This document shows, in pieces, positions 1-64,000 of a stretch of 64,000 nucleotides of DNA. The stretch is from Selaginella moellendorffii. Its lineage: Eukaryota > Plantae > Lycopodiophyta. The position numbers and the translations under genes were made by a program. The notes under the pieces are model-generated. The model did no database searches, was not told the DNA's origin, and was given only the letters and a program-made list of their open reading frames with translations. How positions within the stretch are numbered: position 1 is the stretch's first letter; every line of letters begins with the position of its first letter. The stretch covers positions 78,895 through 142,894 of the forward strand of contig NW_003314440.1 in assembly GCF_000143415.4 (NCBI RefSeq), given 5' to 3'.

Positions 1-633
1 TCTCCATGCTTTTGCAAGCTCCACCGCAGCCCGCGTTAGCTGCCATTGCTCACAAGATAAATTTTTTCAAGCTCTCGATCCACGAACAAAGTGCGGTACC
101 TGGCCTGAGATCAAAACAAGCTTTCAGGGGACAAACGGGACTTTTTTTCGTGAGACAGACCAGGGTGTTCTTCCAGCTTCGTCTCCAGCCTTTCAAACAG
201 AGTGAAAGCATCAGCGGTGGCGCCTGCTCGATCAATCAATCCATTGTCATGGCTATGTAAGCTCAATCAAGCAAAGCGCTACCTGCAAAGCCTCCGATCA
301 CATTCTCCCCAATCCTTCGGACCTTACGTACGTTGGGCTTGAGTATCTCGGCGCCCATGGTGACTTGCCCGTCCCCGATTATCACCACCGAGTCATTCTT
401 GCGGATGCAAAGAACCGTGGTCCCGATCATGCCCTTGTCCGAGTGTTGCATTCGCCTGGAGTGACAAGCTTAGAAGAAAGGAGAGAGAAGGAAACAAGTA
501 CCTGGCAACAAAAGAGAATGCTTCGCCAGCTCCTCCTGCTGGAGAAGAAGAGTGTAATTTAGAGCGATGGATGTAAGCGCGACTTACGCAAGTGGAGAGA
601 TGGCAGCCGCGCACGCGCGCGCGCCATTGTCAT
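1..633 (-). CDS. hslV: HslV (ClpQ-type) ATP-dependent protease subunit, organelle-targeted; multi-exon, 3' end runs off window
   Basis: Mature N-terminus [23 protein letters not shown]...[15 protein letters not shown], then exons [20 protein letters not shown] and [10 protein letters not shown]; presequence-like N-terminus from ATG at 633/627. Confidence 0.9.
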
Positions 634-716
634 CGCTCACACCCGAGCAGCCCTAACTAGGGCAAGCGATAGAAAAATATGGAGTCTTGAGAAGCGCGCG
701 TTCTCTTTGCTCTTGG

Positions 717-2666
717 ATGGGATATCATCTGGTAGCAGCAGCAGCAGCAGCGCCATTGGTGCCATCGCTGGACAGGTTTGCCAGCTCCAAATCCATATGT
801 GGGAGAGGCTTAAAATGTGGGAGGAGGAGAGTAGCGGCAGCAGCAGCAATGGTGGCTGCGCCGCCCCAGCCTCAAGTGGAGGAGGCGAGGCAGGGAGTGG
901 AGCTGATGCAGCCCGAGTACTACACAATCGGGCACCTCCGCCACGTCCGAGCATACGGTGTCCACTTCAAGGAAGGGCCGGATGGAGTTGGAGTGTATGC
1001 TGCCAAAGACATGACCGACATTGAGAGGCCAAGGGTGGGTAAGTCTGGATTGCTTTCTGGGACATGAAACTCTGACCAAAGAACTTATCCATCCTTCTCT
1101 CTTCCTCCACAGGTTATACTCGAAGTACCCATGGAGATACTTGTCACCGTGAGCAGCAATCTCCCTTGGATGTTCTTCCCGGATATTGTACCAATCGGTC
1201 ACCCAGTGTTTGATGTTATCAACTCGACTGATCCCGAGGTGAGTGCCAGGGAGTTACACGGTCTCTGTGGACTGAGAGTTTTTTCATTCCAGACTGACTA
1301 CGATATCAGGCTGGGGTGCCTCCTGCTGCTGGCGCTCGAGCAAGACGGCAACTTCTGGAGGCTTTACGGAGACTATCTTCCAAATCAGGCAGAGAGCACG
1401 GACTTGCTTCTTGCAACCGAGGTAAGCTGGTTGTCAGATCTTCTCAAGGAAACCATGGTTTCTCTTTTGTCCCTCAGGAAGAACTTGACGCGCTACAAGA
1501 TTCCGTGCTGTCTCAGTGCATCAAGGACGAGCAGGAGAAGATTCAGAAGAAATGGGAGGAGTGTTTTGTGAGTAGACTTGTAACATTTCCAGAGATCATA
1601 GCTGAGTTTTACTTCCTCGTGGCAGCATCCGGGGGCGCCTTTGAAGCTAAAACGCTTGGCCCGAGACAGCGACAGGTTCAAATGGGCCGTTGGCATGGCA
1701 AGGTCACGCTCGCACACACTCACCATGAAGATCGGTTCTAAAGTCCAAGTTGCCAACATAATCTCCCCCTACGCTGGTAACACCACATACTTTGATGGTC
1801 ATCGTAATTCTCGTTTGTTTTTCTTCTCTCGGTGTGCGTAGATATGCTAAATCACTCGTTTCAACCAACTTGTTCCTTGCGATGGCGAGCCTGCGATCGG
1901 GTGCTCGAAGTGGTGGTCAAGGCCGGGCAGACGATTAGAGAGGGAGACGAGGTTAGTGTGTTTCTTTTTTCTCACACGCAGCTAAAAGTTCCGTGTATGA
2001 GCAGATGACGCTTGACTACTTGCCAAAGAAGCCGACGCGAGACTACATGCACCGGTTTGGCTTCTCTTCACCAGTGGTATAGACAACGCTCTACACAAAC
2101 AACGATGACCAAAGTGGTTCTTTCTTTTGCAGAATCCTTGGAATGTTGTCCAGTTCAGTGGCTCGGTTTCCATCCACAGGGACTCATTCCTATCTGCGTT
2201 TGGGATCAGTGGGCTGGGGCCAAATTACTACCTGAGAGGTATGCGCTGCTCTTTTCAAACCCGTGACAAGCATCTTTGCTGCTCGTCACAGGCACAGACG
2301 ATCCCATGGCAGATGGAGCTGTTCTTGCAGCAGCTCGGATTCTCCCGATGTGGTCGGATGCGGATCTCCCGTTTCTGCCTAGCATGGAAAAGCGAGCCGT
2401 GAGGGAGCTACAGAAGGAATGCCGGCAGCTACTGTCAGCATATCCAAGTAGCTACGAACAAGATGTGAAGCTCATGGGTAAGGAGTCTCTTCTTTCTTGG
2501 TTTTCGGTCTTCGCGTAGCTCACTTTTGGGCTTTCCAACAGCGGCAGCTGGAGAGGACAAGTCCGTGAGATGGAAGTCGGCATTGAAGTACAGGTCTGAT
2601 GAGAAGCTGTTCTTGAGAAAGGTGGTGAGGATCTTGGATGTCTACTTGTCCAGACTTTTGTATTGA
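717..2666 (+). CDS. PTAC14: SET-domain plastid protein, pTAC14-like (multi-exon)
   Basis: RAYGVHFKEGPDGVGVYA, PWMFFPDIVPIGHPVFDVINSTDPE, DIRLGCLLL..FWRLYGDYLP, SET motif DMLNHSF; last exon ends ...YLSRLLY-TGA at 2666. Confidence 0.85.
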
Positions 2667-2724
2667 GTTGGCTCCTCACGCCCCAAAGAATGCGAAACAG
2701 CATGAGAACCGTTACTACGCTCGA

Positions 2725-4782
2725 ATGCTCCGCGACTGCTACAATAGCACGGATGATCCAGCGGACGTTATCCTGTGGAAAGGGAAGGGGATATTGGAGG
2801 AGATCAAGACGGCCGGGGTGGGATTGGATTCTTTCCTTGGGAATCACGTAGTGGACATGTACCTTCGTTGCGGTTGCTTGGAGGATGCGCGCCGGACAAT
2901 GGATGAAATGCCATGCAGGGACGTCATTTTGTGGACCAACATGATTGCAGCATTTGCCCAGTCTGGGCAACACAGAAAAGCAGTTGGGATGCTTCACGAG
3001 ATGCAGCTTGACGGCGTCATGCCCGACGGCTTCACATTCACCACGGTTGTCAATGCCTGCGCTGGAGGCAAGCGAGCCTTGCTGCTGCCCATAGGAAGGA
3101 GAATCCACGCTCGAATCCGAGACTGTGGCCTGGCCTCTCACGTCGTGATTGCCACAGCGTTGGTGAAGATGTACGCAGCACACGGATGTGTGGGAGAAGC
3201 AGTAGATGCGTTTGAAGCAATCGAGCTGCAAAAAAGGGACGTGGTGTCTTGGACTGGTATCATCACCGCATTTGCCGACAACGGGCATTCGCAGGAGGCG
3301 TTAAGCCTGTACCGGAGAATGCAGCTCGAGGGGATGGCGCCGGACAAGGTAACCTTTGTGGCGTTGCTCAATTCCCCCGAGTTAAGCCTCGCCCAAGGCC
3401 GCATGCTCCACTCGCACATTCTGGAGTTCGATGGAGGCAGAGACCTCGTCATGGAGACCGCTGTCGTCAACATGTACGCCAAATGCGGCAGCCTGCAAGA
3501 AGCGCGAGCGGTGTTTGAGCGCATGGAGCAACCAAACGTGGTAACCTGGACCTCCATCATCTCTGTCACCTCCCAGAGCGGCCATTCTCTCGAAGCGCTG
3601 CTGCTATACCGCCGGATGCTGCTGTCGGGTGCCAAGCCCAACGCCGTTACTCTCGCCACCGTCGCCTCGGCATGCGCTGCGGTGGCGGCGCTCGGCCAGG
3701 CACGCTTCTGCCACTCACACGTTCGCGAGGCCGGCGTTGCCGAAGACCCCGTCGTGCAAAACGCCCTGGTGAGCATGTATGGGAGATGTGGGGCTCTTGA
3801 CCATGCTGCCGGCATCTTTTTCACGTCCAGCTCCGCCCCCGCTAACCTCGTCTCGTGGAACTCCATGCTCGCCGCATTTGCCCAGCAGGGCCATCCTGCC
3901 GCGCTGTGGCTCTTCTCACACATGCTCCTCGCAGGCATTTCGCCCGACGCCATCACCTTGACTAGCCTCCTCGCCACCTGCGCCCGCCACCCAGCGCTGC
4001 TGAAAACCGGCTGCTCCCTCTACGCGGCCATGCTTCATGGCACCGACTTCGCCGTGCCAGTCTCCACTCAGCACTGCGGCTGCATTGTGGACTTGCTGGC
4101 TCGCTCCGGCTATCTCGGCTATGCGGAGCGTTTCATCACGAGCATGATGCCGTGCGCGCCAGACGACATAGTGTGGATGAGCCTGGTGGGTGCTTGCAGG
4201 AATTATGGTGACTGGGAGCGCGGGCGACGAGCTGCGCAGCGAGTTATGGAACTCAATCCGGCCTACGTCGGGGCCTACATCCTCATGTCCAACATGTACG
4301 CGGCGCAAGGGAGATGGGACGATGCTGCCGGTGTTAGAGAGCTCATGGCTCGTCGGGGCTTAGCCAAGGAAGCCGGGTGGAGCTCCATCGAGGTGAGGAA
4401 CAAAGTCCATGTCTTCACTGCCAAGGATTGCTCGCATCCCAAGAGTGAAGCCATCTATGCGGAGCTCCACCGCCTGGCGCTGCTTCTCAAGGGCGCCGGT
4501 TACGTTCCAAACACGAGCCTCGTTCTGCAAGACGTCGAGGAGGAGCTCAAGGAGCAGCTGCTCTTCTGCCACAGTGAAAAGCTGGCAATTGCTTTTGGGG
4601 TGGTCAGTAGTACTAAGCCCCGTAGCACGCTTCGGATCATCAAGAACCTTCGCATGTGTGGTGATTGCCACAATGCATTCAAGCTCCTGTCGAGCATCCT
4701 CGAAAGAGAGATTGTCGTCAGGGACACCAAGCGCTTCCACCACTTTTTACACGGCCGCTGCCACTGTGGAGATTACTGGTAA
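2725..4782 (+). CDS. PLS-class pentatricopeptide repeat protein with E and DYW deaminase domains (RNA-editing factor)
   Basis: Intronless ORF; PPR repeats; HSEKLAIAFG, KNLRMCGDCH, RFHHF..G.CHCGDYW C-terminus; first ATG clear of the pTAC14 stop is 2725. Confidence 0.95.
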   Translation: MLRDCYNSTDDPADVILWKGKGILEEIKTAGVGLDSFLGNHVVDMYLRCGCLEDARRTMDEMPCRDVILWTNMIAAFAQSGQHRKAVGMLHEMQLDGVMPDGFTFTTVVNACAGGKRALLLPIGRRIHARIRDCGLASHVVIATALVKMYAAHGCVGEAVDAFEAIELQKRDVVSWTGIITAFADNGHSQEALSLYRRMQLEGMAPDKVTFVALLNSPELSLAQGRMLHSHILEFDGGRDLVMETAVVNMYAKCGSLQEARAVFERMEQPNVVTWTSIISVTSQSGHSLEALLLYRRMLLSGAKPNAVTLATVASACAAVAALGQARFCHSHVREAGVAEDPVVQNALVSMYGRCGALDHAAGIFFTSSSAPANLVSWNSMLAAFAQQGHPAALWLFSHMLLAGISPDAITLTSLLATCARHPALLKTGCSLYAAMLHGTDFAVPVSTQHCGCIVDLLARSGYLGYAERFITSMMPCAPDDIVWMSLVGACRNYGDWERGRRAAQRVMELNPAYVGAYILMSNMYAAQGRWDDAAGVRELMARRGLAKEAGWSSIEVRNKVHVFTAKDCSHPKSEAIYAELHRLALLLKGAGYVPNTSLVLQDVEEELKEQLLFCHSEKLAIAFGVVSSTKPRSTLRIIKNLRMCGDCHNAFKLLSSILEREIVVRDTKRFHHFLHGRCHCGDYW

Positions 4783-5230
4783 AATGTATAAAAAACATGG
4801 ACGTTAACTTCTTGCTTTGGCAAATCACCCTCATAACCTCAGTCAACTCAAGTCGAGTCGCGCGCGAGCTGGCCGTTGAACGGCGCGCCGCCTACTTTGA
4901 CCAACTACGGTAGGCCGTGCACCTCCGTAGCGTGCCGTGCTGTACACTCCAAGTACGGCGCAGAGAAGAACAATTCATTTCGGAGATTACTGCTAACACA
5001 CACAAGTGATACAAGAGCAGCAAGCACATTAGATAGGTAACTCTCAAGGTACAAAAAAGGAGAAAAAAAAAGCAACCAGCCACTTTGGTGTCATACTAGC
5101 TAGCTTACCAACACCAGCATTGAGAATTAAGGATAAAAAGGAAGACCACCAGCGGCAGCTTGATGGACACCTGTTAAGAAGAAGATGATCCCACCCAGCT
5201 CTCTCTCTCTCTTCCAGTCTGGGGCACAGG

Positions 5231-7163
<1,933 letters not shown>

Positions 7164-7952
7164 ACGCTGCTCTTGCCTCCTCCTCGTTGGTGGTGGTGCT
7201 GCCGCTTATCCAGTCACTAGGAGGAGCTGCCCACGCACAAGATTTGCCATGCCATGTTAGCAAAATGGACATCCAGATCCAAGTATGCCACCAAAAACCC
7301 TACACCGAGCAGCAAGCAATGGAAGATAGCGAGAGGCAAGCACGCAAACAAGGAGAGGGTTAACCGCAAATCGCAAGGAAAGAGCGAGCGAGCGAAGAGA
7401 GAGAGAGAGAGAGAGAGAGACCTGAGACGAACAAGCTCTTGGCGCCGCGCATCACATGTGTATTCTACCACACCTCCCATCCATGGCGGCCGCGCCCTCG
7501 CCCTCTGCCCTCGCCCTCCTCCGCCGCCGTCGTTACCTAGCAAGCGCCAAGATGAAGCCCCTCTCCCTCCTCACCCGCCATTCATCTCCATCCCGCCCCA
7601 GTCGCCGGAAATGGGAGGGGATCTCGCCAGATCTCGCCCGCCACGACCTATCCCCTTGCGCGCCCTGTGATTAGAGAGGAGTGTGTGTGTGTGTGTGATG
7701 CGTGGGGCTTGGAGGAGAGAGGGGACGAGCGAGAGAGAGAGAGAGAGAGACAAGGGAAGGGAGAAAATAGGGGTCAATATGGTCGCACCCCTTCTTTCTT
7801 CCCACTGCCTTGCTAGCCTATCATGTTTCTCGCCATTTATGTGAATTTCTTTTTTTCCCTGGAATAGTTTTATTTCACTTGACGCTAGCGGTATATTTTC
7901 CATGCCACCGGTATATTCTCCTTGCAACCGATATATTCTTATGACGGCTAAG

Positions 7953-8863
7953 CTAGCAGCAGTGCTGCCACGGGTGCTCGACGTTGACAATGACGTCCCT
8001 GACGGAGGCGAGTGGCCGCTGGTGCGGGATGGGCGAGAAGTGGAGCAGCTCCGCGGTCTTGCCGTCGCCGGGGACGATGTCGCCGGGCTCCACCGCCACG
8101 GGCTTGAATCGCTGCATCTCCAGCCCGTGGAGCGCCTTGGCCGGGTCGGGCCCGGGCGGCCTCGGCCTCGCGGGCTCCACCGGCGCGGGCAGCCGCCGCC
8201 AGTCCACAATGTTGAAGTCTGGCACGCCGCTGGAGCGGGCCTGGAGGAAGAGCTTGCGCAGAGTCTGCCGCCACCTGTGAAAGTTCTCAATCTTGAGCAG
8301 TGGCGGCATCAAAGTTTGGGAGAGCGCGAGCGAGATCGAGACGACGAACCTGGCCAAGTCATCCTCGTGCTTGAATTGTCTTCCGTAGAAGCTGTCCTCG
8401 TACTCCATGGTGAAGATGTCGTATTTGACGGCACTCCGGTTGGAGAAGGTCCTGCCGTGGGGTTTCACGCGGAAAAACTCGTCGCGCAGCTTCTCCTTGT
8501 CCCACGCCTCCTCCCTCTTGCACACGAGCTTGTACTCCTCGTACGCTCGCGCCACCTTGTTACACGCCAGAATCTCCTGTGCATGTACACACACACACAT
8601 ACGCAATACAATCGATCAGTATATAGATCCTATATCGGTCGCTCGTGTTTGTAATTCCCAGAAACTCGATCGATCTATACCTTGTCCCTGCCTCGCCTCT
8701 TGTCGTGAATCTCCCGGATGAAGCCATCCACGTCCTTGTTGAGCCGCTCCTCCTCCGGGGCGTAGTATGTGCACTCCCTCAACGGCTCCACCATGCACGA
8801 CGTCTTGTAAACCGGATGCCTCTGGAAGCCGAAGGTGCGCGCCGCTATCCTCCGCTTGGACAT
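7953..8863 (-). CDS. Uncharacterised protein, probably 2 exons
   Basis: ORFs 8675-8920 and 7953-8606 can be joined across a GT..AG intron (~8578-8680); GC3-rich codon usage; no motif recognised. Confidence 0.5.
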
Positions 8864-9262
8864 GATATCCTGCAATGCAGCAACGTTAACGTTGTTGGGG
8901 GATCGATCACGATCGCGCACATTTGATCATTTTTTATCGCATTTGATCCCATGTCGAGAGAGAAAGCTATCGAACCTGGTCGCTCCCATTGTAGCTGCAG
9001 TAGTGGCAACGCTCCTTGTAGGTGCGCGGCTGCTCCGAAAAGGCCCACTTACCGCCACTCTTGCGAGGATCGCCAAAGTACGGCATTGGGGCATCTCACT
9101 GCTGCTGCGCCGGCCACCGACGACTGCGATTGCGACTGCGACGGCGACGGTGACGGCGGCACCAGAATGTCGCTTGGCCATGTGTATGGACACTCGACAA
9201 GGTATATTTCTTCTTCCCGGGCTACGTGGCAGAGTGTGGCAAAGTTAGGGTTCTTGCGGGAG

Positions 9263-10126
9263 ATGGGGCTCACCAATTTCTACCAGCAGCTCGGATCCAC
9301 CTCCTCCTCCTCCTCGCCGTCTCCATCTCCCTCGCCCTCGCCAGAGCCACACAAGGAGAGCGTGCCGGTCTTCCTCAACGTCTACGATCTCACCGCCTAC
9401 AATGACTACGCCTACTGGTTTGGGCTGGGCATCTTCCACAGCGGCGTCGAAGGTGAGTGTGTGTGAGAGTCGGCATTGTTCCAACGAGTGGGGCGTGGCA
9501 GTGCACGGCGTGGAGTATGCGTTCGGGGCTCACGAGTTCCCAACCAGCGGCGTCTTCGAAGTGGAGCCGCGCAGATGCCCCGGTTTCATGTTCCGGACGA
9601 GCATCCGGCTGGGCAGCACCACCATGGGGCCGCTCCAGCTCCGGCAGTTCGTCGAGACCGTGGCTTCGCACTACAACGGTGACACTTACCACTTGCTGCT
9701 CAAGAACTGCAACCATTTCAGCGAAGACATCACCATGCGCCTCGTCAAACACCCGATCCCGTCCTGGGTGAACCGCGTCGCCAGAATCGGTGAGTGCCTC
9801 GACCACCACGTCTTTACTCTTCTTTGGTTCTAAAGTTTCATCGTCTCCATTCACCAGGCTGGCTCTGCAGATGCTTCCTCCCAGAGTGCTTGCAGCTCAC
9901 CGCCGCCCAACAGATCTGCGAGATCGAGGAGGAAGACAGTGCCCAAGGTGAGCGCGAGCGCGAGCTTACTTTCCTTTTACTCCTTTGCTCACACTTCCAT
10001 GGCACCCGTGCAGAGGAAAACGGCGATAGCACGGCTTGTAAACCAGCAAAAGACGACGAGCACTTGATGGTTTCAGAAGAGACCATCAAAGCCATGCTGC
10101 AACAAGAGCGTACAGCATTGATTTGA
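9263..10126 (+). CDS. DeSI/PPPDE family deSUMOylating/deubiquitinating peptidase
   Basis: PVFLNVYDL, GIFHSGVEVHGVEYAFGAH, YHLLLKNCNHF (catalytic His/Cys dyad). Confidence 0.9.
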
Positions 10127-10306
10127 TTCTTTCCTGCACAGTGCGTTGGCGATACTTTTTTTCGTTTCGCTGCCTCATGCACGGCATTTCCCCGCTCCGG
10201 GAGGGTGTGTTTAAGAAGTGGATGCCGAGATGAGAGCTTAAATCGAATCAATCCATCAGCTACTTAGCAGCGGTTAAGCCTAAAGGCAGCAGCACAAGCA
10301 GCAGGG

Positions 10307-10857
10307 ATGCTGGTTCTCCGTGGTTTGGAAACACCATCCTTCGCTCGGAACTTTGGACCAGCCTCAGGTTTGCGTATCCATCCATCGGCTATGGCGCTTG
10401 AATGTTCTTGGCAGGCAGCCATGGAGTGCCAAGGGGAACAATTCGAGATAAGAGCCTGTCATGGCGTCGGCGGATAAGATCAACGATTTGTTCCAGCAAG
10501 GAACACCAGGAACAACATAGCGAGGATGACGAGCTTCTTCGAGGGATGCAGGAAGACTTGAGACGCATGGATGCTCCAGCTAGTTTCCAAGCCGACCAGT
10601 CTTCGTCATTCACGGACAAGGATTCTCGCATTCCATTGCGAGAGGTCGTGGACAAGGCCCTGATTGTGGACTTTTTCTTCATTGTGGTGGCACTGGGATG
10701 GCTTCTGGCTGGATTGGGCGAGAAAGCGGCATTCAACTCGTCCACACTTCTCGATTCCTGGTACCCACTGTGGCCGTTACTCTTCCAGCCAGCGCTCGGT
10801 TTTTTCATGGCCGGCGTGCTCTTGTCGGTCGTCTTTCCACGCAAGGAGAACAAGTAG
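10307..10857 (+). CDS. Small putative plastid membrane protein (transit peptide plus 2 hydrophobic helices)
   Basis: Two exons; C-terminal LIVDFFFIVVALGWLLAG...LWPLLFQPALGFFMAG. Confidence 0.6.
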
Positions 10858-11079
10858 AGTTCCAGTTCTAGGGAAGGAATTTGTTTTTTAAGGTCAAAAG
10901 GAAGGGAACGCGATCATGGAGGCGCCGGCTTCGTCCGACAGTGCCACCGAATTCAGCTTCTTTCAGGCATGAATGAAATCTTTTGTGTCTTGTCGTTGTT
11001 GTGATAGCAAGCGCTCCATCTCCAGGAGAAAGCTCCCGAGCCGGAACCCACAATTGACAACACCGAGTCTTCAAAGGCA

Positions 11080-11595
11080 ATGCCGCCGCCAAAGCAGAGA
11101 AACAAGGTTCCGTTTGAGAAAGGCTTCAGCCAGATGGACTGGCTCAAGCTCACCCAGAGCCATCCAGATCTAGCAGGTTGGCCGTGCTCAAGCGCTCTCC
11201 TTCATGTCTATACCACTACTTCTTTGCGCAGGGCTCAAGGGGCGATCCAACAGGAGAATGATAGCTATGGAGGAAGTAAAGCAACACAGGAAGCAAGACG
11301 ATGCATGGACAGTTCTACGCGGTCGGGTGTACAACATCACGCCTTACCTCAACTTCCACCCAGGAGGTAATCGAAGAAAGAGTGTGAGTTTGCTTTGGCT
11401 CACGAGAAGGTGTGTTTGACAGGCCTGGACATGCTGATGAAGGCAGCAGGCAAAGATTGCACTTCTCTCTTCAGTAAGTTGATTTGTTTTCTTGGCCCTG
11501 TGCTCAAAGCTTTGTTTGCTCCAGACAAATACCACGCTTGGGTGAATGCCGAGTTCCTCCTGGAGAGATGCCTCTTGGGCGCTCTAGAACAATAG
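11080..11595 (+). CDS. RLF: Cytochrome b5-like heme-binding protein (RLF-like)
   Basis: [38 protein letters not shown] (heme HPGG), [15 protein letters not shown]. Confidence 0.85.
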
Positions 11596-11684
11596 CAATA
11601 TAGCAAGCGCATTCTTTGAATGATTCATGATTCATTTAACTCGAACTTCCCTTTACCTCCTACCTAGGGTTTCCATTCTCAGGC

Positions 11685-12317
11685 ATGAAGTATTTCCTAA
11701 GCGCTGTGCACAAGGCGTTCAAGGAAGGGGGATTAGCACAGGCCTGGCGAGAAGCAAAGAAGGAGGGCATCTTGTGAGTATAGCTTGAGTTCTTTTCTCT
11801 CTGACAAAATTGTGCCTGTAGGAACTGTATCGTAGATGGAAATCTCTTGTAAGTTCTCATTTCACTTGGTAGTGCTGCTAGATCTGACTAGAGCTCTTGT
11901 AGGCTCACAAAGATGTGGGGGAACAAAGACACCCGGCTGGTGGGCATTGACAAATTCGGGAACAAGTACTTCGAGAAGCCCAGTGGCACCGCAGGTATGT
12001 CTTGGCATTCACAGCCAGAATGAAAGAATGGAGCTTCAGGGCGCACGCGATGGGTGGAGTACGCGGACAAGAAATACTACAACGCCTCGAACGTTCCCCC
12101 CGAGTGGCATGGCTGGCTCCACTACGTGACCGATCACACGGCGGAGCAGCTGGAAGATCTGCGACCCAAGCGCTACGGCCTGGAGCACCAACCCAATCGA
12201 ACTGGCGAGGGCGAGCAGTACATATACCACTCCAAGGGCCATGTCCTCAGCCCAAACCAGCGAGATTGGAGCCGATACGATCCTTGGAAGAAGGCCGACG
12301 CGGCCCCCATGTCTTGA
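11685..12317 (+). CDS. NDUFA12: Complex I subunit NDUFA12/B17.2
   Basis: LVGIDKFGNKYFE, RWVEYADK, ASNVPPEWHGWLHYVTD, HQPNRTG. Confidence 0.9.
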
Positions 12318-12322
12318 GAGTT

Positions 12323-12412
12323 AGCGTGTTTAGAGACACTGTCGCAAAGGCAAGCAAAGAGAATAAAGCGTGTTTAGAGACACTGTCGCAAAGGCAAGCA
12401 AAGGGAATAAAG
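12323..12412. repeat. 44-bp direct tandem duplication in the NDUFA12 3' region
   Basis: agcgtgtttagagacactgtcgcaaaggcaagcaaag(a/g)gaataa present twice. Confidence 0.8.
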
Positions 12413-12459
12413 CAAAGCAAGAAAACGAAGAGCTCATAACTTAGGGTTCTTGGTTGTGG

Positions 12460-13732
12460 ATGGCGGTGGAGGAGGACGAAGATGGAAGCGAGAAGGCGGT
12501 GGTCCAGTACGTAAACTTCAATCAGGATGCTGGGTGCTTTGCGTACTCGACGAGCGTGGGCTTTCGCATCTACAGTTGCGACCCCCTCAAGCAGACGCTG
12601 CGGCGAGATTTGGATGGAGGCGTGGGGATTGTGGAGATGGTGTTTCGCTCCAACATCTTGGGGCTCGTGGGGGCGGCTGCCAGGAACAAGGTGATCATCT
12701 GGGACGACGACCAGAGCCGCTGCATTGGCGAGCTCTTCTTCCGGAGCGAGGTGAGAGCGGTGAGGCTGAGGAGAGACGCCGTGGTGGCTGTGCTGGAGCA
12801 CAAGGTCCATGTCCATAGCCTGTCGGATCTCAAGCCGCTGCATGAGGTGGAGACGTTTGACAACCCGAGGGGCGTGTGTGCGATCTCGCCGGCGTCCACT
12901 ATGTTTGTCCTTGCGTGCCCAGGTACCATGAGCGGAGGTGAGGTCCGGCTTGAATTGTATAGCTTAGGCAAGACGCTGTTCGTCCAGGCACACGAATCGC
13001 CCCTCGCCTGCCTGGCTCTCAGCCAAGACGGGAGGCTACTGGCGACTGCAAGCGTCAAAGGTACCATTGTTCGCATCTTTGACACCAACGACGGAACTAA
13101 GCTGCACGAAGTACGTTGAAAGTTTTACTACTAGTGCTAGACAATGCTTCTTTTGTTTGCTCATCTTTGCTGCCATCTTTGCTGCCTCTACTGCGCAGTT
13201 CCGCCGGGGTGCCGAGCGGGCCGAGATTTTCAGCCTGGCACTCTCTGTCAATTGCCACTGGCTCGCCGTGTCCAGTGACAAATGCACCGTCCATGTGTTC
13301 AACCTGGTCAGGAGCAAGTTTGAGCACAAACCGCGACGGCGCCTTCCCAGGCTCTCGGCTTCTTCCATCTTTTCTCTTGCTGCCAATTCCTCGATGGTCC
13401 AAGGTACGTACATACATACAAATGCTCTTTTTTTTTCTTGTTTTCCATCAACCGAGTGAATACATCCTTTACGACAGGCGTGCTTCCCAGCTACTTGAAA
13501 TCGGACTGGTCATTTGCGCAGTTCCGGCTGCCAGCGGACAGCAGAGCCATTGTCGCGTTTGGGGCCGCCAAGAACACCGTTATCATCATCTGCGGCGACG
13601 GAAGGTAAACCGACCGAGCTGGTAGAAATGTCGCGACTGACTTTGATGGTCACCATCAGCTACTACAGATGTGCATACGATGCCGACCGCGGCGGTGACA
13701 TGGTACAGAAGGAGTTTGCAAAGTTCACCTGA
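12460..13732 (+). CDS. ATG18: ATG18/PROPPIN WD40 autophagy protein
   Basis: [58 protein letters not shown], phosphoinositide-binding FRRG. Confidence 0.9.
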
Positions 13733-14104
13733 TGGTTGGTTTCTCTGTACATAAACAAACACGAGGAGCGTATCATCTCCTCCACCACCATTCTTTCTCT
13801 AGAGCTCTCCTCCGGCGCCATCTCCGCAGCAGCGATGCTAAGGTGATCAACCCAAGGGCAGCTCCCGCGGCAAGTGCCAGCATCATCCATCTGCTGCTCG
13901 CGGGAGGATTGTCCACCACCCCTCTCCTCCCGCTGCCGCCGCCACCCATTCGTTGTATAGGAATTGGAGACGGTTTGATATAAAGACGGTTGTCGCTTGG
14001 CTGCTCAATCTATATGACATGGCAGTATTCAATCCTTATCTCCTAAAACTGTATACCAGCCAGCCAACCATGCTTGATCGAGGTACACAACTGGTTTAAA
14101 TCAA

Positions 14105-15899
14105 TCATCGATCGTGTGTTCTCGGTGATATGACGAGTTGCATGCCGTGCTGCGGTTGGAGGGTGAGCGCGACAATGGGAGCGTGGCGATAGTTTGGCGA
14201 TAGCCGCCACGACAAGCGCTGCAAGATGAGGACGAGGGCGAGCTTGGCCTCCATGAGCGCCAGGCCTTGGCCGACGCACACGCGCGGGCCGAGTAGAAAA
14301 GGGAGATAGCCACCCACGGGTTGCTTGCACGCCCTCGACACACCCTCTGCGAAGCGCTGCGGCTTGAATTCCAGGGCGTCGTCACCCCACATTTCCACGC
14401 TGCGGTGTACCTCGACGATGTTGATGGCCACCGAGACTCCGGCGGGAATGGTGATGCGGTCGCCCAGCTTCATGTCCTTGAGAGCTTCCCGCGCGGTCTG
14501 GGCTCCCGGAGGATACAGTCGCAGTGACTCGTTCACGATCATGTTCATCTGCATCAAGGATCGAGAGCACAGCTTTTAGAACGATGCGATCAAACGGGTG
14601 GGGGTGATCGAAGGACTCACGACTCTGAGCTTGCTGAGCGTGTCCGACGTGGGATCCCGGCCCTTGCACACCTCCGCCACCTCCTCAAACGCTCGCTGTT
14701 GCCACTCGGGGTGGAGGCCCAGGAGCATCATCGTCCACGTGAGCATGTGTGCCGTGGTCTCGTGCCCCGCAAACACGATGTTCTTGCACTCGTCGATGAC
14801 GTGCTGGACGCTGAGGCTGCTTCTGGCTGCGCAGCCGAGCAGGGAGCTCAAGATGGTGTTGCGCTGCTGCGTGTGCGTTGCCACCACCCGGTAGAAGCAC
14901 TGCTCGATCTCTTTGAGCAGCTGATTCTTCTTGGTTGGGACAAAGCTGCGCCACCATTCAAGAAGTCAAGTCCAGCCAGCGTGTTTGCCACTGTCAACCC
15001 CGACAGAGTACCTCGGGATGAGACTGTTGAAAGGAGACGACTTGGATGTGAGTCCCAGCAGGCGGTAGACCAGCTCGGGATATCTCCTGGCCTCGTCGTA
15101 GCACTCGTCACCGAAGGAGCTGCGCAGTATGATCTCCGTGGCCATGTCGAGCATGTCCTGCTTCACCTCCACCTCCGCCTCGCCGCCTTCCTCCACTCGT
15201 TGCTCCCACTTGCGCACCATGGGCTTGACGCAGCAGATCACCACCTCCACAAAGCACTGCGCAATGCAACCATGATGGATTCAAGGAGAGCCATGAGATT
15301 GCAGTACTAAGAAACCCACCTTGATCTTCTCCGCGCTGAGGGCCGAATTCACGGCGTGCCTCTGGCGGACCCAATCCTCTCCCACTGCCACCAGGAGGCC
15401 CTTTCCAAACAGAAACTCCATAGCCCGCCGCAGCTGCGAGGACTTCTGCCAGTGTCCAAACTTGAGCGACAAAACCTCCACAATCAGCTCCGGCTCCGTG
15501 ATGTGGATGATCGGATCTTGCCCCCACCAATGCAGGAAGTGCTTGCCTGCAAACAAAGGCAAACGACAAAGCCAGCTTTGTGAGGACAACAAAAAGCTCT
15601 CGGATCTTCTTTTCTCTACCATAGAGCCGCGTGCATTTGTGCTGGAAGGGAAAGACTCTGGCGACGATGTCGTGCGTGAGAGCCGGCATGTCCACCGCGG
15701 CAGCCTCGGCTTGCATCCTCTTTATCTCCGAGTAATTCCCATCCAGCAGGTTGCACGGAGGCCCTCGAATCCCTTGGCCTTCCATCACCTGGCAGATCCT
15801 CCTCCGCCTCCACCACGATTTGACCACGAGCTCCACGAGCTTGAGCACCGCAATCCAGCATGCTGCAGCTACCAATCCCACCCAGACTACCCTGTCCAT
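14105..15899 (-). CDS. Cytochrome P450, CYP72 clan (multi-exon)
   Basis: N-terminal TM, QGIRGPP, AGHETT, ESLRLYPP, PQRF, heme motif FLLGPRVCVG. Confidence 0.92.
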
Positions 15900-16603
15900 G
15901 TGGATCAAATTCTTACAAAGTATCGGTGTGTCCCCTTGCTCGTGCGCTTGTCTCTCCCAAACGCAGATTTTATGTGCTCTGCTGCTTGCTGCGCTCCTGC
16001 TCCTTCCTCATGGAACCACGCACGCACCACCAACATGTATTGGAGGGCGTGCGCAATAAATGCCTCCTCTAGCAGCACCAAGAGTTGGACCAAGTTTCTC
16101 TCTACTAGCAGTAACTCGGCACTGTAGCTCCTCTTCCCTGAGTTGCATCCAGCAGGTAGAATCCCCTTCTTTTCGGCCGGACGGACGAACGCAAAGATCT
16201 CTTGCTCCATGGATGGATCCAAATGGGTTTATGATATCACTATCGGCCAAGCGCAGCAGCACGTGGATGGTAGCCGATTGTAGCAAGTTTAAGTTGGGTC
16301 AGAGGGGCTCTAGGCGGGGGCATCCGATCCATGCCATTGCGCTGTGCCTGGCGCACTGCACCGCACGAACACTACTCACTCGTAGCATTCACATCGCCAT
16401 CCATGGCCAAATTCTTTACGTGCATATATAGACGTCGTGCTGCGCGCTGCTGTGGCCATCCAATCATAACAGTTTTACAAATGCTCCTATCATCTGGCCA
16501 CGACCGCGACGCCTCACTTGTAGAATATGTTGCTTGTCGCGCACTGATCACTTGATAAACTAGTGTAGTGGACTTGGATCAAAAGGTGATGATGGGTACT
16601 TAG

Positions 16604-18526
16604 TCACTCACTCCTGCTGCAGTGGTCCTTGTAGAATTTCTTGGTCCACCGGGCAACTGCGAAGGGCACAAGGCGGTCCTTGACTTGCACGTAGGCCAGC
16701 GCTTGGTTGTTCTTGACGCCCCTCATCTTCATGAGCCTCCGGATGCGCAGCAAATCCTTGGTCCTCCCCAGCGCTGCATAGATGTTGGACAGGAGAATGT
16801 ACGGCGAGGGACAGCCGGGGTCCGAGACGTAGACATGCTCCGCCGCTCGCTCCGCAACGTCGGCATTGAGGTGTGTCCGGCACGAGCCCATCAAGCCCAG
16901 CCACGCCACCGGATCCGGGTGGAATGGCATGCTGCTGATGAGCTCCTCGCTCTCCACAAGCCTCCCGACGCGGCCCAGCAGGTCCGACATGCACACGTAG
17001 TGGTCCGCCACCGGCGTCACCCCGAAGTCGGGAGCCATGCACAGGAAGTAGTCGCGGGCGTCCTCGAGCTTGCCCGTGTGGCTGCACGCCGTGAAGATGC
17101 CAATGAAGGTGATGGCGTTGGGTTGCACGACGCCGTCGAGGTTGAGCGCCCGGAACGCCCCGAATGCCGACTCGTGCCACCCGTTCTCGGTGTAGGCGGC
17201 GATCAGCGCGTTCCAGGTGGCCACCACCCGCTGCGTCGCCGCCACGCCCTCGAACGCCGCCACCGCCTCCGCCATGTTGCCGCACTTGCCATACATGTTG
17301 AGCAGCGAGTTGGTCACCACCACGTCCATGGGGCCGAGCTCGGCGATGGTCCGGTGCACCCTGCGGCCCTCGGCCACATCCGACAGCCTCGCGCACGCGT
17401 CCAGCACGATGGAGAAGCTGTACTTGTCCGCCTCCACGCCCTCGAGGTCCATGAGCTTGAACAGCTCCACCGCCTCCCTGCTCAGGCCGCCCTGCGCGTA
17501 CGCCGTCATGAGCGACGTCCAGGTGATAACATCCGGCTGAGGCATTGCGTCAAACAGCCTGCGGGCCTCGTCCAGGTCCCCGCACTTGGCATACGCGGTG
17601 ATGGTGGTGGTCCATGACACTGTGCTGCGGAGCGGCATCTTGTCGAAGACGAAGCGCGCGTCTTGCATACGGCCGTGGCGCGACAGCACCGAGATGAGCA
17701 CCCCCCACGAGAAGACGTCGCGTCCCTCCATCTCCGTGAACAGGTCCCACACCTGGTGTGCCTGGCCGCCCCGAGCGCACACGCCCAGCATCGCCGTAGC
17801 CACGATGATGCCCCGCCGCGGCATCGCATCGAAGAGCAGCTTGGCGTCCCTGCTATGCCCGTTTTGGGCATACACTGCAACCACGGCAGTCCAGGTGACT
17901 TCATCCCTCCGCTCCATGCGATCAAACAGGCGCTTGGCGTCGGCCACAGATTTGGCCTTGCCGTAGGCAGCGATCATGCTGTTGGAGGCGGTGAGGTCGT
18001 CTGTGCGCATCTTCCTGCTCTTGGGCATGCTCTGAAACACGGTGTGCGCACCCGCCGCGTCCCCGTTCTGCGAGCAAGTCGTGATCATGGCGTTGCAGAG
18101 GTCGATGCTGCGATCCTTGGAGGCAATGCTGTCGAAGACGAGCCGCGCGTCGCTGAGGCTGCCGCATCGGCCATACATCTGGATGAGCTTGCTGGCAATG
18201 CCGGGGCGCCGTGCATACCCGTTTCCGACTAGCTGCGAGTGGAGCTGCCGGAGATCGGGCAAGTGAGCGCGGCTGCTGCATTTCCGTAGCAAATCCACGT
18301 ACGAGGCAGTGTGGTCGGCGTTAGCACTTGGGGGGACCTTTGCCTCGTCGAGCTCGGGAGTAGGCTCCGCAGTTTTCTTGGCCTTCTTCTTCTTCTTGCT
18401 CTTCTTCTTGGCCGCAGGCGCCGGGGAGTCCTCTTTGAGCTTGGTCGTCTTGTGGTCAGACAGGGACAGAGAAGCGGACCCAACCCTTCGCTGAGCTGTT
18501 TCGCAATGCAGCCACCTTCTGAGCAT
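16604..18526 (-). CDS. PLS-class PPR protein (E subgroup)
   Basis: Intronless ORF; repeated MYGKCG/VVSW motifs; E domain PYILLSNIYA; no DYW. Confidence 0.9.
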   Translation of the reverse strand: MLRRWLHCETAQRRVGSASLSLSDHKTTKLKEDSPAPAAKKKSKKKKKAKKTAEPTPELDEAKVPPSANADHTASYVDLLRKCSSRAHLPDLRQLHSQLVGNGYARRPGIASKLIQMYGRCGSLSDARLVFDSIASKDRSIDLCNAMITTCSQNGDAAGAHTVFQSMPKSRKMRTDDLTASNSMIAAYGKAKSVADAKRLFDRMERRDEVTWTAVVAVYAQNGHSRDAKLLFDAMPRRGIIVATAMLGVCARGGQAHQVWDLFTEMEGRDVFSWGVLISVLSRHGRMQDARFVFDKMPLRSTVSWTTTITAYAKCGDLDEARRLFDAMPQPDVITWTSLMTAYAQGGLSREAVELFKLMDLEGVEADKYSFSIVLDACARLSDVAEGRRVHRTIAELGPMDVVVTNSLLNMYGKCGNMAEAVAAFEGVAATQRVVATWNALIAAYTENGWHESAFGAFRALNLDGVVQPNAITFIGIFTACSHTGKLEDARDYFLCMAPDFGVTPVADHYVCMSDLLGRVGRLVESEELISSMPFHPDPVAWLGLMGSCRTHLNADVAERAAEHVYVSDPGCPSPYILLSNIYAALGRTKDLLRIRRLMKMRGVKNNQALAYVQVKDRLVPFAVARWTKKFYKDHCSRSE

Positions 18527-19130
18527 GACAACAGTTTCCAATTACCCTAGGAGGGTTTCTAAATGCCAGCCTGCGCAAATGCCGCTCTTGGGCATCTGGC
18601 TACTTACTGTTAAGCAAAGGCAAGCAAAGCCCAGCGATAAGCGGGTCTGCTCGCTCGGTGCATGCCAGGTAAGAGACACAGGGACATATTTTACTCACAT
18701 GCATGGCAGGCAACCACAATCCCTTTTTCTTTTCCCTGCTCGCTTCTGACCATTTCGTTTAGCAACGTGAAGCTTGCCTCGTTGCTCTCGCTCGCTCGCA
18801 GCGTCCGTGTGCCTCAGCCCTGCGTGTTTGACGTCCATTTCCTTTCCCTCGTCAGTGCAATGGTCTGCAAGTAAGTGGACATGACTTTGATCAATTGACA
18901 ATCTCAATGTGGTTGTTTCTTTTTTAGTATCAAAAACTGGACCTTGCCTCTTGCCTCAACATCACATATGCTTTCAAAAACTCCTCTCCTCTCCCTAGGC
19001 TAGAGCTCTATGTATGTACAGACAGCAACAAGAGGAAAAACAAAGAAAAAAAGAAGGAAGCGATGCTCCGAGTGCTGTGATTCGATGATGATGACGATGT
19101 CGATGGCAATCCCGAGAGCTCGCTCGCGCT

Positions 19131-20303
19131 CTAGTCCTGCGCATTGGGGCCGAAGCAAGCGCTGAGGACGGGACTCCACACCCACTGGACCAAATACTTT
19201 CGGCCATGGATGCCATTGAGATTGTAGCTGGCGCCCTTGTCATCCGTAAGAACAGATCCCGTGTAGCCGCCGCCGGCGCCGGTGCCATACATCCCCTCGC
19301 ACAGGTCCGCGATCTCGGTGGGCGCGGTGGGATCGGTGCCCGCGTACCAGGCGTTGATGAGCGGGTTGGACGACATCTCGGCGAGCTCGTGGCCGATGAC
19401 GCTGATCATGCCGTCGACGCCCCGGTTCGCATTGGGCGGTTTCATGGGCTGCGTGTGCGGCATGTACGACGGGATGGCGAAGGGATAGGCGCACACCTCG
19501 GGGCACTGCTTGCCCGAGTTGCCCACCCACGCGTAGGGGAGCGTGTAGCCGACGATGGAGGGGAAGGTGAAGTAGTGGAATCCACACACGGCCCGGCAAA
19601 ACTCCTGCATCAGCACGTCCTCGGAGGAGAGGAGGAGGTAGAGGCCGCCGTGGGAGTTAACGGGGAGGGAGCCATTGTTCTCGGCCAGCGCGCTCTTGAG
19701 CACCTGCTGGACGCTCATCCGGGTCAGCGAGTGGCCGTGCGAGTAGTGGGCGTCGTGCTCCGCGCCGATGATCACCGAGTCGGTGATGTTGTGCCCGGTC
19801 TGGTCCGTGTAGAGGCGGACGGTCCGCCACCACTTGGCCACGCTGGGGGCCTCGAGCTTGTGGGTGGAGATGGAGAGCAAGAAGTCCTTGATGATGGCCT
19901 TGTCGCTCGCGTCCCAAGCGCCATACCACACAATGTAGACGTGCATCTTGGGCGAGAGGACAGGACCCATATGGTATTTCATGTGCACGTAGTCGGATGA
20001 TCCCTCGAACGCCTTGGAGCTCTCCAGCGCCGCGGCGGTGGCGGAGTACTTGGCGGAGTCCTTGGGCCACGGCCGGAAGGGCGAGAACGAGCGAGCAGTA
20101 GCCGCAAGAGCAAGCCCGCGGCCATCCACGAGAATGTAGGATGGGGCGAGCAGCGAGAGCAAGGCGAAGATCATCGGGAGAGAAGAAGAAGACGGCATCG
20201 GCATCGCTGAGGTCTCTAGAGGGGAGAAGAAGAGAAATGGAAAGAGGAAGAAGAAGAAGAAGAAGAAGAGGGAAGAATGCCAGCTGCACTGCACAAGAGG
20301 CAT
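19131..20303 (-). CDS. EXORDIUM-like / Phi-1 family secreted protein
   Basis: [58 protein letters not shown]; intronless; true start may be the internal MPMPS. Confidence 0.9.
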
Positions 20304-20806
20304 TGTGGCCTTGTATTTTATACTCCCGCTCTGCCCTAGCCCTAGAATTTGAGGCGGCTCGCCGCCAGCTCAGCGACAGGATGCCGCCACGTCGGCTCTC
20401 CCGCGCACACGAGCATGCCAGGTGGCTCCAGGGAGGATTATTTAAAGGTGGGGCTTGAAAAGCGATTTGAAATGGTTGCCAGGTGCCAGCGGGTATGATT
20501 GGGAACGGTAAAAAAGGCAGCCTTCTCTCTTTCTCCTGGCTGGCACTGCTGAGGTAAAAGTACTCTCTCGAATGTAAATTTTGTTGCCTGGGTGTCCCCA
20601 GGCTGTAAAAAAATTTCTTTCGAGCGTGACGTGTTTCGTTCGTTTTGTCCAGCCGTGCCAAATGCCAATGCTTTTGATGCCACCGAAATATCTCGCTTCC
20701 TTCCAGCTGCATTGCATTCCCGCGATTTTTGTATGATAGAAATCCAGGTATTATAGTTATAGGTAGCGGTCTTTAGGGTTTATCTTCCCTCCAAAGCCCT
20801 AGGAAA

Positions 20807-23800
20807 ATGGGGAGGGCATTTTGTGTCCTGAGCGAGTTTGAGCCCTTTGGCCGGCGAGCGGAGGCGGCAGTCGGCGCAGCAGCTGGATCGAATGACAGCT
20901 ACTTCTTGTTCGATCCTGGCGTCGCCAGAGCGCACGGGGATGGGGTGGAACAGGCGGTCGTCTCTGGCTGCGGCAATCATTACGAGGAGGAAATCTTCAT
21001 CCGCGACAATGTGTAAGCAGTCCTCCACCACATTTTGTTTCCTGCTGCTAATATGATCCATCTGGGCCTCCAGTGTTGTATGGAGTGCTGGGCATCATGT
21101 TCGAAAACGTTTTTCTGCATCTTCGACCGTCTTAAAGGTACACAACACCACATACACACCACAATCGATCGTTTTTTCTTCTTCTTCCAGGCATGCTGGT
21201 GTAGCATGGAGTCCACACCGGAACCCCTTCTTTGCATCTTGCACTCGAACTCACTGTCGACATACACCCCTTCCGGTTCGTCCATCATTTTGTTTAGCTA
21301 GGTCCTTGACTCAAGAGAGGGACCTTTTCCAGGTGAATTCAACTCGGTCCCGTTTTCCTCTGCAATGTCTTCTATGTGGCCAATGCCTTCCGGTCTACTT
21401 TTGCAGCGTGCGGCTGAAGCTGTGCCATACTCTGTTTCCCCGGCTGCCGAAACCAGTGGTTCTGTCTACTTCACCTTGCAACACAACTTGGAAGAGCCTG
21501 AGGTATGTCGTCGTTTGCTCCTCCATCAACCGACGTGAACGTAATTGTTTTGTGATTCTCAAACAATAGGCATTATGTGTTGAAGTTTCGGGGAGAATTC
21601 AGTCGCTGGTGGACTCAGATGAGCAAATAATCTGGACTAGTGGACGTTTACCATATGCTGTGTCGTATCACTCAGGTTTGCCTCTCTTTATTCGTTCTTG
21701 GGGTAACTGAGTGGCAACTCTCAGGTCGCAAACAGCACACTGTGTGGGAAGTCAAATCCACCAATTCTCGTCTTGAACAAGGTCGGACACTAGAGCGATC
21801 CAACTCTATGTACCTGCTGCAATGTTGGCGGGAGCAAGGCAGCAACCCTCAAGCAGCGCAGGTGCGTGTGTGATGCAGTGTGTTTGTGAGGCTTACGACT
21901 TATGCAGGTGTTCATCGCCACAGATGATGATAGGGAGCCTTTGGTTTGCTTTGTTATCAAGGATGCCAAAAGACTCTTTGCAATAAAACTTTCTCGGGCA
22001 CCAGAACCCGCAGCGGATGTCGCATGGAGTATTTCGGCAGTCTCTGCCGTTCCAATCGTTGCCAGTCAACCAACGTAAGTGATAATTTGCTTCTCGCGCT
22101 AAGCCGGTTAAGACGTGGAATATATGACAGATTGAGAAGGGGTCTGCCGCGTTTAGATATGCTGGTTCTGGCACCAGACGGGAACGTCTTTCTGTATGTA
22201 AGAACAAGTAATATGGTGTCGCCAATCGTTTTAATTCATTTATCTTTCTATTCTAGACCGGGCGGTATCCATTGTGTACATACGTCCTACCCGCCTCAGT
22301 CCTCCAGCAAACAGGACAACATCGCGTCGAGAAGCTTCTTGATTCTGTCAACACCCGTGCCAACGTTCTGACTTCTTCTGGCAAGGTTTGTAACCGTGTC
22401 TTCTTTCTGTCCCTCAAATTAGTGACTTTGGTGCTTTTGTAGATTTATCGATGCATTGTGGAGTTAATCCCATCATCAGGAATCACGAGGTCTTGTTTGC
22501 TTGCGCTTTCAGAAGGATTAAGGCCTTCGTTTTACCGGTTCGTTTTGGGATCCTTGATGGAATTCAAGCCCGGCCAACTAAACAAAACGGATAGCTCTTT
22601 TGACAAAGACTGGTCTGCCTTTTCCGGGATCATGATGCAGTGGACGGGTGAGAGGAGATCGGATTCGTATAAGCATCGCTCTCTTTCCAGTTGGGAGTTT
22701 TTATTGCAAAGCAACAGGCACAGAAATGGATCACATCCATATCCAAGTCGAAGGTACGAGCTATGTCCAACTCACAACAGCAAGAATGAACGATCAGGCT
22801 ACTCCTCGATGCTGCTAGAGGTTTTAGAGACGCTTCACTTGGTTTATGAAGATTTTAAGCTGGATGTCTTGCGATGGGGGTATGCGGTCTTATTTCTCTC
22901 AAATGATTCTTAACTTCTCTTAACAGGGAAATGTGGAAACTGGGAGTTCTTCTCAACAGTATCGCGGTGGCAGTTGAAGAGTACGACTATGCTGATCATT
23001 ATGTTCGAGACTTTCCAACGGTAGTAACATCACGGGTGATGTCAAACGTATCTTCCAGATCAAGCGGTCTCATCATTAATCATTTTACCTGGATTGAGAA
23101 CCTTCTGCGAAAGAAACATGCTACCAGTCGCTTGCCGGCACTCCTTACTAAAGAAGACGGTTCTCTTGACTGGTCACGGAAAGTATTGGGATTCTTCGAA
23201 GTTCTTTTAGGATCTGGGAACCGTGACAAGCTTTTATCTGGCATCTGCATAAAGTTTGCACCAGGAACTGCAACAAATGCAGAGCAGATGACGGTGTTGG
23301 CCATGGTTGGAGAACGCTTTGGATTATCTCATCTGGATCGGCTGCCTTGTGGTCTTTCGCTCCCACTACGCCATGTACGTAAAAAACTATAATTTTTCTT
23401 TCTCTGAAAGTTTTTTCGCTTTTCTCTTTTCAGGCTCTTAACAGTTGTCGGGAATCTCCACCAGCAGATTGGCCGCCTGATGCCTATATACTTCTGGGCC
23501 GTGAGGATTTAGCCTACATGTCTGCAAGTCGTAAGTCGGGTGCGAAAGACGTGACTATGGCAGCACAATACATGTTGCATCTTCGTCCAACTCTTCCCTT
23601 TACTGAACGCGAGCCAATTCCATCAGAGACACCTCCAATGGAGGGACAAGCTAGCGACGGGATGGAACATATTTTCACCCCATCGGCTACATTGAGATTT
23701 GGTTCTGACTTACGATTGAATGAGGTATATTGGGCTTTTTTTTTTCAATTTCATGATGCAATGAGAGACGTTCCAGGTTCGACGGGTTCTTTGTTCATCA

Positions 23801-26800
23801 AAGCCTGTTGCTGTGAGGACCGCCAATGCACCTGACGTGAGTGATCCGGATCTTGTTGCTCAACAGCAGGTTGGTACAAGAAAATTTCTCCTGGCTTTAT
23901 TGAAGAAGCTGGTGTGCAGGCACAGCTGTGGCAGCTGGCTCAACGTACAACTGCCCTTCCATTCGGACGTGGTGCTTTTACACTCTCCACCTTGCGTCCT
24001 TTGCTGACCGAGGTTTGTTTTACTTCTTGTTCGAGAGCTTCAACCCTCTTGCTGCAGGCCCTTCCAATTCCTAAACTGGTTTTAGCTGGACGTCTTCCTT
24101 CACAGCACGACGCAACTGTATGTAACCACCGCCTCAACGTACAGCGACTAATGCTTTTGAGCAGGTCAATCTGGACGTAAATGCGGGGAACGTCTCCGAG
24201 TTCACTTCGTGGCCAGAGTTTCATAATGGTGTTGCTGCTGGGCTACGGCTGGCACCCGGTCAGGTAAAAGAGAGAGAAAAACTATTGTCTTGTGATTGAT
24301 GTGCAACACAGGCTAAAATTACTCGTACATGGATCGTATACAACAAACCGGATGAGCCTAGCTACGAGCATGCTGGATTTCTCATGTCCCTGGGGCTTCA
24401 TAAGCACTTGGCAGTCTTAGCTGCTACTGATGTGTTCAGATATTTGGCCCAGGTTTGATGGATGTATTAACATCTCTAGAGTCCAACAAGTGTTGTTTTA
24501 GGAGCATGACCCCACAACTGTTGGTATTCTTCTTGGAATGGCAGCTGCACATAGAGGGACCATGGATCCAGCCATGTCAAAGGTAAATAAATACTGGGGT
24601 ACCCTCTGGCTATACGAGATTGCGTATTTTCCAGATGCTTTATCTTCACATTCCTGCGCGCCACCCACCATCGTTTCCGGAGCTGGAGTTATCTTCTTTG
24701 CTACAGGTAAGTATGTTGGTGAATCTTGTCAAGTGGCTGCTGACACTCTAATATACTTCAGTCGGCGGCACTTATGGCAGTAGGCCTGCTTTATCAAGGA
24801 TCAGCCCATCGCCTCACGACAGAAATTTTACTGGTATGCGTTTTCGTGTTTTGCCTTGAGCTAAACAGTGATAAATTCAGGCGGAGATTGGCCGTAAACC
24901 TGGTAGTGACAGTTCTTTAGACCGTGAGGGCTATGCACTTGCTGCTGGTGTGGCCCTTGGTCTAGTTACTTTAGGTAAATGGCTATGTTGTGTTTGGAAA
25001 CATGGTAAAACTTTCCTGCAGGCAGAGGAAAGGATGCTTGGGGTCTTGCCGACTTGCAAATTGAAGATCGATTGCGCCATTATATGTGTGGTGGTAGTGA
25101 AACGTCCGATGTAAGTCTTTGGGTTTATCTAATGTGTGACACTGAAACACTTCGGCTGAAATGCAGGAATACCGTCGAAGGTTTGATGGGGCTAGCGGCT
25201 TCTCATCCGTTTCCAAGAGCTTTGATGACCAGAATCAGACTGGTGGCCAGGTTAATGTTTCTATAACTTTCTACGTCAAACTCAAGACACTGATGACTTT
25301 CACAGGTCATGGAAGGGTCCATTGTAAATTTGGACGTGACTGCACCCGGGGCAACGCTTGCTCTTGCTCTCATGTTCATGAAGGTAGTTAAAGATTGACC
25401 GTTTTTTTTCTTTTGTCCAACTCTTTTTGTACAGACAAACGATCACGTTGTAGCTGCAAGACTTGCCATACCCGATACACATTTTGCACTCGAGTATGTC
25501 AGACCAGATTTTATCCTTCTTCGGCTGATTGCTCGTAGCTTAATTTTATGGGACAGGTTGGTGACCCTTCATACTGAAAGTTTTGTTTTAACTGGTTTAC
25601 ATAGTGTGCAAGCCACAGAGGAGTGGATTCAGTCTCAAGTGCCCGATATTATACGCCAGGCTGTCGTCCAGGCCAAGGGTAGCGACGCCGGTGCAGACGT
25701 CACTCCTGATTTAGACATGGAAGCACTTACCCAAGCGCACGTAAATATTCTTGCTGGGGCGTGCCTGTCTATTGGTAACCTGGCCATTTTTCTCTTGACT
25801 TGACATCTAGCTGAATCGCAATCCAGGTCTCCGCTATGCTGGTACGGCTAATGCTGAAGCACAAACGCTGCTACAGCACTATGCTTTGTATTTCATGAAA
25901 GAGGTGACTCTGACTATTCATGGCTATCTGATTTCACGTGCATGCTGCTGGCAGAAATCTCAAGCTGCTTCTGGGACCTCCCCAAACGACCGACGTGTAG
26001 ACAGAGGGACGCTGGAAACATGTCTCGATGTGGCTGTTCTGTCTTTGAGTGTGGTAAGTGCTAGCTGTTCTTTCGGTGTCCACTATCCACGGTTTGCATC
26101 TAGGTTATGGCTGGTACCGGACATCTGGAGACCCTCAGGCTTTTGCGCTACCTTCGACAAAGAAACGACACAGATATTGTCTATGGGAACCATATGGCAG
26201 TAAGTTTTACAGTAATATCTCGCCAAAAAAAATTCCTTTGCTCTTTCATCGCAGGTAAGTTTGGCAATAGGATTTTTGTTTCTTGGAGGAGGCTCCCTTA
26301 CATTCTCAACCAGCAATGGCGCTGTCGCTGCACTACTCATATCCTTGTATCCCAGATTTCCAACCTCGCCTAATGATCATCGCTGTCATCTTCAAGTACG
26401 TTTTTCGAGTTATTAATGATGTTGAGACTGAACTTGTTTGCAAGGCGTTTCGTCACCTGTACGTTCTTGCGACGGAAGCGCGATGTGTGCAGACAATGGA
26501 TGTGGATACCGGCTTATTAGTATATGCACCCCTTGAGATGACGCTACATGAGACGAGCTTGCACTGCGAGACCACATTCAGCAGAGTCTCTCCTTGCATA
26601 CTTCCCGAACGCTCTGCTGTGAGTTGACATCTTCGTTGCTTATTCGCTCCTAACGCGTCTTCATTGAATAACAGTTGAAGCGAGTTCGCGTTTGCGGACC
26701 GCGGTATTGGTCTCAAGATATGCAATTTTTGCTTTCAGGTTAGCTTTTATCTCGATTTTTTTTTTTTTTTTCAATCTACATTAACTCCTGCCAGAAACTA

Positions 26801-27895
26801 AGCCGTGGTGGGAACATGGAGAAACGGGGGATCCTTTCAACGGAGGCGTTTTGTATGTCAAACGAAAAGTCGGGGCGCGCTCGTATGCAGATGATCCCAT
26901 TGGCTCTCGTTCTCTTCTTTCGCGAGCTTTACAGCGGGTCTTGGTAATTTTTCATTTTGCTCTTATGAGCTAAGTAACTGGTGCGTTTTATACCGCAGGT
27001 AGACGAGAATGCGGATTTTACCATCCGGGACCAGTCGAAGGTTGATGAGCTTGTGGGTGCTTTCTCTTCGGATCCAAGTTTACTAGCCTTTGCGCATCTT
27101 TTCTGCAGTAGCAGGTTAAACTGTTTTCACTCTATTTTTTTTCTTGTCCTTACCACCTTCTCTCTCAGTTTCCGCGGTGAATTTCAAGACTTCTGCCTAC
27201 TGGCTTTGTTCGAGTGCGTAAGCATGGATAAGCCCGCGTTGTTGCAGGCAAGCATTTTCATTTCCTTCTTTTGTACAATTCAACGTTGCTGTTTCCAGAC
27301 ATACATTGGGCTGTACACGTCCGTGGAAGCTCTAATTAACCGAGTCACAGGGCGGGGGAACTGTTCCGAAAGCTTGTTCTACGCCTGTCTTGCTGTGCAA
27401 AATCTGAAGGTTGGAGCTGTCTTAGTCTCGCGATCTAAATCTCGTCCTTTGCTCTTCCAGGTGTCTTTAGCATACTGCGGGGCAGCAGGTCATGACCCTG
27501 CGTTACAAGGGCCATCACTCATACAGCGAACGTTTCTCGTGTCACTGGCGAAGCGGATGGACGATATCTTAACCCATTGGAAATGTAGGCGATTCGAGGA
27601 CCGTGAGCAACTTGGACCGCCACCTGAGTTGATTTCTTACTTGAGTTCACACACCTGGCCCAGGGAGTCAGGGAGCAGCGAGGACATACAGAGGCTCATG
27701 TTCGCTTGTTACGTTAGCTGGGAGGGAGTTCCCCAGCCAGCTCTGGTGACCAAAGCGTTGCTAGAGATACAGCAATCCATACCGGATTGGTCCAAGCAAG
27801 ACAGAAACTCCTTGCTTCCAATGCTGGCATCTTTGCTACCTGGTACACCTCCGAGAACATTACTTCAAATCACTTATTGTCTGCCGTTGCTGTAA
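20807..27895 (+). CDS. APC1: Anaphase-promoting complex subunit 1 (many short exons)
   Basis: RFGSDLRLNEV, RTTALPFGRGAFTL, WPEFHNGVAAGLRL, HAGFLMSLGL, GLRYAGT, QAFRHLYVLATEAR. Confidence 0.92.
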
Positions 27896-27958
27896 ACAAA
27901 GCGCTGTTTAGCAAGAAAAATATTTGTGGCTCCTAGCTTGAGGGTGTGGCTGTCTTCC

Positions 27959-29170
27959 ATGGCCACCGCAGCTCTTAGCAACCACCCAGTTCTGGGCATC
28001 AGAAGATCGTCACTCTGTAAGTTGTGCGATTTCTTCTGCTTCTCACACTGTTTGTTTTGTGTTTGCAGATAGCTCTTCACTTGCGGAATGTGAAGCGATC
28101 AGGCAGACAAAGCTGGTACCGCGGCGGAAGCTGCGAATTGCTGCCGTTGCCTCGGAGAAGACTATCGACAGGTACTGATGGTTTGCCATGATTTTGCTTC
28201 GTTGCCGCTCCAATTTGCGGTGTGTATGAGCAGATATACTCGCCCGTCATGGTCGGCATTCGAGCTTGGCAAGTTTCCAGTCTGGTGGCAAGCAAGTGAT
28301 GGCCAGCCTCCTACTGCTGTAAGTGAGCTTCTCATTTTCAAAGTCTTTGGCACAGTGAGTGTGATAAATATATTATCAAGCAGGGAGGGCAGCTCATCAT
28401 TTTCTTCAATCCGGACGCGTCTTCCTTGAAGCCCAACGATGTCTACGGGGTTGCCTTCAACGGTAAGCGTCTGCGGTCTATCATTTTCCTCAAATCCTGG
28501 CGTTTGTTTGCAGGAGGATTCAACCAGCCAATTATGTGTGGAGGCGAGCCACGAATCATGACAAAGAAGGATCGCGGCAACTCTTGTGCTCCTTTGTACA
28601 GCATCAAGATCAATCTCCCAAAGCATAGTACGTGCCTGACGCGTTTGTCGGCATTAAACAACTATTCACATTCCGGCTTTGCTTGGCTGGCTGGCTGGCA
28701 GCACTGAGCTTGGAGTTTTCGTTTACAAATGGCAAGGACTGGGATGGGCCTTACAAGTTGAACGTGGCGGTGCCACCCAAGTTTCGGAACAAGCCTTCAA
28801 GTTTCTTCAGCGAGGTACTTGAAATTACACTGCTCGTGAAGTTCAAAGCAGTGATTGTCTTCCTCCTCTTCCTACCAGGGGCTGGCAGCCGAACTGTCCA
28901 AGGATGGAGCCTGTGACAATGCCATCTACCCAGAGGCAGTGCTGGTGATGGACAGATGCCCTCTACCGCCATACAATCCAGAGGCAAGTCAAGGCAAAAC
29001 GAGCGTGCTGTGGCTCAGCTTGTGTGAGTGCATTTTTGCAGGGGTGGAAGTGTGACTTGGATCTCAACCCGGGCTGTACAGACAAGGAGAACCCATTCTA
29101 CGACCCGCTCGCCACCGTAGACGACGGGACGTGCCCATACGTGGAAGAACAAGTTGAAAATGAGAATTAA
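27959..29170 (+). CDS. PIFI: Post-illumination chlorophyll fluorescence increase protein
   Basis: [62 protein letters not shown]. Confidence 0.88.
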
Positions 29171-29206
29171 CTGTGTAACAAGGGTTTTGCTAGGGTCTAA
29201 GGCCAG

Positions 29207-29905
29207 ATGCTCTTTGTGAGGCGATGTCCAGCGGCGACGAGGAATGGGTGTGCGAGGCTGCTGCGGCGGTGGAGCTCCTCATCGTCCGAGGGAGAGGATG
29301 ACATCTTCGAGGACCGCATGAACATCAAGGTAAGCGAGGATAAATGTAGCTATGGCGTGCGAAAGATCAAGGAGTGGATCAAGGCAAGGTGCGCCTTTGC
29401 TCTCTTTCTTGGGAAGGGAATGAATGACGAGAGGTTTTGCAGGGAGCTGGACAACACGTACCGTGTGCGCCGGATCGTGGATCCGCTGGTTCACACGGGC
29501 ATGTACATAGAGTTCCCCCACCTGATAAGCATGTCGGTGGAGACGCACCCGATGGTGTGCACCTCCGACTTTGCCGAGACGGCCTTGATGCCGACGCTGG
29601 AGACGGTGGAGGACCCGAGTTACACCAAGGAGCTGGAGTCGCCCCGTCTCATCCTGCTGGAGCCGCTGGGTTACAACGAGCGCGCGTTTTGCCTCAAGCA
29701 CAAGGAGCCCAGCGAGCTCTTCGACCACATCCTCAAGCTGCGCAAGCTGCTGCTCAAGGCCACCGCCCAGGACGGCATCGTGGAGCTCCCCGGCGGCGAG
29801 ACCATCGACATGAGAGCACCGTGGGCGATCAAGGCGGACAAGGCCGAGCGCGCCAAAAAGGAGCAAGTGCCCATCTACGTCAAGTCGGACTATGGCCCAG
29901 CGTGA
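29207..29905 (+). CDS. Uncharacterised protein with Arg-rich mitochondrial-like presequence; one probable intron near 29389-29441
   Basis: Long GC3-rich ORF, telo-box upstream, no domain recognised. Confidence 0.55.
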   Translation: MLFVRRCPAATRNGCARLLRRWSSSSSEGEDDIFEDRMNIKVSEDKCSYGVRKIKEWIKARCAFALFLGKGMNDERFCRELDNTYRVRRIVDPLVHTGMYIEFPHLISMSVETHPMVCTSDFAETALMPTLETVEDPSYTKELESPRLILLEPLGYNERAFCLKHKEPSELFDHILKLRKLLLKATAQDGIVELPGGETIDMRAPWAIKADKAERAKKEQVPIYVKSDYGPA

Positions 29906-30664
29906 GTGCGAGTGACACTATCGATGGCGGATGGATCATGGCATTGCTTGCTCCTCCCAAGCTCTTTGCTTTGCACAGGAAATGCCATATTCTTATACTT
30001 GGACGATGCGGCTTGTCTGATTCGTTCGTTTGCCCTGCTTTGACATTTGGATTCCTCCATTTCCACGATCACAGTCAGGATCACACTAACCAACAGCAAC
30101 CCAACTGCCAACAACAAAAAGAGATTACCTTTAGATACTTCGATACTTTTACTTGAAAGGAAAAGCTCCTGGCTGCCAAAGCCACAGCCATGCTGTGAAA
30201 CTCCAATGCGTGCCAGCTTATTAGTATGGCGTATCTTGCGATGCGCATCCATGGGCATGCTAGTGACCGTGGGTCTGTCATGTGGTCCAGCGGTCCCACA
30301 GAACGACCGCCAACGGCCAAACTACCATACGGCGCGGGGCCGTATAACCGTCCTCCTCTACGGCGAGGTGGAAATACTTTGACGGTGGCGGAGAGATCTG
30401 GACCGTCCGTCAATTATGGTGTGTCACGGGCCAGCCAGCCTGGCCATCTCCAGCTGTTTGCGAGTACGGCCGATACGTTGTTGTCTGGTTAACAGCCCTT
30501 GGTTGTTTTGTGACCATATAAAATGGGCCTCACCTACATTGCTATGAAGCTTCCCTGTTTCTAGGGCTCCTCGTTTTCTCCTTTTTGATTCTTCTTCTTT
30601 TCGTTTTTTAATTTGTTCCTTCGTCTTCCTTTAGTTTTTGAGAGACAGAGAAGAGTGAGGAGCG

Positions 30665-31693
30665 ATGGAGGTGCTCAAGCCCAGTGCCGTCAGCACGAGC
30701 AGCGGCAGTAGCAACACCAGCAGCTGCGACAAGGATCTCGAGGAGAGGATCAAAGGTCCATGGAGCCCGGAGGAGGATGCCGCGCTCCAGCAGCTGGTGG
30801 AGCAGCATGGCGCTCGCAACTGGTCTGTTATAAGCAAGGGCATTGCGGGGCGATCGGGCAAGTCGTGCCGGCTGAGGTGGTGCAATCAGCTCAGCCCGCA
30901 AGTGGAGCATCGCCCCTTCACTGCTGCCGAGGACGCAGCCATCGTCCGTGCGCACTTGTTGCACGGGAACAAGTGGGCAACCATCGCGCGCTTGCTCCCG
31001 GGCCGCACGGACAATGCCATCAAGAATCACTGGAACTCCACGCTGCGCCGGAGGGCGGCCACCATGACGGTTGCTACTGCTGCTGCTGCTACTGGGGAGA
31101 GACACGACGACTCCCGTGCCAGCACCAAGCGCAGCTGCTGTGACATGATGAATCACAGCGACGAGCCGGAGCAGGATCTGCAAGAGGCAGTGACGAAGAA
31201 GAGCGATGCTCGCATTGGAAGTCCTCCCCCACTGTTCAAGCCGGCATCAAAGCTTCCGAGCCCGCCTCTCGGCCAGGAATCAGCAGCGGCGACGATGGCG
31301 ACTGAGAGAACAGATCCTCCGACATCTCTCAGCCTCTGTTTGCCCGGCTCCATTGAAGATACGACCACAGCGGCCATCGCCAAGCGTGCCATGGAAGAAG
31401 GAAGACAGAAAACCCCGGCATCTTTCCTCTCGCTGGCTCATGCAATCCAGGAGAAGGATCTGGCATCACTGCCTAGAGGTGGCTACTTGAGAATGGAAGA
31501 GGTAGTCGACCTCATGGCTGCTGCCATCAGAGCGGCGGTGTCTCTCTCCCTGGCACCCATCCTTCGCCACGCCTCCCCGCCGATGAGCGTGGAAGGTGAT
31601 GATCGCATGGGATTGATGCTGCGGGACATGGTGTCGAGAGAAGTTAGCAGCTACATGGCTGCGGCCGCTAGCTTCCCACCCAAGCAAACCTGA
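30665..31693 (+). CDS. R2R3-MYB transcription factor, subgroup 22 (MYB44/77-like)
   Basis: [11 protein letters not shown]...[15 protein letters not shown]...[15 protein letters not shown]; [11 protein letters not shown] and [10 protein letters not shown] motifs; intronless. Confidence 0.92.
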
Positions 31694-31999
31694 GAGACAG
31701 ACCACCGGCGTAGCTTGTACTAGGCACTATACCCTCTCCTGGTAAGTTAATGAGAGTATGATGATCGCGACTTGGAAATCGCTCGTTTCTTGTGGTTGTT
31801 CCAGCCAGCATTGAATGTGACCCTTTGGTTTCATGGCAGCTGGACCGATTGATTGATTGATTGATGCATACATCCAGACCACAATCCCAACAAACGAATC
31901 GCGCGCCAGCCAGCAACAACCTCTCGTACCAAACTAAGTATCCCTTCCCGATATGGGCTTGGAGATTCTCTTTCCTGGGCCGTACAAAACGAGTGCTTT

Positions 32000-34660
32000 T
32001 TACGTTCTCACCACGGGTGAAGCTTTGTAGAGATTCGAGGTGAGGATATAGGGGGCGGAGCTCTGCGGATCCAGCTCCCAGGCCTGCTGAGCAGCAAGTG
32101 CCCCACCTTGAACATGTCCATGCATGTTACACCCCCCAACCAAGGCCAGCCACACCTGCATGTCTGGTTCGTATGACATGGTGGCAACCAGCTGCTCAGC
32201 GTCACGCAGCCTCCCAGAGCGGGCCAAAACATCCACCATGCAGCTGAAGTGGTCAGCCTCTGGCAGGATCCAAAACTCGCGCTGCATCTTCACGAAGTGA
32301 GCGATCGAGCGGAAGAGCATGCCCGCGTGGCTGTAGCTTGCAAGCAGTATCACAGAGGTCACCTCGTTGGGCATCTCACCCTCGACGATCATGTGGGTAG
32401 CAACTTCGCCCGCTTCGGCAAGATGACCACTGTGGGCATATGCAGCAACCATGGAGTTCCAGCTGACAACGCTTCGCTCACTCATTTGATTGAATGTTCG
32501 CCTTGCTCGGGCTGCATTGCAGCACTTTCCGAGCATCCTAATCAGCGCATTATCGATCAGCACGGACCGGATACCGCTGCTCACACTTCTCGCGTACACA
32601 AACTCCGCATCCTTCGTATGGGCCGGCGGCCTCAGGCACGCTTCGGGGATGGACGTCAAAGATATCTCGTTAGCGTCGATGCCCCTGGCCTCCATCAGTT
32701 TAAAGCTTGCGAGTGCCTCCGACCCGCATCCATTCTGAATAAAAGCCGTCAACATTGCATTCCACGCTGCAACATCGTGCTCGGGCATCGCCTCAAAGCA
32801 AGCTTTTGCAGCCTCCAAGTCGCCGCCGAGAGAGTATGCGCCCACCATAGCAGTCCACGAAACCAGATCCCACTCCTTCATTCTGTCAAACGTGCTCCTG
32901 GCTTCGTCACTCCGCTTGCATCGCCCATAGAAGTAGATGAGCGAGTTCCAGACCTTGGTGCTGCTGCTGATGCTTGTGCACAGCCCCTGGATTTCTCGGC
33001 CAGCAGCCAAATCTGAAAGGCTGCCGCACGCATCTAGTACAGCAATGACGGTTATCTCGTCTGTCTCTATTGCCTCCACATCCATCGAAGCAAACAGCCG
33101 CAACGCATCCCGGCTCCTGCCACCCCGGGCCATGCCCGCCACCATTATGTTCCAGGAGATGACATCCCAGTCAGGAACCTCATCAAACAGAAGCTTAGCT
33201 TGGCGCAGATGCCCGTTAGCGCAATATGCCGCAAGCATGCCGTTCCAGGACACCACGTCCCGATACGGCATGCCGTCGTACACCCCTCGTGCCTCGCCAA
33301 CGCTGCCGCACTTACCATACATGTTGATGAGCGAGTTTTGGACGTTCAATTCAAGCTCGCAGCCGGCTTCTCTGACAAGCCGGTGGAGCTTTCGCCCCTC
33401 AGAAATCACGCCAAGCCCAGCGCAGGCATCCACGGCACTGACGAAGGTGATTGCGTTGGCCTTTACTTCCGCTGTCATGGAGCTCAAGAGCTGGATTGCC
33501 TGGCCAGGAAGCCCACTACGGGCCAGTGCGGAGATCATGGTATTCCACGAGACGACATCTCTGCATGGCATTCGATCGAACAGCTGCCGAGCCTCGGCAA
33601 CCCTCCCGTTCTGTGCCAGTGCCGCCAATGCAGCGTTCCACGACACCACATCTCTTGTCTCTTGGCGGCAGAAGAGATTCCATGCGTCACCAGGGCTGCC
33701 ACACTTGCCATACATGCTGATGAGTGCGTTCCCGACCTTGAGGCTCGGCACTCTACCCCTGCTTCTGATGATCGCGCAGTGAATTTGCTCCCCTCTCTTT
33801 AAGTCCCCCAGAACAGAGGACGCGTCTAGAGCAGCCAGGAACGTAACGTCATCAGCCTCGAACCCCTGCTCTCCCATGACATGGAAAAGCTCCAGGGCGT
33901 CGGCTGCACGGCCGGCCTGTGCACAGGCTGAGATGATCACGTTCCATGACACAACACTCCGTTTCTCTGGCGGCATCTCACCAAAGAAGATTGCCCGTGC
34001 TTCTTCCAGATGCCCATTCTGGGCATGTGCCGACATCAAAACGTTCCACGCCACCGTGTCTCGGTAATCAAGCCGATCGAACACCGCTCGAGCCCGAGCG
34101 ACACACCTGCATCTCCCAAACATGTTGATTAGTGCGACTGCGAGCTTAGGATCTAGTCTAGGATGGATAGCAACAATCCTATCGTGGATAGACTTACCCG
34201 TTTCGAGGTCTCGGAGGCTGGCGCAGGCCTGGATCACTCCCAGATAAGTCACCACGTTGGGTGTCACCTCGTCGCGCTCCATGCCCTGGAACAGCGCCAG
34301 GGCTTGGTGGCCACGGCCGGCACGGGCGAAGGCAGAGATGAGCGTGTTCCAGGACACCGTGTCCTTGGCGGGGTTGCGATCGAATGTGGCCCTGGCGTCG
34401 TCAAGGCGGCCATTGGCGGCGTAGGCCGCTGCCAGGATGTTGAAGGAGGTGGAGGTGGGATGGTCCATGGCCTGGAACACTTGCACCGCGCGGTCTAGCC
34501 TGCCACACTTGGCGTACATGTGGACGAGGAGGTCCTGGATGAGCTTCACCCTGTCCAGACCCCTTGCGCCGATGGCGGCGTGGAGGCTCACACCGCGGCG
34601 CGCATCCTTGCTGCGGATGCATTGCCGGAGGAGCACCACAATCTCGTGCTGCTCCTCCAT
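32000..34660 (-). CDS. PLS-class PPR protein (886 aa, truncated E domain)
   Basis: Intronless ORF of tandem PPR motifs (DVVSWN, MYGKCG) ending PYILTSNLY. Confidence 0.9.
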   Translation of the reverse strand: MEEQHEIVVLLRQCIRSKDARRGVSLHAAIGARGLDRVKLIQDLLVHMYAKCGRLDRAVQVFQAMDHPTSTSFNILAAAYAANGRLDDARATFDRNPAKDTVSWNTLISAFARAGRGHQALALFQGMERDEVTPNVVTYLGVIQACASLRDLETGKSIHDRIVAIHPRLDPKLAVALINMFGRCRCVARARAVFDRLDYRDTVAWNVLMSAHAQNGHLEEARAIFFGEMPPEKRSVVSWNVIISACAQAGRAADALELFHVMGEQGFEADDVTFLAALDASSVLGDLKRGEQIHCAIIRSRGRVPSLKVGNALISMYGKCGSPGDAWNLFCRQETRDVVSWNAALAALAQNGRVAEARQLFDRMPCRDVVSWNTMISALARSGLPGQAIQLLSSMTAEVKANAITFVSAVDACAGLGVISEGRKLHRLVREAGCELELNVQNSLINMYGKCGSVGEARGVYDGMPYRDVVSWNGMLAAYCANGHLRQAKLLFDEVPDWDVISWNIMVAGMARGGRSRDALRLFASMDVEAIETDEITVIAVLDACGSLSDLAAGREIQGLCTSISSSTKVWNSLIYFYGRCKRSDEARSTFDRMKEWDLVSWTAMVGAYSLGGDLEAAKACFEAMPEHDVAAWNAMLTAFIQNGCGSEALASFKLMEARGIDANEISLTSIPEACLRPPAHTKDAEFVYARSVSSGIRSVLIDNALIRMLGKCCNAARARRTFNQMSERSVVSWNSMVAAYAHSGHLAEAGEVATHMIVEGEMPNEVTSVILLASYSHAGMLFRSIAHFVKMQREFWILPEADHFSCMVDVLARSGRLRDAEQLVATMSYEPDMQVWLALVGGCNMHGHVQGGALAAQQAWELDPQSSAPYILTSNLYKASPVVRT

Positions 34661-34729
34661 CCCACATCGTGTACCCTAGCTAGCACACATTCTAGCTAGG
34701 GTTTGGATGGCGTTGTTCCCTGGCTGACA

Positions 34730-36142
34730 ATGGCGTCCGCCACAACAGCCTCGGACGATGGGCACGCCAATGTGTGCGCGACCTCGTCTACTGCATCGTC
34801 CTCTTGCTCTCACCAGCAGCGCGATGGAGCAGCGGCAGCGGCGGCAGCGGCAGCGGCAGCAGCAGCAGCAGCGCCCCCGGCTCCCTTCCTCACCAAGACA
34901 TACGACATGATTGACGACGCCTCCTCCGACCCAGTTGTGTCGTGGAGCAGCAAGGGCACGAGCTTCGTGGTGTGGAATCCGCCCGAGTTTGCGCGGGATC
35001 TGTTACCGCAGTATTTCAAGCACAACAATTTCTCCAGCTTTGTCCGGCAGCTCAACACCTATGTGAGTTTGTTCTAGGCCTAGGTAGCAAGCCGGTCTCA
35101 TGGTTTTGTTGGGGGCCAGGGATTTCGGAAGGTGGATCCGGATCGATGGGAGTTTGCAAACGAGGAATTCGTTCGAGGCGACAGGAGCCTGCTCAGAAAC
35201 ATCACCAGAAAGAAGCCATCGTCTCAGCAGCAGCAGCCGCCGCAGCAGGCACACCACGGCAGCGGTGGCGGCGGCGAGCCAAAGCTCGGATTGGAAGCGG
35301 AGGTTGACAGGCTCCAGCGGGATAAGAACGTGTTGATGCTGGAGCTGGTGAGGCTGAGGCAGCAGCAGCAGCAAACGGAGACGGAGCTGCTGCTCATGGG
35401 GCAGCGCGTGCAGGGATCGGAGCAACGCCAGAAACACATGATCTCTTTTCTGGCAAAGGCTATCCAGAGCCCGGGATTCTTGGCACAAGTCCTTCGGCGC
35501 AATAGCGGCCACTCGCCGAACATCGGCGGCCACAGAAAGAGGAAGGCGCTCGAAGAAGCCGGCGCCAGCAGCAACAGCCGGCTCGTCCGCTACGACCCGG
35601 TTGACAAGCTGAGCCAGTTCTTCAACAGCCCGGACTTGGCGTCCAAGAAACCGCACGAGTCGTCGCTGGAGCTGGAGCTCCTCATCCGCGAGCTACTGCG
35701 GCAGCAGGAAGGCGGCGACGCGTATGACGGGGAGGAAGAAGAGGTTGTGACTACTAGCCGGGACGGCGATGGGGATTACCAGGCATCTACCAGAGCCGCA
35801 AGCGTGGTGACAACGCCCTGCTCGGACGTGACGTCTCCAGAGGCAAGGCACTTGTCTCCACGGTCTGGTGTTACGACCGAGTTAAGCAGCCAGTCAGCCG
35901 CCGGAAAGCATCCCTTCAACCTCAACTCGGAGCCAGAGGACAACGAGAGTAGCGCCAAAGCCGCCGCAGCAGCAGCAGCCCTCCAAGGTGAGATGCGTGC
36001 CAGCGTTGACAACGGAGCCGTGGGCGTTGGCTTCAACGACGTGTTCTGGGAGAGGTTTCTGACCGACTCAGAGGCCGGGGAGCCCAGGCACTGTTCCACA
36101 GGTGAGCATTCCATTTCTTTTTGCTGCACAGACAGAGGATAA
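34730..36142 (+). CDS. Class A heat-shock transcription factor
   Basis: [12 protein letters not shown]...[16 protein letters not shown]|[15 protein letters not shown] with the conserved DBD intron; HR-A/B; RKRK NLS; AHA motif [10 protein letters not shown]; a short extra last exon (to ~36191) is possible. Confidence 0.9.
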
Positions 36143-36276
36143 GATATGGTGACCTCACAGCATCGTTTTCTTTTGTGCAGAAAAGTCTTGAAACGTCTCC
36201 ATGTCCTCGGGAAGGGCGTCACTGCTTTTGTACAGTTAGTACGTGTTGCGCTGTCTGTGTGTAGAGATGAAATACC

Positions 36277-38031
36277 ATGACCATCGTGATCAAGGTGGCC
36301 GGCGACGGCGTGTGTAGTAGCTCGTTGCCAGGAAGTGTGAGCGACGGGAAGACGACGTACTCGCAGAACAAGCTCATCGAGCAGTATGGCAAGTGCGGAA
36401 ACGTCAAGGGCGCCCGCGATTTGTTTGATGCCACGGAGCCCAAGGACCGATTCTCATGGGCGCTCATGCTCGCCGCCTACGCACGGAATGGCTACCTGCG
36501 CGACGCCAAACAAATGCTCCTCCGCGACATGCCCGTGTGGGACGCGCCCTCTTGGAATGCGCTGCTCTCCGCCTGCGCTCGCGCCGGCCGCCTCGACGAT
36601 GCAGCGGACGCCTTTGCGGCAATGCCCGCCAGGAATCTCGTGTCGTGGAATGCCATGGTCGCGGCGTGCGTCCACAACGGCCACCCTGCCGCTGCCCGCC
36701 ACCTCTTCGACTTGATGCCCGCGCGAGACGCCATCTCTTGGAACACCATGCTCTCTGCCTACGCGGACGCCGGCGCCATTGCGTATGCCGAGGAGGTCTT
36801 CACAGGGATGCCGCAGAGGTGTCTGGTGTCGTGGAATGCGCTGCTCCTGGCATATGCCCGGGCTGGGCACGTTGCCAAGGCCAAGCAAACCTTGGAGGAG
36901 ATGCCGCAGACGAATGTGGTCACCTGGACGACGCTGCTCGCTCTGGGCGGGAAGGAGGTGTTTGATCGGATGCCCGAGAGGAACCTTGTGGCGTGGAACA
37001 CGCTGCTTGCTGCCTACTCCAAGCAGGGGCTTGTGGAGGAGGCCAGCGAGCTCTTTGATGGCATGCCCGAGAGGAGCCTCGTGTCGTGGACGGCGATGCT
37101 AGTGGTACTTGCAGGGAGCGGCCGCGTGGACGACGCCACGAGGCTGTTCGATGCGATGCCGATGAGAAACTCGGTGTCGTGCACAGCCATGATCACCGCT
37201 TGCACCGCCCGTGACCCGGCCCGGGCCAAGGAGGTGTTTGACAGCATGCCGCAGGCGGATCTGGTGTCCGCGAATGCCCTCATCGCTGCGTTTGCACGGC
37301 ACGGCAAGGTTGACGAGCCCAAGCAGCTGTTTGACAGCCTCCCGGAGCAGGACGTGTTCTCTTGGAATGCCCTCTTGGCTGCTTACGCCCACAGCGGGCA
37401 TTTGGACGAGGCCAAGAGGCTGTTCGAGAGAATGCCTGTGCGGGACGTGGTGTCGTCCACGACACTGATATCGGGATATGCGCGAGGCGGTTTTCTCCGC
37501 CAGGCCCAGAAACTCTTTGACAGCGCGCCGGACCGAAGCGTGACGCTGTGGACTTCGGCCATGGCGGCTTGTGCCCACAGCGGGCATTTTGGACAGGCGC
37601 TTGACCTCTTCCACGCGATGAACACGGTGGAGGTCCCGGACGCCGCAACCCTTGCTATGGCCATCATTGCCATAGCGTCCAAGAGCAGCAACAAAGGCAG
37701 ATCGTCCCCAAGCTGTTACTGCTGCCGGCGCTTTGCTTCCATGGCGCTGGATTTTGGGGTGGCCGCTACCAAGCACCACTACAGCTGCCTTGTGGGCATC
37801 CTGGCGCGGGCCGGAGACGTGGAGGATGCCCGGGATCTGGTGGCCAACATGCCATTTGAACCGGATGAGCACGAGTGGACGAGCCTGCTGGTGGCGTGCC
37901 GAGGGCAAACGGAGCATCAATCACTGGCAGCTCGCGCGGCGAATCGCCTCGTTTCCCTGACGGCCTCGTCCCAAGCATCTTATCCGTACCTCCTGTGGAG
38001 GAGGAGCGCCCTAACCCTAATGGGCTCCTAG
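36277..38031 (+). CDS. PPR protein, mostly short S-type repeats
   Basis: Intronless 584-aa ORF with ~31-aa repeats (MPERNLVAWNTLLAAY), degenerate E region. Confidence 0.85.
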   Translation: MTIVIKVAGDGVCSSSLPGSVSDGKTTYSQNKLIEQYGKCGNVKGARDLFDATEPKDRFSWALMLAAYARNGYLRDAKQMLLRDMPVWDAPSWNALLSACARAGRLDDAADAFAAMPARNLVSWNAMVAACVHNGHPAAARHLFDLMPARDAISWNTMLSAYADAGAIAYAEEVFTGMPQRCLVSWNALLLAYARAGHVAKAKQTLEEMPQTNVVTWTTLLALGGKEVFDRMPERNLVAWNTLLAAYSKQGLVEEASELFDGMPERSLVSWTAMLVVLAGSGRVDDATRLFDAMPMRNSVSCTAMITACTARDPARAKEVFDSMPQADLVSANALIAAFARHGKVDEPKQLFDSLPEQDVFSWNALLAAYAHSGHLDEAKRLFERMPVRDVVSSTTLISGYARGGFLRQAQKLFDSAPDRSVTLWTSAMAACAHSGHFGQALDLFHAMNTVEVPDAATLAMAIIAIASKSSNKGRSSPSCYCCRRFASMALDFGVAATKHHYSCLVGILARAGDVEDARDLVANMPFEPDEHEWTSLLVACRGQTEHQSLAARAANRLVSLTASSQASYPYLLWRRSALTLMGS

Positions 38032-38047
38032 GGCGGAGGAGGAACAG

Positions 38048-40317
38048 ATGGAAGCGCTGGATGACGAGGAGCTCCAAAGGGCTTTTCGGATGAGCTTGCA
38101 GCCTGGGCCGGAGGCAAAGCGAACCAAGTCGCGGGACACTACTGCCGAGGCGCCCGACGAAGCATCGCAACGCAGGCTCCAGCGAGAGATCCGGGCCGCT
38201 GCTGCCGAGAAGCGGAGGCTGTCCGCGGCTGGAAACCCGACTCCTTCCATCACGAGGGAGCTGGAAGGCTCTGGTAATGCTGCTGCTACTCCCCCCCCTT
38301 CTTCCAGTTGCAGTTCTAGCAACACCAAAGCTGGAGAAGAGCTGCCTCTTCCTGTTGCTGAGCAGTTACACCAAATGGTTTTTGGGCCTCAGGTCACCAG
38401 GGAAGTCCTTGCGCAGTGGTGCAACCAAGGATTCAGGTAACCACCTTTCTTCTCTCCGCGCTCCCTTCACTTTCTTCTCGTTTTGCTCAAAAAAAAAAAA
38501 AAAGGTTTAGCTCCGACCTGGAGACATCACTGGGACTCGTACAGCATGAGGGTGGTCCTTGCGGCGTGCTCGCAACCATTCAGGTATCAAGTTAGTCTCT
38601 ACTCTGGATGAGAGAATTGGATCGTGCGTTTTGTCCCTCCCAGGCCACCCTGCTCAAGTATCTTCTCTTCGTGCCTAACAAGCGAGATGCTTCCCAGCTT
38701 GAATTCCAGGACTCCGAACGAACCAGGTAGAGAACTTGTCGTTTGTGTTTCGTTAACTGTCTGTATCTTCCCTAGTGCGCTGATTCAAGCGATGGCTGAG
38801 ACGCTATGGCGAGCAGGAGGAAACCAAAGAGCTGTGCTGGCTGTTATGGACATACCAGACGCTAGCGAGGAAGAGCAAGACAGAGTACGGTGTTGGTTTG
38901 CACATATGCTGATACTGATGGTGCTGGCCAGGTTTTGGAAAGCGTGGCTCTGGATTCGGCCACCGGACTGCGCGAAGCTGTTAGAATATGCACAGTCTTG
39001 TCACTGTCTACCCTTTATCAGCAAATCCAGGAGAGGATTGCTGGGTTCAGGAGTCGTATGGGTGCTCTCTTGTTTCTCTTCTCGGCACTGCTATCAAGGG
39101 GCCTGGTATGTCTTGTCTATTTGATTCATGCAAGCATTACTTTCTTGTTCCACATCCAGGACGCTGTCCAGTCGGACCGGGATGATCCAGTTCAACCTCT
39201 GGTCACTCCTCCATTTGGTCATGCATCTCAGGTACGGTGACGTTTTCGGAGCATATCATTTACAGCTGCGTGATTGGCGAAAAAGTGTGGGAGGAGAATA
39301 ACACAGAGAGTCGAGCCCTGCGTGAGCTTGCATCTTGGTAGCAGTCTAATACCAGTTTTTGCTGGTCCAGGTTTTGTAATCTGGAGCTTCTGCGGAAGGA
39401 TTACGCTACTCTGTTCTTTTCTTGTCTGCCCTTGCTCTTAAGCTGTTAGGAAACCATCTCCTTTTTTCTCGTGGGCCTGACCTCTCTTTGCTCGTGTCTT
39501 GCAGGAGATTGTGAACCTGCTGCTCTGCGGCCAGGCTGTTGCAAATGTGTTTGACGGGAACTACGACCTTGGGGGTGGCATGAGCCTCAAGGGAATCCCG
39601 TCCAACGTGGAAGTGGGATTTTTAACTCTGCTAGAGTCTCTCAACTTCTGCAAAGTTGGTCAGTACCTGAAGCGACCAAAGTGGCCAATCTGGGTGGTAG
39701 GCAGCGAGTCCCACTACACGGTCCTTTTTGCTCTTGACACGGGCGTTCAAGACGAGAACGAGGTCGAGGCTAGGGAGTTTACCATCCGCAGGGCGTTTGA
39801 TGCCCAGGATCAAAGCGGGGGGGGAGGATTTATTAGCCTGGAGGCACTACAGCAGGTTCTAATCGACACCAACGTTGACATGCCACAGCAGGTTCTAGAC
39901 AATCTTTGCAGCAGTGACATCGTCATCTGGAACGACTTGTGGCAAAGCTTGATGCACCTTGAAAAGAGTAGAGGCGGCCTCAAAGACGAAGAGGGGTCAA
40001 TGGGGAAGAAGTACTTTGAGTTGTATCACTTCAACGGTATCGCGAAGACTGTAGCGGGCAGCAGCGGCAGCAGCAGCGCAGGCGCGGGAGACGTGATGCA
40101 GCAGAGGCCAAGACTGACCAAGCTCAAGGTTGCTGTTCCTCCGAGGTGGACACCAGAGTCCATGATGACCGTGGAAGGGCCTGCAGTAGAGGAGAACACG
40201 CAGAGTGATGACAAGAGAGAGGAACCGGCTCAGCATGCGCCGTTGACCGACTGCATCCGGACGAGATGGCAAAGGGCAACGTCGAACTGGACTGGCGATC
40301 CCCCAAGCATCGTGTGA
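38048..40317 (+). CDS. MINDY-3/4 family deubiquitinase with UIM and EF-hand-like insert
   Basis: DDEELQRAFRMSL (UIM), GLVQHEGGPCGVLA (catalytic Cys), QEIVNLLLCGQAVANVFDG, PIWVVGSESHYTVLF (His), IRTRW. Confidence 0.9.
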
Positions 40318-42429
40318 CAAATTTCATGATCCCTCGAGCTCTATTTGTTTCTTGTATGAAAGGAGTTGATATAATACGGCTGACTATTTACTCGAGCCAT
40401 TTTTCTACATCGTGGCTGCTGTCAATGCGACGATTCTCCTTGTAAACACCCCATATGAGCAGAGCACTGGCACCACCCCTCATCAATCCATCAAGACCCC
40501 AAGAATCCCCTCCATGCCACGTCCTTTGGTTTTGGTCAAACAGAGGATGCAGTTCAAGCTTAACCTAGTAACATGTGACCAGGCTAGTGTCTAACAGGTT
40601 TTACCATCCGTGTTCTATGACCTAATAGTCTACTGTCAGTTATGACCTGTTCTTGCGTTGTCTCAAAACGTCCAAATGTGATGTAGGAAAAATGAGCTAG
40701 TCTGCCATCACTTGTTTCAAGAGCTGTGTGGTCTTAGATACAGGAAAATTGAGCTAAGCTGACAGTTGAATGGAGATGGATTTCTGGTGATTGCTTCAGA
40801 AGAAATATCCAGGTCTACCATTGGTGATTTACGGCCAATCCTAGGAACACAAATCAAAACAGTGATAAGCTCTTGCTTGTTTCTTTGTACTATGATAATA
40901 AAGACGTTTGTTTCGCAGGTTTGGTAGAGGCTTGTAAAGCCATTGTTGGAAGCTACAAAGATGAGAGCAAGACGTTAATTTTAGTGACATTGAAGCTAGG
41001 AGTTCACCGTCTTTATTCTAAATTGCCACAGCTGCCACTAGGTTCTTGGGAACATGATGTGCTACAGATGTGCAAAGAAGGCAGAGGCAAGTTTATTTTG
41101 TGTATCTATTGAGTCCTGAACATTTTCTCCATTTTGCAGAGCTGTGTGATATGCTTGATGATGAGGATAACGATCCACAAAAGCGACCTCATTTCTAAGT
41201 TCATTGTGCATTTTATCTTACACTGCACGGCCAGAGGATGGGGAGGTGGAAGAACCTATTACATCAATGGGATATATATATGATATGAGCATCTCCCCTG
41301 GCACTATTGAAAATCTTTTCAATGATGTAAATGGAGAAAAAGAAGCTGAAAAGGTGTCCTGAAGGTCACCTGAAAGGTGTTTTGACGAGGTCAAGGTGTT
41401 TGACAATCTAAGCTTGTGTGTACCAGAGCACTCTTGTTCAGGAAATGGTCATTCAGATCTCCATGATGGCAAAGATTGATATGGCGTTTTCTGGGTGCCC
41501 ACATTGTACGTATGTGCTTCGTGCTGGAAATCCATGCTGTTGCCCTCTCTGGGCAAATGCAGTGATCATCGAGTTCAGCTCATGGAGTACACGAAGTCAC
41601 TGGACTATGAGAGAGATGGAAAATGTTGCCAAGGAAATGTAGCAAAGACAATTCAAGCTTTGGGACTAAAGGTCCTGACTGACTTTCCAACTTAGTGTGC
41701 AGGTTAAAGGTTGCTTGTAGTCTATTCTGGTAGACCTACTTAATATCCACTCTGTATTGTGAATGTATTCAGCTTTCAATTAGATTCTCATGCAATAACA
41801 CTAACGGCTGGTGTGGAAAGGTCTCGTCCAAGCTTTAAAATTTGCTAGAATATGCTGGCTTGAGAACAATAAATATAACAAGATTGCCATGCACACAATC
41901 TCATAGTGCGTTTTCCACGTTGGGCACTTGTTAAAGCAGGGCTCCTGTTCAGCATGAACTTGTACACTAGGAGGTCACAGTTGTGGAGCTTGAAGAAGGA
42001 GTAGAGCTTGACGATGTTCCTGGCCAATAACAATCTCATTTTTTGCCAATACTTTTTTGACTTGTCCTCCTCTTTTCAATTCTTTTATTATCTCTCTCTC
42101 TCTCTCTAGATGTGGAAGATCAAGCTGGCGTTCGTGGCAGAGAGGTCCATGGTGGGGAAGAACTTGGAGTGCATTCTTCTCCGCTACCCATGGTTCTTCA
42201 AGAGCAGCAACGTGACTATGGATGAGTGTATGCCACTGTTCAAGTGCCATGGCCTGGATGGCGAGAGGATGGCACAAAGCTTGGCTTGAGAAGGATATTT
42301 AAATGCTTGTTCCACTCTTTTGATGACCCTTCAAAACAGTATCTGTATTAATGCTTTCTCTCATCCTTCCACTGCTAATGTTTGGACTCATCTTCATGAT
42401 AATTATGGTCGGAAGACTATGACAGAGAC

Positions 42430-45400
42430 TTTTTATTTAGACGAACAGCTACTTCAACAAATACAATGGTTTTAAATTAAACACTCTTATTTAAAATTTA
42501 TCATAAATTATAATCTTATCTAAAATTATTATAGGTTTCCTCTAATTATAAAAAAGAAGAAAGAATTTAATACTACTAAAGGGTGATTTTTCTAAAGTTC
42601 TGTGTAGAGAAAATTGTACTTCTAGGTTATAAAATGTTGAATAACAGCTCAAAAAAAGAAAAAGGAAAGTTATTATAGCTATTTTATAACTACTTTCTTA
42701 GCGTCATACTCTCACTTTGAAAAACATCAATAAAGTAGAATTTATTTTGATTTAGATCCTTCATTAAAACATAGCTAATCACTTTTTAATGTAGTCTTCA
42801 AGCATTATTTTCCCCTACTGAAAATGTTGAAGTTTTATGTAATATTATAGTGAAATCCACACTAGACCACTATAGAACATGCCCTCTAGCATTAAAATGG
42901 ATGCACAAGTGTCTTTAACTTTCATTTTGTTCCACAGTTTACAAATATTGATTGAGAGTTGCTTCCTCTGACCAAACAGTCATCCTCATCATCCTTATGT
43001 TACAAATTCTAGAACTTCTTAATATCCAATTTACTGTAGTTAGAAGATTGATTAAGTATTTATAATTACTTTCTTCATCTTTGAATTTAGTTCCAAATTC
43101 AAGTGCACTATAAAAGAAGAATATTAATTTTTATAGAAGTAGAATAGAGTTAATAGCTGAAATTTATTATTGGGTTGAGATCCAGAATGAATACCATAGA
43201 TGTCAGGATGTCTATTGATACCATGTCCCTTGAATCTTTCCCAGGGTGCTATCAGTCATTGGATTATGCATGACTGCAATAGCCTTTAATGTGTTTGACA
43301 ACTAATCTTTTCACTAGGAATATCTAGTCACTCTATAGAGAATTCTTAGAGAACTGATTACAATTAAGTACAGTTTAGTTATATGATCTCTTTTAAACTT
43401 AAAGCAAACTATATTACTGCACAAAATTATTAAGTGGTTTGGAGTGTTAAGTTTTTTCTTTAGAAATATTTTTTTGTGCTAAAAAATTTTATAGCCATAA
43501 ATTTATGCTACAAAATTAAAAATCATTTACAGTTAAATTTTTGTTCAAAAAAAATTCTTAATTAGCTTAGATATAGAAGTCTTATAAAATAGAATTGTAT
43601 CTTAGTTTTTGTAAGCAGTCTTTTAGGTTTTATATAGCTAGATATAAAATAAATATCATTCCCAATCTACAATGAATTTGGAGAAGCTTTAGAAGAGTTC
43701 CCTAGAAGTATCATCAAGTTTTCCCCATATAGTTTTCCTTAATGCTAGAACTTTTTTCTCTCTCCTTTCTTTTCTTTGTATTATTTTTCATTCTTTTTTT
43801 TGCAATAGTTATTTATAATGCATATGATCATGGAATGAGATTTGAATATATATTATCACTGTGAATTCTTGAAACTTTAAGTGATATATAAAGATAAAAT
43901 AACCACTAAGAACTCTCTCATCAAGAAATTATCCCTTTTCTAATTAACTTAAAAGGAGATAAATAAAGTGTGTATATATTGTATCAAAAATTACATTTCA
44001 ATGAGTATTATCCATTGAGATTGGGCAACTAATTTTATTATATATGTAGAAATGAAAATGATGATCTGAGTAGGTACATATTTGGTCACTATGACTTTGC
44101 ATGTGTCATTTGGGTATAGATTTTGGTTACTCTTTTATACCATATTATATAAATTTACACTTGGGCTCATAAGATGAATTTGCCCATTTGTATGAGTTTA
44201 CACTTAAGCCCATGAGTGAGACACATTAGCAACTTGAGTTGGCAAAATTAATGCTAGCCTATTAATGGTTACCATAAGTTATTACTATGTTACCGTGGGT
44301 AAAAATAAACTTCTTTTAGGTTTGCAATGAGTGGTAAATAAATTAATTTGTAATTGTTTAATATGACACTAGTGGATCCTTTCTAAGCATGATTATGAGT
44401 GGATCAATTAAAACTGTAAGGATTAGTTTATTAGTTGTTGTCATACTCTTTTATAAACTTTTCTTAGGCTGGATTAAAGATAATGTGAATGCAGTCAAGT
44501 TAACCAAAATGAGAGTTATCAAGGACAAAGGATTAAACATGTAAATCATCTTTTCTTCTGTAAAACCTTTTTTTATCCTATTATTCGAGGGTGGTCTAAA
44601 TTTGAGTTGAGGTCATAAGTTGAGCTCAACTCAGCACAAGTCAACTCAAGTCAATGTAGTTAACTAGAAGTCTTACAAAGGAAATCTAAATTGAAGAAAT
44701 GAAAGTTTTAACAAACTTTAAAATATTGAAATATGTAAGTACTTGGGTTAAATATTTTCATAAAATTGAGTCCTTTCGAAAAGATAAAGTTTATAAGAAT
44801 GTATCTTTTTTAAAGCTATATTATTTTACTATGAACTACTTTTACAATTATTACATTTTGGTTTTCTTGGTTTCTTACACATTTTGACAGGTAGACATTA
44901 TTAATCTATGTCAGTTAAAATAATATACATTTATATATTAGTCCTTCATTTGAAAGATTTTTCTGGGGTTCTTGAAAAGATGAGGAGTAAGAAAATAAAA
45001 GATCTGTGAGTAAAAGTTGTAATGTAAATGAATGTGAGAATGTTAATTTCATTTCACTACTACAATTTTTATATTACATTTCTAGTCGTTAATGTGAAGA
45101 CTACTATCACCATTGATAAAAATGCTTTAAACCCTAAACCCTAAATACTTGATTGAAATGCTTCTGTTATTTCCAAAACAAAAATCTATAGTAAGAGAAA
45201 TGAAAAAATGAATAGCACGGTGGAAAGCACCAACAAATCTACTCCATAAAATTTTCTATGGCATTTGTAATTTATATATTAATTCATATAAAAACTATGT
45301 TACTTACCTATATTGCAATCCTCCCATATGAGAAAACCAAAGTATATTTTCACAGTTAAGAGTTTTCAAGAATTGTTTATAAATAATAATAATAACAATT

Positions 45401-46190
45401 GAAATCTTTTGAAAGACTTAAAAGTAATATTACATTAAAAATCAACTCTATTTACATTTCCAAGATTGAAAGACAATTTCACACAAGAGAATGCTAGTGT
45501 ATCAATGTGCCTCACCACTATAATGTATTTTATATTTCCTTGTAGACTATTTCCCTAAAAAATTGGCATAAGTATAGAAAAGAATATATGTGTAGTGGAG
45601 TAGGTTTTCATCAGAATGATAAAGTATGTGTATACACGATAATCTAGAATTCTAGAAGCTCTTATGTTTACAAGAAAACTATGATTATGAAACCCCATTT
45701 CCAAGACTGATATTTAAAGAATTTGTAAGGTTTAGGGTAGTGTCATAATAAATAAACCTCATTCTCAAAATTAAAAATTAGTATATAAACTACTATTGTC
45801 ATAGTTTTTTTAATGTCCTTTAGCTCTTTAAAAGTTTATATAAAAATGGTTCAAAGGAAAATCATTATTACTTGTATTTAACCCTCTAGTATTTCATATA
45901 AATCTCCACCTCCATCTTTATGTTCTATTAACATTTTACTTTCACCTTCATATAACAATTCTCTTTCTATTGAAGGCTTTAGTGAAGTTGAATTATATAT
46001 GAAATTCCAGGTCTTGTTACTAAAGAAAGATTGCCTTTAACACTTCAAGAGTAATGCCACATGTTTTTGCAAGATTTTGCTCCTAACACGGCATGTTACT
46101 TGAAAGCATAGAATGCTATGATATTTGAACCCTAATTCTTCCAAAGTAAGGAATATTCGCCCGCATCTCCTCTCAATAAAAGAGTAAAAA
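42430..46190. other. AT-rich, CpG-poor non-coding block (probably decayed repeats), with isolated telomere-like motifs
   Basis: Abrupt compositional shift; almost no ORFs of 60 aa or more; AAACCCTAAACCCTAAA near 45129-45145. Confidence 0.6.
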
Positions 46191-46229
46191 TTCAGGGTTT
46201 TTCTCCAGAAGCAGCAGAAGAATGAGGAG

Positions 46230-47668
46230 ATGAAGGATCTGAACAAGGATTCAAGCGGCGGCGATGATCAGGTAATGATCTCTCTCTCAAGCTCAGTCCC
46301 ACTTAGGGTTTCCCGCTAGGTCACAGTGACGATCCACTTCGCTGAGCCGGATCTGGTCTACACTATCCACTACAGCGGTGGAGTGCCGGCGCAGGCAGCC
46401 TTCGACGAGAGCGTTGAGAAGGGGATCTCTGAGTTCCTGGAAGCGACGGGGATGTCCAAGGAGGACTTTGTGAGCCATCCAGAAGGTATGTGGTCCAAGC
46501 CTTGTTTCTGGTCGACAAAAGTTGAACTCTTTGTTCTTCTGCAGCGAATCTGGATGGGAAGACGGTGGCGGAGTGGGCCAAAAACGCTGTTCCTCGGGTG
46601 ATCCTCACCACCAAGCCGAAGAATGGGCTTCTTCACAAGCTGCAGTGGAAGACGAGGGAAGCCCAGATCGCCAGGCAAGTGATGGGTGCGCAGGAGGAAA
46701 CGGCGAGGCAGAAGGGTGTGGCGATGGCCAGAGCTGTGATGCTGAATCCGCAGCAGGAGCAGCTGGGGCGGCTGCAGAGCGAGAAGAATCAGCTGAAGTA
46801 CCAGCTGCTTGCCGCGCAGGAGGAGCTAAAGAGGAAGGTGGAGTCCGAGAAGCAGCAGGTGATGATCAGGGAGGCCGAGCAGCAGCAGATGAAGATCAGG
46901 GAGGCGGCTCAGAAGGAGGCGAGGAAGCAGGAGGAGGAGGCTGCGAAGGTGGCGAAGAAGAGGCATGACCAGCTGGTGAACCACATCGACAGCCTCCAGC
47001 GCCAGCTGCAAGAGAAGCGGGAGGAGCTGGACACGCACAAGAAGCTCCTCCGGGAGCAGCGAGATCTGCTGGGCAAGCAGAGCGAGCTTGTCCAGCAGGA
47101 GGTTGACAAGCAGGCACAAATCTTGCACAAGGAACTGGAGGAGAAGCAAGCCGAGCACGAAGCTGAAAAGCTTCTCCTCCAGGAGGTCACGGAGAAACTA
47201 GAGCTCTACAATGCGGAGAGGCAGTACCGGGACAATGACAGCAAACAAAAGAAATCCCTCCAGAAGGACCTGGAGAGAAAGAAGGTGGAGAAAGCGAGTG
47301 ATGAGATGACGATCGTGGGCCTGGAGAAGCAGATATGGGAGCTCAGTAGCAGGGTGGCGAGCTTGGAGCAGGAGAATGGGAAGCTCAGGAGCAGGGTGGC
47401 GAGCCTGGAGCAGGAGAATGGGAAGCTCAGCAGCAGGGTGGCGAGCCTGGAGCAGGAGAATGGGAAGCTTAGGAGCAGGGTGGCGAGCCTGGAGCTCCAG
47501 AATTCCACGCTCGTGTAGAAGAACGAGGAGATGAGCACCCTGTTCTTCAAGGAGATGAAGGAGCTGCGGGACATGATGAGCACTCAGGAGGAGGAGCACA
47601 AGATCACTGTTGGGGCCCTGTGCAAAAGGATTGACGAGCTTAAGACTGGTCGCCCGGTCCCGGTGTAA
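46230..47668 (+). pseudogene. Three-exon coiled-coil protein gene with an in-frame TAG at 47516-47518 and a 42-bp tandem repeat
   Basis: Exons 46230-46271, 46320-46485, 46545 onward join in frame via GT..AG; (RVASLEQENGKL[R/S]S)x~3.5 at ~47340-47500; frame continues 49 codons past TAG to TAA 47668. Confidence 0.6.
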
Positions 47669-47892
47669 GCTTCCTCTTCCCATCGATGGATTGAATCGAT
47701 TGATGCCAGCTTTTTTCCTTTTAGTTTCTGGTTTTCTACCATCGCCCCCTTTATTTTCTGCTTAGCTACTATGTTTTCTACATGAATATATCTACAACGA
47801 TCCCCCTGGGATTCTCGTCACTGGCGAACTGGCATTGGAGATGTGATCAGCTTTGATCCCCCCGGCTCGCTGGAGGAGGCAGGGGGGATCCG

Positions 47893-47964
47893 GTTTAGGG
47901 TTTTAGGGTTTAGGGTTTGGGGTTTTAGGGTTTAGGGTTGGGGGTTTTGGGTTTTGGGTTTTGG
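47893..47964 (+). repeat. Degenerate interstitial telomeric tract (innermost, oldest chromosome end)
   Basis: TTTAGGG/TTTTAGGG/TTTTGGG variants. Confidence 0.85.
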
Positions 47965-48114
47965 AATTGCGATTAGCCAAAAGCACTCCACATTGCTTGA
48001 TCCAGTGGAACTCAAGAATGCTAGAGATTAGCTATGGCAATCTGAGATAAGAGGAAAAACTAGAGAAAATTTATAATGAAAAATTCACTAAAGGGAAAGG
48101 AAATACATTGGCAT

Positions 48115-48167
48115 GACAACCCGAGACCGGTTTTGTCCTTTTTGGGACTCATCAGCCGGGTGTAGTC
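48115..48167 (-). ncRNA. Type-I hammerhead ribozyme with mutated core (GAAA to AAAA)
   Basis: Minus strand ACCCGG CUGAUGA GUCC-caaaaa-GGAC AAAA CCGGUC UCGGGU; 52/53 identical to the copy at 58529. Confidence 0.85.
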
Positions 48168-49019
48168 ACCATGAAAATGGTCTAACCTAGCCCCTCTTTT
48201 CCTCTATTTATACCCAGATGCCTTAAGAATATTCAAGAAGCTTTGAAAATATCCAACTGTTTTAGAATTTCAAAGATCTTGTGGTGGAGTGTGAGCAGGC
48301 AAGCTTGGAGGAACAGCCTCACAGACTTGGTTGTCACTAGCCACTTATCTTATATATTATGATGGTGGTATTGATTGCTATTATTATGAGTTTATTTTCT
48401 ACAAATTTTGGTTTGTAGAAAATAAAATATGAGTTTTAATGACATCTTTGTGCAAGGCACAAGATGTGATAGTCCCTTGAAATTTCAGAAAAATTTCAGA
48501 GAAGAGGTGGTGGTGATTTTAATTAGCTCAGTATATTTCCCTCAAATTTGGTTTGTAGAGAATAGATGTGAACTTCAATGATATCACTGTGCAAGGCACA
48601 AGATATAATAATCAATTGAAATTTCAAAAAAGTTGAAAATTTCAAAGACTGAAATAGGAAATAAACAAGTTTAGTGGTGTGAAGCTTATTCATAGCAGTA
48701 TATTGTGAACGGTGATGGTGATGGATATCAGCCATGCAGCACGTCCTAATTGTTCCTTATCATGTTTAATAGCCAACCTCATAAGTTATTTCAAAGCATC
48801 AGAATATTTCAGGAATATTCCACTCCGACTTTGCAAGAGGTAGCTTATTCATAGCAGTATATTGTGAACGGTGATGGTGATGGATATCAGCCATGCAGCA
48901 CGTCCTAATTGTTCGTCATCATGTTCAAAAAAATATTTCAAAGCATCAGAATATTCCAGGAATATTCCACTCCGAGTTTGCAAGAGGTAGCTTTGGGCAA
49001 GTCCAAGGTAGCTTATCCA

Positions 49020-50940
49020 CGCCAAGTGGGAAGCAAGGTTTGGGGACCGTGTCCAGCATGTGATCACTCTGGGGAGTGAGGAACTTCAGAAATCACCTGT
49101 TTAGGGTTTAGGGTGTTCCCCACATCAAGTGCTGCACTATGGAGAGTATAAGGCAGTTTGAAAATGAGGGGGGCCTGTAGACTATTGCTACTGGATTTGC
49201 GTGATGGAGAGTAGAGCACATTATTTCGGTCCGTATAATGGATTGTCCGGAAAGCTTCAATAAGGAAGGCTCTTGGGTGTCCACGTGCACGGAGACGAGT
49301 ATAGAAAAGCTTGCGAATTGCACAGAAGCTCTCAGGGTTACTCTCTCGTAGGAGGTAACACCGAAGTTCAGCACGAATAAAGGCAATCTTTTGGTGTCGA
49401 GGATGCGTTGAGTTCCATGGAAGATATTGGTATGCATTTAGTGGCTTTTGAAAGGTGGTGGAGTCTAGGCACCTGCATTTCTCAAAGCATGGGCCTTTGA
49501 AAAAATGGATGTCTAGAATATCCATAGATTCAAATGAGATCACTGAGGTGATCTTTATAGAATTGCAGAGGCTTCCATAGCTAGCCAACCAGCATTCCAA
49601 GCTCTCTTTTGATCCATCCCAAATTCCAACACCATCGCTTAAGATATATTGGCCATTTAGAAGAGGTGGCCTTAAACTCGTCCTCGAGGGAGCAAAGAAA
49701 AAGGCAAGCATACACCACAGCAAAGTTTGACCCCATAGCAGTGCCTTGGATTTGAAGGAAATAACTCCCATCGAACTCAACATAATTGTGTTCAAGGATG
49801 AGTCCTGCAGCAGCCATGATAAAGCGTGCTTGCATTGAATCTCCAAAATTGCTATATACAAATTTATGGAGGCAATAGAGCCCTTCACGTGTGGGAATGC
49901 TCGGGTAGAGCGACTCCACATCAAAAGTGAAGAGGAGGCAGTCTTTTGGGAGCTGTTGTTTATGAAGATCATGAAGGAGGGTGTGGGAGTCCATAAGAAA
50001 GGTTTCCTGTTGGAGGAGAATGCCAAAAAGTTGGCGGTGAAGCCATTTTGCAAGTGGCTCCCAAATGTAGCCAACATAGCTAGCAATTGGTCTCCCACGA
50101 ATTGGCTGCTTATGTATTTTTGGAAGAAAATACAACAAACAAGCTTTACGTGGAGGTGAGGTACTTGGCTGTGTTCTTGTCCAGCCACGAGCAAGATTTA
50201 CACTTCAGGAGAAGTTCGAGGAGGCGCTCATGCATGGGTTGATGTGGAATCGACTCAACTCTCTTGTAGACAAGAGGATCATTGAGTTGGCGCATAGCCT
50301 CTTGAATGTACCACGTGCAGTCCAGAACAACTACGCCGAGGTTTTTGTCGGCTGGCTTAATCACAATACTATGATCGTGTCGCAGCGCAAGGACTGCATC
50401 ACGTCTCTAAACCCTAAACCGACCCTAAACCGGTCTCCATCCTCTTAGAAAAGATCGAGGTCTTTTACAACAGGAAAGACGTTGGAGAAGGTGCTCTTGA
50501 ATGCGGGCAACTCGTGACTCCATGTGCCAGGAAGCAGGGGGAGGATCAAAGTTTGGGTTGGGAACCCGAAACTCTGGTATAAGACTGTTGCTGTCCTTAA
50601 ACGAATGACGAAGACGGACTGAGCGTTGAAAGTCATCTAAGCATTCCATAATCTTTTTGGCCGTGAGAGGCACTGGATTAGGAATGAATGAGAGCCCAAG
50701 AGCAAGGAGGCGCTTTTCAGCGGCACTCAACATGCGAGAAGACAAATTGTGAACAGCACCAATCTCCACTCTATTTTCTAGCTGGGAAACTTTTTGATTG
50801 CCGGCAAAATGAAGTAAAGCTTCATGCGGGGCAATCAAAGGTAGCCAGAAACTTTTGCCTTGCCTTTTCTGTCCACAGGCACTGCCGTAACTGGAGAGTG
50901 CGGGCGTTGCTGTGGAGGCGAGTTTCTTCCCAAGCCATAG
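49020..50940 (-). pseudogene. Penelope-type reverse transcriptase, disrupted
   Basis: VHNLSS..LS..EK.LLALGLSFIP, IKPADKNLGVVV, LPKIHK..RPI, FDVESLYPSIP, GTAMGSNFA, QKPLNAYQYLPWNSTHP, RARGHP, CWTRSPNL; frameshifts, YxDD deleted, telomeric insertion. Confidence 0.9.
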
Positions 50941-52518
50941 CGTTGGGTTCGTTCGTGGAGTGGGGTGTTGTTGTGGTGCTGTGAGGGCTGCATCGCTTGT
51001 CCTCTGGGAGGTGAAGGTGGTTTCTGGTTCTGAGTTGGCTGGCGTTGTTGGGCTGCTGGAGGAGGTCGTGGTGTAGTCTGGCGCCCTCGGCCGCTTGGCC
51101 AGTTCGGTTGGGACCGTGGGGGTCGACCGTTTCCTCGAGACTGGCGTTGGCCACCTCTGCCAGTCATGGCTGGCTGGGAACCAAGCACGGTTGGAGATTG
51201 CTGGTGCAAGGGACCCCTTGAAGAAAAACCCGGGGCATCGGAATGGGTGGGAGGAGTCCCAGTAACCACATTCCGCCCCTGCTCGTTTCCCTGCCGTCCA
51301 TGGGTAACGTCACGTTCACCACTGGGGAGAGAAACCTTGCGTGTCTTTGAAGAGCCTGCTTCACGTATGTGGAGTGAGGTATCCGTCCTTTGCTGTCGTT
51401 TGCCTTGTGATCTGGTGCCTCTGCCAGCATCTTCGTGGTGTTGTCTCGGAATTCCACGCTCCCTCTCCTTCCACATCTTGTCAAAGCAGCTCTGGACAAG
51501 CATCTTAACAGTGTCTTCCTTGGGCAGTGTCTCCGCCTTGGCTCGTGCAGCATCCTCTGCAGCTTCCCTTTGCTTGCGAGCATTTTCCTTTTTGCTCTCC
51601 TCAACTCCATATGCCACTGCTCCAATTGCAGTCGCACGTTGGTATTCAGCTATCAACTGATGCTTGCGGGCATTGAGAGTATGTGTGACAGCCTCTCGTT
51701 GTGCATTGCCACAAGCCTGCAAAGCACAGTGAACAAAATCATCCATTCGATCATTGAAACGTTGAGAGAGTCCATGGTTGATGAGATCCGCAAGGGTAGC
51801 AGCCTCAGCCTCTCGTGCCTTGAGCAGAGAATCAAGAAGGCCCTTCAAGTATTGTTCGTGGATTGCTTTGATGCTGGCATCAAGAAGTTCCTGACCGTGA
51901 GAGGTCACCTCAAGCTTTGGCACACGAATGCGAAGGTCTTGAGGGAACTGCTTTTTATCACGGAGCTGAGTCAATCTCTTCACAGCCTTGTGAGCTTGAT
52001 TTAGAGACTTGAGCTCGTTCATGAATTCCTTGATCGAGCATTCAAGGATGGCAGAAAGAGCCTCATCAAGCCTACCAAGTCCCTCAGTCGAGGAGCTAGT
52101 GAGGGCATTGCCAGGGGCAAGGAAAGGTGGCAACTGCTGTGGAAGAGTGTTTCCAGTAGCAGAAATGCCAGCACTATTCTGCAACACTGTGAAGAGGTCT
52201 ACCAATCCAGAGAATGGAGTAGATGATGGCACAGCTGGGGATGAAAAAGGTGGTGGGATTGAAGTTGTTGATGAAAAGAGTGTTGGTAAAGTGGAGGCCA
52301 TGGAGAAAGGTGGTGTGGTGGAGAAGGTTAATGGAACAGGAGGCGAGATGGAGAAAGTTGGTGGAGTATGAGGTGTTGTAGCAAAGAGTAGAGGGCTAGT
52401 TGTCGATGGAGTAGGTGTATGGATGGTTGTAGTTGTGAGCACAGAGGTACATGCAAGCGTAGACATGGGTGCATATGCTGGTGCATGTGGTGAGAGTGTT
52501 GGAACTGACGTTTGAGGT
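50835..52518 (-). CDS. PLE ORF1 (Pro/Thr/Ser-rich N-terminus, central coiled coil, basic low-complexity C-terminus); reading frame is open up to the telomeric cap
   Basis: 543-aa ORF extends in frame upstream of ATG 52466 (PKPPQTSVPTLSPHAPAYAP) into CCCTAAA, so it is 5'-truncated. Confidence 0.75.
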
Positions 52519-52605
52519 GGTTTAGGGTTTAGGGTTTAGGATTTAGGTGCGTTTAGGCGTTTAGGGTCAAAGACACCCCGTGGTGCTGCAATCCGGCGAG
52601 ATCGC
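52519..52605 (-). repeat. Telomeric tract with variant units plus 39-nt PLE 3' terminus (cap copy A)
   Basis: TTTAGGG..TTTAGGTGCGTTTAGGCGTTTAGGG-TCAAAGACACCCCG(T/C)GGTGCTGCAATCCGGCGAGATCGC; recurs at 58369, 59588, 60793, 63223. Confidence 0.9.
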
Positions 52606-53454
52606 TGAACGTGTATGTACATTCCCCATGTCCCAATGGGACTAATACAAAAAATGGGCGTGCCGCCCTCTCAATGAGCTACTCTATGTGATCCTCATAT
52701 GCCACAGCTAGACCTAGTCCTGGAGTGGAAGTGGACGTGGTCGTCTCGAGCGAATCATGTCGATGTCCAAGTCTCCCCCACGAGCTGACCTTAGAACAGA
52801 GTCTGGGGGGCGCCATTGCCAGCGAATCTCGCCACCTCCCAATTTGCCGAAGCATGGGAGCCACCTAGATCTCCACTCCTCGAGCTGCCTCGGTTTCGCC
52901 CGCTCTTTCAGGATGGTGTAGTGAAGACACACCGCTGCAAGAGTGAGTCTCCACCATGATACCACCACTGCCGATATTCTCACTTGTTGCCCATCAAAGC
53001 GACAGTGGTTCCGCGCCTCCCAAAGTGCCTGCAGTCCTGTTGCCCTCCAAATGGACCAGCGCTCTTGGCCCAATGCCTCCCAGATGGACGTCCCAACTTC
53101 AGCCCCTGTTACGTCCCACCGGACTCGCATGTTCCATCGGTGCCGTCCGAAGCAGCGAATACGCCTCCAAGCTGGACCAATGGCTGGGCCTCTAGCTCCC
53201 TCAAACCAGTGGAGGATATCCCCACTCCGAGCCTCGAACTCTGGAATGTAACCGAGTTCCTGCGTCGCCTTGAAGATCTGTCGCCAAACTTCTCTCGCCA
53301 CGTCGCATTCCCATAGGACATGTCGCGCTGTCTCCAGCTCGCCATACTCCTTGCACCGTCGGCATGCTTCTTCCTGGAACCGCTGTCCTACCGGCAGCCC
53401 GTTATTTGCCACCAACCAAGAGGTGGCCTTGACTTTCTCCTGTACTGGTAGTTT
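52606..53454 (-). mobile_element. LINE 3' fragment (zf-RVT C-terminus plus 3'UTR)
   Basis: CRRCKEYGELETARHVLWEC (CCHC), LWEARNHCRFDG; stop 52714; no poly(A). Confidence 0.85.
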
Positions 53455-53516
53455 CCCTAAACCCTAAACCCTAAACCCTAAACCTAAAAACTAAACCCTA
53501 AACCTAAACCCTAAAC
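53455..53516 (-). repeat. Inverted (C-rich on +) telomeric tract
   Basis: (CCCTAAA)n with degenerate units. Confidence 0.9.
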
Positions 53517-53915
53517 TGTCGCTTTGATGGGCAACAAGCAAGAATATCGGCAGTGGTGGTATCATGGTGGAGACTCACTCTTGCAGCAGTGCATCTTCAC
53601 TACACCATCCTGAAAGAGCGGGCGAAACCGAGGCAGCTCGAGGAGTGGAGATCTAGGTGGCTCCCATGCTTCGGCAAATTGGGAGGTGGCGAGATTCGCT
53701 GGCAATGGCGCCCCCCAGACTCTGTTCTAAGGTCAGCTCGTGGGGGAGACTTGGACATCGACATGATTCGCTCGAGACGACCACGTCCACTTCCACTCCA
53801 GGACTAGGTCTAGCTGCGGCATATGAGGATCACATAGAGTAGCTCATTGAGAGGGCGGCACGCCCATTTTTTGTATTAGTCCCATTGGGACATGGGGAAT
53901 GTACATACACATTCA
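53517..53915 (+). mobile_element. LINE 3' fragment, + orientation (inverted repeat of 52606-53004)
   Basis: ORF 53553-53807 nearly identical to the C-terminus of 52714-53415. Confidence 0.9.
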
Positions 53916-53932
53916 GCGATCTCGCCGGATTG

Positions 53933-56900
53933 ATGCGCAAAAAAACCCTAATGTTGGACTTTTTTGGGGAGGAAGTGGAGGAAGGCGCCCAGTACCATGG
54001 CTGCCGTGATCGGAGGCGCAGCCAGAGGTAGAAGAGCGCTCAGGGGAGAGTGTGCAATCTCCCCACACTTGCTACCGTCGGCGGGGGCATCCGCCGTGAG
54101 ATTGAGGGAAGTAGTGTTCCCCTTTTTTTGCTTCTGCTGTGTACTCACTCCCCTGTCAGCAGCATGGAGAACAGCCGCAGGGGAATCACAGCATCCACGC
54201 CCGTCAAACTGAGCTCTCAAGGTCGTGGAGGGCGAGGTAGGGGCCTCAGCATTCGACTCCCGCGAGGAGGCCTGTTACAAGGTCAGGGTTCTGGCACACG
54301 TATAGCAGCAAGCCAGGACAGGAAAGGGCCCTCTGTATCAACGGCCAGAACATTGCTGTGCAAGGCAGCAAGCGAGCCATGCAAGGAAGCAACCCAGCAA
54401 GATGAGAACCACGGGATAGAAGTGGTGGATGTTTCAGGGCTGGGGGATGGCCAGGTCCTGGAACAAGCTGGAAGTAAAAGCCAAGCTAGAGACGAGGTGC
54501 CCATTGAGAGTGGTGGAGAGGACGAAGCTACCTCCCCTCACCCACTTGCTTGGTCATTGGCTGGAGTTCAGGAGCTTCGTGAGGGTCTCGGGCCAGTTAC
54601 AAGTCAGGAAGGCTTGCGGGGAATTATCCCAAGCACTTTCGCCGTCGAGGGGATTCACAGGGATGGATGTCTCACAGAAGTACAGGAGTGGCACACCAGG
54701 GTCAGGGCAGGCGTCACCACCAGAGCAGCAGCACGTGCAGCAGCAGCAAAGCCAGGACGTGGGACAGGAGAACTCAAGTCTGCCCCACCCAGAACGTCCA
54801 AAAACAGAGGGGAACAGGACGATGCACTTCTGTCCTGCAGGCTCAACATGGAAGCCTCACTAGAAGGTGAGTTCACAATCCCCCATTCAGAGGCACAACC
54901 AAGCCAAGAGATCTCCAGAGAGCCAGATCGTTCAGCCGTGGTCCTAGGACTGAACAAGGAGCTGCCTCTTTGGACACTGAAGTTTGCCCACAGATGCTTG
55001 TCAGACCTGACAAACAAGCCCAGAGCTTCACTCCCAGCTTCACCAGCTCGTTCCTCAAGTGTGAGGCCCCGATCCAGCCCACAGGCCCCAGTGACAAGGC
55101 GCTGCACGGACTTGAGACAGGGTGGAGATAGCTCAGATTGTCTACACTTGGTCTTGCCGAAGCCTGCAAGCGGTGGTATAGTCTTTTGGAACAGTGAGCA
55201 GTTCACGGAACAGGTGTGTCAAGCGTCGGCACAGCGAATCCAGCAAGAAGTCTCGCAGCTAACTCACCAACTAGAGGATGGGGTAGACGTGGGGAACATC
55301 TCTCTGTGGGATGCCCGTCGTGCAGCTCTCGCAATTCTAACAGAGAACCTCAGGACTCGGAAGGACTGGGCAGCTGGCACACTCCCTGCTTATGGGAATG
55401 CGTCAAGTTCATGCCCAGCTGGTGGGAACCCCTCGTCCCACCCAGAAACTCTTGCAGACGTGGCTGGGCTCATCCCTGATCCAGTACATGCTAGAGTACA
55501 GGAGGAAACACACCAGGTGGACCCTGCGCACTTGCAACAAGTGAGGAAATCAGATCTGGACTCTCCCACAACACCACATGAGGAGCAGAAGGAGTCGCTT
55601 CCCTCCCCATTCCCACGACTCGACAAGGCAGGGATGCTGGTCTGGGACCCTTGCCACTTTGAGGAAAGGATCCAAAGTTCTCCGCTTCCAGTACGCAAAG
55701 AACTCCAGTCAACATTGATGTGCACAATCAGAGAGCTGGACCTGAACCCTTTGGGAGAAGACCTCGTGTTGGGACCTGCACTGCGTCAAGCTCAAGAATT
55801 AATCACGAAGGCAGTGGCCACACAGCAAGCGGATCTCTTTGATGCATGGGCGCAAGAGCAAGGTGGCAAGGTGGATACCATGCCAACACCAACAGTTGAA
55901 GAGGAACTCAAAGAGCCAGAAACGGAGCCAGAGACGGAGCGCTCACTGGAGGAACAGTCAGATGGCACACTTCAGTTCCAGGACCGTGATGCCTTCAACA
56001 AGAGGAAGACCAAACGTGAGAAGAAGAAAGTGAAGCGAGCAACGCGGCGGAAGCTTAAAACTCTGAGACTTGCCAAGGAGGACCCGGCCTGGACAAACAC
56101 AGTTGAAGCCTTTCTTCAGGAGGAGCACGCTCTGCCAGACAAGAGGACAGAGTCTCGGGTGCACCAGAACCAGGAGGTTGACACCCCGGAGCGAGTGGCA
56201 AAAGCCCAGTCGAGAGTGAGGAAGACTCGGGGCTGCAGAAAGGTGGTGGACACGCTGCACTCCTCGGACGGGAACAGTGATGTTAACAAGGAGCACACCT
56301 CACATAACGTGAACGGGGGAACACCTGGTCAGGCCGAAGTGCACAAGGTGGCAGCAGCAGGGGAAGGTCGAAGTGACTTGATCCATGACGACACAAGAGG
56401 AAAGGCGGTCCCTGTCAAGCTGGCCGAGACTCTTCAAAGAGCAGTAGCAGAGAAGGAAGAGGAACTCCGCAAGAAGGCACTGATCGCTGTTTTCAGGGGG
56501 AAGTTCCCAACAGGTCGCATGGCTAACGATTGGATCAACGCAACGTTAGGCCAGGGAATCCTCATGAAGATGATGCTGCCACATGGAAAGGGCTGCTACA
56601 CAGTTGTCTTTGAGACAGAGGAGGCACGGTCTCAGGCGGAGGCCATGCATGGCCTCATTGACGAGAATTGGGCGGTGTCATTCCACCCATGGATCCCAAG
56701 GTTCACCGCAGAGGACCAGGCTCGTCTCAAGGGCGGGAGCTTTCCAGTGAACATTGCATTGTGGGACGTTCCCATGGAAATGCGGATCACACTGGTGATA
56801 CAGGAGCTGGTTGAAGGAAGTATCGGCCAGATAGCGGCCGGCCTCGACACTGTAGAAGCAGAGGGTGTTCTAGGTCCCATCCGCCTCAAAGTTTTCGTGT

Positions 56901-58276
56901 CAGCCCCGGCTGAAATCCCGACAGAGATCGCAGTGCTAGGCCAGTATATCAGGATCCAAACGGAGAACTCAGAACCTAGATGCAACTTTTGTCAGCGTGC
57001 TGGACACCGGGAGGAGGCCTGCTCAGTCAAGCGGAACAGGTTGGCATCCCAGAAGCCGTTTGAGTTACCTGCAGAGCAGGAGCGGATCTTGAAGGCACGC
57101 CCTCCGGACCAAGCTCCCCACATTCGCTTCCCAGTCGCCCCACCACTCTTGGGCTCATCCTCACAGCCCAAACTGTTCGAGGGACCTATTACGGATGTCG
57201 AAGGAGATGGCTTCCAGCCGGTCCTCCCTCGAACAGTAGGAATGGCGGTCAGGTGGATTCCCCCTAAGCGGGAATTAAGTCCCACAGAGGCGGGAGACTG
57301 GCTGATGTGCCGCGGGAACACAGCCTTCCCAGAGGTCGTCACTATTGGAGACTACCACACACGCATGGAGAGTGCTATCACTGAGTGGACGGGCTTTGCG
57401 AAGTACACTGTCCGAGGCTTCTCCTGGACGAAGCACAGGGGGAAGATGACTGCGGTGTGGACCATCTCCACAGAATGGAGGGCAAGACCCCGTAACTCCT
57501 CACTTTCTTGGAAGTACGTGGCTCCATGACAACTCTCACGCTCGTCACCTGGAACTGCGGGGGACTCAGCTGGACCGGCAGTCGACTCAACAAAAGGGCG
57601 CAGCTCAAGTCCCACATCCGGGAGATTAGCTTAGAAGGAGATATCGACATCCTATGCTTGCAAGAGCACAAAATGACTGTGGCCCCAGACTACACCTTTG
57701 GAATGAGGGGACGGCTCTGGTGGAACCCGGCCACGCAAGCAGTGGCCAGACCAGGAGGGGGCACAGCAGTGGTAGTCTCAACCAAATGGTCTGCTCAGGT
57801 ACGAAACCACCTTGTTCTCGTCCCAGGAAAGGCTCAATTGCTTGTCCTTCACCTCCACTTTGGACGGGTGGGGATAATCAACGTCTATGCACCAACGAAG
57901 AAAGGGAGACGTGCAGAATTCTGGCTGAGTGTGTTACAGTCTACCCAGGGGCAAGCAGATGAATGGCTGGTCCTGGGAGATTTCAACATGGTCGAGGACG
58001 TCTGTGATCGCAGGGGTATGCAGGAAACAATTCAGCCACGTGAACAGAAGCAGTGGAGTCAGCTCATGGACATACTGGGGCTCATGGACCTTCAGCATGC
58101 TGCGGGATTCGCACCACACGCTCACCCTTTTACAAGGCGACAGACAGTATCCTCCCAGTCGAGACTGGACCGGATTTACGCCTCATCTCGCATACGGCAG
58201 GATGGGGGAAGCCTTAAAACGTGGCTGGGATTTGCCTCCTTCTCAGCTCACGACCCCCTCAGATGCGTGATCCAGC
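53933..58276 (+). mobile_element. L1/Tx1-like LINE, 5' portion (5'UTR, ORF1, endonuclease of ORF2), 3'-truncated by telomeric repeats
   Basis: Begins right after the 17-bp target copy at 53916-53932; ORF1/ORF2 ATGA overlap; ends CAGC-TTTAGGG. Confidence 0.88.
54164..57529 (+). CDS. LINE ORF1 (~1120 aa): DUF4283/RRM-like region plus CCHC zinc knuckle
   Basis: GKGCYTVVFETEEAR, HPWIPRF, CNFCQRAGHREEAC. Confidence 0.8.
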   Translation: MENSRRGITASTPVKLSSQGRGGRGRGLSIRLPRGGLLQGQGSGTRIAASQDRKGPSVSTARTLLCKAASEPCKEATQQDENHGIEVVDVSGLGDGQVLEQAGSKSQARDEVPIESGGEDEATSPHPLAWSLAGVQELREGLGPVTSQEGLRGIIPSTFAVEGIHRDGCLTEVQEWHTRVRAGVTTRAAARAAAAKPGRGTGELKSAPPRTSKNRGEQDDALLSCRLNMEASLEGEFTIPHSEAQPSQEISREPDRSAVVLGLNKELPLWTLKFAHRCLSDLTNKPRASLPASPARSSSVRPRSSPQAPVTRRCTDLRQGGDSSDCLHLVLPKPASGGIVFWNSEQFTEQVCQASAQRIQQEVSQLTHQLEDGVDVGNISLWDARRAALAILTENLRTRKDWAAGTLPAYGNASSSCPAGGNPSSHPETLADVAGLIPDPVHARVQEETHQVDPAHLQQVRKSDLDSPTTPHEEQKESLPSPFPRLDKAGMLVWDPCHFEERIQSSPLPVRKELQSTLMCTIRELDLNPLGEDLVLGPALRQAQELITKAVATQQADLFDAWAQEQGGKVDTMPTPTVEEELKEPETEPETERSLEEQSDGTLQFQDRDAFNKRKTKREKKKVKRATRRKLKTLRLAKEDPAWTNTVEAFLQEEHALPDKRTESRVHQNQEVDTPERVAKAQSRVRKTRGCRKVVDTLHSSDGNSDVNKEHTSHNVNGGTPGQAEVHKVAAAGEGRSDLIHDDTRGKAVPVKLAETLQRAVAEKEEELRKKALIAVFRGKFPTGRMANDWINATLGQGILMKMMLPHGKGCYTVVFETEEARSQAEAMHGLIDENWAVSFHPWIPRFTAEDQARLKGGSFPVNIALWDVPMEMRITLVIQELVEGSIGQIAAGLDTVEAEGVLGPIRLKVFVSAPAEIPTEIAVLGQYIRIQTENSEPRCNFCQRAGHREEACSVKRNRLASQKPFELPAEQERILKARPPDQAPHIRFPVAPPLLGSSSQPKLFEGPITDVEGDGFQPVLPRTVGMAVRWIPPKRELSPTEAGDWLMCRGNTAFPEVVTIGDYHTRMESAITEWTGFAKYTVRGFSWTKHRGKMTAVWTISTEWRARPRNSSLSWKYVAP

Positions 58277-58281
58277 TTTAG
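57526..58281 (+). CDS. LINE ORF2 apurinic-like endonuclease domain only (RT lost; stop supplied by telomeric TAG)
   Basis: LVTWNCGGL, LCLQEHK, GGGTAVVV, NVYAP, LGDFN, SRLDRIY, SAHDP. Confidence 0.9.
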   Translation: MTTLTLVTWNCGGLSWTGSRLNKRAQLKSHIREISLEGDIDILCLQEHKMTVAPDYTFGMRGRLWWNPATQAVARPGGGTAVVVSTKWSAQVRNHLVLVPGKAQLLVLHLHFGRVGIINVYAPTKKGRRAEFWLSVLQSTQGQADEWLVLGDFNMVEDVCDRRGMQETIQPREQKQWSQLMDILGLMDLQHAAGFAPHAHPFTRRQTVSSQSRLDRIYASSRIRQDGGSLKTWLGFASFSAHDPLRCVIQL

Positions 58282-58368
58282 GGTTTAGGGTTTAGGGTTT
58301 AGGCGCGTTTAGGGGTTTAGGGTTTAGGGTTTAGGGTTTAGGGTTTAGGCGCGTTTAGGCGTTTAGGG
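58277..58368 (+). repeat. Telomeric tract with variant TTTAGGCGCG units
   Basis: Direct reading. Confidence 0.95.
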
Positions 58369-59534
58369 TCAAAGACACCCCGCGGTGCTGCAATCCGGCG
58401 AGATCGCAGCACCACTTTGTGCAATCCACATTCTCCGTGTGCCGTTGTCGAAGCGGCGTGATCGAGAGCAAGTAGAGGAGGCGAGGGAATGAATTTTCAT
58501 TCATTCGTGAGCGAGGGAGAGGACAAGAGACAACCCGAGACCGGTTTCGTCCTTTTTGGGACTCATCAGCCGGGTGTAGTCGTCTAGTGTCTACCCTAAC
58601 CCTAGCTCGGTGCCGACTCTACTTATATTTTGGCTCTGTCACGTGGCACGAGTCCGTGTGGCGGCCATGCGAAGTGGCGTGGCAGCGTTGGCTCGCAAGG
58701 GTGCGAATGTAGCACAGCTGGTGTTGGTTACTCCACAGCAGTGGTAGTCACAGAGAATGACTTCGGCTAATTGCCGAAGACAGTAAGCGTTCAGCCGGCG
58801 GGTGACATACCTTTGACGGAAGATAACTTGTAAACGCGGCATGATATGATGCATGCGTTACGTCCACAATGCTTGTGTCACTCGTACGTACCCGGCGACG
58901 AAAAACGTGGTCCACTTTGCAGGGAATATTCTGGGATTATTCCGTCGTTGACCGTTGACCCCGCGTTGACCGTGTGTGGACTGGGATGGTGGAGGGCCTG
59001 AGGTCACTCATACATACCCGAAGTCCAGCGGTGGTGCAGGGGAGAGCCATCCCGCGAGCTGTTGGCGTGCATCGCCGATGTCGAAGGAGCGGTACCGTTT
59101 TAACGGAATACACGCTTTTCAACGAATCGTGTGTGGAGTTCAGAGTTGAAACTCACATATTCACGATCGGAAGGAAGAGCGGAATCCAACGGTATATGCC
59201 TTTTTGACTCGGTCAACAGGGATACAGTCGGAATATTGGGGAATATTCCGTTCTGACCGTTGACTTCGCGTTGACCGGGCGTTGACTCGAAAGGGGGGTG
59301 GCCTGGAGTGACTTTGGACATACCTGAAGTCCATCGGCCAGACCCTGGGAGTCATCGGGTATGCGGAGAAGGATGCAAACATATGCTTCCGTGTCTTGCA
59401 AAGTGTGGTACGAGACGTGGCTAAGCTCGCGGAGGGAGCTTGGCCCTGACCAGGAACGAACCGAGGTTCGGGGAGCGTCTCCAGCACGTAATCACTCGGG
59501 GGAGTGTGTCTGCGGGAGCTTCATCCATCACCTG
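58369..59534 (-). mobile_element. Young PLE 3' fragment, unit B (RT C-terminus, 3'UTR, hammerhead, hairpin, cap)
   Basis: Minus strand encodes PKQVMDEAPADTLPRVITCWRRSPNLGSFLVRAKLPPRA* (stop 59421-59423); 1219-bp period with unit C. Confidence 0.9.
58529..58581 (-). ncRNA. Type-I hammerhead ribozyme, intact core
   Basis: ACCCGG CUGAUGA GUCC/GGAC GAAA CCGGUC|UCGGGU; predicted cleavage between 58539 and 58538. Confidence 0.92.
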
Positions 59535-59587
59535 TTTAGGGTTTAGGGTTTAGGGTTTAGGGTTTAGGCGCGTTTAGGCGTTTAGGG

Positions 59588-60753
59588 TCAAAGACACCCC
59601 GCGGTGCTGCAATCCGGCGAGATCGCGGCACCACTTTGTGCAATCCACATTCTCCGTGTGCCGTTGTCGAAACGGCGTGATCGAGAGCAAGTAGAGGAGG
59701 CGAGGGAATGAATTTTCATTCATACGTGAGCGAGGGAGAGGACAAGAGACAATCCGAGACCGGTTTCGTCCTTTTTGGGACTCATCAGCCGGGTGTAGTC
59801 GTCTAGTGTCTACCCTAACCCTAGCTCGGCGCCGACTCTACTTATATTTTGGCTCTGTCACGTGGCGCAAGTCCGTGTGGCGGCCATGCGAAGTGGCGTG
59901 GCAGCGTTGGCTCGCGAGGGTGCGAACGTAGCACAGCTGGTGTTGGTTACTCCACAGCAGTGGTAGTCGCGGAGAATGACTTCGGCAGATCGCCGAAGAC
60001 AGTAAGCGTTCGGCCGGCGGGTGACATACCTTTGACGCAAGATAACTTGTAAACGCGGCATGATATGATGCATGCGTTACGTTCACAATGCTTGTGTCAC
60101 TCATACGTACCTGGCGACGAAAAACGTGGTCCACTTTGCAGGGAATATTCTGGGAATATTCCGTCGTTGACCGTTGACCCAGCGTTGACCGTGTGTGGAC
60201 TGGGATGGTGGAGGGCCTGAGGTCACTCATACATACCCGAAGTCCAGCGGTGGTGCAGGGGAGAGCCATCCCGCGAGCTGTCGGCATGCATCGCCGATGT
60301 CGAAGGAGCGGTACCGTTTTAACGGAATACACGCTTTTCAACGAATCGTGTGTGGAGTTCAGAGTTGAAACTCACATATTCACGATCGGAAGGAAGAGCG
60401 GAATCCAACGGTATATGCCTTTTCGACTCGGTCAACAGGGATACAGTCGGAATATTGGGGAATATTCCGTTCTGACCGTTGACTTCGCGTTGACCGGGCG
60501 TTGACTCGAAAGGGGGGTGGCCTGGAGTGACTTTGGACATACCTGAAGTCCATCGGCCAGACCCTGGGAGTCATCGGGTATGCGGAGAAGGATGCAAACA
60601 TATGCTTCCGTGTCTTGCAAAGTGTGGTACAAGACGTGGCTAAGCTCGCGGAGGGAGCTTGGCCCTGACCAGGAACGAACCGAGGTTCGGGGAGCGTCTC
60701 CAGCACGTAATCACTCGGGGGAGTGTGTCTGCAGGAGCTTCATCCATCACCTG
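59588..60753 (-). mobile_element. Young PLE 3' fragment, unit C
   Basis: Near-identical to unit B, flanked by telomeric tracts 59535-59587 and 60754-60792. Confidence 0.9.
59748..59800 (-). ncRNA. Type-I hammerhead ribozyme, intact core, one stem-I mismatch
   Basis: Same as 58529-58581 except UCGGAU. Confidence 0.9.
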
Positions 60754-60831
60754 TTTAGGGTTTAGGGTTTAGGCGCGTTTAGGCGTTTAGGGTCAAAGAC
60801 ACCCCGCGGTGCTGCAATCCGGCGAGATCGC

Positions 60832-62673
60832 TGAACGTGTATGTACATTCCCCATGTCCCAATGGGACTAATACAAAAAATGGGCGTGCCGCCCTCTCAA
60901 TGAGCTACTCTACGTGATCCTCATCTGCCGCAGCTAGACCTAGTCCTGGAGTAGAAGTGGACGTGGTCGTCTCGAGCGAAGCATGTCGATGTCCAAGTCT
61001 CCCCCACGAGCTGACCTTAGAACAGAGTCTGGGGGGCGCCATTGCCAGCGAATCTCACCACCTCCCAATTTGCCGAAGCATGGGAGCCACCTAGATCTCC
61101 ACTCCTCGAGCTGCCTCGGTTTCGCCCGCTCTTTTAGGATGGTGTAGTGAAGACGCACCGCTGCAAGAGTGAGTCTCCACCATGATACCACCACTGTGTA
61201 AGGAACCAACTCGCCGAGGTGTCGTAGGCTAAGGGAACCCCGAAAGCATGACCAAAATGACAAAGTGTTCATCGGATGGGACCAAGTCAAAGATCGAGTC
61301 CAAGACCGACTCTAGGACCGAGTTTGAGATAGAGTCCAGAATCGAGTCCAAGACCGACTCGGGGACCGAGTTCGAGTCCGAGTTTGAGACCGAGTTCGAG
61401 ACGGAGTCCGAGATCCGAAATCGGGTCCGAGACCGAGTCCGAAGTCGAGTCCGAGGTCGGGCCCGAGATCGGGTCCGAGATCGAGTCCGCGATCGAGTCC
61501 GAGACCGAATCCGAAGTCGGATCCGAAATCGGATCCGAGATCGAGCCAGAGACTAAGTCCAAATACTAATACGGGTCAAGGGGTGAAAGCCCAAAGCGTG
61601 CGTCCCCCAGGGGGGGGGGGCTGCAGGGGGTTCCAAAAGTATAGTAGGGATAGTGAGGTCCAGGAACCAGTTTAGAAGGGACTCTCCAGTGGGGCTCCCA
61701 AACTGACTTGAGGTTGGGACTGGGACCGAGGGGCCTTGGGTGGGAGTGAGCATGGACTTGGTTGGTGCCGGAGGGGCCATCCAAGGAAGTGCTCAAGAGC
61801 AGCTCCCACTCCCGAAAGGGAAACCGATTGCGGTGCTCCCGGCTCATGTGGAGTGGTGCCCCACTTGAGTACCATGCGGCTCATTGGTCCTCGCCCTTCC
61901 TAGGGGCTTGGGCCTTCCTTCGGGACGGAAGTGGGGGGCGAGAGGTACCCATGCCGGGCCGTTAGGCCACGGTGTTTCGCCCCAGCGTCCCGAAGCAAGT
62001 GTTGCACTCAAGACTTGGGATTTAGAGGGTCCCATGATCAAGTCTTGTGGTACCAAGGGATGTTAGGAACCTGGAAGCTTGGTGTGTTTGGCTGCTTGTG
62101 CTTGCGGGGAGTGTAGCCGAACCTTAAGTCCAGTCTAACCCGGGGAGGGGGATTGAGAGTGATTTGGGAATCCGTGGAAGGATGGCTAACGCTCCATTGC
62201 TCGTGCAGTGAGTAGCTGAAACCAAGTAGGAGCTGGTACCATAGGCGAGAACCTTGGCAAGGGAACTTAGCAAAAGCCAAGGCAGTGTTGGACGGATAGA
62301 CGAGGTAAGCTGGCAAATTGGAAAGGAAAAATTTGTGGCTTACACACTGCCGATATTCTCGCTTGTTGCCCATCAAAGCGACAGTGGTTCCGCGCCTCCC
62401 AGAGTGCCTGCAGTCCTGTTGCCCTCCAAATGGACCAGCGCTCTTGGCCCAACGCCTCCCAGATGGACATCCCAACTTCAGCCCCTGTCACGTCCCACCG
62501 GACTCGCATGTTCCATCGGTGCCGTCCATAGCAGCGAATACGCCTCCAAGCTGGACCAATGGCTGGGCCTCTAGCTCCCTCAAACCAGTGGAGGATATCC
62601 CCACTTCGAGCCTCAAATTCTGGAATGTCTCCGAGTTCCTGCGTCGCCTTGAAGATCTGTCGCCAAACTTCTC
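60832..62673 (-). mobile_element. LINE 3' fragment interrupted by a solo LTR
   Basis: 60832-61196 and 62350-62673 are colinear with 52606-53293. Confidence 0.88.
61197..62344. mobile_element. Solo LTR (1148 bp) with internal ~6-bp-period tandem repeats
   Basis: TGTAAG...CTTACA termini, 5-bp TSD CACTG (61192-61196, 62345-62349); GAGTCC/GAGATC repeats ~61265-61560. Confidence 0.85.
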
Positions 62674-63177
62674 AGGGAATATTCGGGAATATTCCATTCT
62701 GACCGTTGACTCCGCGTTGACCGTGCGTTGACTCGAAAGGGAGGTGGCCTGGAGTGAGTTGGGACATACCTGGAGTCCATTGGCCAGATCCTGGGAGTCA
62801 TCGGTTACGTGGAGAGGGATGCAAACATATGCTTCCATGTCTTGCAAAGTGTGGTACAAGACGTGGCTAGGCTCGCGGAGGGAGCTTAGCTCTGACCAGG
62901 AACGAACCGAGGTTCGGGGAGTGTCTCCAGCACGTGATCACTCGGGGGAGTGTGTCTGCGGGGGCTTCATCCATCACCTGTTTAGGGTTTAGGATGTCCC
63001 CCAAGCCTAGCTGCGCACTGTGGAGTGTGTAAGGGAGCTTGAAGGCGAGGGGGGCCCGTCGACAGGCGTCGCTGGAGCGGCGCGAACGTGCAAGGAGAGC
63101 TTGATGTCGCTGGTCATAGGAGATGCCGGAGAAGCAGTGATGGAGGAAGGAGGTCGGGTATCCCCGGGCACGGAGGC
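62674..63177 (-). mobile_element. Young PLE fragment with a longer RT C-terminus
   Basis: LRARGYPTSFL...APLAFKLPYTLHSAQLGLGDILNPKQVMDEAP...SPNLGSFLVRAKLPPRA* (stop 62867-62869). Confidence 0.88.
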
Positions 63178-63261
63178 TTAGGGTTTAGGGTTTAGGGTTT
63201 AGGCGCGTTTAGGCGTTTAGGGTCAAAGACACCCCGCGGTGCTGCAATCCGGCGAGATCGC

Positions 63262-63874
63262 TGAACGTGTATGTACATTCCCCATGTCCCAATGGGACTA
63301 ATACAAAAAATGGGCATGCCGCCCTCTCACTGAGCTACTCTACGTGATCCTCATATGCCGCAGCTAGACCTAGTCCTGGAGTAGAAGTGGACGTGGTCGT
63401 CTCGAGCGAATCATGTTGATGTCCAAGTCTCCCCCACGAGCTGACCTTAGAACAGAGTCTGGGGGGCGCCATTGCCAGCGAATCTCGCCACCTCCCAATT
63501 TGCCGAAGCATGGGAGCCACCTAGATCTCCACTCCTCGAGCTGCCTCGGTTTCGCTCTCTCTTTCAGGATGGTGTAGTGGAGACGCACCGCTGCAAGAGT
63601 GAGTCTCCACCATGATGCCACCACTGTCGATATTCTCGCTTGTTGCCCATCAAAGCGACAGTGGTTCCGCGCCTCCCAAAGTGCCTGCAGTCCTGTTGCC
63701 CTCCAAATGGACCAGCGCTCTTGGCCCAACGCCTCCCAGATGGACATCCCAACTTCAGCCCCTGTCGCGTCCCACCGGACTCGCATGTTCCATCGGTGCC
63801 GTCCGTAGCAGCGAATACGCCTCCAAGCTGGACCAATGGCTGGGCCTCTAGCTCCCTCAAACCAGTGGAGGATA
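63262..63874 (-). mobile_element. Terminal LINE 3' fragment directly capped by the telomere
   Basis: Follows cap copy E (63223-63261); colinear with 52606-53218. Confidence 0.9.
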
Positions 63875-64000
63875 GGGGTTTAGGGTTTAGGGTTTAGGGT
63901 TTAGGGTTTAGGGTTTAGGGTTTAGGGTTTAGGGTTTAGGGTTTAGGGTTTAGGGTTTAGGGTTTAGGGTTTAGGGTTTAGGGTTTAGGGTTTAGGGTTT
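63875..64000 (+). repeat. Terminal telomere array (TTTAGGG)n
   Basis: Perfect Arabidopsis-type repeats to the end of the window. Confidence 0.97.

Follow-up and report, generated by a model that had tools for sequence, protein, structure and literature searches.

The window analysed here, a stretch of 64,000 nucleotides from Selaginella moellendorffii, holds an array of Penelope-like element (PLE) and LINE pieces, and it raises the question of why LINE ends should repeatedly meet one and the same base of a PLE terminus. The original prediction was that an APE-type LINE targets, and duplicates, a 17-bp sequence within the 3' hairpin of an endonuclease-less telomeric PLE. Four regions of the S. 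moellendorffii genome were sampled, including the loci L001, L002 and L004; a telomere tract closes the window and opens L001. The relevant features of the window are the following.

47893-49099, minus: PLE 3' region, autonomous type and AT-rich family; it has a degenerate telomere-like tail and a hammerhead (48100-48174; Rfam Hammerhead_HH9, E 8.4e-07) and is collinear with a stretch downstream of the RT gene, L004:11630-12112
49114-52510, minus: PLE coding part, with a coiled-coil-like ORF at 50835-52466 and, at 49064-50194, half of an RT ORF (the C-terminal one) that reads through a 14-bp telomere repeat (49100-49113)
52542-52588, minus: PLE tail with the hairpin right arm, another small hairpin and variants of the telomere repeat, telomere repeats also standing before it (52511-52541); lies within an 88-bp match to 58344-58431
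52589-52605, minus: 17-mer beside a LINE 3' end, exact match
52606-53454, minus: LINE 3' fragment of 849 bp with the C-terminal part of ORF2 (weak zf-RVT) and the 3' UTR; truncated at the 5' end, where it meets inverted telomere repeats without target duplication
53455-53515: inverted C-strand telomere repeats, 61 bp, joining two oppositely oriented LINE fragments
53516-53915, plus: LINE 3' fragment of 400 bp, upstream member of a head-to-tail LINE pair; 98.25% identical to 52606-53006 inverted
53916-53932, plus: 17-mer between LINE 3' and LINE 5' ends (regenerated target), exact match
53933-58276, plus: LINE 5' part of 4344 bp, starting with the variable filler ATGCGC, an A run and CCCTAATG, and cut at 58276
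58277-58350, plus: telomere repeats on the broken LINE, read from the sequence as healing
58351-59534, minus: PLE 3' unit of 1.19 kb, GC-rich family, with its tail to 58390, natural 5' end at 59534, uninterrupted 17-mer (58391-58407) atop a 15-bp-stem hairpin, and a hammerhead (58520-58587)
59563-60753, minus: second PLE 3' unit, 97.8% identical to the first, with an uninterrupted 17-mer (59610-59626) and a hammerhead (59752-59794)
60768-60831, minus: PLE tail (60768-60814) and 17-mer (60815-60831) adjoining a LINE 3' end
60832-62673, minus: LINE 3' fragment, 689 bp in total (60832-61196 and 62345-62673), split by a 1148-bp solo-LTR-like insertion (61197-62344; 5-bp duplication CACTG; 97.9% identical to L004:2127-3274)
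62674-63175, minus: PLE pieces; 305 bp from the 5' end of the GC-rich unit (62676-62980), joined directly to the truncated LINE, are followed by 13 bp of telomere repeat and, at 62994-63175, by the 3' end of the RT-coding PLE
63198-63261, minus: PLE tail (63198-63244) and 17-mer (63245-63261) adjoining a LINE 3' end
63262-63874, minus: LINE 3' fragment of 613 bp, with the terminal telomere tract (63875-64000) as its immediate cap

The 17-mer, CAATCCGGCGAGATCGC, was found exactly at 52589, 58391, 59610, 60815 and 63245 on the plus strand and at 53916 on the minus strand, i.e. six times in the window compared with 0.00 expected from 100 shuffles. The empty sites that had been noted inside the PLE terminus were borne out at 58391 and 59610, where the 17-mer is uninterrupted and the next letters are AGCACCAC or GGCACCAC. 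At 52589, 60815 and 63245, the plus strand shows next the antisense LINE 3' end (TGAACGTGTATG...), and the 17-mer at 53916-53932 is indeed sandwiched, as claimed, between a LINE 3' end (...ACACATTCA) on one side and a LINE 5' end on the other. All four LINE 3' ends of the window meet the 17-mer at the identical base, and poly(A) is absent at every one of these junctions, in agreement with the initial reading.

Folding placed the target at the top of the hairpin, whose stem measures 15 bp. The site lies 47 nt upstream of the PLE tail that is complementary to the telomere, and in the uninterrupted tails the hairpin arms lie outside the 17-mer. In the PLE sense, the invariant 3' junction falls between GGTGC(T/C) and GCGATC, and the two junction positions are nearly opposite one another across the stem. 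Across the four unrelated genomic regions, 8 of the 9 LINE or partner 3' ends meet the PLE hairpin at the same base. The duplicated target measures 17 bp and may extend to 19-21 bp at both 5' junctions of the non-coding partner described below, whereas the fillers at the 5' junctions differ in all cases. Tandem LINE-17-mer-LINE joints exist as well, including a decayed one of an 84-86% subfamily at L001:22905-22921. The target-site-duplication geometry and the repeated use of one site were upheld at other loci, where three insertions are complete and have the 17-mer on either side.

The host appears to be an endonuclease-deficient PLE, as suggested by its hammerheads, by an endonuclease-less RT gene that sits physically upstream of the target site in L004 and by published reports of such elements with type I hammerheads in S. 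moellendorffii (PMC4209133). The hammerhead at 59752-59794 matched Rfam Hammerhead_1 with 42.5 bits, above the gathering score, those at 58520-58587 and 48100-48174 are of the HH9 type, and a further one lies at L004:4584-4653. The coding part at 49114-52510 is 96.5% identical to L004:8236-12112, its best representative match being P0124 (89% identity, S. moellendorffii, weak RVT_1), and neither of its ORFs has an endonuclease domain; a Pfam search at E up to 0.1 of both ORFs of L004:7191-11740 likewise yielded neither GIY-YIG nor any other endonuclease domain. On the G strand, every PLE unit presents telomere repeats followed by the antisense tail, and cassette-only units of ~65 nt indicate that the tail alone can be added. 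The original assignment of the host as endonuclease-less and telomeric is thus retained, since the hammerhead unit is linked to an RT gene without endonuclease and is tailed by telomere repeats.

A full-length LINE flanked on both sides by the 17-mer within a PLE tail, a copy of the kind to look for, was found at L001:3063-10616, with the 17-bp duplication at L001:3046-3062 and 10617-10633. This 7.55-kb element encodes ORF1 and an APE endonuclease, RT and zf-RVT. Both L001:3063-10616 and L002:9939-18018 carry the 5' and the 3' parts, at 97-98% identity, and therefore the 5' part and the 3' fragments of the window, whose membership of one family had only been presumed, could be united. The window's 5' part is 97.7% identical to L001:3046-7345, and it contains ORF1 (54050-57529) with a CCHC knuckle, 97% identical to SELMODRAFT_404777, and, from 57508, the beginning of ORF2, which includes the APE endonuclease. 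The N-terminal Exo_endo_phos match of ORF2 (Pfam; E 1.6e-14 in the window and 1.2e-14 in L002) covers the model almost end to end, RVT_1 follows at E 2.5e-26 in L002, and zf-RVT is C-terminal, which substantiates the predicted APE-endonuclease type. The best solved RT relative is human LINE-1 ORF2p (E 1.8e-44), with R2 at 1e-15, and the nearest database relatives are metagenomic or plant proteins of 30-42% identity. These similarities point to an affinity of the element with the L1 superfamily of APE-type non-LTR retrotransposons. Each of the seven LINE 3' ends terminates in ...ACACGTTCA (in one case ...ACACATTCA) and directly abuts the target, the poly(A) or A-rich tail typical of L1 proper being missing from all of them. 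Both ORFs are uninterrupted in none of the three long copies.

One LINE copy, that in L002, lies outside a PLE and is flanked by a 16-bp duplication (L002:9892-9907 and 18019-18034). No hairpin is present at this site, which matches the nick region (positions -8 to +7) in 12 of 15 bases (binomial p = 1.2e-5). The 17-mer precedes the 5' end of the copy, and its 3' end, ...GTTCA, is followed by its own duplication without the 17-mer. The presence of a copy at a near-cognate site outside the PLE indicates that the element is sequence-specific, though not absolutely, and the 16-bp duplication shows what appears to be an intrinsic sequence preference combined with a staggered cut.

The same base of the PLE is also used by a non-coding partner of 1.64 kb, two copies of which, both flanked by the 17-mer, are located at L004:4765-6441 and 12215-13890. 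Its longest ORF has 107 aa, no pol III-type head was detected in it, and it shares with the LINE a 43-nt 3' end (77% identity). Within this end, one pair of a small stem-loop shows a compensatory change (G-C to A-U), and the stem-loop is no more stable than shuffled sequence. Between the two partner copies, 4 of 1639 insert positions differ (0.24%), compared with 7 of 158 flank positions (4.4%; Fisher p = 8.7e-6), and the duplication copies the local target variant, with GCAATC... in both duplications of the first copy and GCGATC... in both of the second. Because the inserts diverge so little and the flanks so much, and because a private variant is common to both duplications of one copy, the two copies represent independent insertions, and segmental duplication can be rejected for both. 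This comparison has power for the partner only, since divergence among the LINE copies, 2-3%, is similar to that among the tails. We infer that the partner is mobilised in trans.

Taken together, these sequence comparisons suggest that an L1-superfamily APE LINE and its non-coding partner probably integrate by target-primed reverse transcription at one position of the PLE hairpin, and the view of a parasite on a parasite, with a LINE inserting into the hairpin of a telomeric PLE, is largely supported. Bottom-strand nicking by the endonuclease would occur at GC^AGCACC and top-strand cleavage at G^CAGCACC, in the palindrome's mirrored arm, and the RT would recognise the 3' end common to LINE and partner; the hairpin may be recognised by the LINE endonuclease itself. 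As the duplicated 17-mer would still include the left arm, the site would remain usable in its upstream copy and head-to-tail arrays could form, and read-through transcripts of such arrays might then be copied. Host PLEs are added to chromosome ends, and LINE 3' pieces still on the PLE tail would be spread or trimmed by the turnover of terminal arrays, i.e. by terminal addition, erosion, healing and rearrangement, and it is plausible that the LINE hitch-hikes on PLEs by terminal addition. The window's three 5'-truncated LINE fragments have no 5' duplication and could descend from few events rather than represent separate endonuclease-mediated insertions.

The orientation of these three fragments, which is that of terminal additions, also suits an account in which one or a few ancestral LINE insertions in a PLE tail were multiplied through terminal addition of chimeric RNA and recombination reshuffled the arrays, without any site preference of the LINE. 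One truncated LINE is capped by telomere repeats and another is fused to an internal PLE position, the cassette-only units represent a tail addable by itself, and two private variants are common to W_A and W_B. Such a history is nevertheless unlikely, given the independent insertion of the partner copies with duplications matching the local variant, the occurrence of two different elements at one base, the five different 5' junctions and the staggered cut suggested by the near-cognate site outside the PLE. It is more improbable still that the joints arose without endonuclease, by an RT that stalled at the hairpin while copying the PLE tail, switched to LINE or partner RNA and then switched back. 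Although the junction positions almost face each other across the stem and other joints resembling template switches occur in the array (e.g. 62673/62674), a return to a point exactly 17 nt downstream, with the 17-mer copied again, is a contrived assumption, the 16-bp duplication of the L002 copy lies at a site without hairpin, and the LINE possesses an almost full-length APE domain.

That the 17-mer is instead a terminal repeat of LINE and partner acquired by the PLE tail is very improbable: every complete copy has it on either side, and it also precedes the 5' end of the L002 copy, but that copy lacks it at the 3' end, uninterrupted PLE tails fold it as the hairpin top between outside arms, and its variant is equal on both sides of each partner insert and different between sites. 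Integration at the hairpin by target-primed reverse transcription therefore remains the preferred explanation. A further step is possible, if rather doubtful, namely that transcripts running from the LINE through the hairpin top and the 47-nt tail are competent for endonuclease-independent addition to G overhangs by the PLE or LINE RT, which would make telomere, PLE, and LINE with partner a three-tier chain helping to build and heal spikemoss chromosome ends.

Site-specific LINEs are mostly known from animals and insert into multicopy genes of the host, into telomere repeats or, in the case of Tx1L, into a DNA transposon. Tx1L is an APE-type LINE whose highly specific targeting endonuclease directs it to one site inside another mobile element (PMC1950540). 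The Selaginella LINE is likewise of the APE type and inserts at one sequence of a multicopy mobile element, but its host is a telomeric retroelement of a lycophyte, its target is the palindromic top of a hairpin, its duplication is 17 bp long and its site is shared with a non-coding partner. The insect LINEs R1/R2 (rDNA) and TRAS/SART (telomere repeats) also insert precisely and repeatedly at one nucleotide of a multicopy target, TRAS/SART residing in telomeric arrays and having a sequence-specific APE endonuclease (PMC1919474, PMC7265360). In contrast, the Selaginella LINE hits a structured part of another retrotransposon, neither a host gene nor the telomere repeat. TRAS/SART carry poly(A), which the Selaginella LINE does not. 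UnaL2 and UnaSINE1 are a stringent LINE/SINE pair with a common 3' end; the Selaginella partner shares just ~43 nt of the LINE 3' end and uses the same target, but differs in the pol III-type head, none having been detected in it. Zepp of Chlorella and HeT-A/TART/TAHRE of Drosophila are LINEs that accumulate at chromosome ends (PMC5537684). The terminal array in Selaginella is also partly LINE sequence; however, Zepp and the Drosophila LINEs attach to chromosome ends or insert into copies of their own kind, whereas the Selaginella LINE would arrive via the tail of another element, and telomerase-type repeats persist.

No published description of a LINE or partner specialised on a PLE 3' hairpin was found in the literature consulted, to which the 2007 PLE paper does not belong. 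What appears to be new is a lycophyte L1-type LINE with a non-coding partner, both specialised on the structured 3' element of a retroelement that extends chromosome ends. It provides a naturally palindromic target (~15-34 bp) with a putative defined nick position for work on how APE endonucleases come by sequence or structure specificity, an example of nested parasitism in which a LINE is confined to a safe genomic niche, and a handle on the building, erosion and healing of terminal retroelement arrays in a telomerase-positive plant.

Endonuclease-deficient telomeric PLEs, namely Athena, Coprina and the Selaginella elements, were reportedly described by Gladyshev and Arkhipova in 2007, and hammerheads in PLEs were described by Cervera and De la Pena in 2014. 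The host element fits this group in its RT without GIY-YIG, its type I hammerheads, its 3' end made of the reverse complement of the telomere repeat and its orientation, which suits priming from the G overhang (PMC4209133, PMC8557442). The host protein is certainly an RT; with its weak RVT_1 match, it had 2295 relatives at E up to 0.001, in the alignment of which the DD is invariant; its profile matched RT palms, and TERT only faintly, and its Atlas neighbours were rotifer HTH_animal/RVT_1 clusters.

The 17-mer CAATCCGGCGAGATCGC, which the original prediction had proposed as a target in the 3' hairpin of a telomeric Penelope-like element (PLE), occurs at six exact positions in the window, against none expected in shuffled sequences. 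The layout was re-checked by reading positions 52001-64000 and by self-comparison, and the LINE 3' ends do adjoin the 17-mer at one base; as had also been noted, poly(A) is absent from all LINE/17-mer junctions of the window.

Copies of the 17-mer in the window
58391 and 59610: uninterrupted, within two 1.19-kb units that are 97.8% identical to each other
52589, 60815 and 63245: beside a LINE 3' end, with an identical repeat 3' end at all three
53916: inverted, with a LINE 3' end on one side and a 4.3-kb sequence on the other

A perfect telomere tract (63879-63997) closes the window, and the upstream 40 kb carry PPR-DYW and further plant genes. Positions 1-46000 contain four intronless PPR genes, one of them with a DYW deaminase domain, as well as an R2R3-Myb, a PHI-1/EXORDIUM-like gene and an APC1 C-terminal piece. 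At 42-46 kb, immediately inside the terminal retroelement array, the sequence is very AT-rich (GC 0.28-0.30).

Further loci of the same species were taken from the 2011 assembly, where they were reached via annotated proteins: L001 (another chromosome end), L002 (interior), L003 and L004. The window, L001, L002 and L004 have only repeats in common and no unique flanks, and they are therefore separate regions.

Rfam hammerhead ribozymes were found on the minus strand of each PLE unit in the window (58520-58587, 59752-59794 and 48100-48174). The 17-mer is followed by a 47-nt tail and then by telomere repeats. On the G-rich strand, telomere repeats precede the antisense tail in every unit; this orientation would be expected of an element RNA whose telomere-complementary 3' end anneals to the G-overhang. 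For the minus-strand ORF at 49064-50194, 2295 relatives were found at E values up to 0.001, the best being P0124 with 89% identity, and these relatives show a weak RVT_1 match together with the invariant reverse transcriptase (RT) residues. A single-sequence search of solved structures with the PLE RT gave no match; the profile of its relatives matches RT palms and does not separate PLE from other RTs. At L004, the hammerhead-type 3' region and the hairpin site directly follow the RT gene and a 902-aa coiled-coil-like ORF, all in the same orientation, and no endonuclease domain was found in either of these PLE ORFs. PMC4209133, citing Gladyshev and Arkhipova 2007, reports for this species EN-deficient telomeric PLEs that bear canonical type I hammerheads. 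Because of the hammerheads, the orientation of the tail, the RT gene, the lack of an endonuclease domain and the published PLEs, the host is accepted here, on sequence grounds, as a putative endonuclease-less PLE. The PLE ORF1 region at 50433-52498 is 99.4% identical to L004:8236-10301, at an unrelated locus, which suggests that the PLE has been active very recently. The 3' end of the PLE RT frame includes a 14-bp telomere repeat both in the window (49100-49113) and in L004 (11616-11629), and repeats of this kind are the exact break points of the 1.19-kb units and of 62981-62993.

The 4.3-kb window sequence holds an ORF of 1159 aa and the first part of an APE endonuclease (Pfam Exo_endo_phos, E 1.6e-14), and a Selaginella moellendorffii protein matches the LINE ORF1 at 97% identity. 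The membership of the 5' part and the 3' fragments in one family, which had been left open, is settled because both parts are present, at 97-98% identity, in full-length copies at L001:3063-10616 and L002:9939-18018. These copies contain ORF1 and an ORF2 with Exo_endo_phos, RVT_1 and zf-RVT domains, and the solved structure closest to ORF2 is human L1 ORF2p (E 1.8e-44), the element having the defining features of the L1 superfamily except for poly(A). Both ORFs are uninterrupted in none of the three long copies. When the C-terminal 320 aa of ORF2 were used as a protein query for further LINE copies no match was obtained, and the ORF2 search retrieved a single Selaginella model, P0004, whose locus (L003) was rejected as a further copy, since it represents a different family (68% nucleotide identity) in a non-telomeric setting and is uninformative.

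A full-length LINE within a PLE and between two 17-mers, the arrangement anticipated for a site-specific insertion, was located at L001:3046-10633, with the left arm of the hairpin upstream and the tail downstream. In addition, L004 harbors two copies (4782-6424 and 12232-13873) of a 1.64-kb non-coding partner element that sit at the target base of the LINE with the 17-mer on both sides. No ORF longer than 107 aa and no pol III-type head were found in the partner, and the sequence that it has in common with the LINE is restricted to the 3'-terminal 43 nt or so, at 77% identity, apart from a resemblance of the 5' starts, which consist of an A run and then (G)CCCTAA (window 53933-53960; L004:4782-4800). 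This (G)CCCTAA start resembles one telomere repeat unit. A small 3' stem-loop, with one compensatory pair between the two elements (GTCCC...GGGAC versus ATCCC...GGGAT), folds in both of them with a stability not above that of shuffled sequence. A weak MIR156-like hairpin match on the minus strand of the partner (L004:4839-4928 and 12288-12377; 31 bits versus a gathering value of 62; E 0.005) is probably due to chance. A census of 17-mer sites in the four regions sampled yielded 18 true sites, and the same base is joined by 8 of the 9 LINE or partner 3' ends in these regions.

Sequences to the left and right of the 17-mer at the 18 sites
PLE left arm / tail (uninterrupted): 3
Cassette-only units, cut 3 nt upstream of the 17-mer: 2
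PLE left arm / LINE 5' end: 1
PLE left arm / partner 5' end: 2
LINE 3' end / tail: 4
Partner 3' end / tail: 2
LINE 3' end / LINE 5' end: 3
Inverted LINE 5' end / tail: 1

Between the two copies of the partner, 4 of 1639 insert positions are different; for the flanks, counting 94 nt of the left arm, 47 nt of the tail and the 17-mer itself, the figure is 7 of 158 (Fisher p = 8.7e-6). Moreover, the first copy has a private variant (GCAATC...) in both of its duplications, and the second has the canonical form in both. These variant-matched duplications and diverged flanks indicate, therefore, that the two copies are separate insertions and that the 17-mer is a duplicated target, as originally read, segmental duplication being excluded for this pair. 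One copy is hosted by a 981-bp GC-rich unit and the other by 113 nt fused to an autonomous PLE 3' region. At the LINE 5' junctions, the fillers preceding the A run are all different (5 of 5). A tandem joint at L001:22905-22921, from an 84-86% subfamily, shows CpG decay in its 17-mer, and the site has therefore been used over a long time. The alignment of the four window 3' fragments was also inspected; its 365 bp hold too few informative sites for a tree.

The L002 copy of the LINE is located in the integrase-like part of an LTR retrotransposon, flanked by a 16-bp duplication, GCGAACTATATCTGTT, and its 3' end (...GTTCA) lacks the 17-mer, which is therefore not part of the LINE. Hence, the view that the 17-mer is the terminal sequence of the LINE fails at this junction, and it is also contradicted by the variant-matched duplications of the partner. 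With the two sites aligned at the nick, 12 of the 15 bases between -8 and +7 are shared by L002 and the PLE (binomial p = 1.2e-5), which argues for an intrinsic sequence preference of the LINE. The proposed flank specificity thus holds as a preference but not as an absolute rule, since this copy lies outside a PLE. Multiplication of a single LINE/PLE chimera fails to account for this near-cognate off-target copy or for the contrast between partner inserts and flanks, and template switching at the hairpin fails to account for a 16-bp duplication at a hairpin-free site. In its behavior the LINE resembles other sequence-specific APE LINEs. At the 5' end of the L002 copy, 11 nt of LINE 3' end and the 17-mer precede the normal start, which fits the product of a read-through transcript of a head-to-tail pair; the window pair at 53516-58276 looks alike, with 400 nt from its upstream member. 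No empty paralogue of the L002 target was found among the sequences examined.

The PLE tail, as RNA or DNA, forms a hairpin whose stem has 15 bp and whose loop is CGCC. The 17-mer makes up the top of this hairpin, and the left and right junctions are almost opposed across the stem. The predicted cuts fall, strand-wise, in one arm sequence (bottom GC^AGCACC, top G^CAGCACC). The 3' junction is invariant, and the position of the top-strand cut may range from 17 to 21 nt, 2 or 4 nt beyond the 17-mer also matching the right arm at the partner 5' junctions. At L001:25477-25532 a LINE 5' end is joined inverted to the 17-mer (15 of 17 nt) and the tail, with the other junction beyond the locus, an arrangement compatible with insertion primed from the other palindrome arm.

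Three truncated LINE fragments of the window (849, 689 and 613 bp) are without a 5' duplication, and they adjoin, respectively, inverted telomere repeats, an internal PLE position (62673/62674) and the terminal telomere, which caps the last of them. For these reasons, turnover of the array accounts for them better than three separate insertions by the endonuclease would. Such turnover would combine rearrangement either with the addition of chimeric RNA at chromosome termini or with erosion followed by healing. With the fragments read as turnover products, the proposed hitch-hiking of the LINE to chromosome ends on the PLE is therefore plausible only. The hairpin top and the tail are kept in every truncated LINE/PLE chimera, and cassette-only units amid telomere repeats (L001:1852-1905, L001:2386-2450 and L004:6632-6711, the last truncated within the 17-mer and additional to the 18 sites) consist of 3 nt of left arm, or part of the 17-mer, and the tail; these chimeras and units suggest that the last ~65 nt of the PLE may be enough for terminal addition.

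At 62673/62674 the LINE is cut 689 nt from its 3' end and fused 305 nt from the 5' end of a GC-rich PLE unit, through either a template switch or an insertion-associated deletion. The segment 53455-58276 comprises 61 bp of C-strand telomere repeats, 400 bp of LINE 3' end, the 17-mer and 4.3 kb of LINE 5' end, is oriented as the array of an opposite-type chromosome end, and looks like a head-to-head fusion or inversion with a break in the endonuclease ORF at 58276 and telomere-repeat healing. A 1148-bp insertion in a LINE 3' fragment (61197-62344), with TGTAAG...CTTACA termini and a 5-bp duplication (CACTG), is probably a solo LTR, and copies of it are present at L004:2127-3274 (97.9%) and L002:7961-9088.

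In full-text searches of the literature, no LINE or partner targeting a PLE hairpin was found, in Selaginella or elsewhere. The spike-moss EN-less Chlamys-type PLEs that target 28S rDNA (Craig et al. 2021, PMC8557442) are a different case from a LINE and a partner on a PLE hairpin. Exact-pattern metagenome scans gave no match for the LINE 3' end or for the 17-mer plus right arm. Of the 31-mers sampled from the LINE/PLE stretch, 40% are present in a sequencing run that bears the label of a different organism, the run representing either a close relative or a labelling variant.
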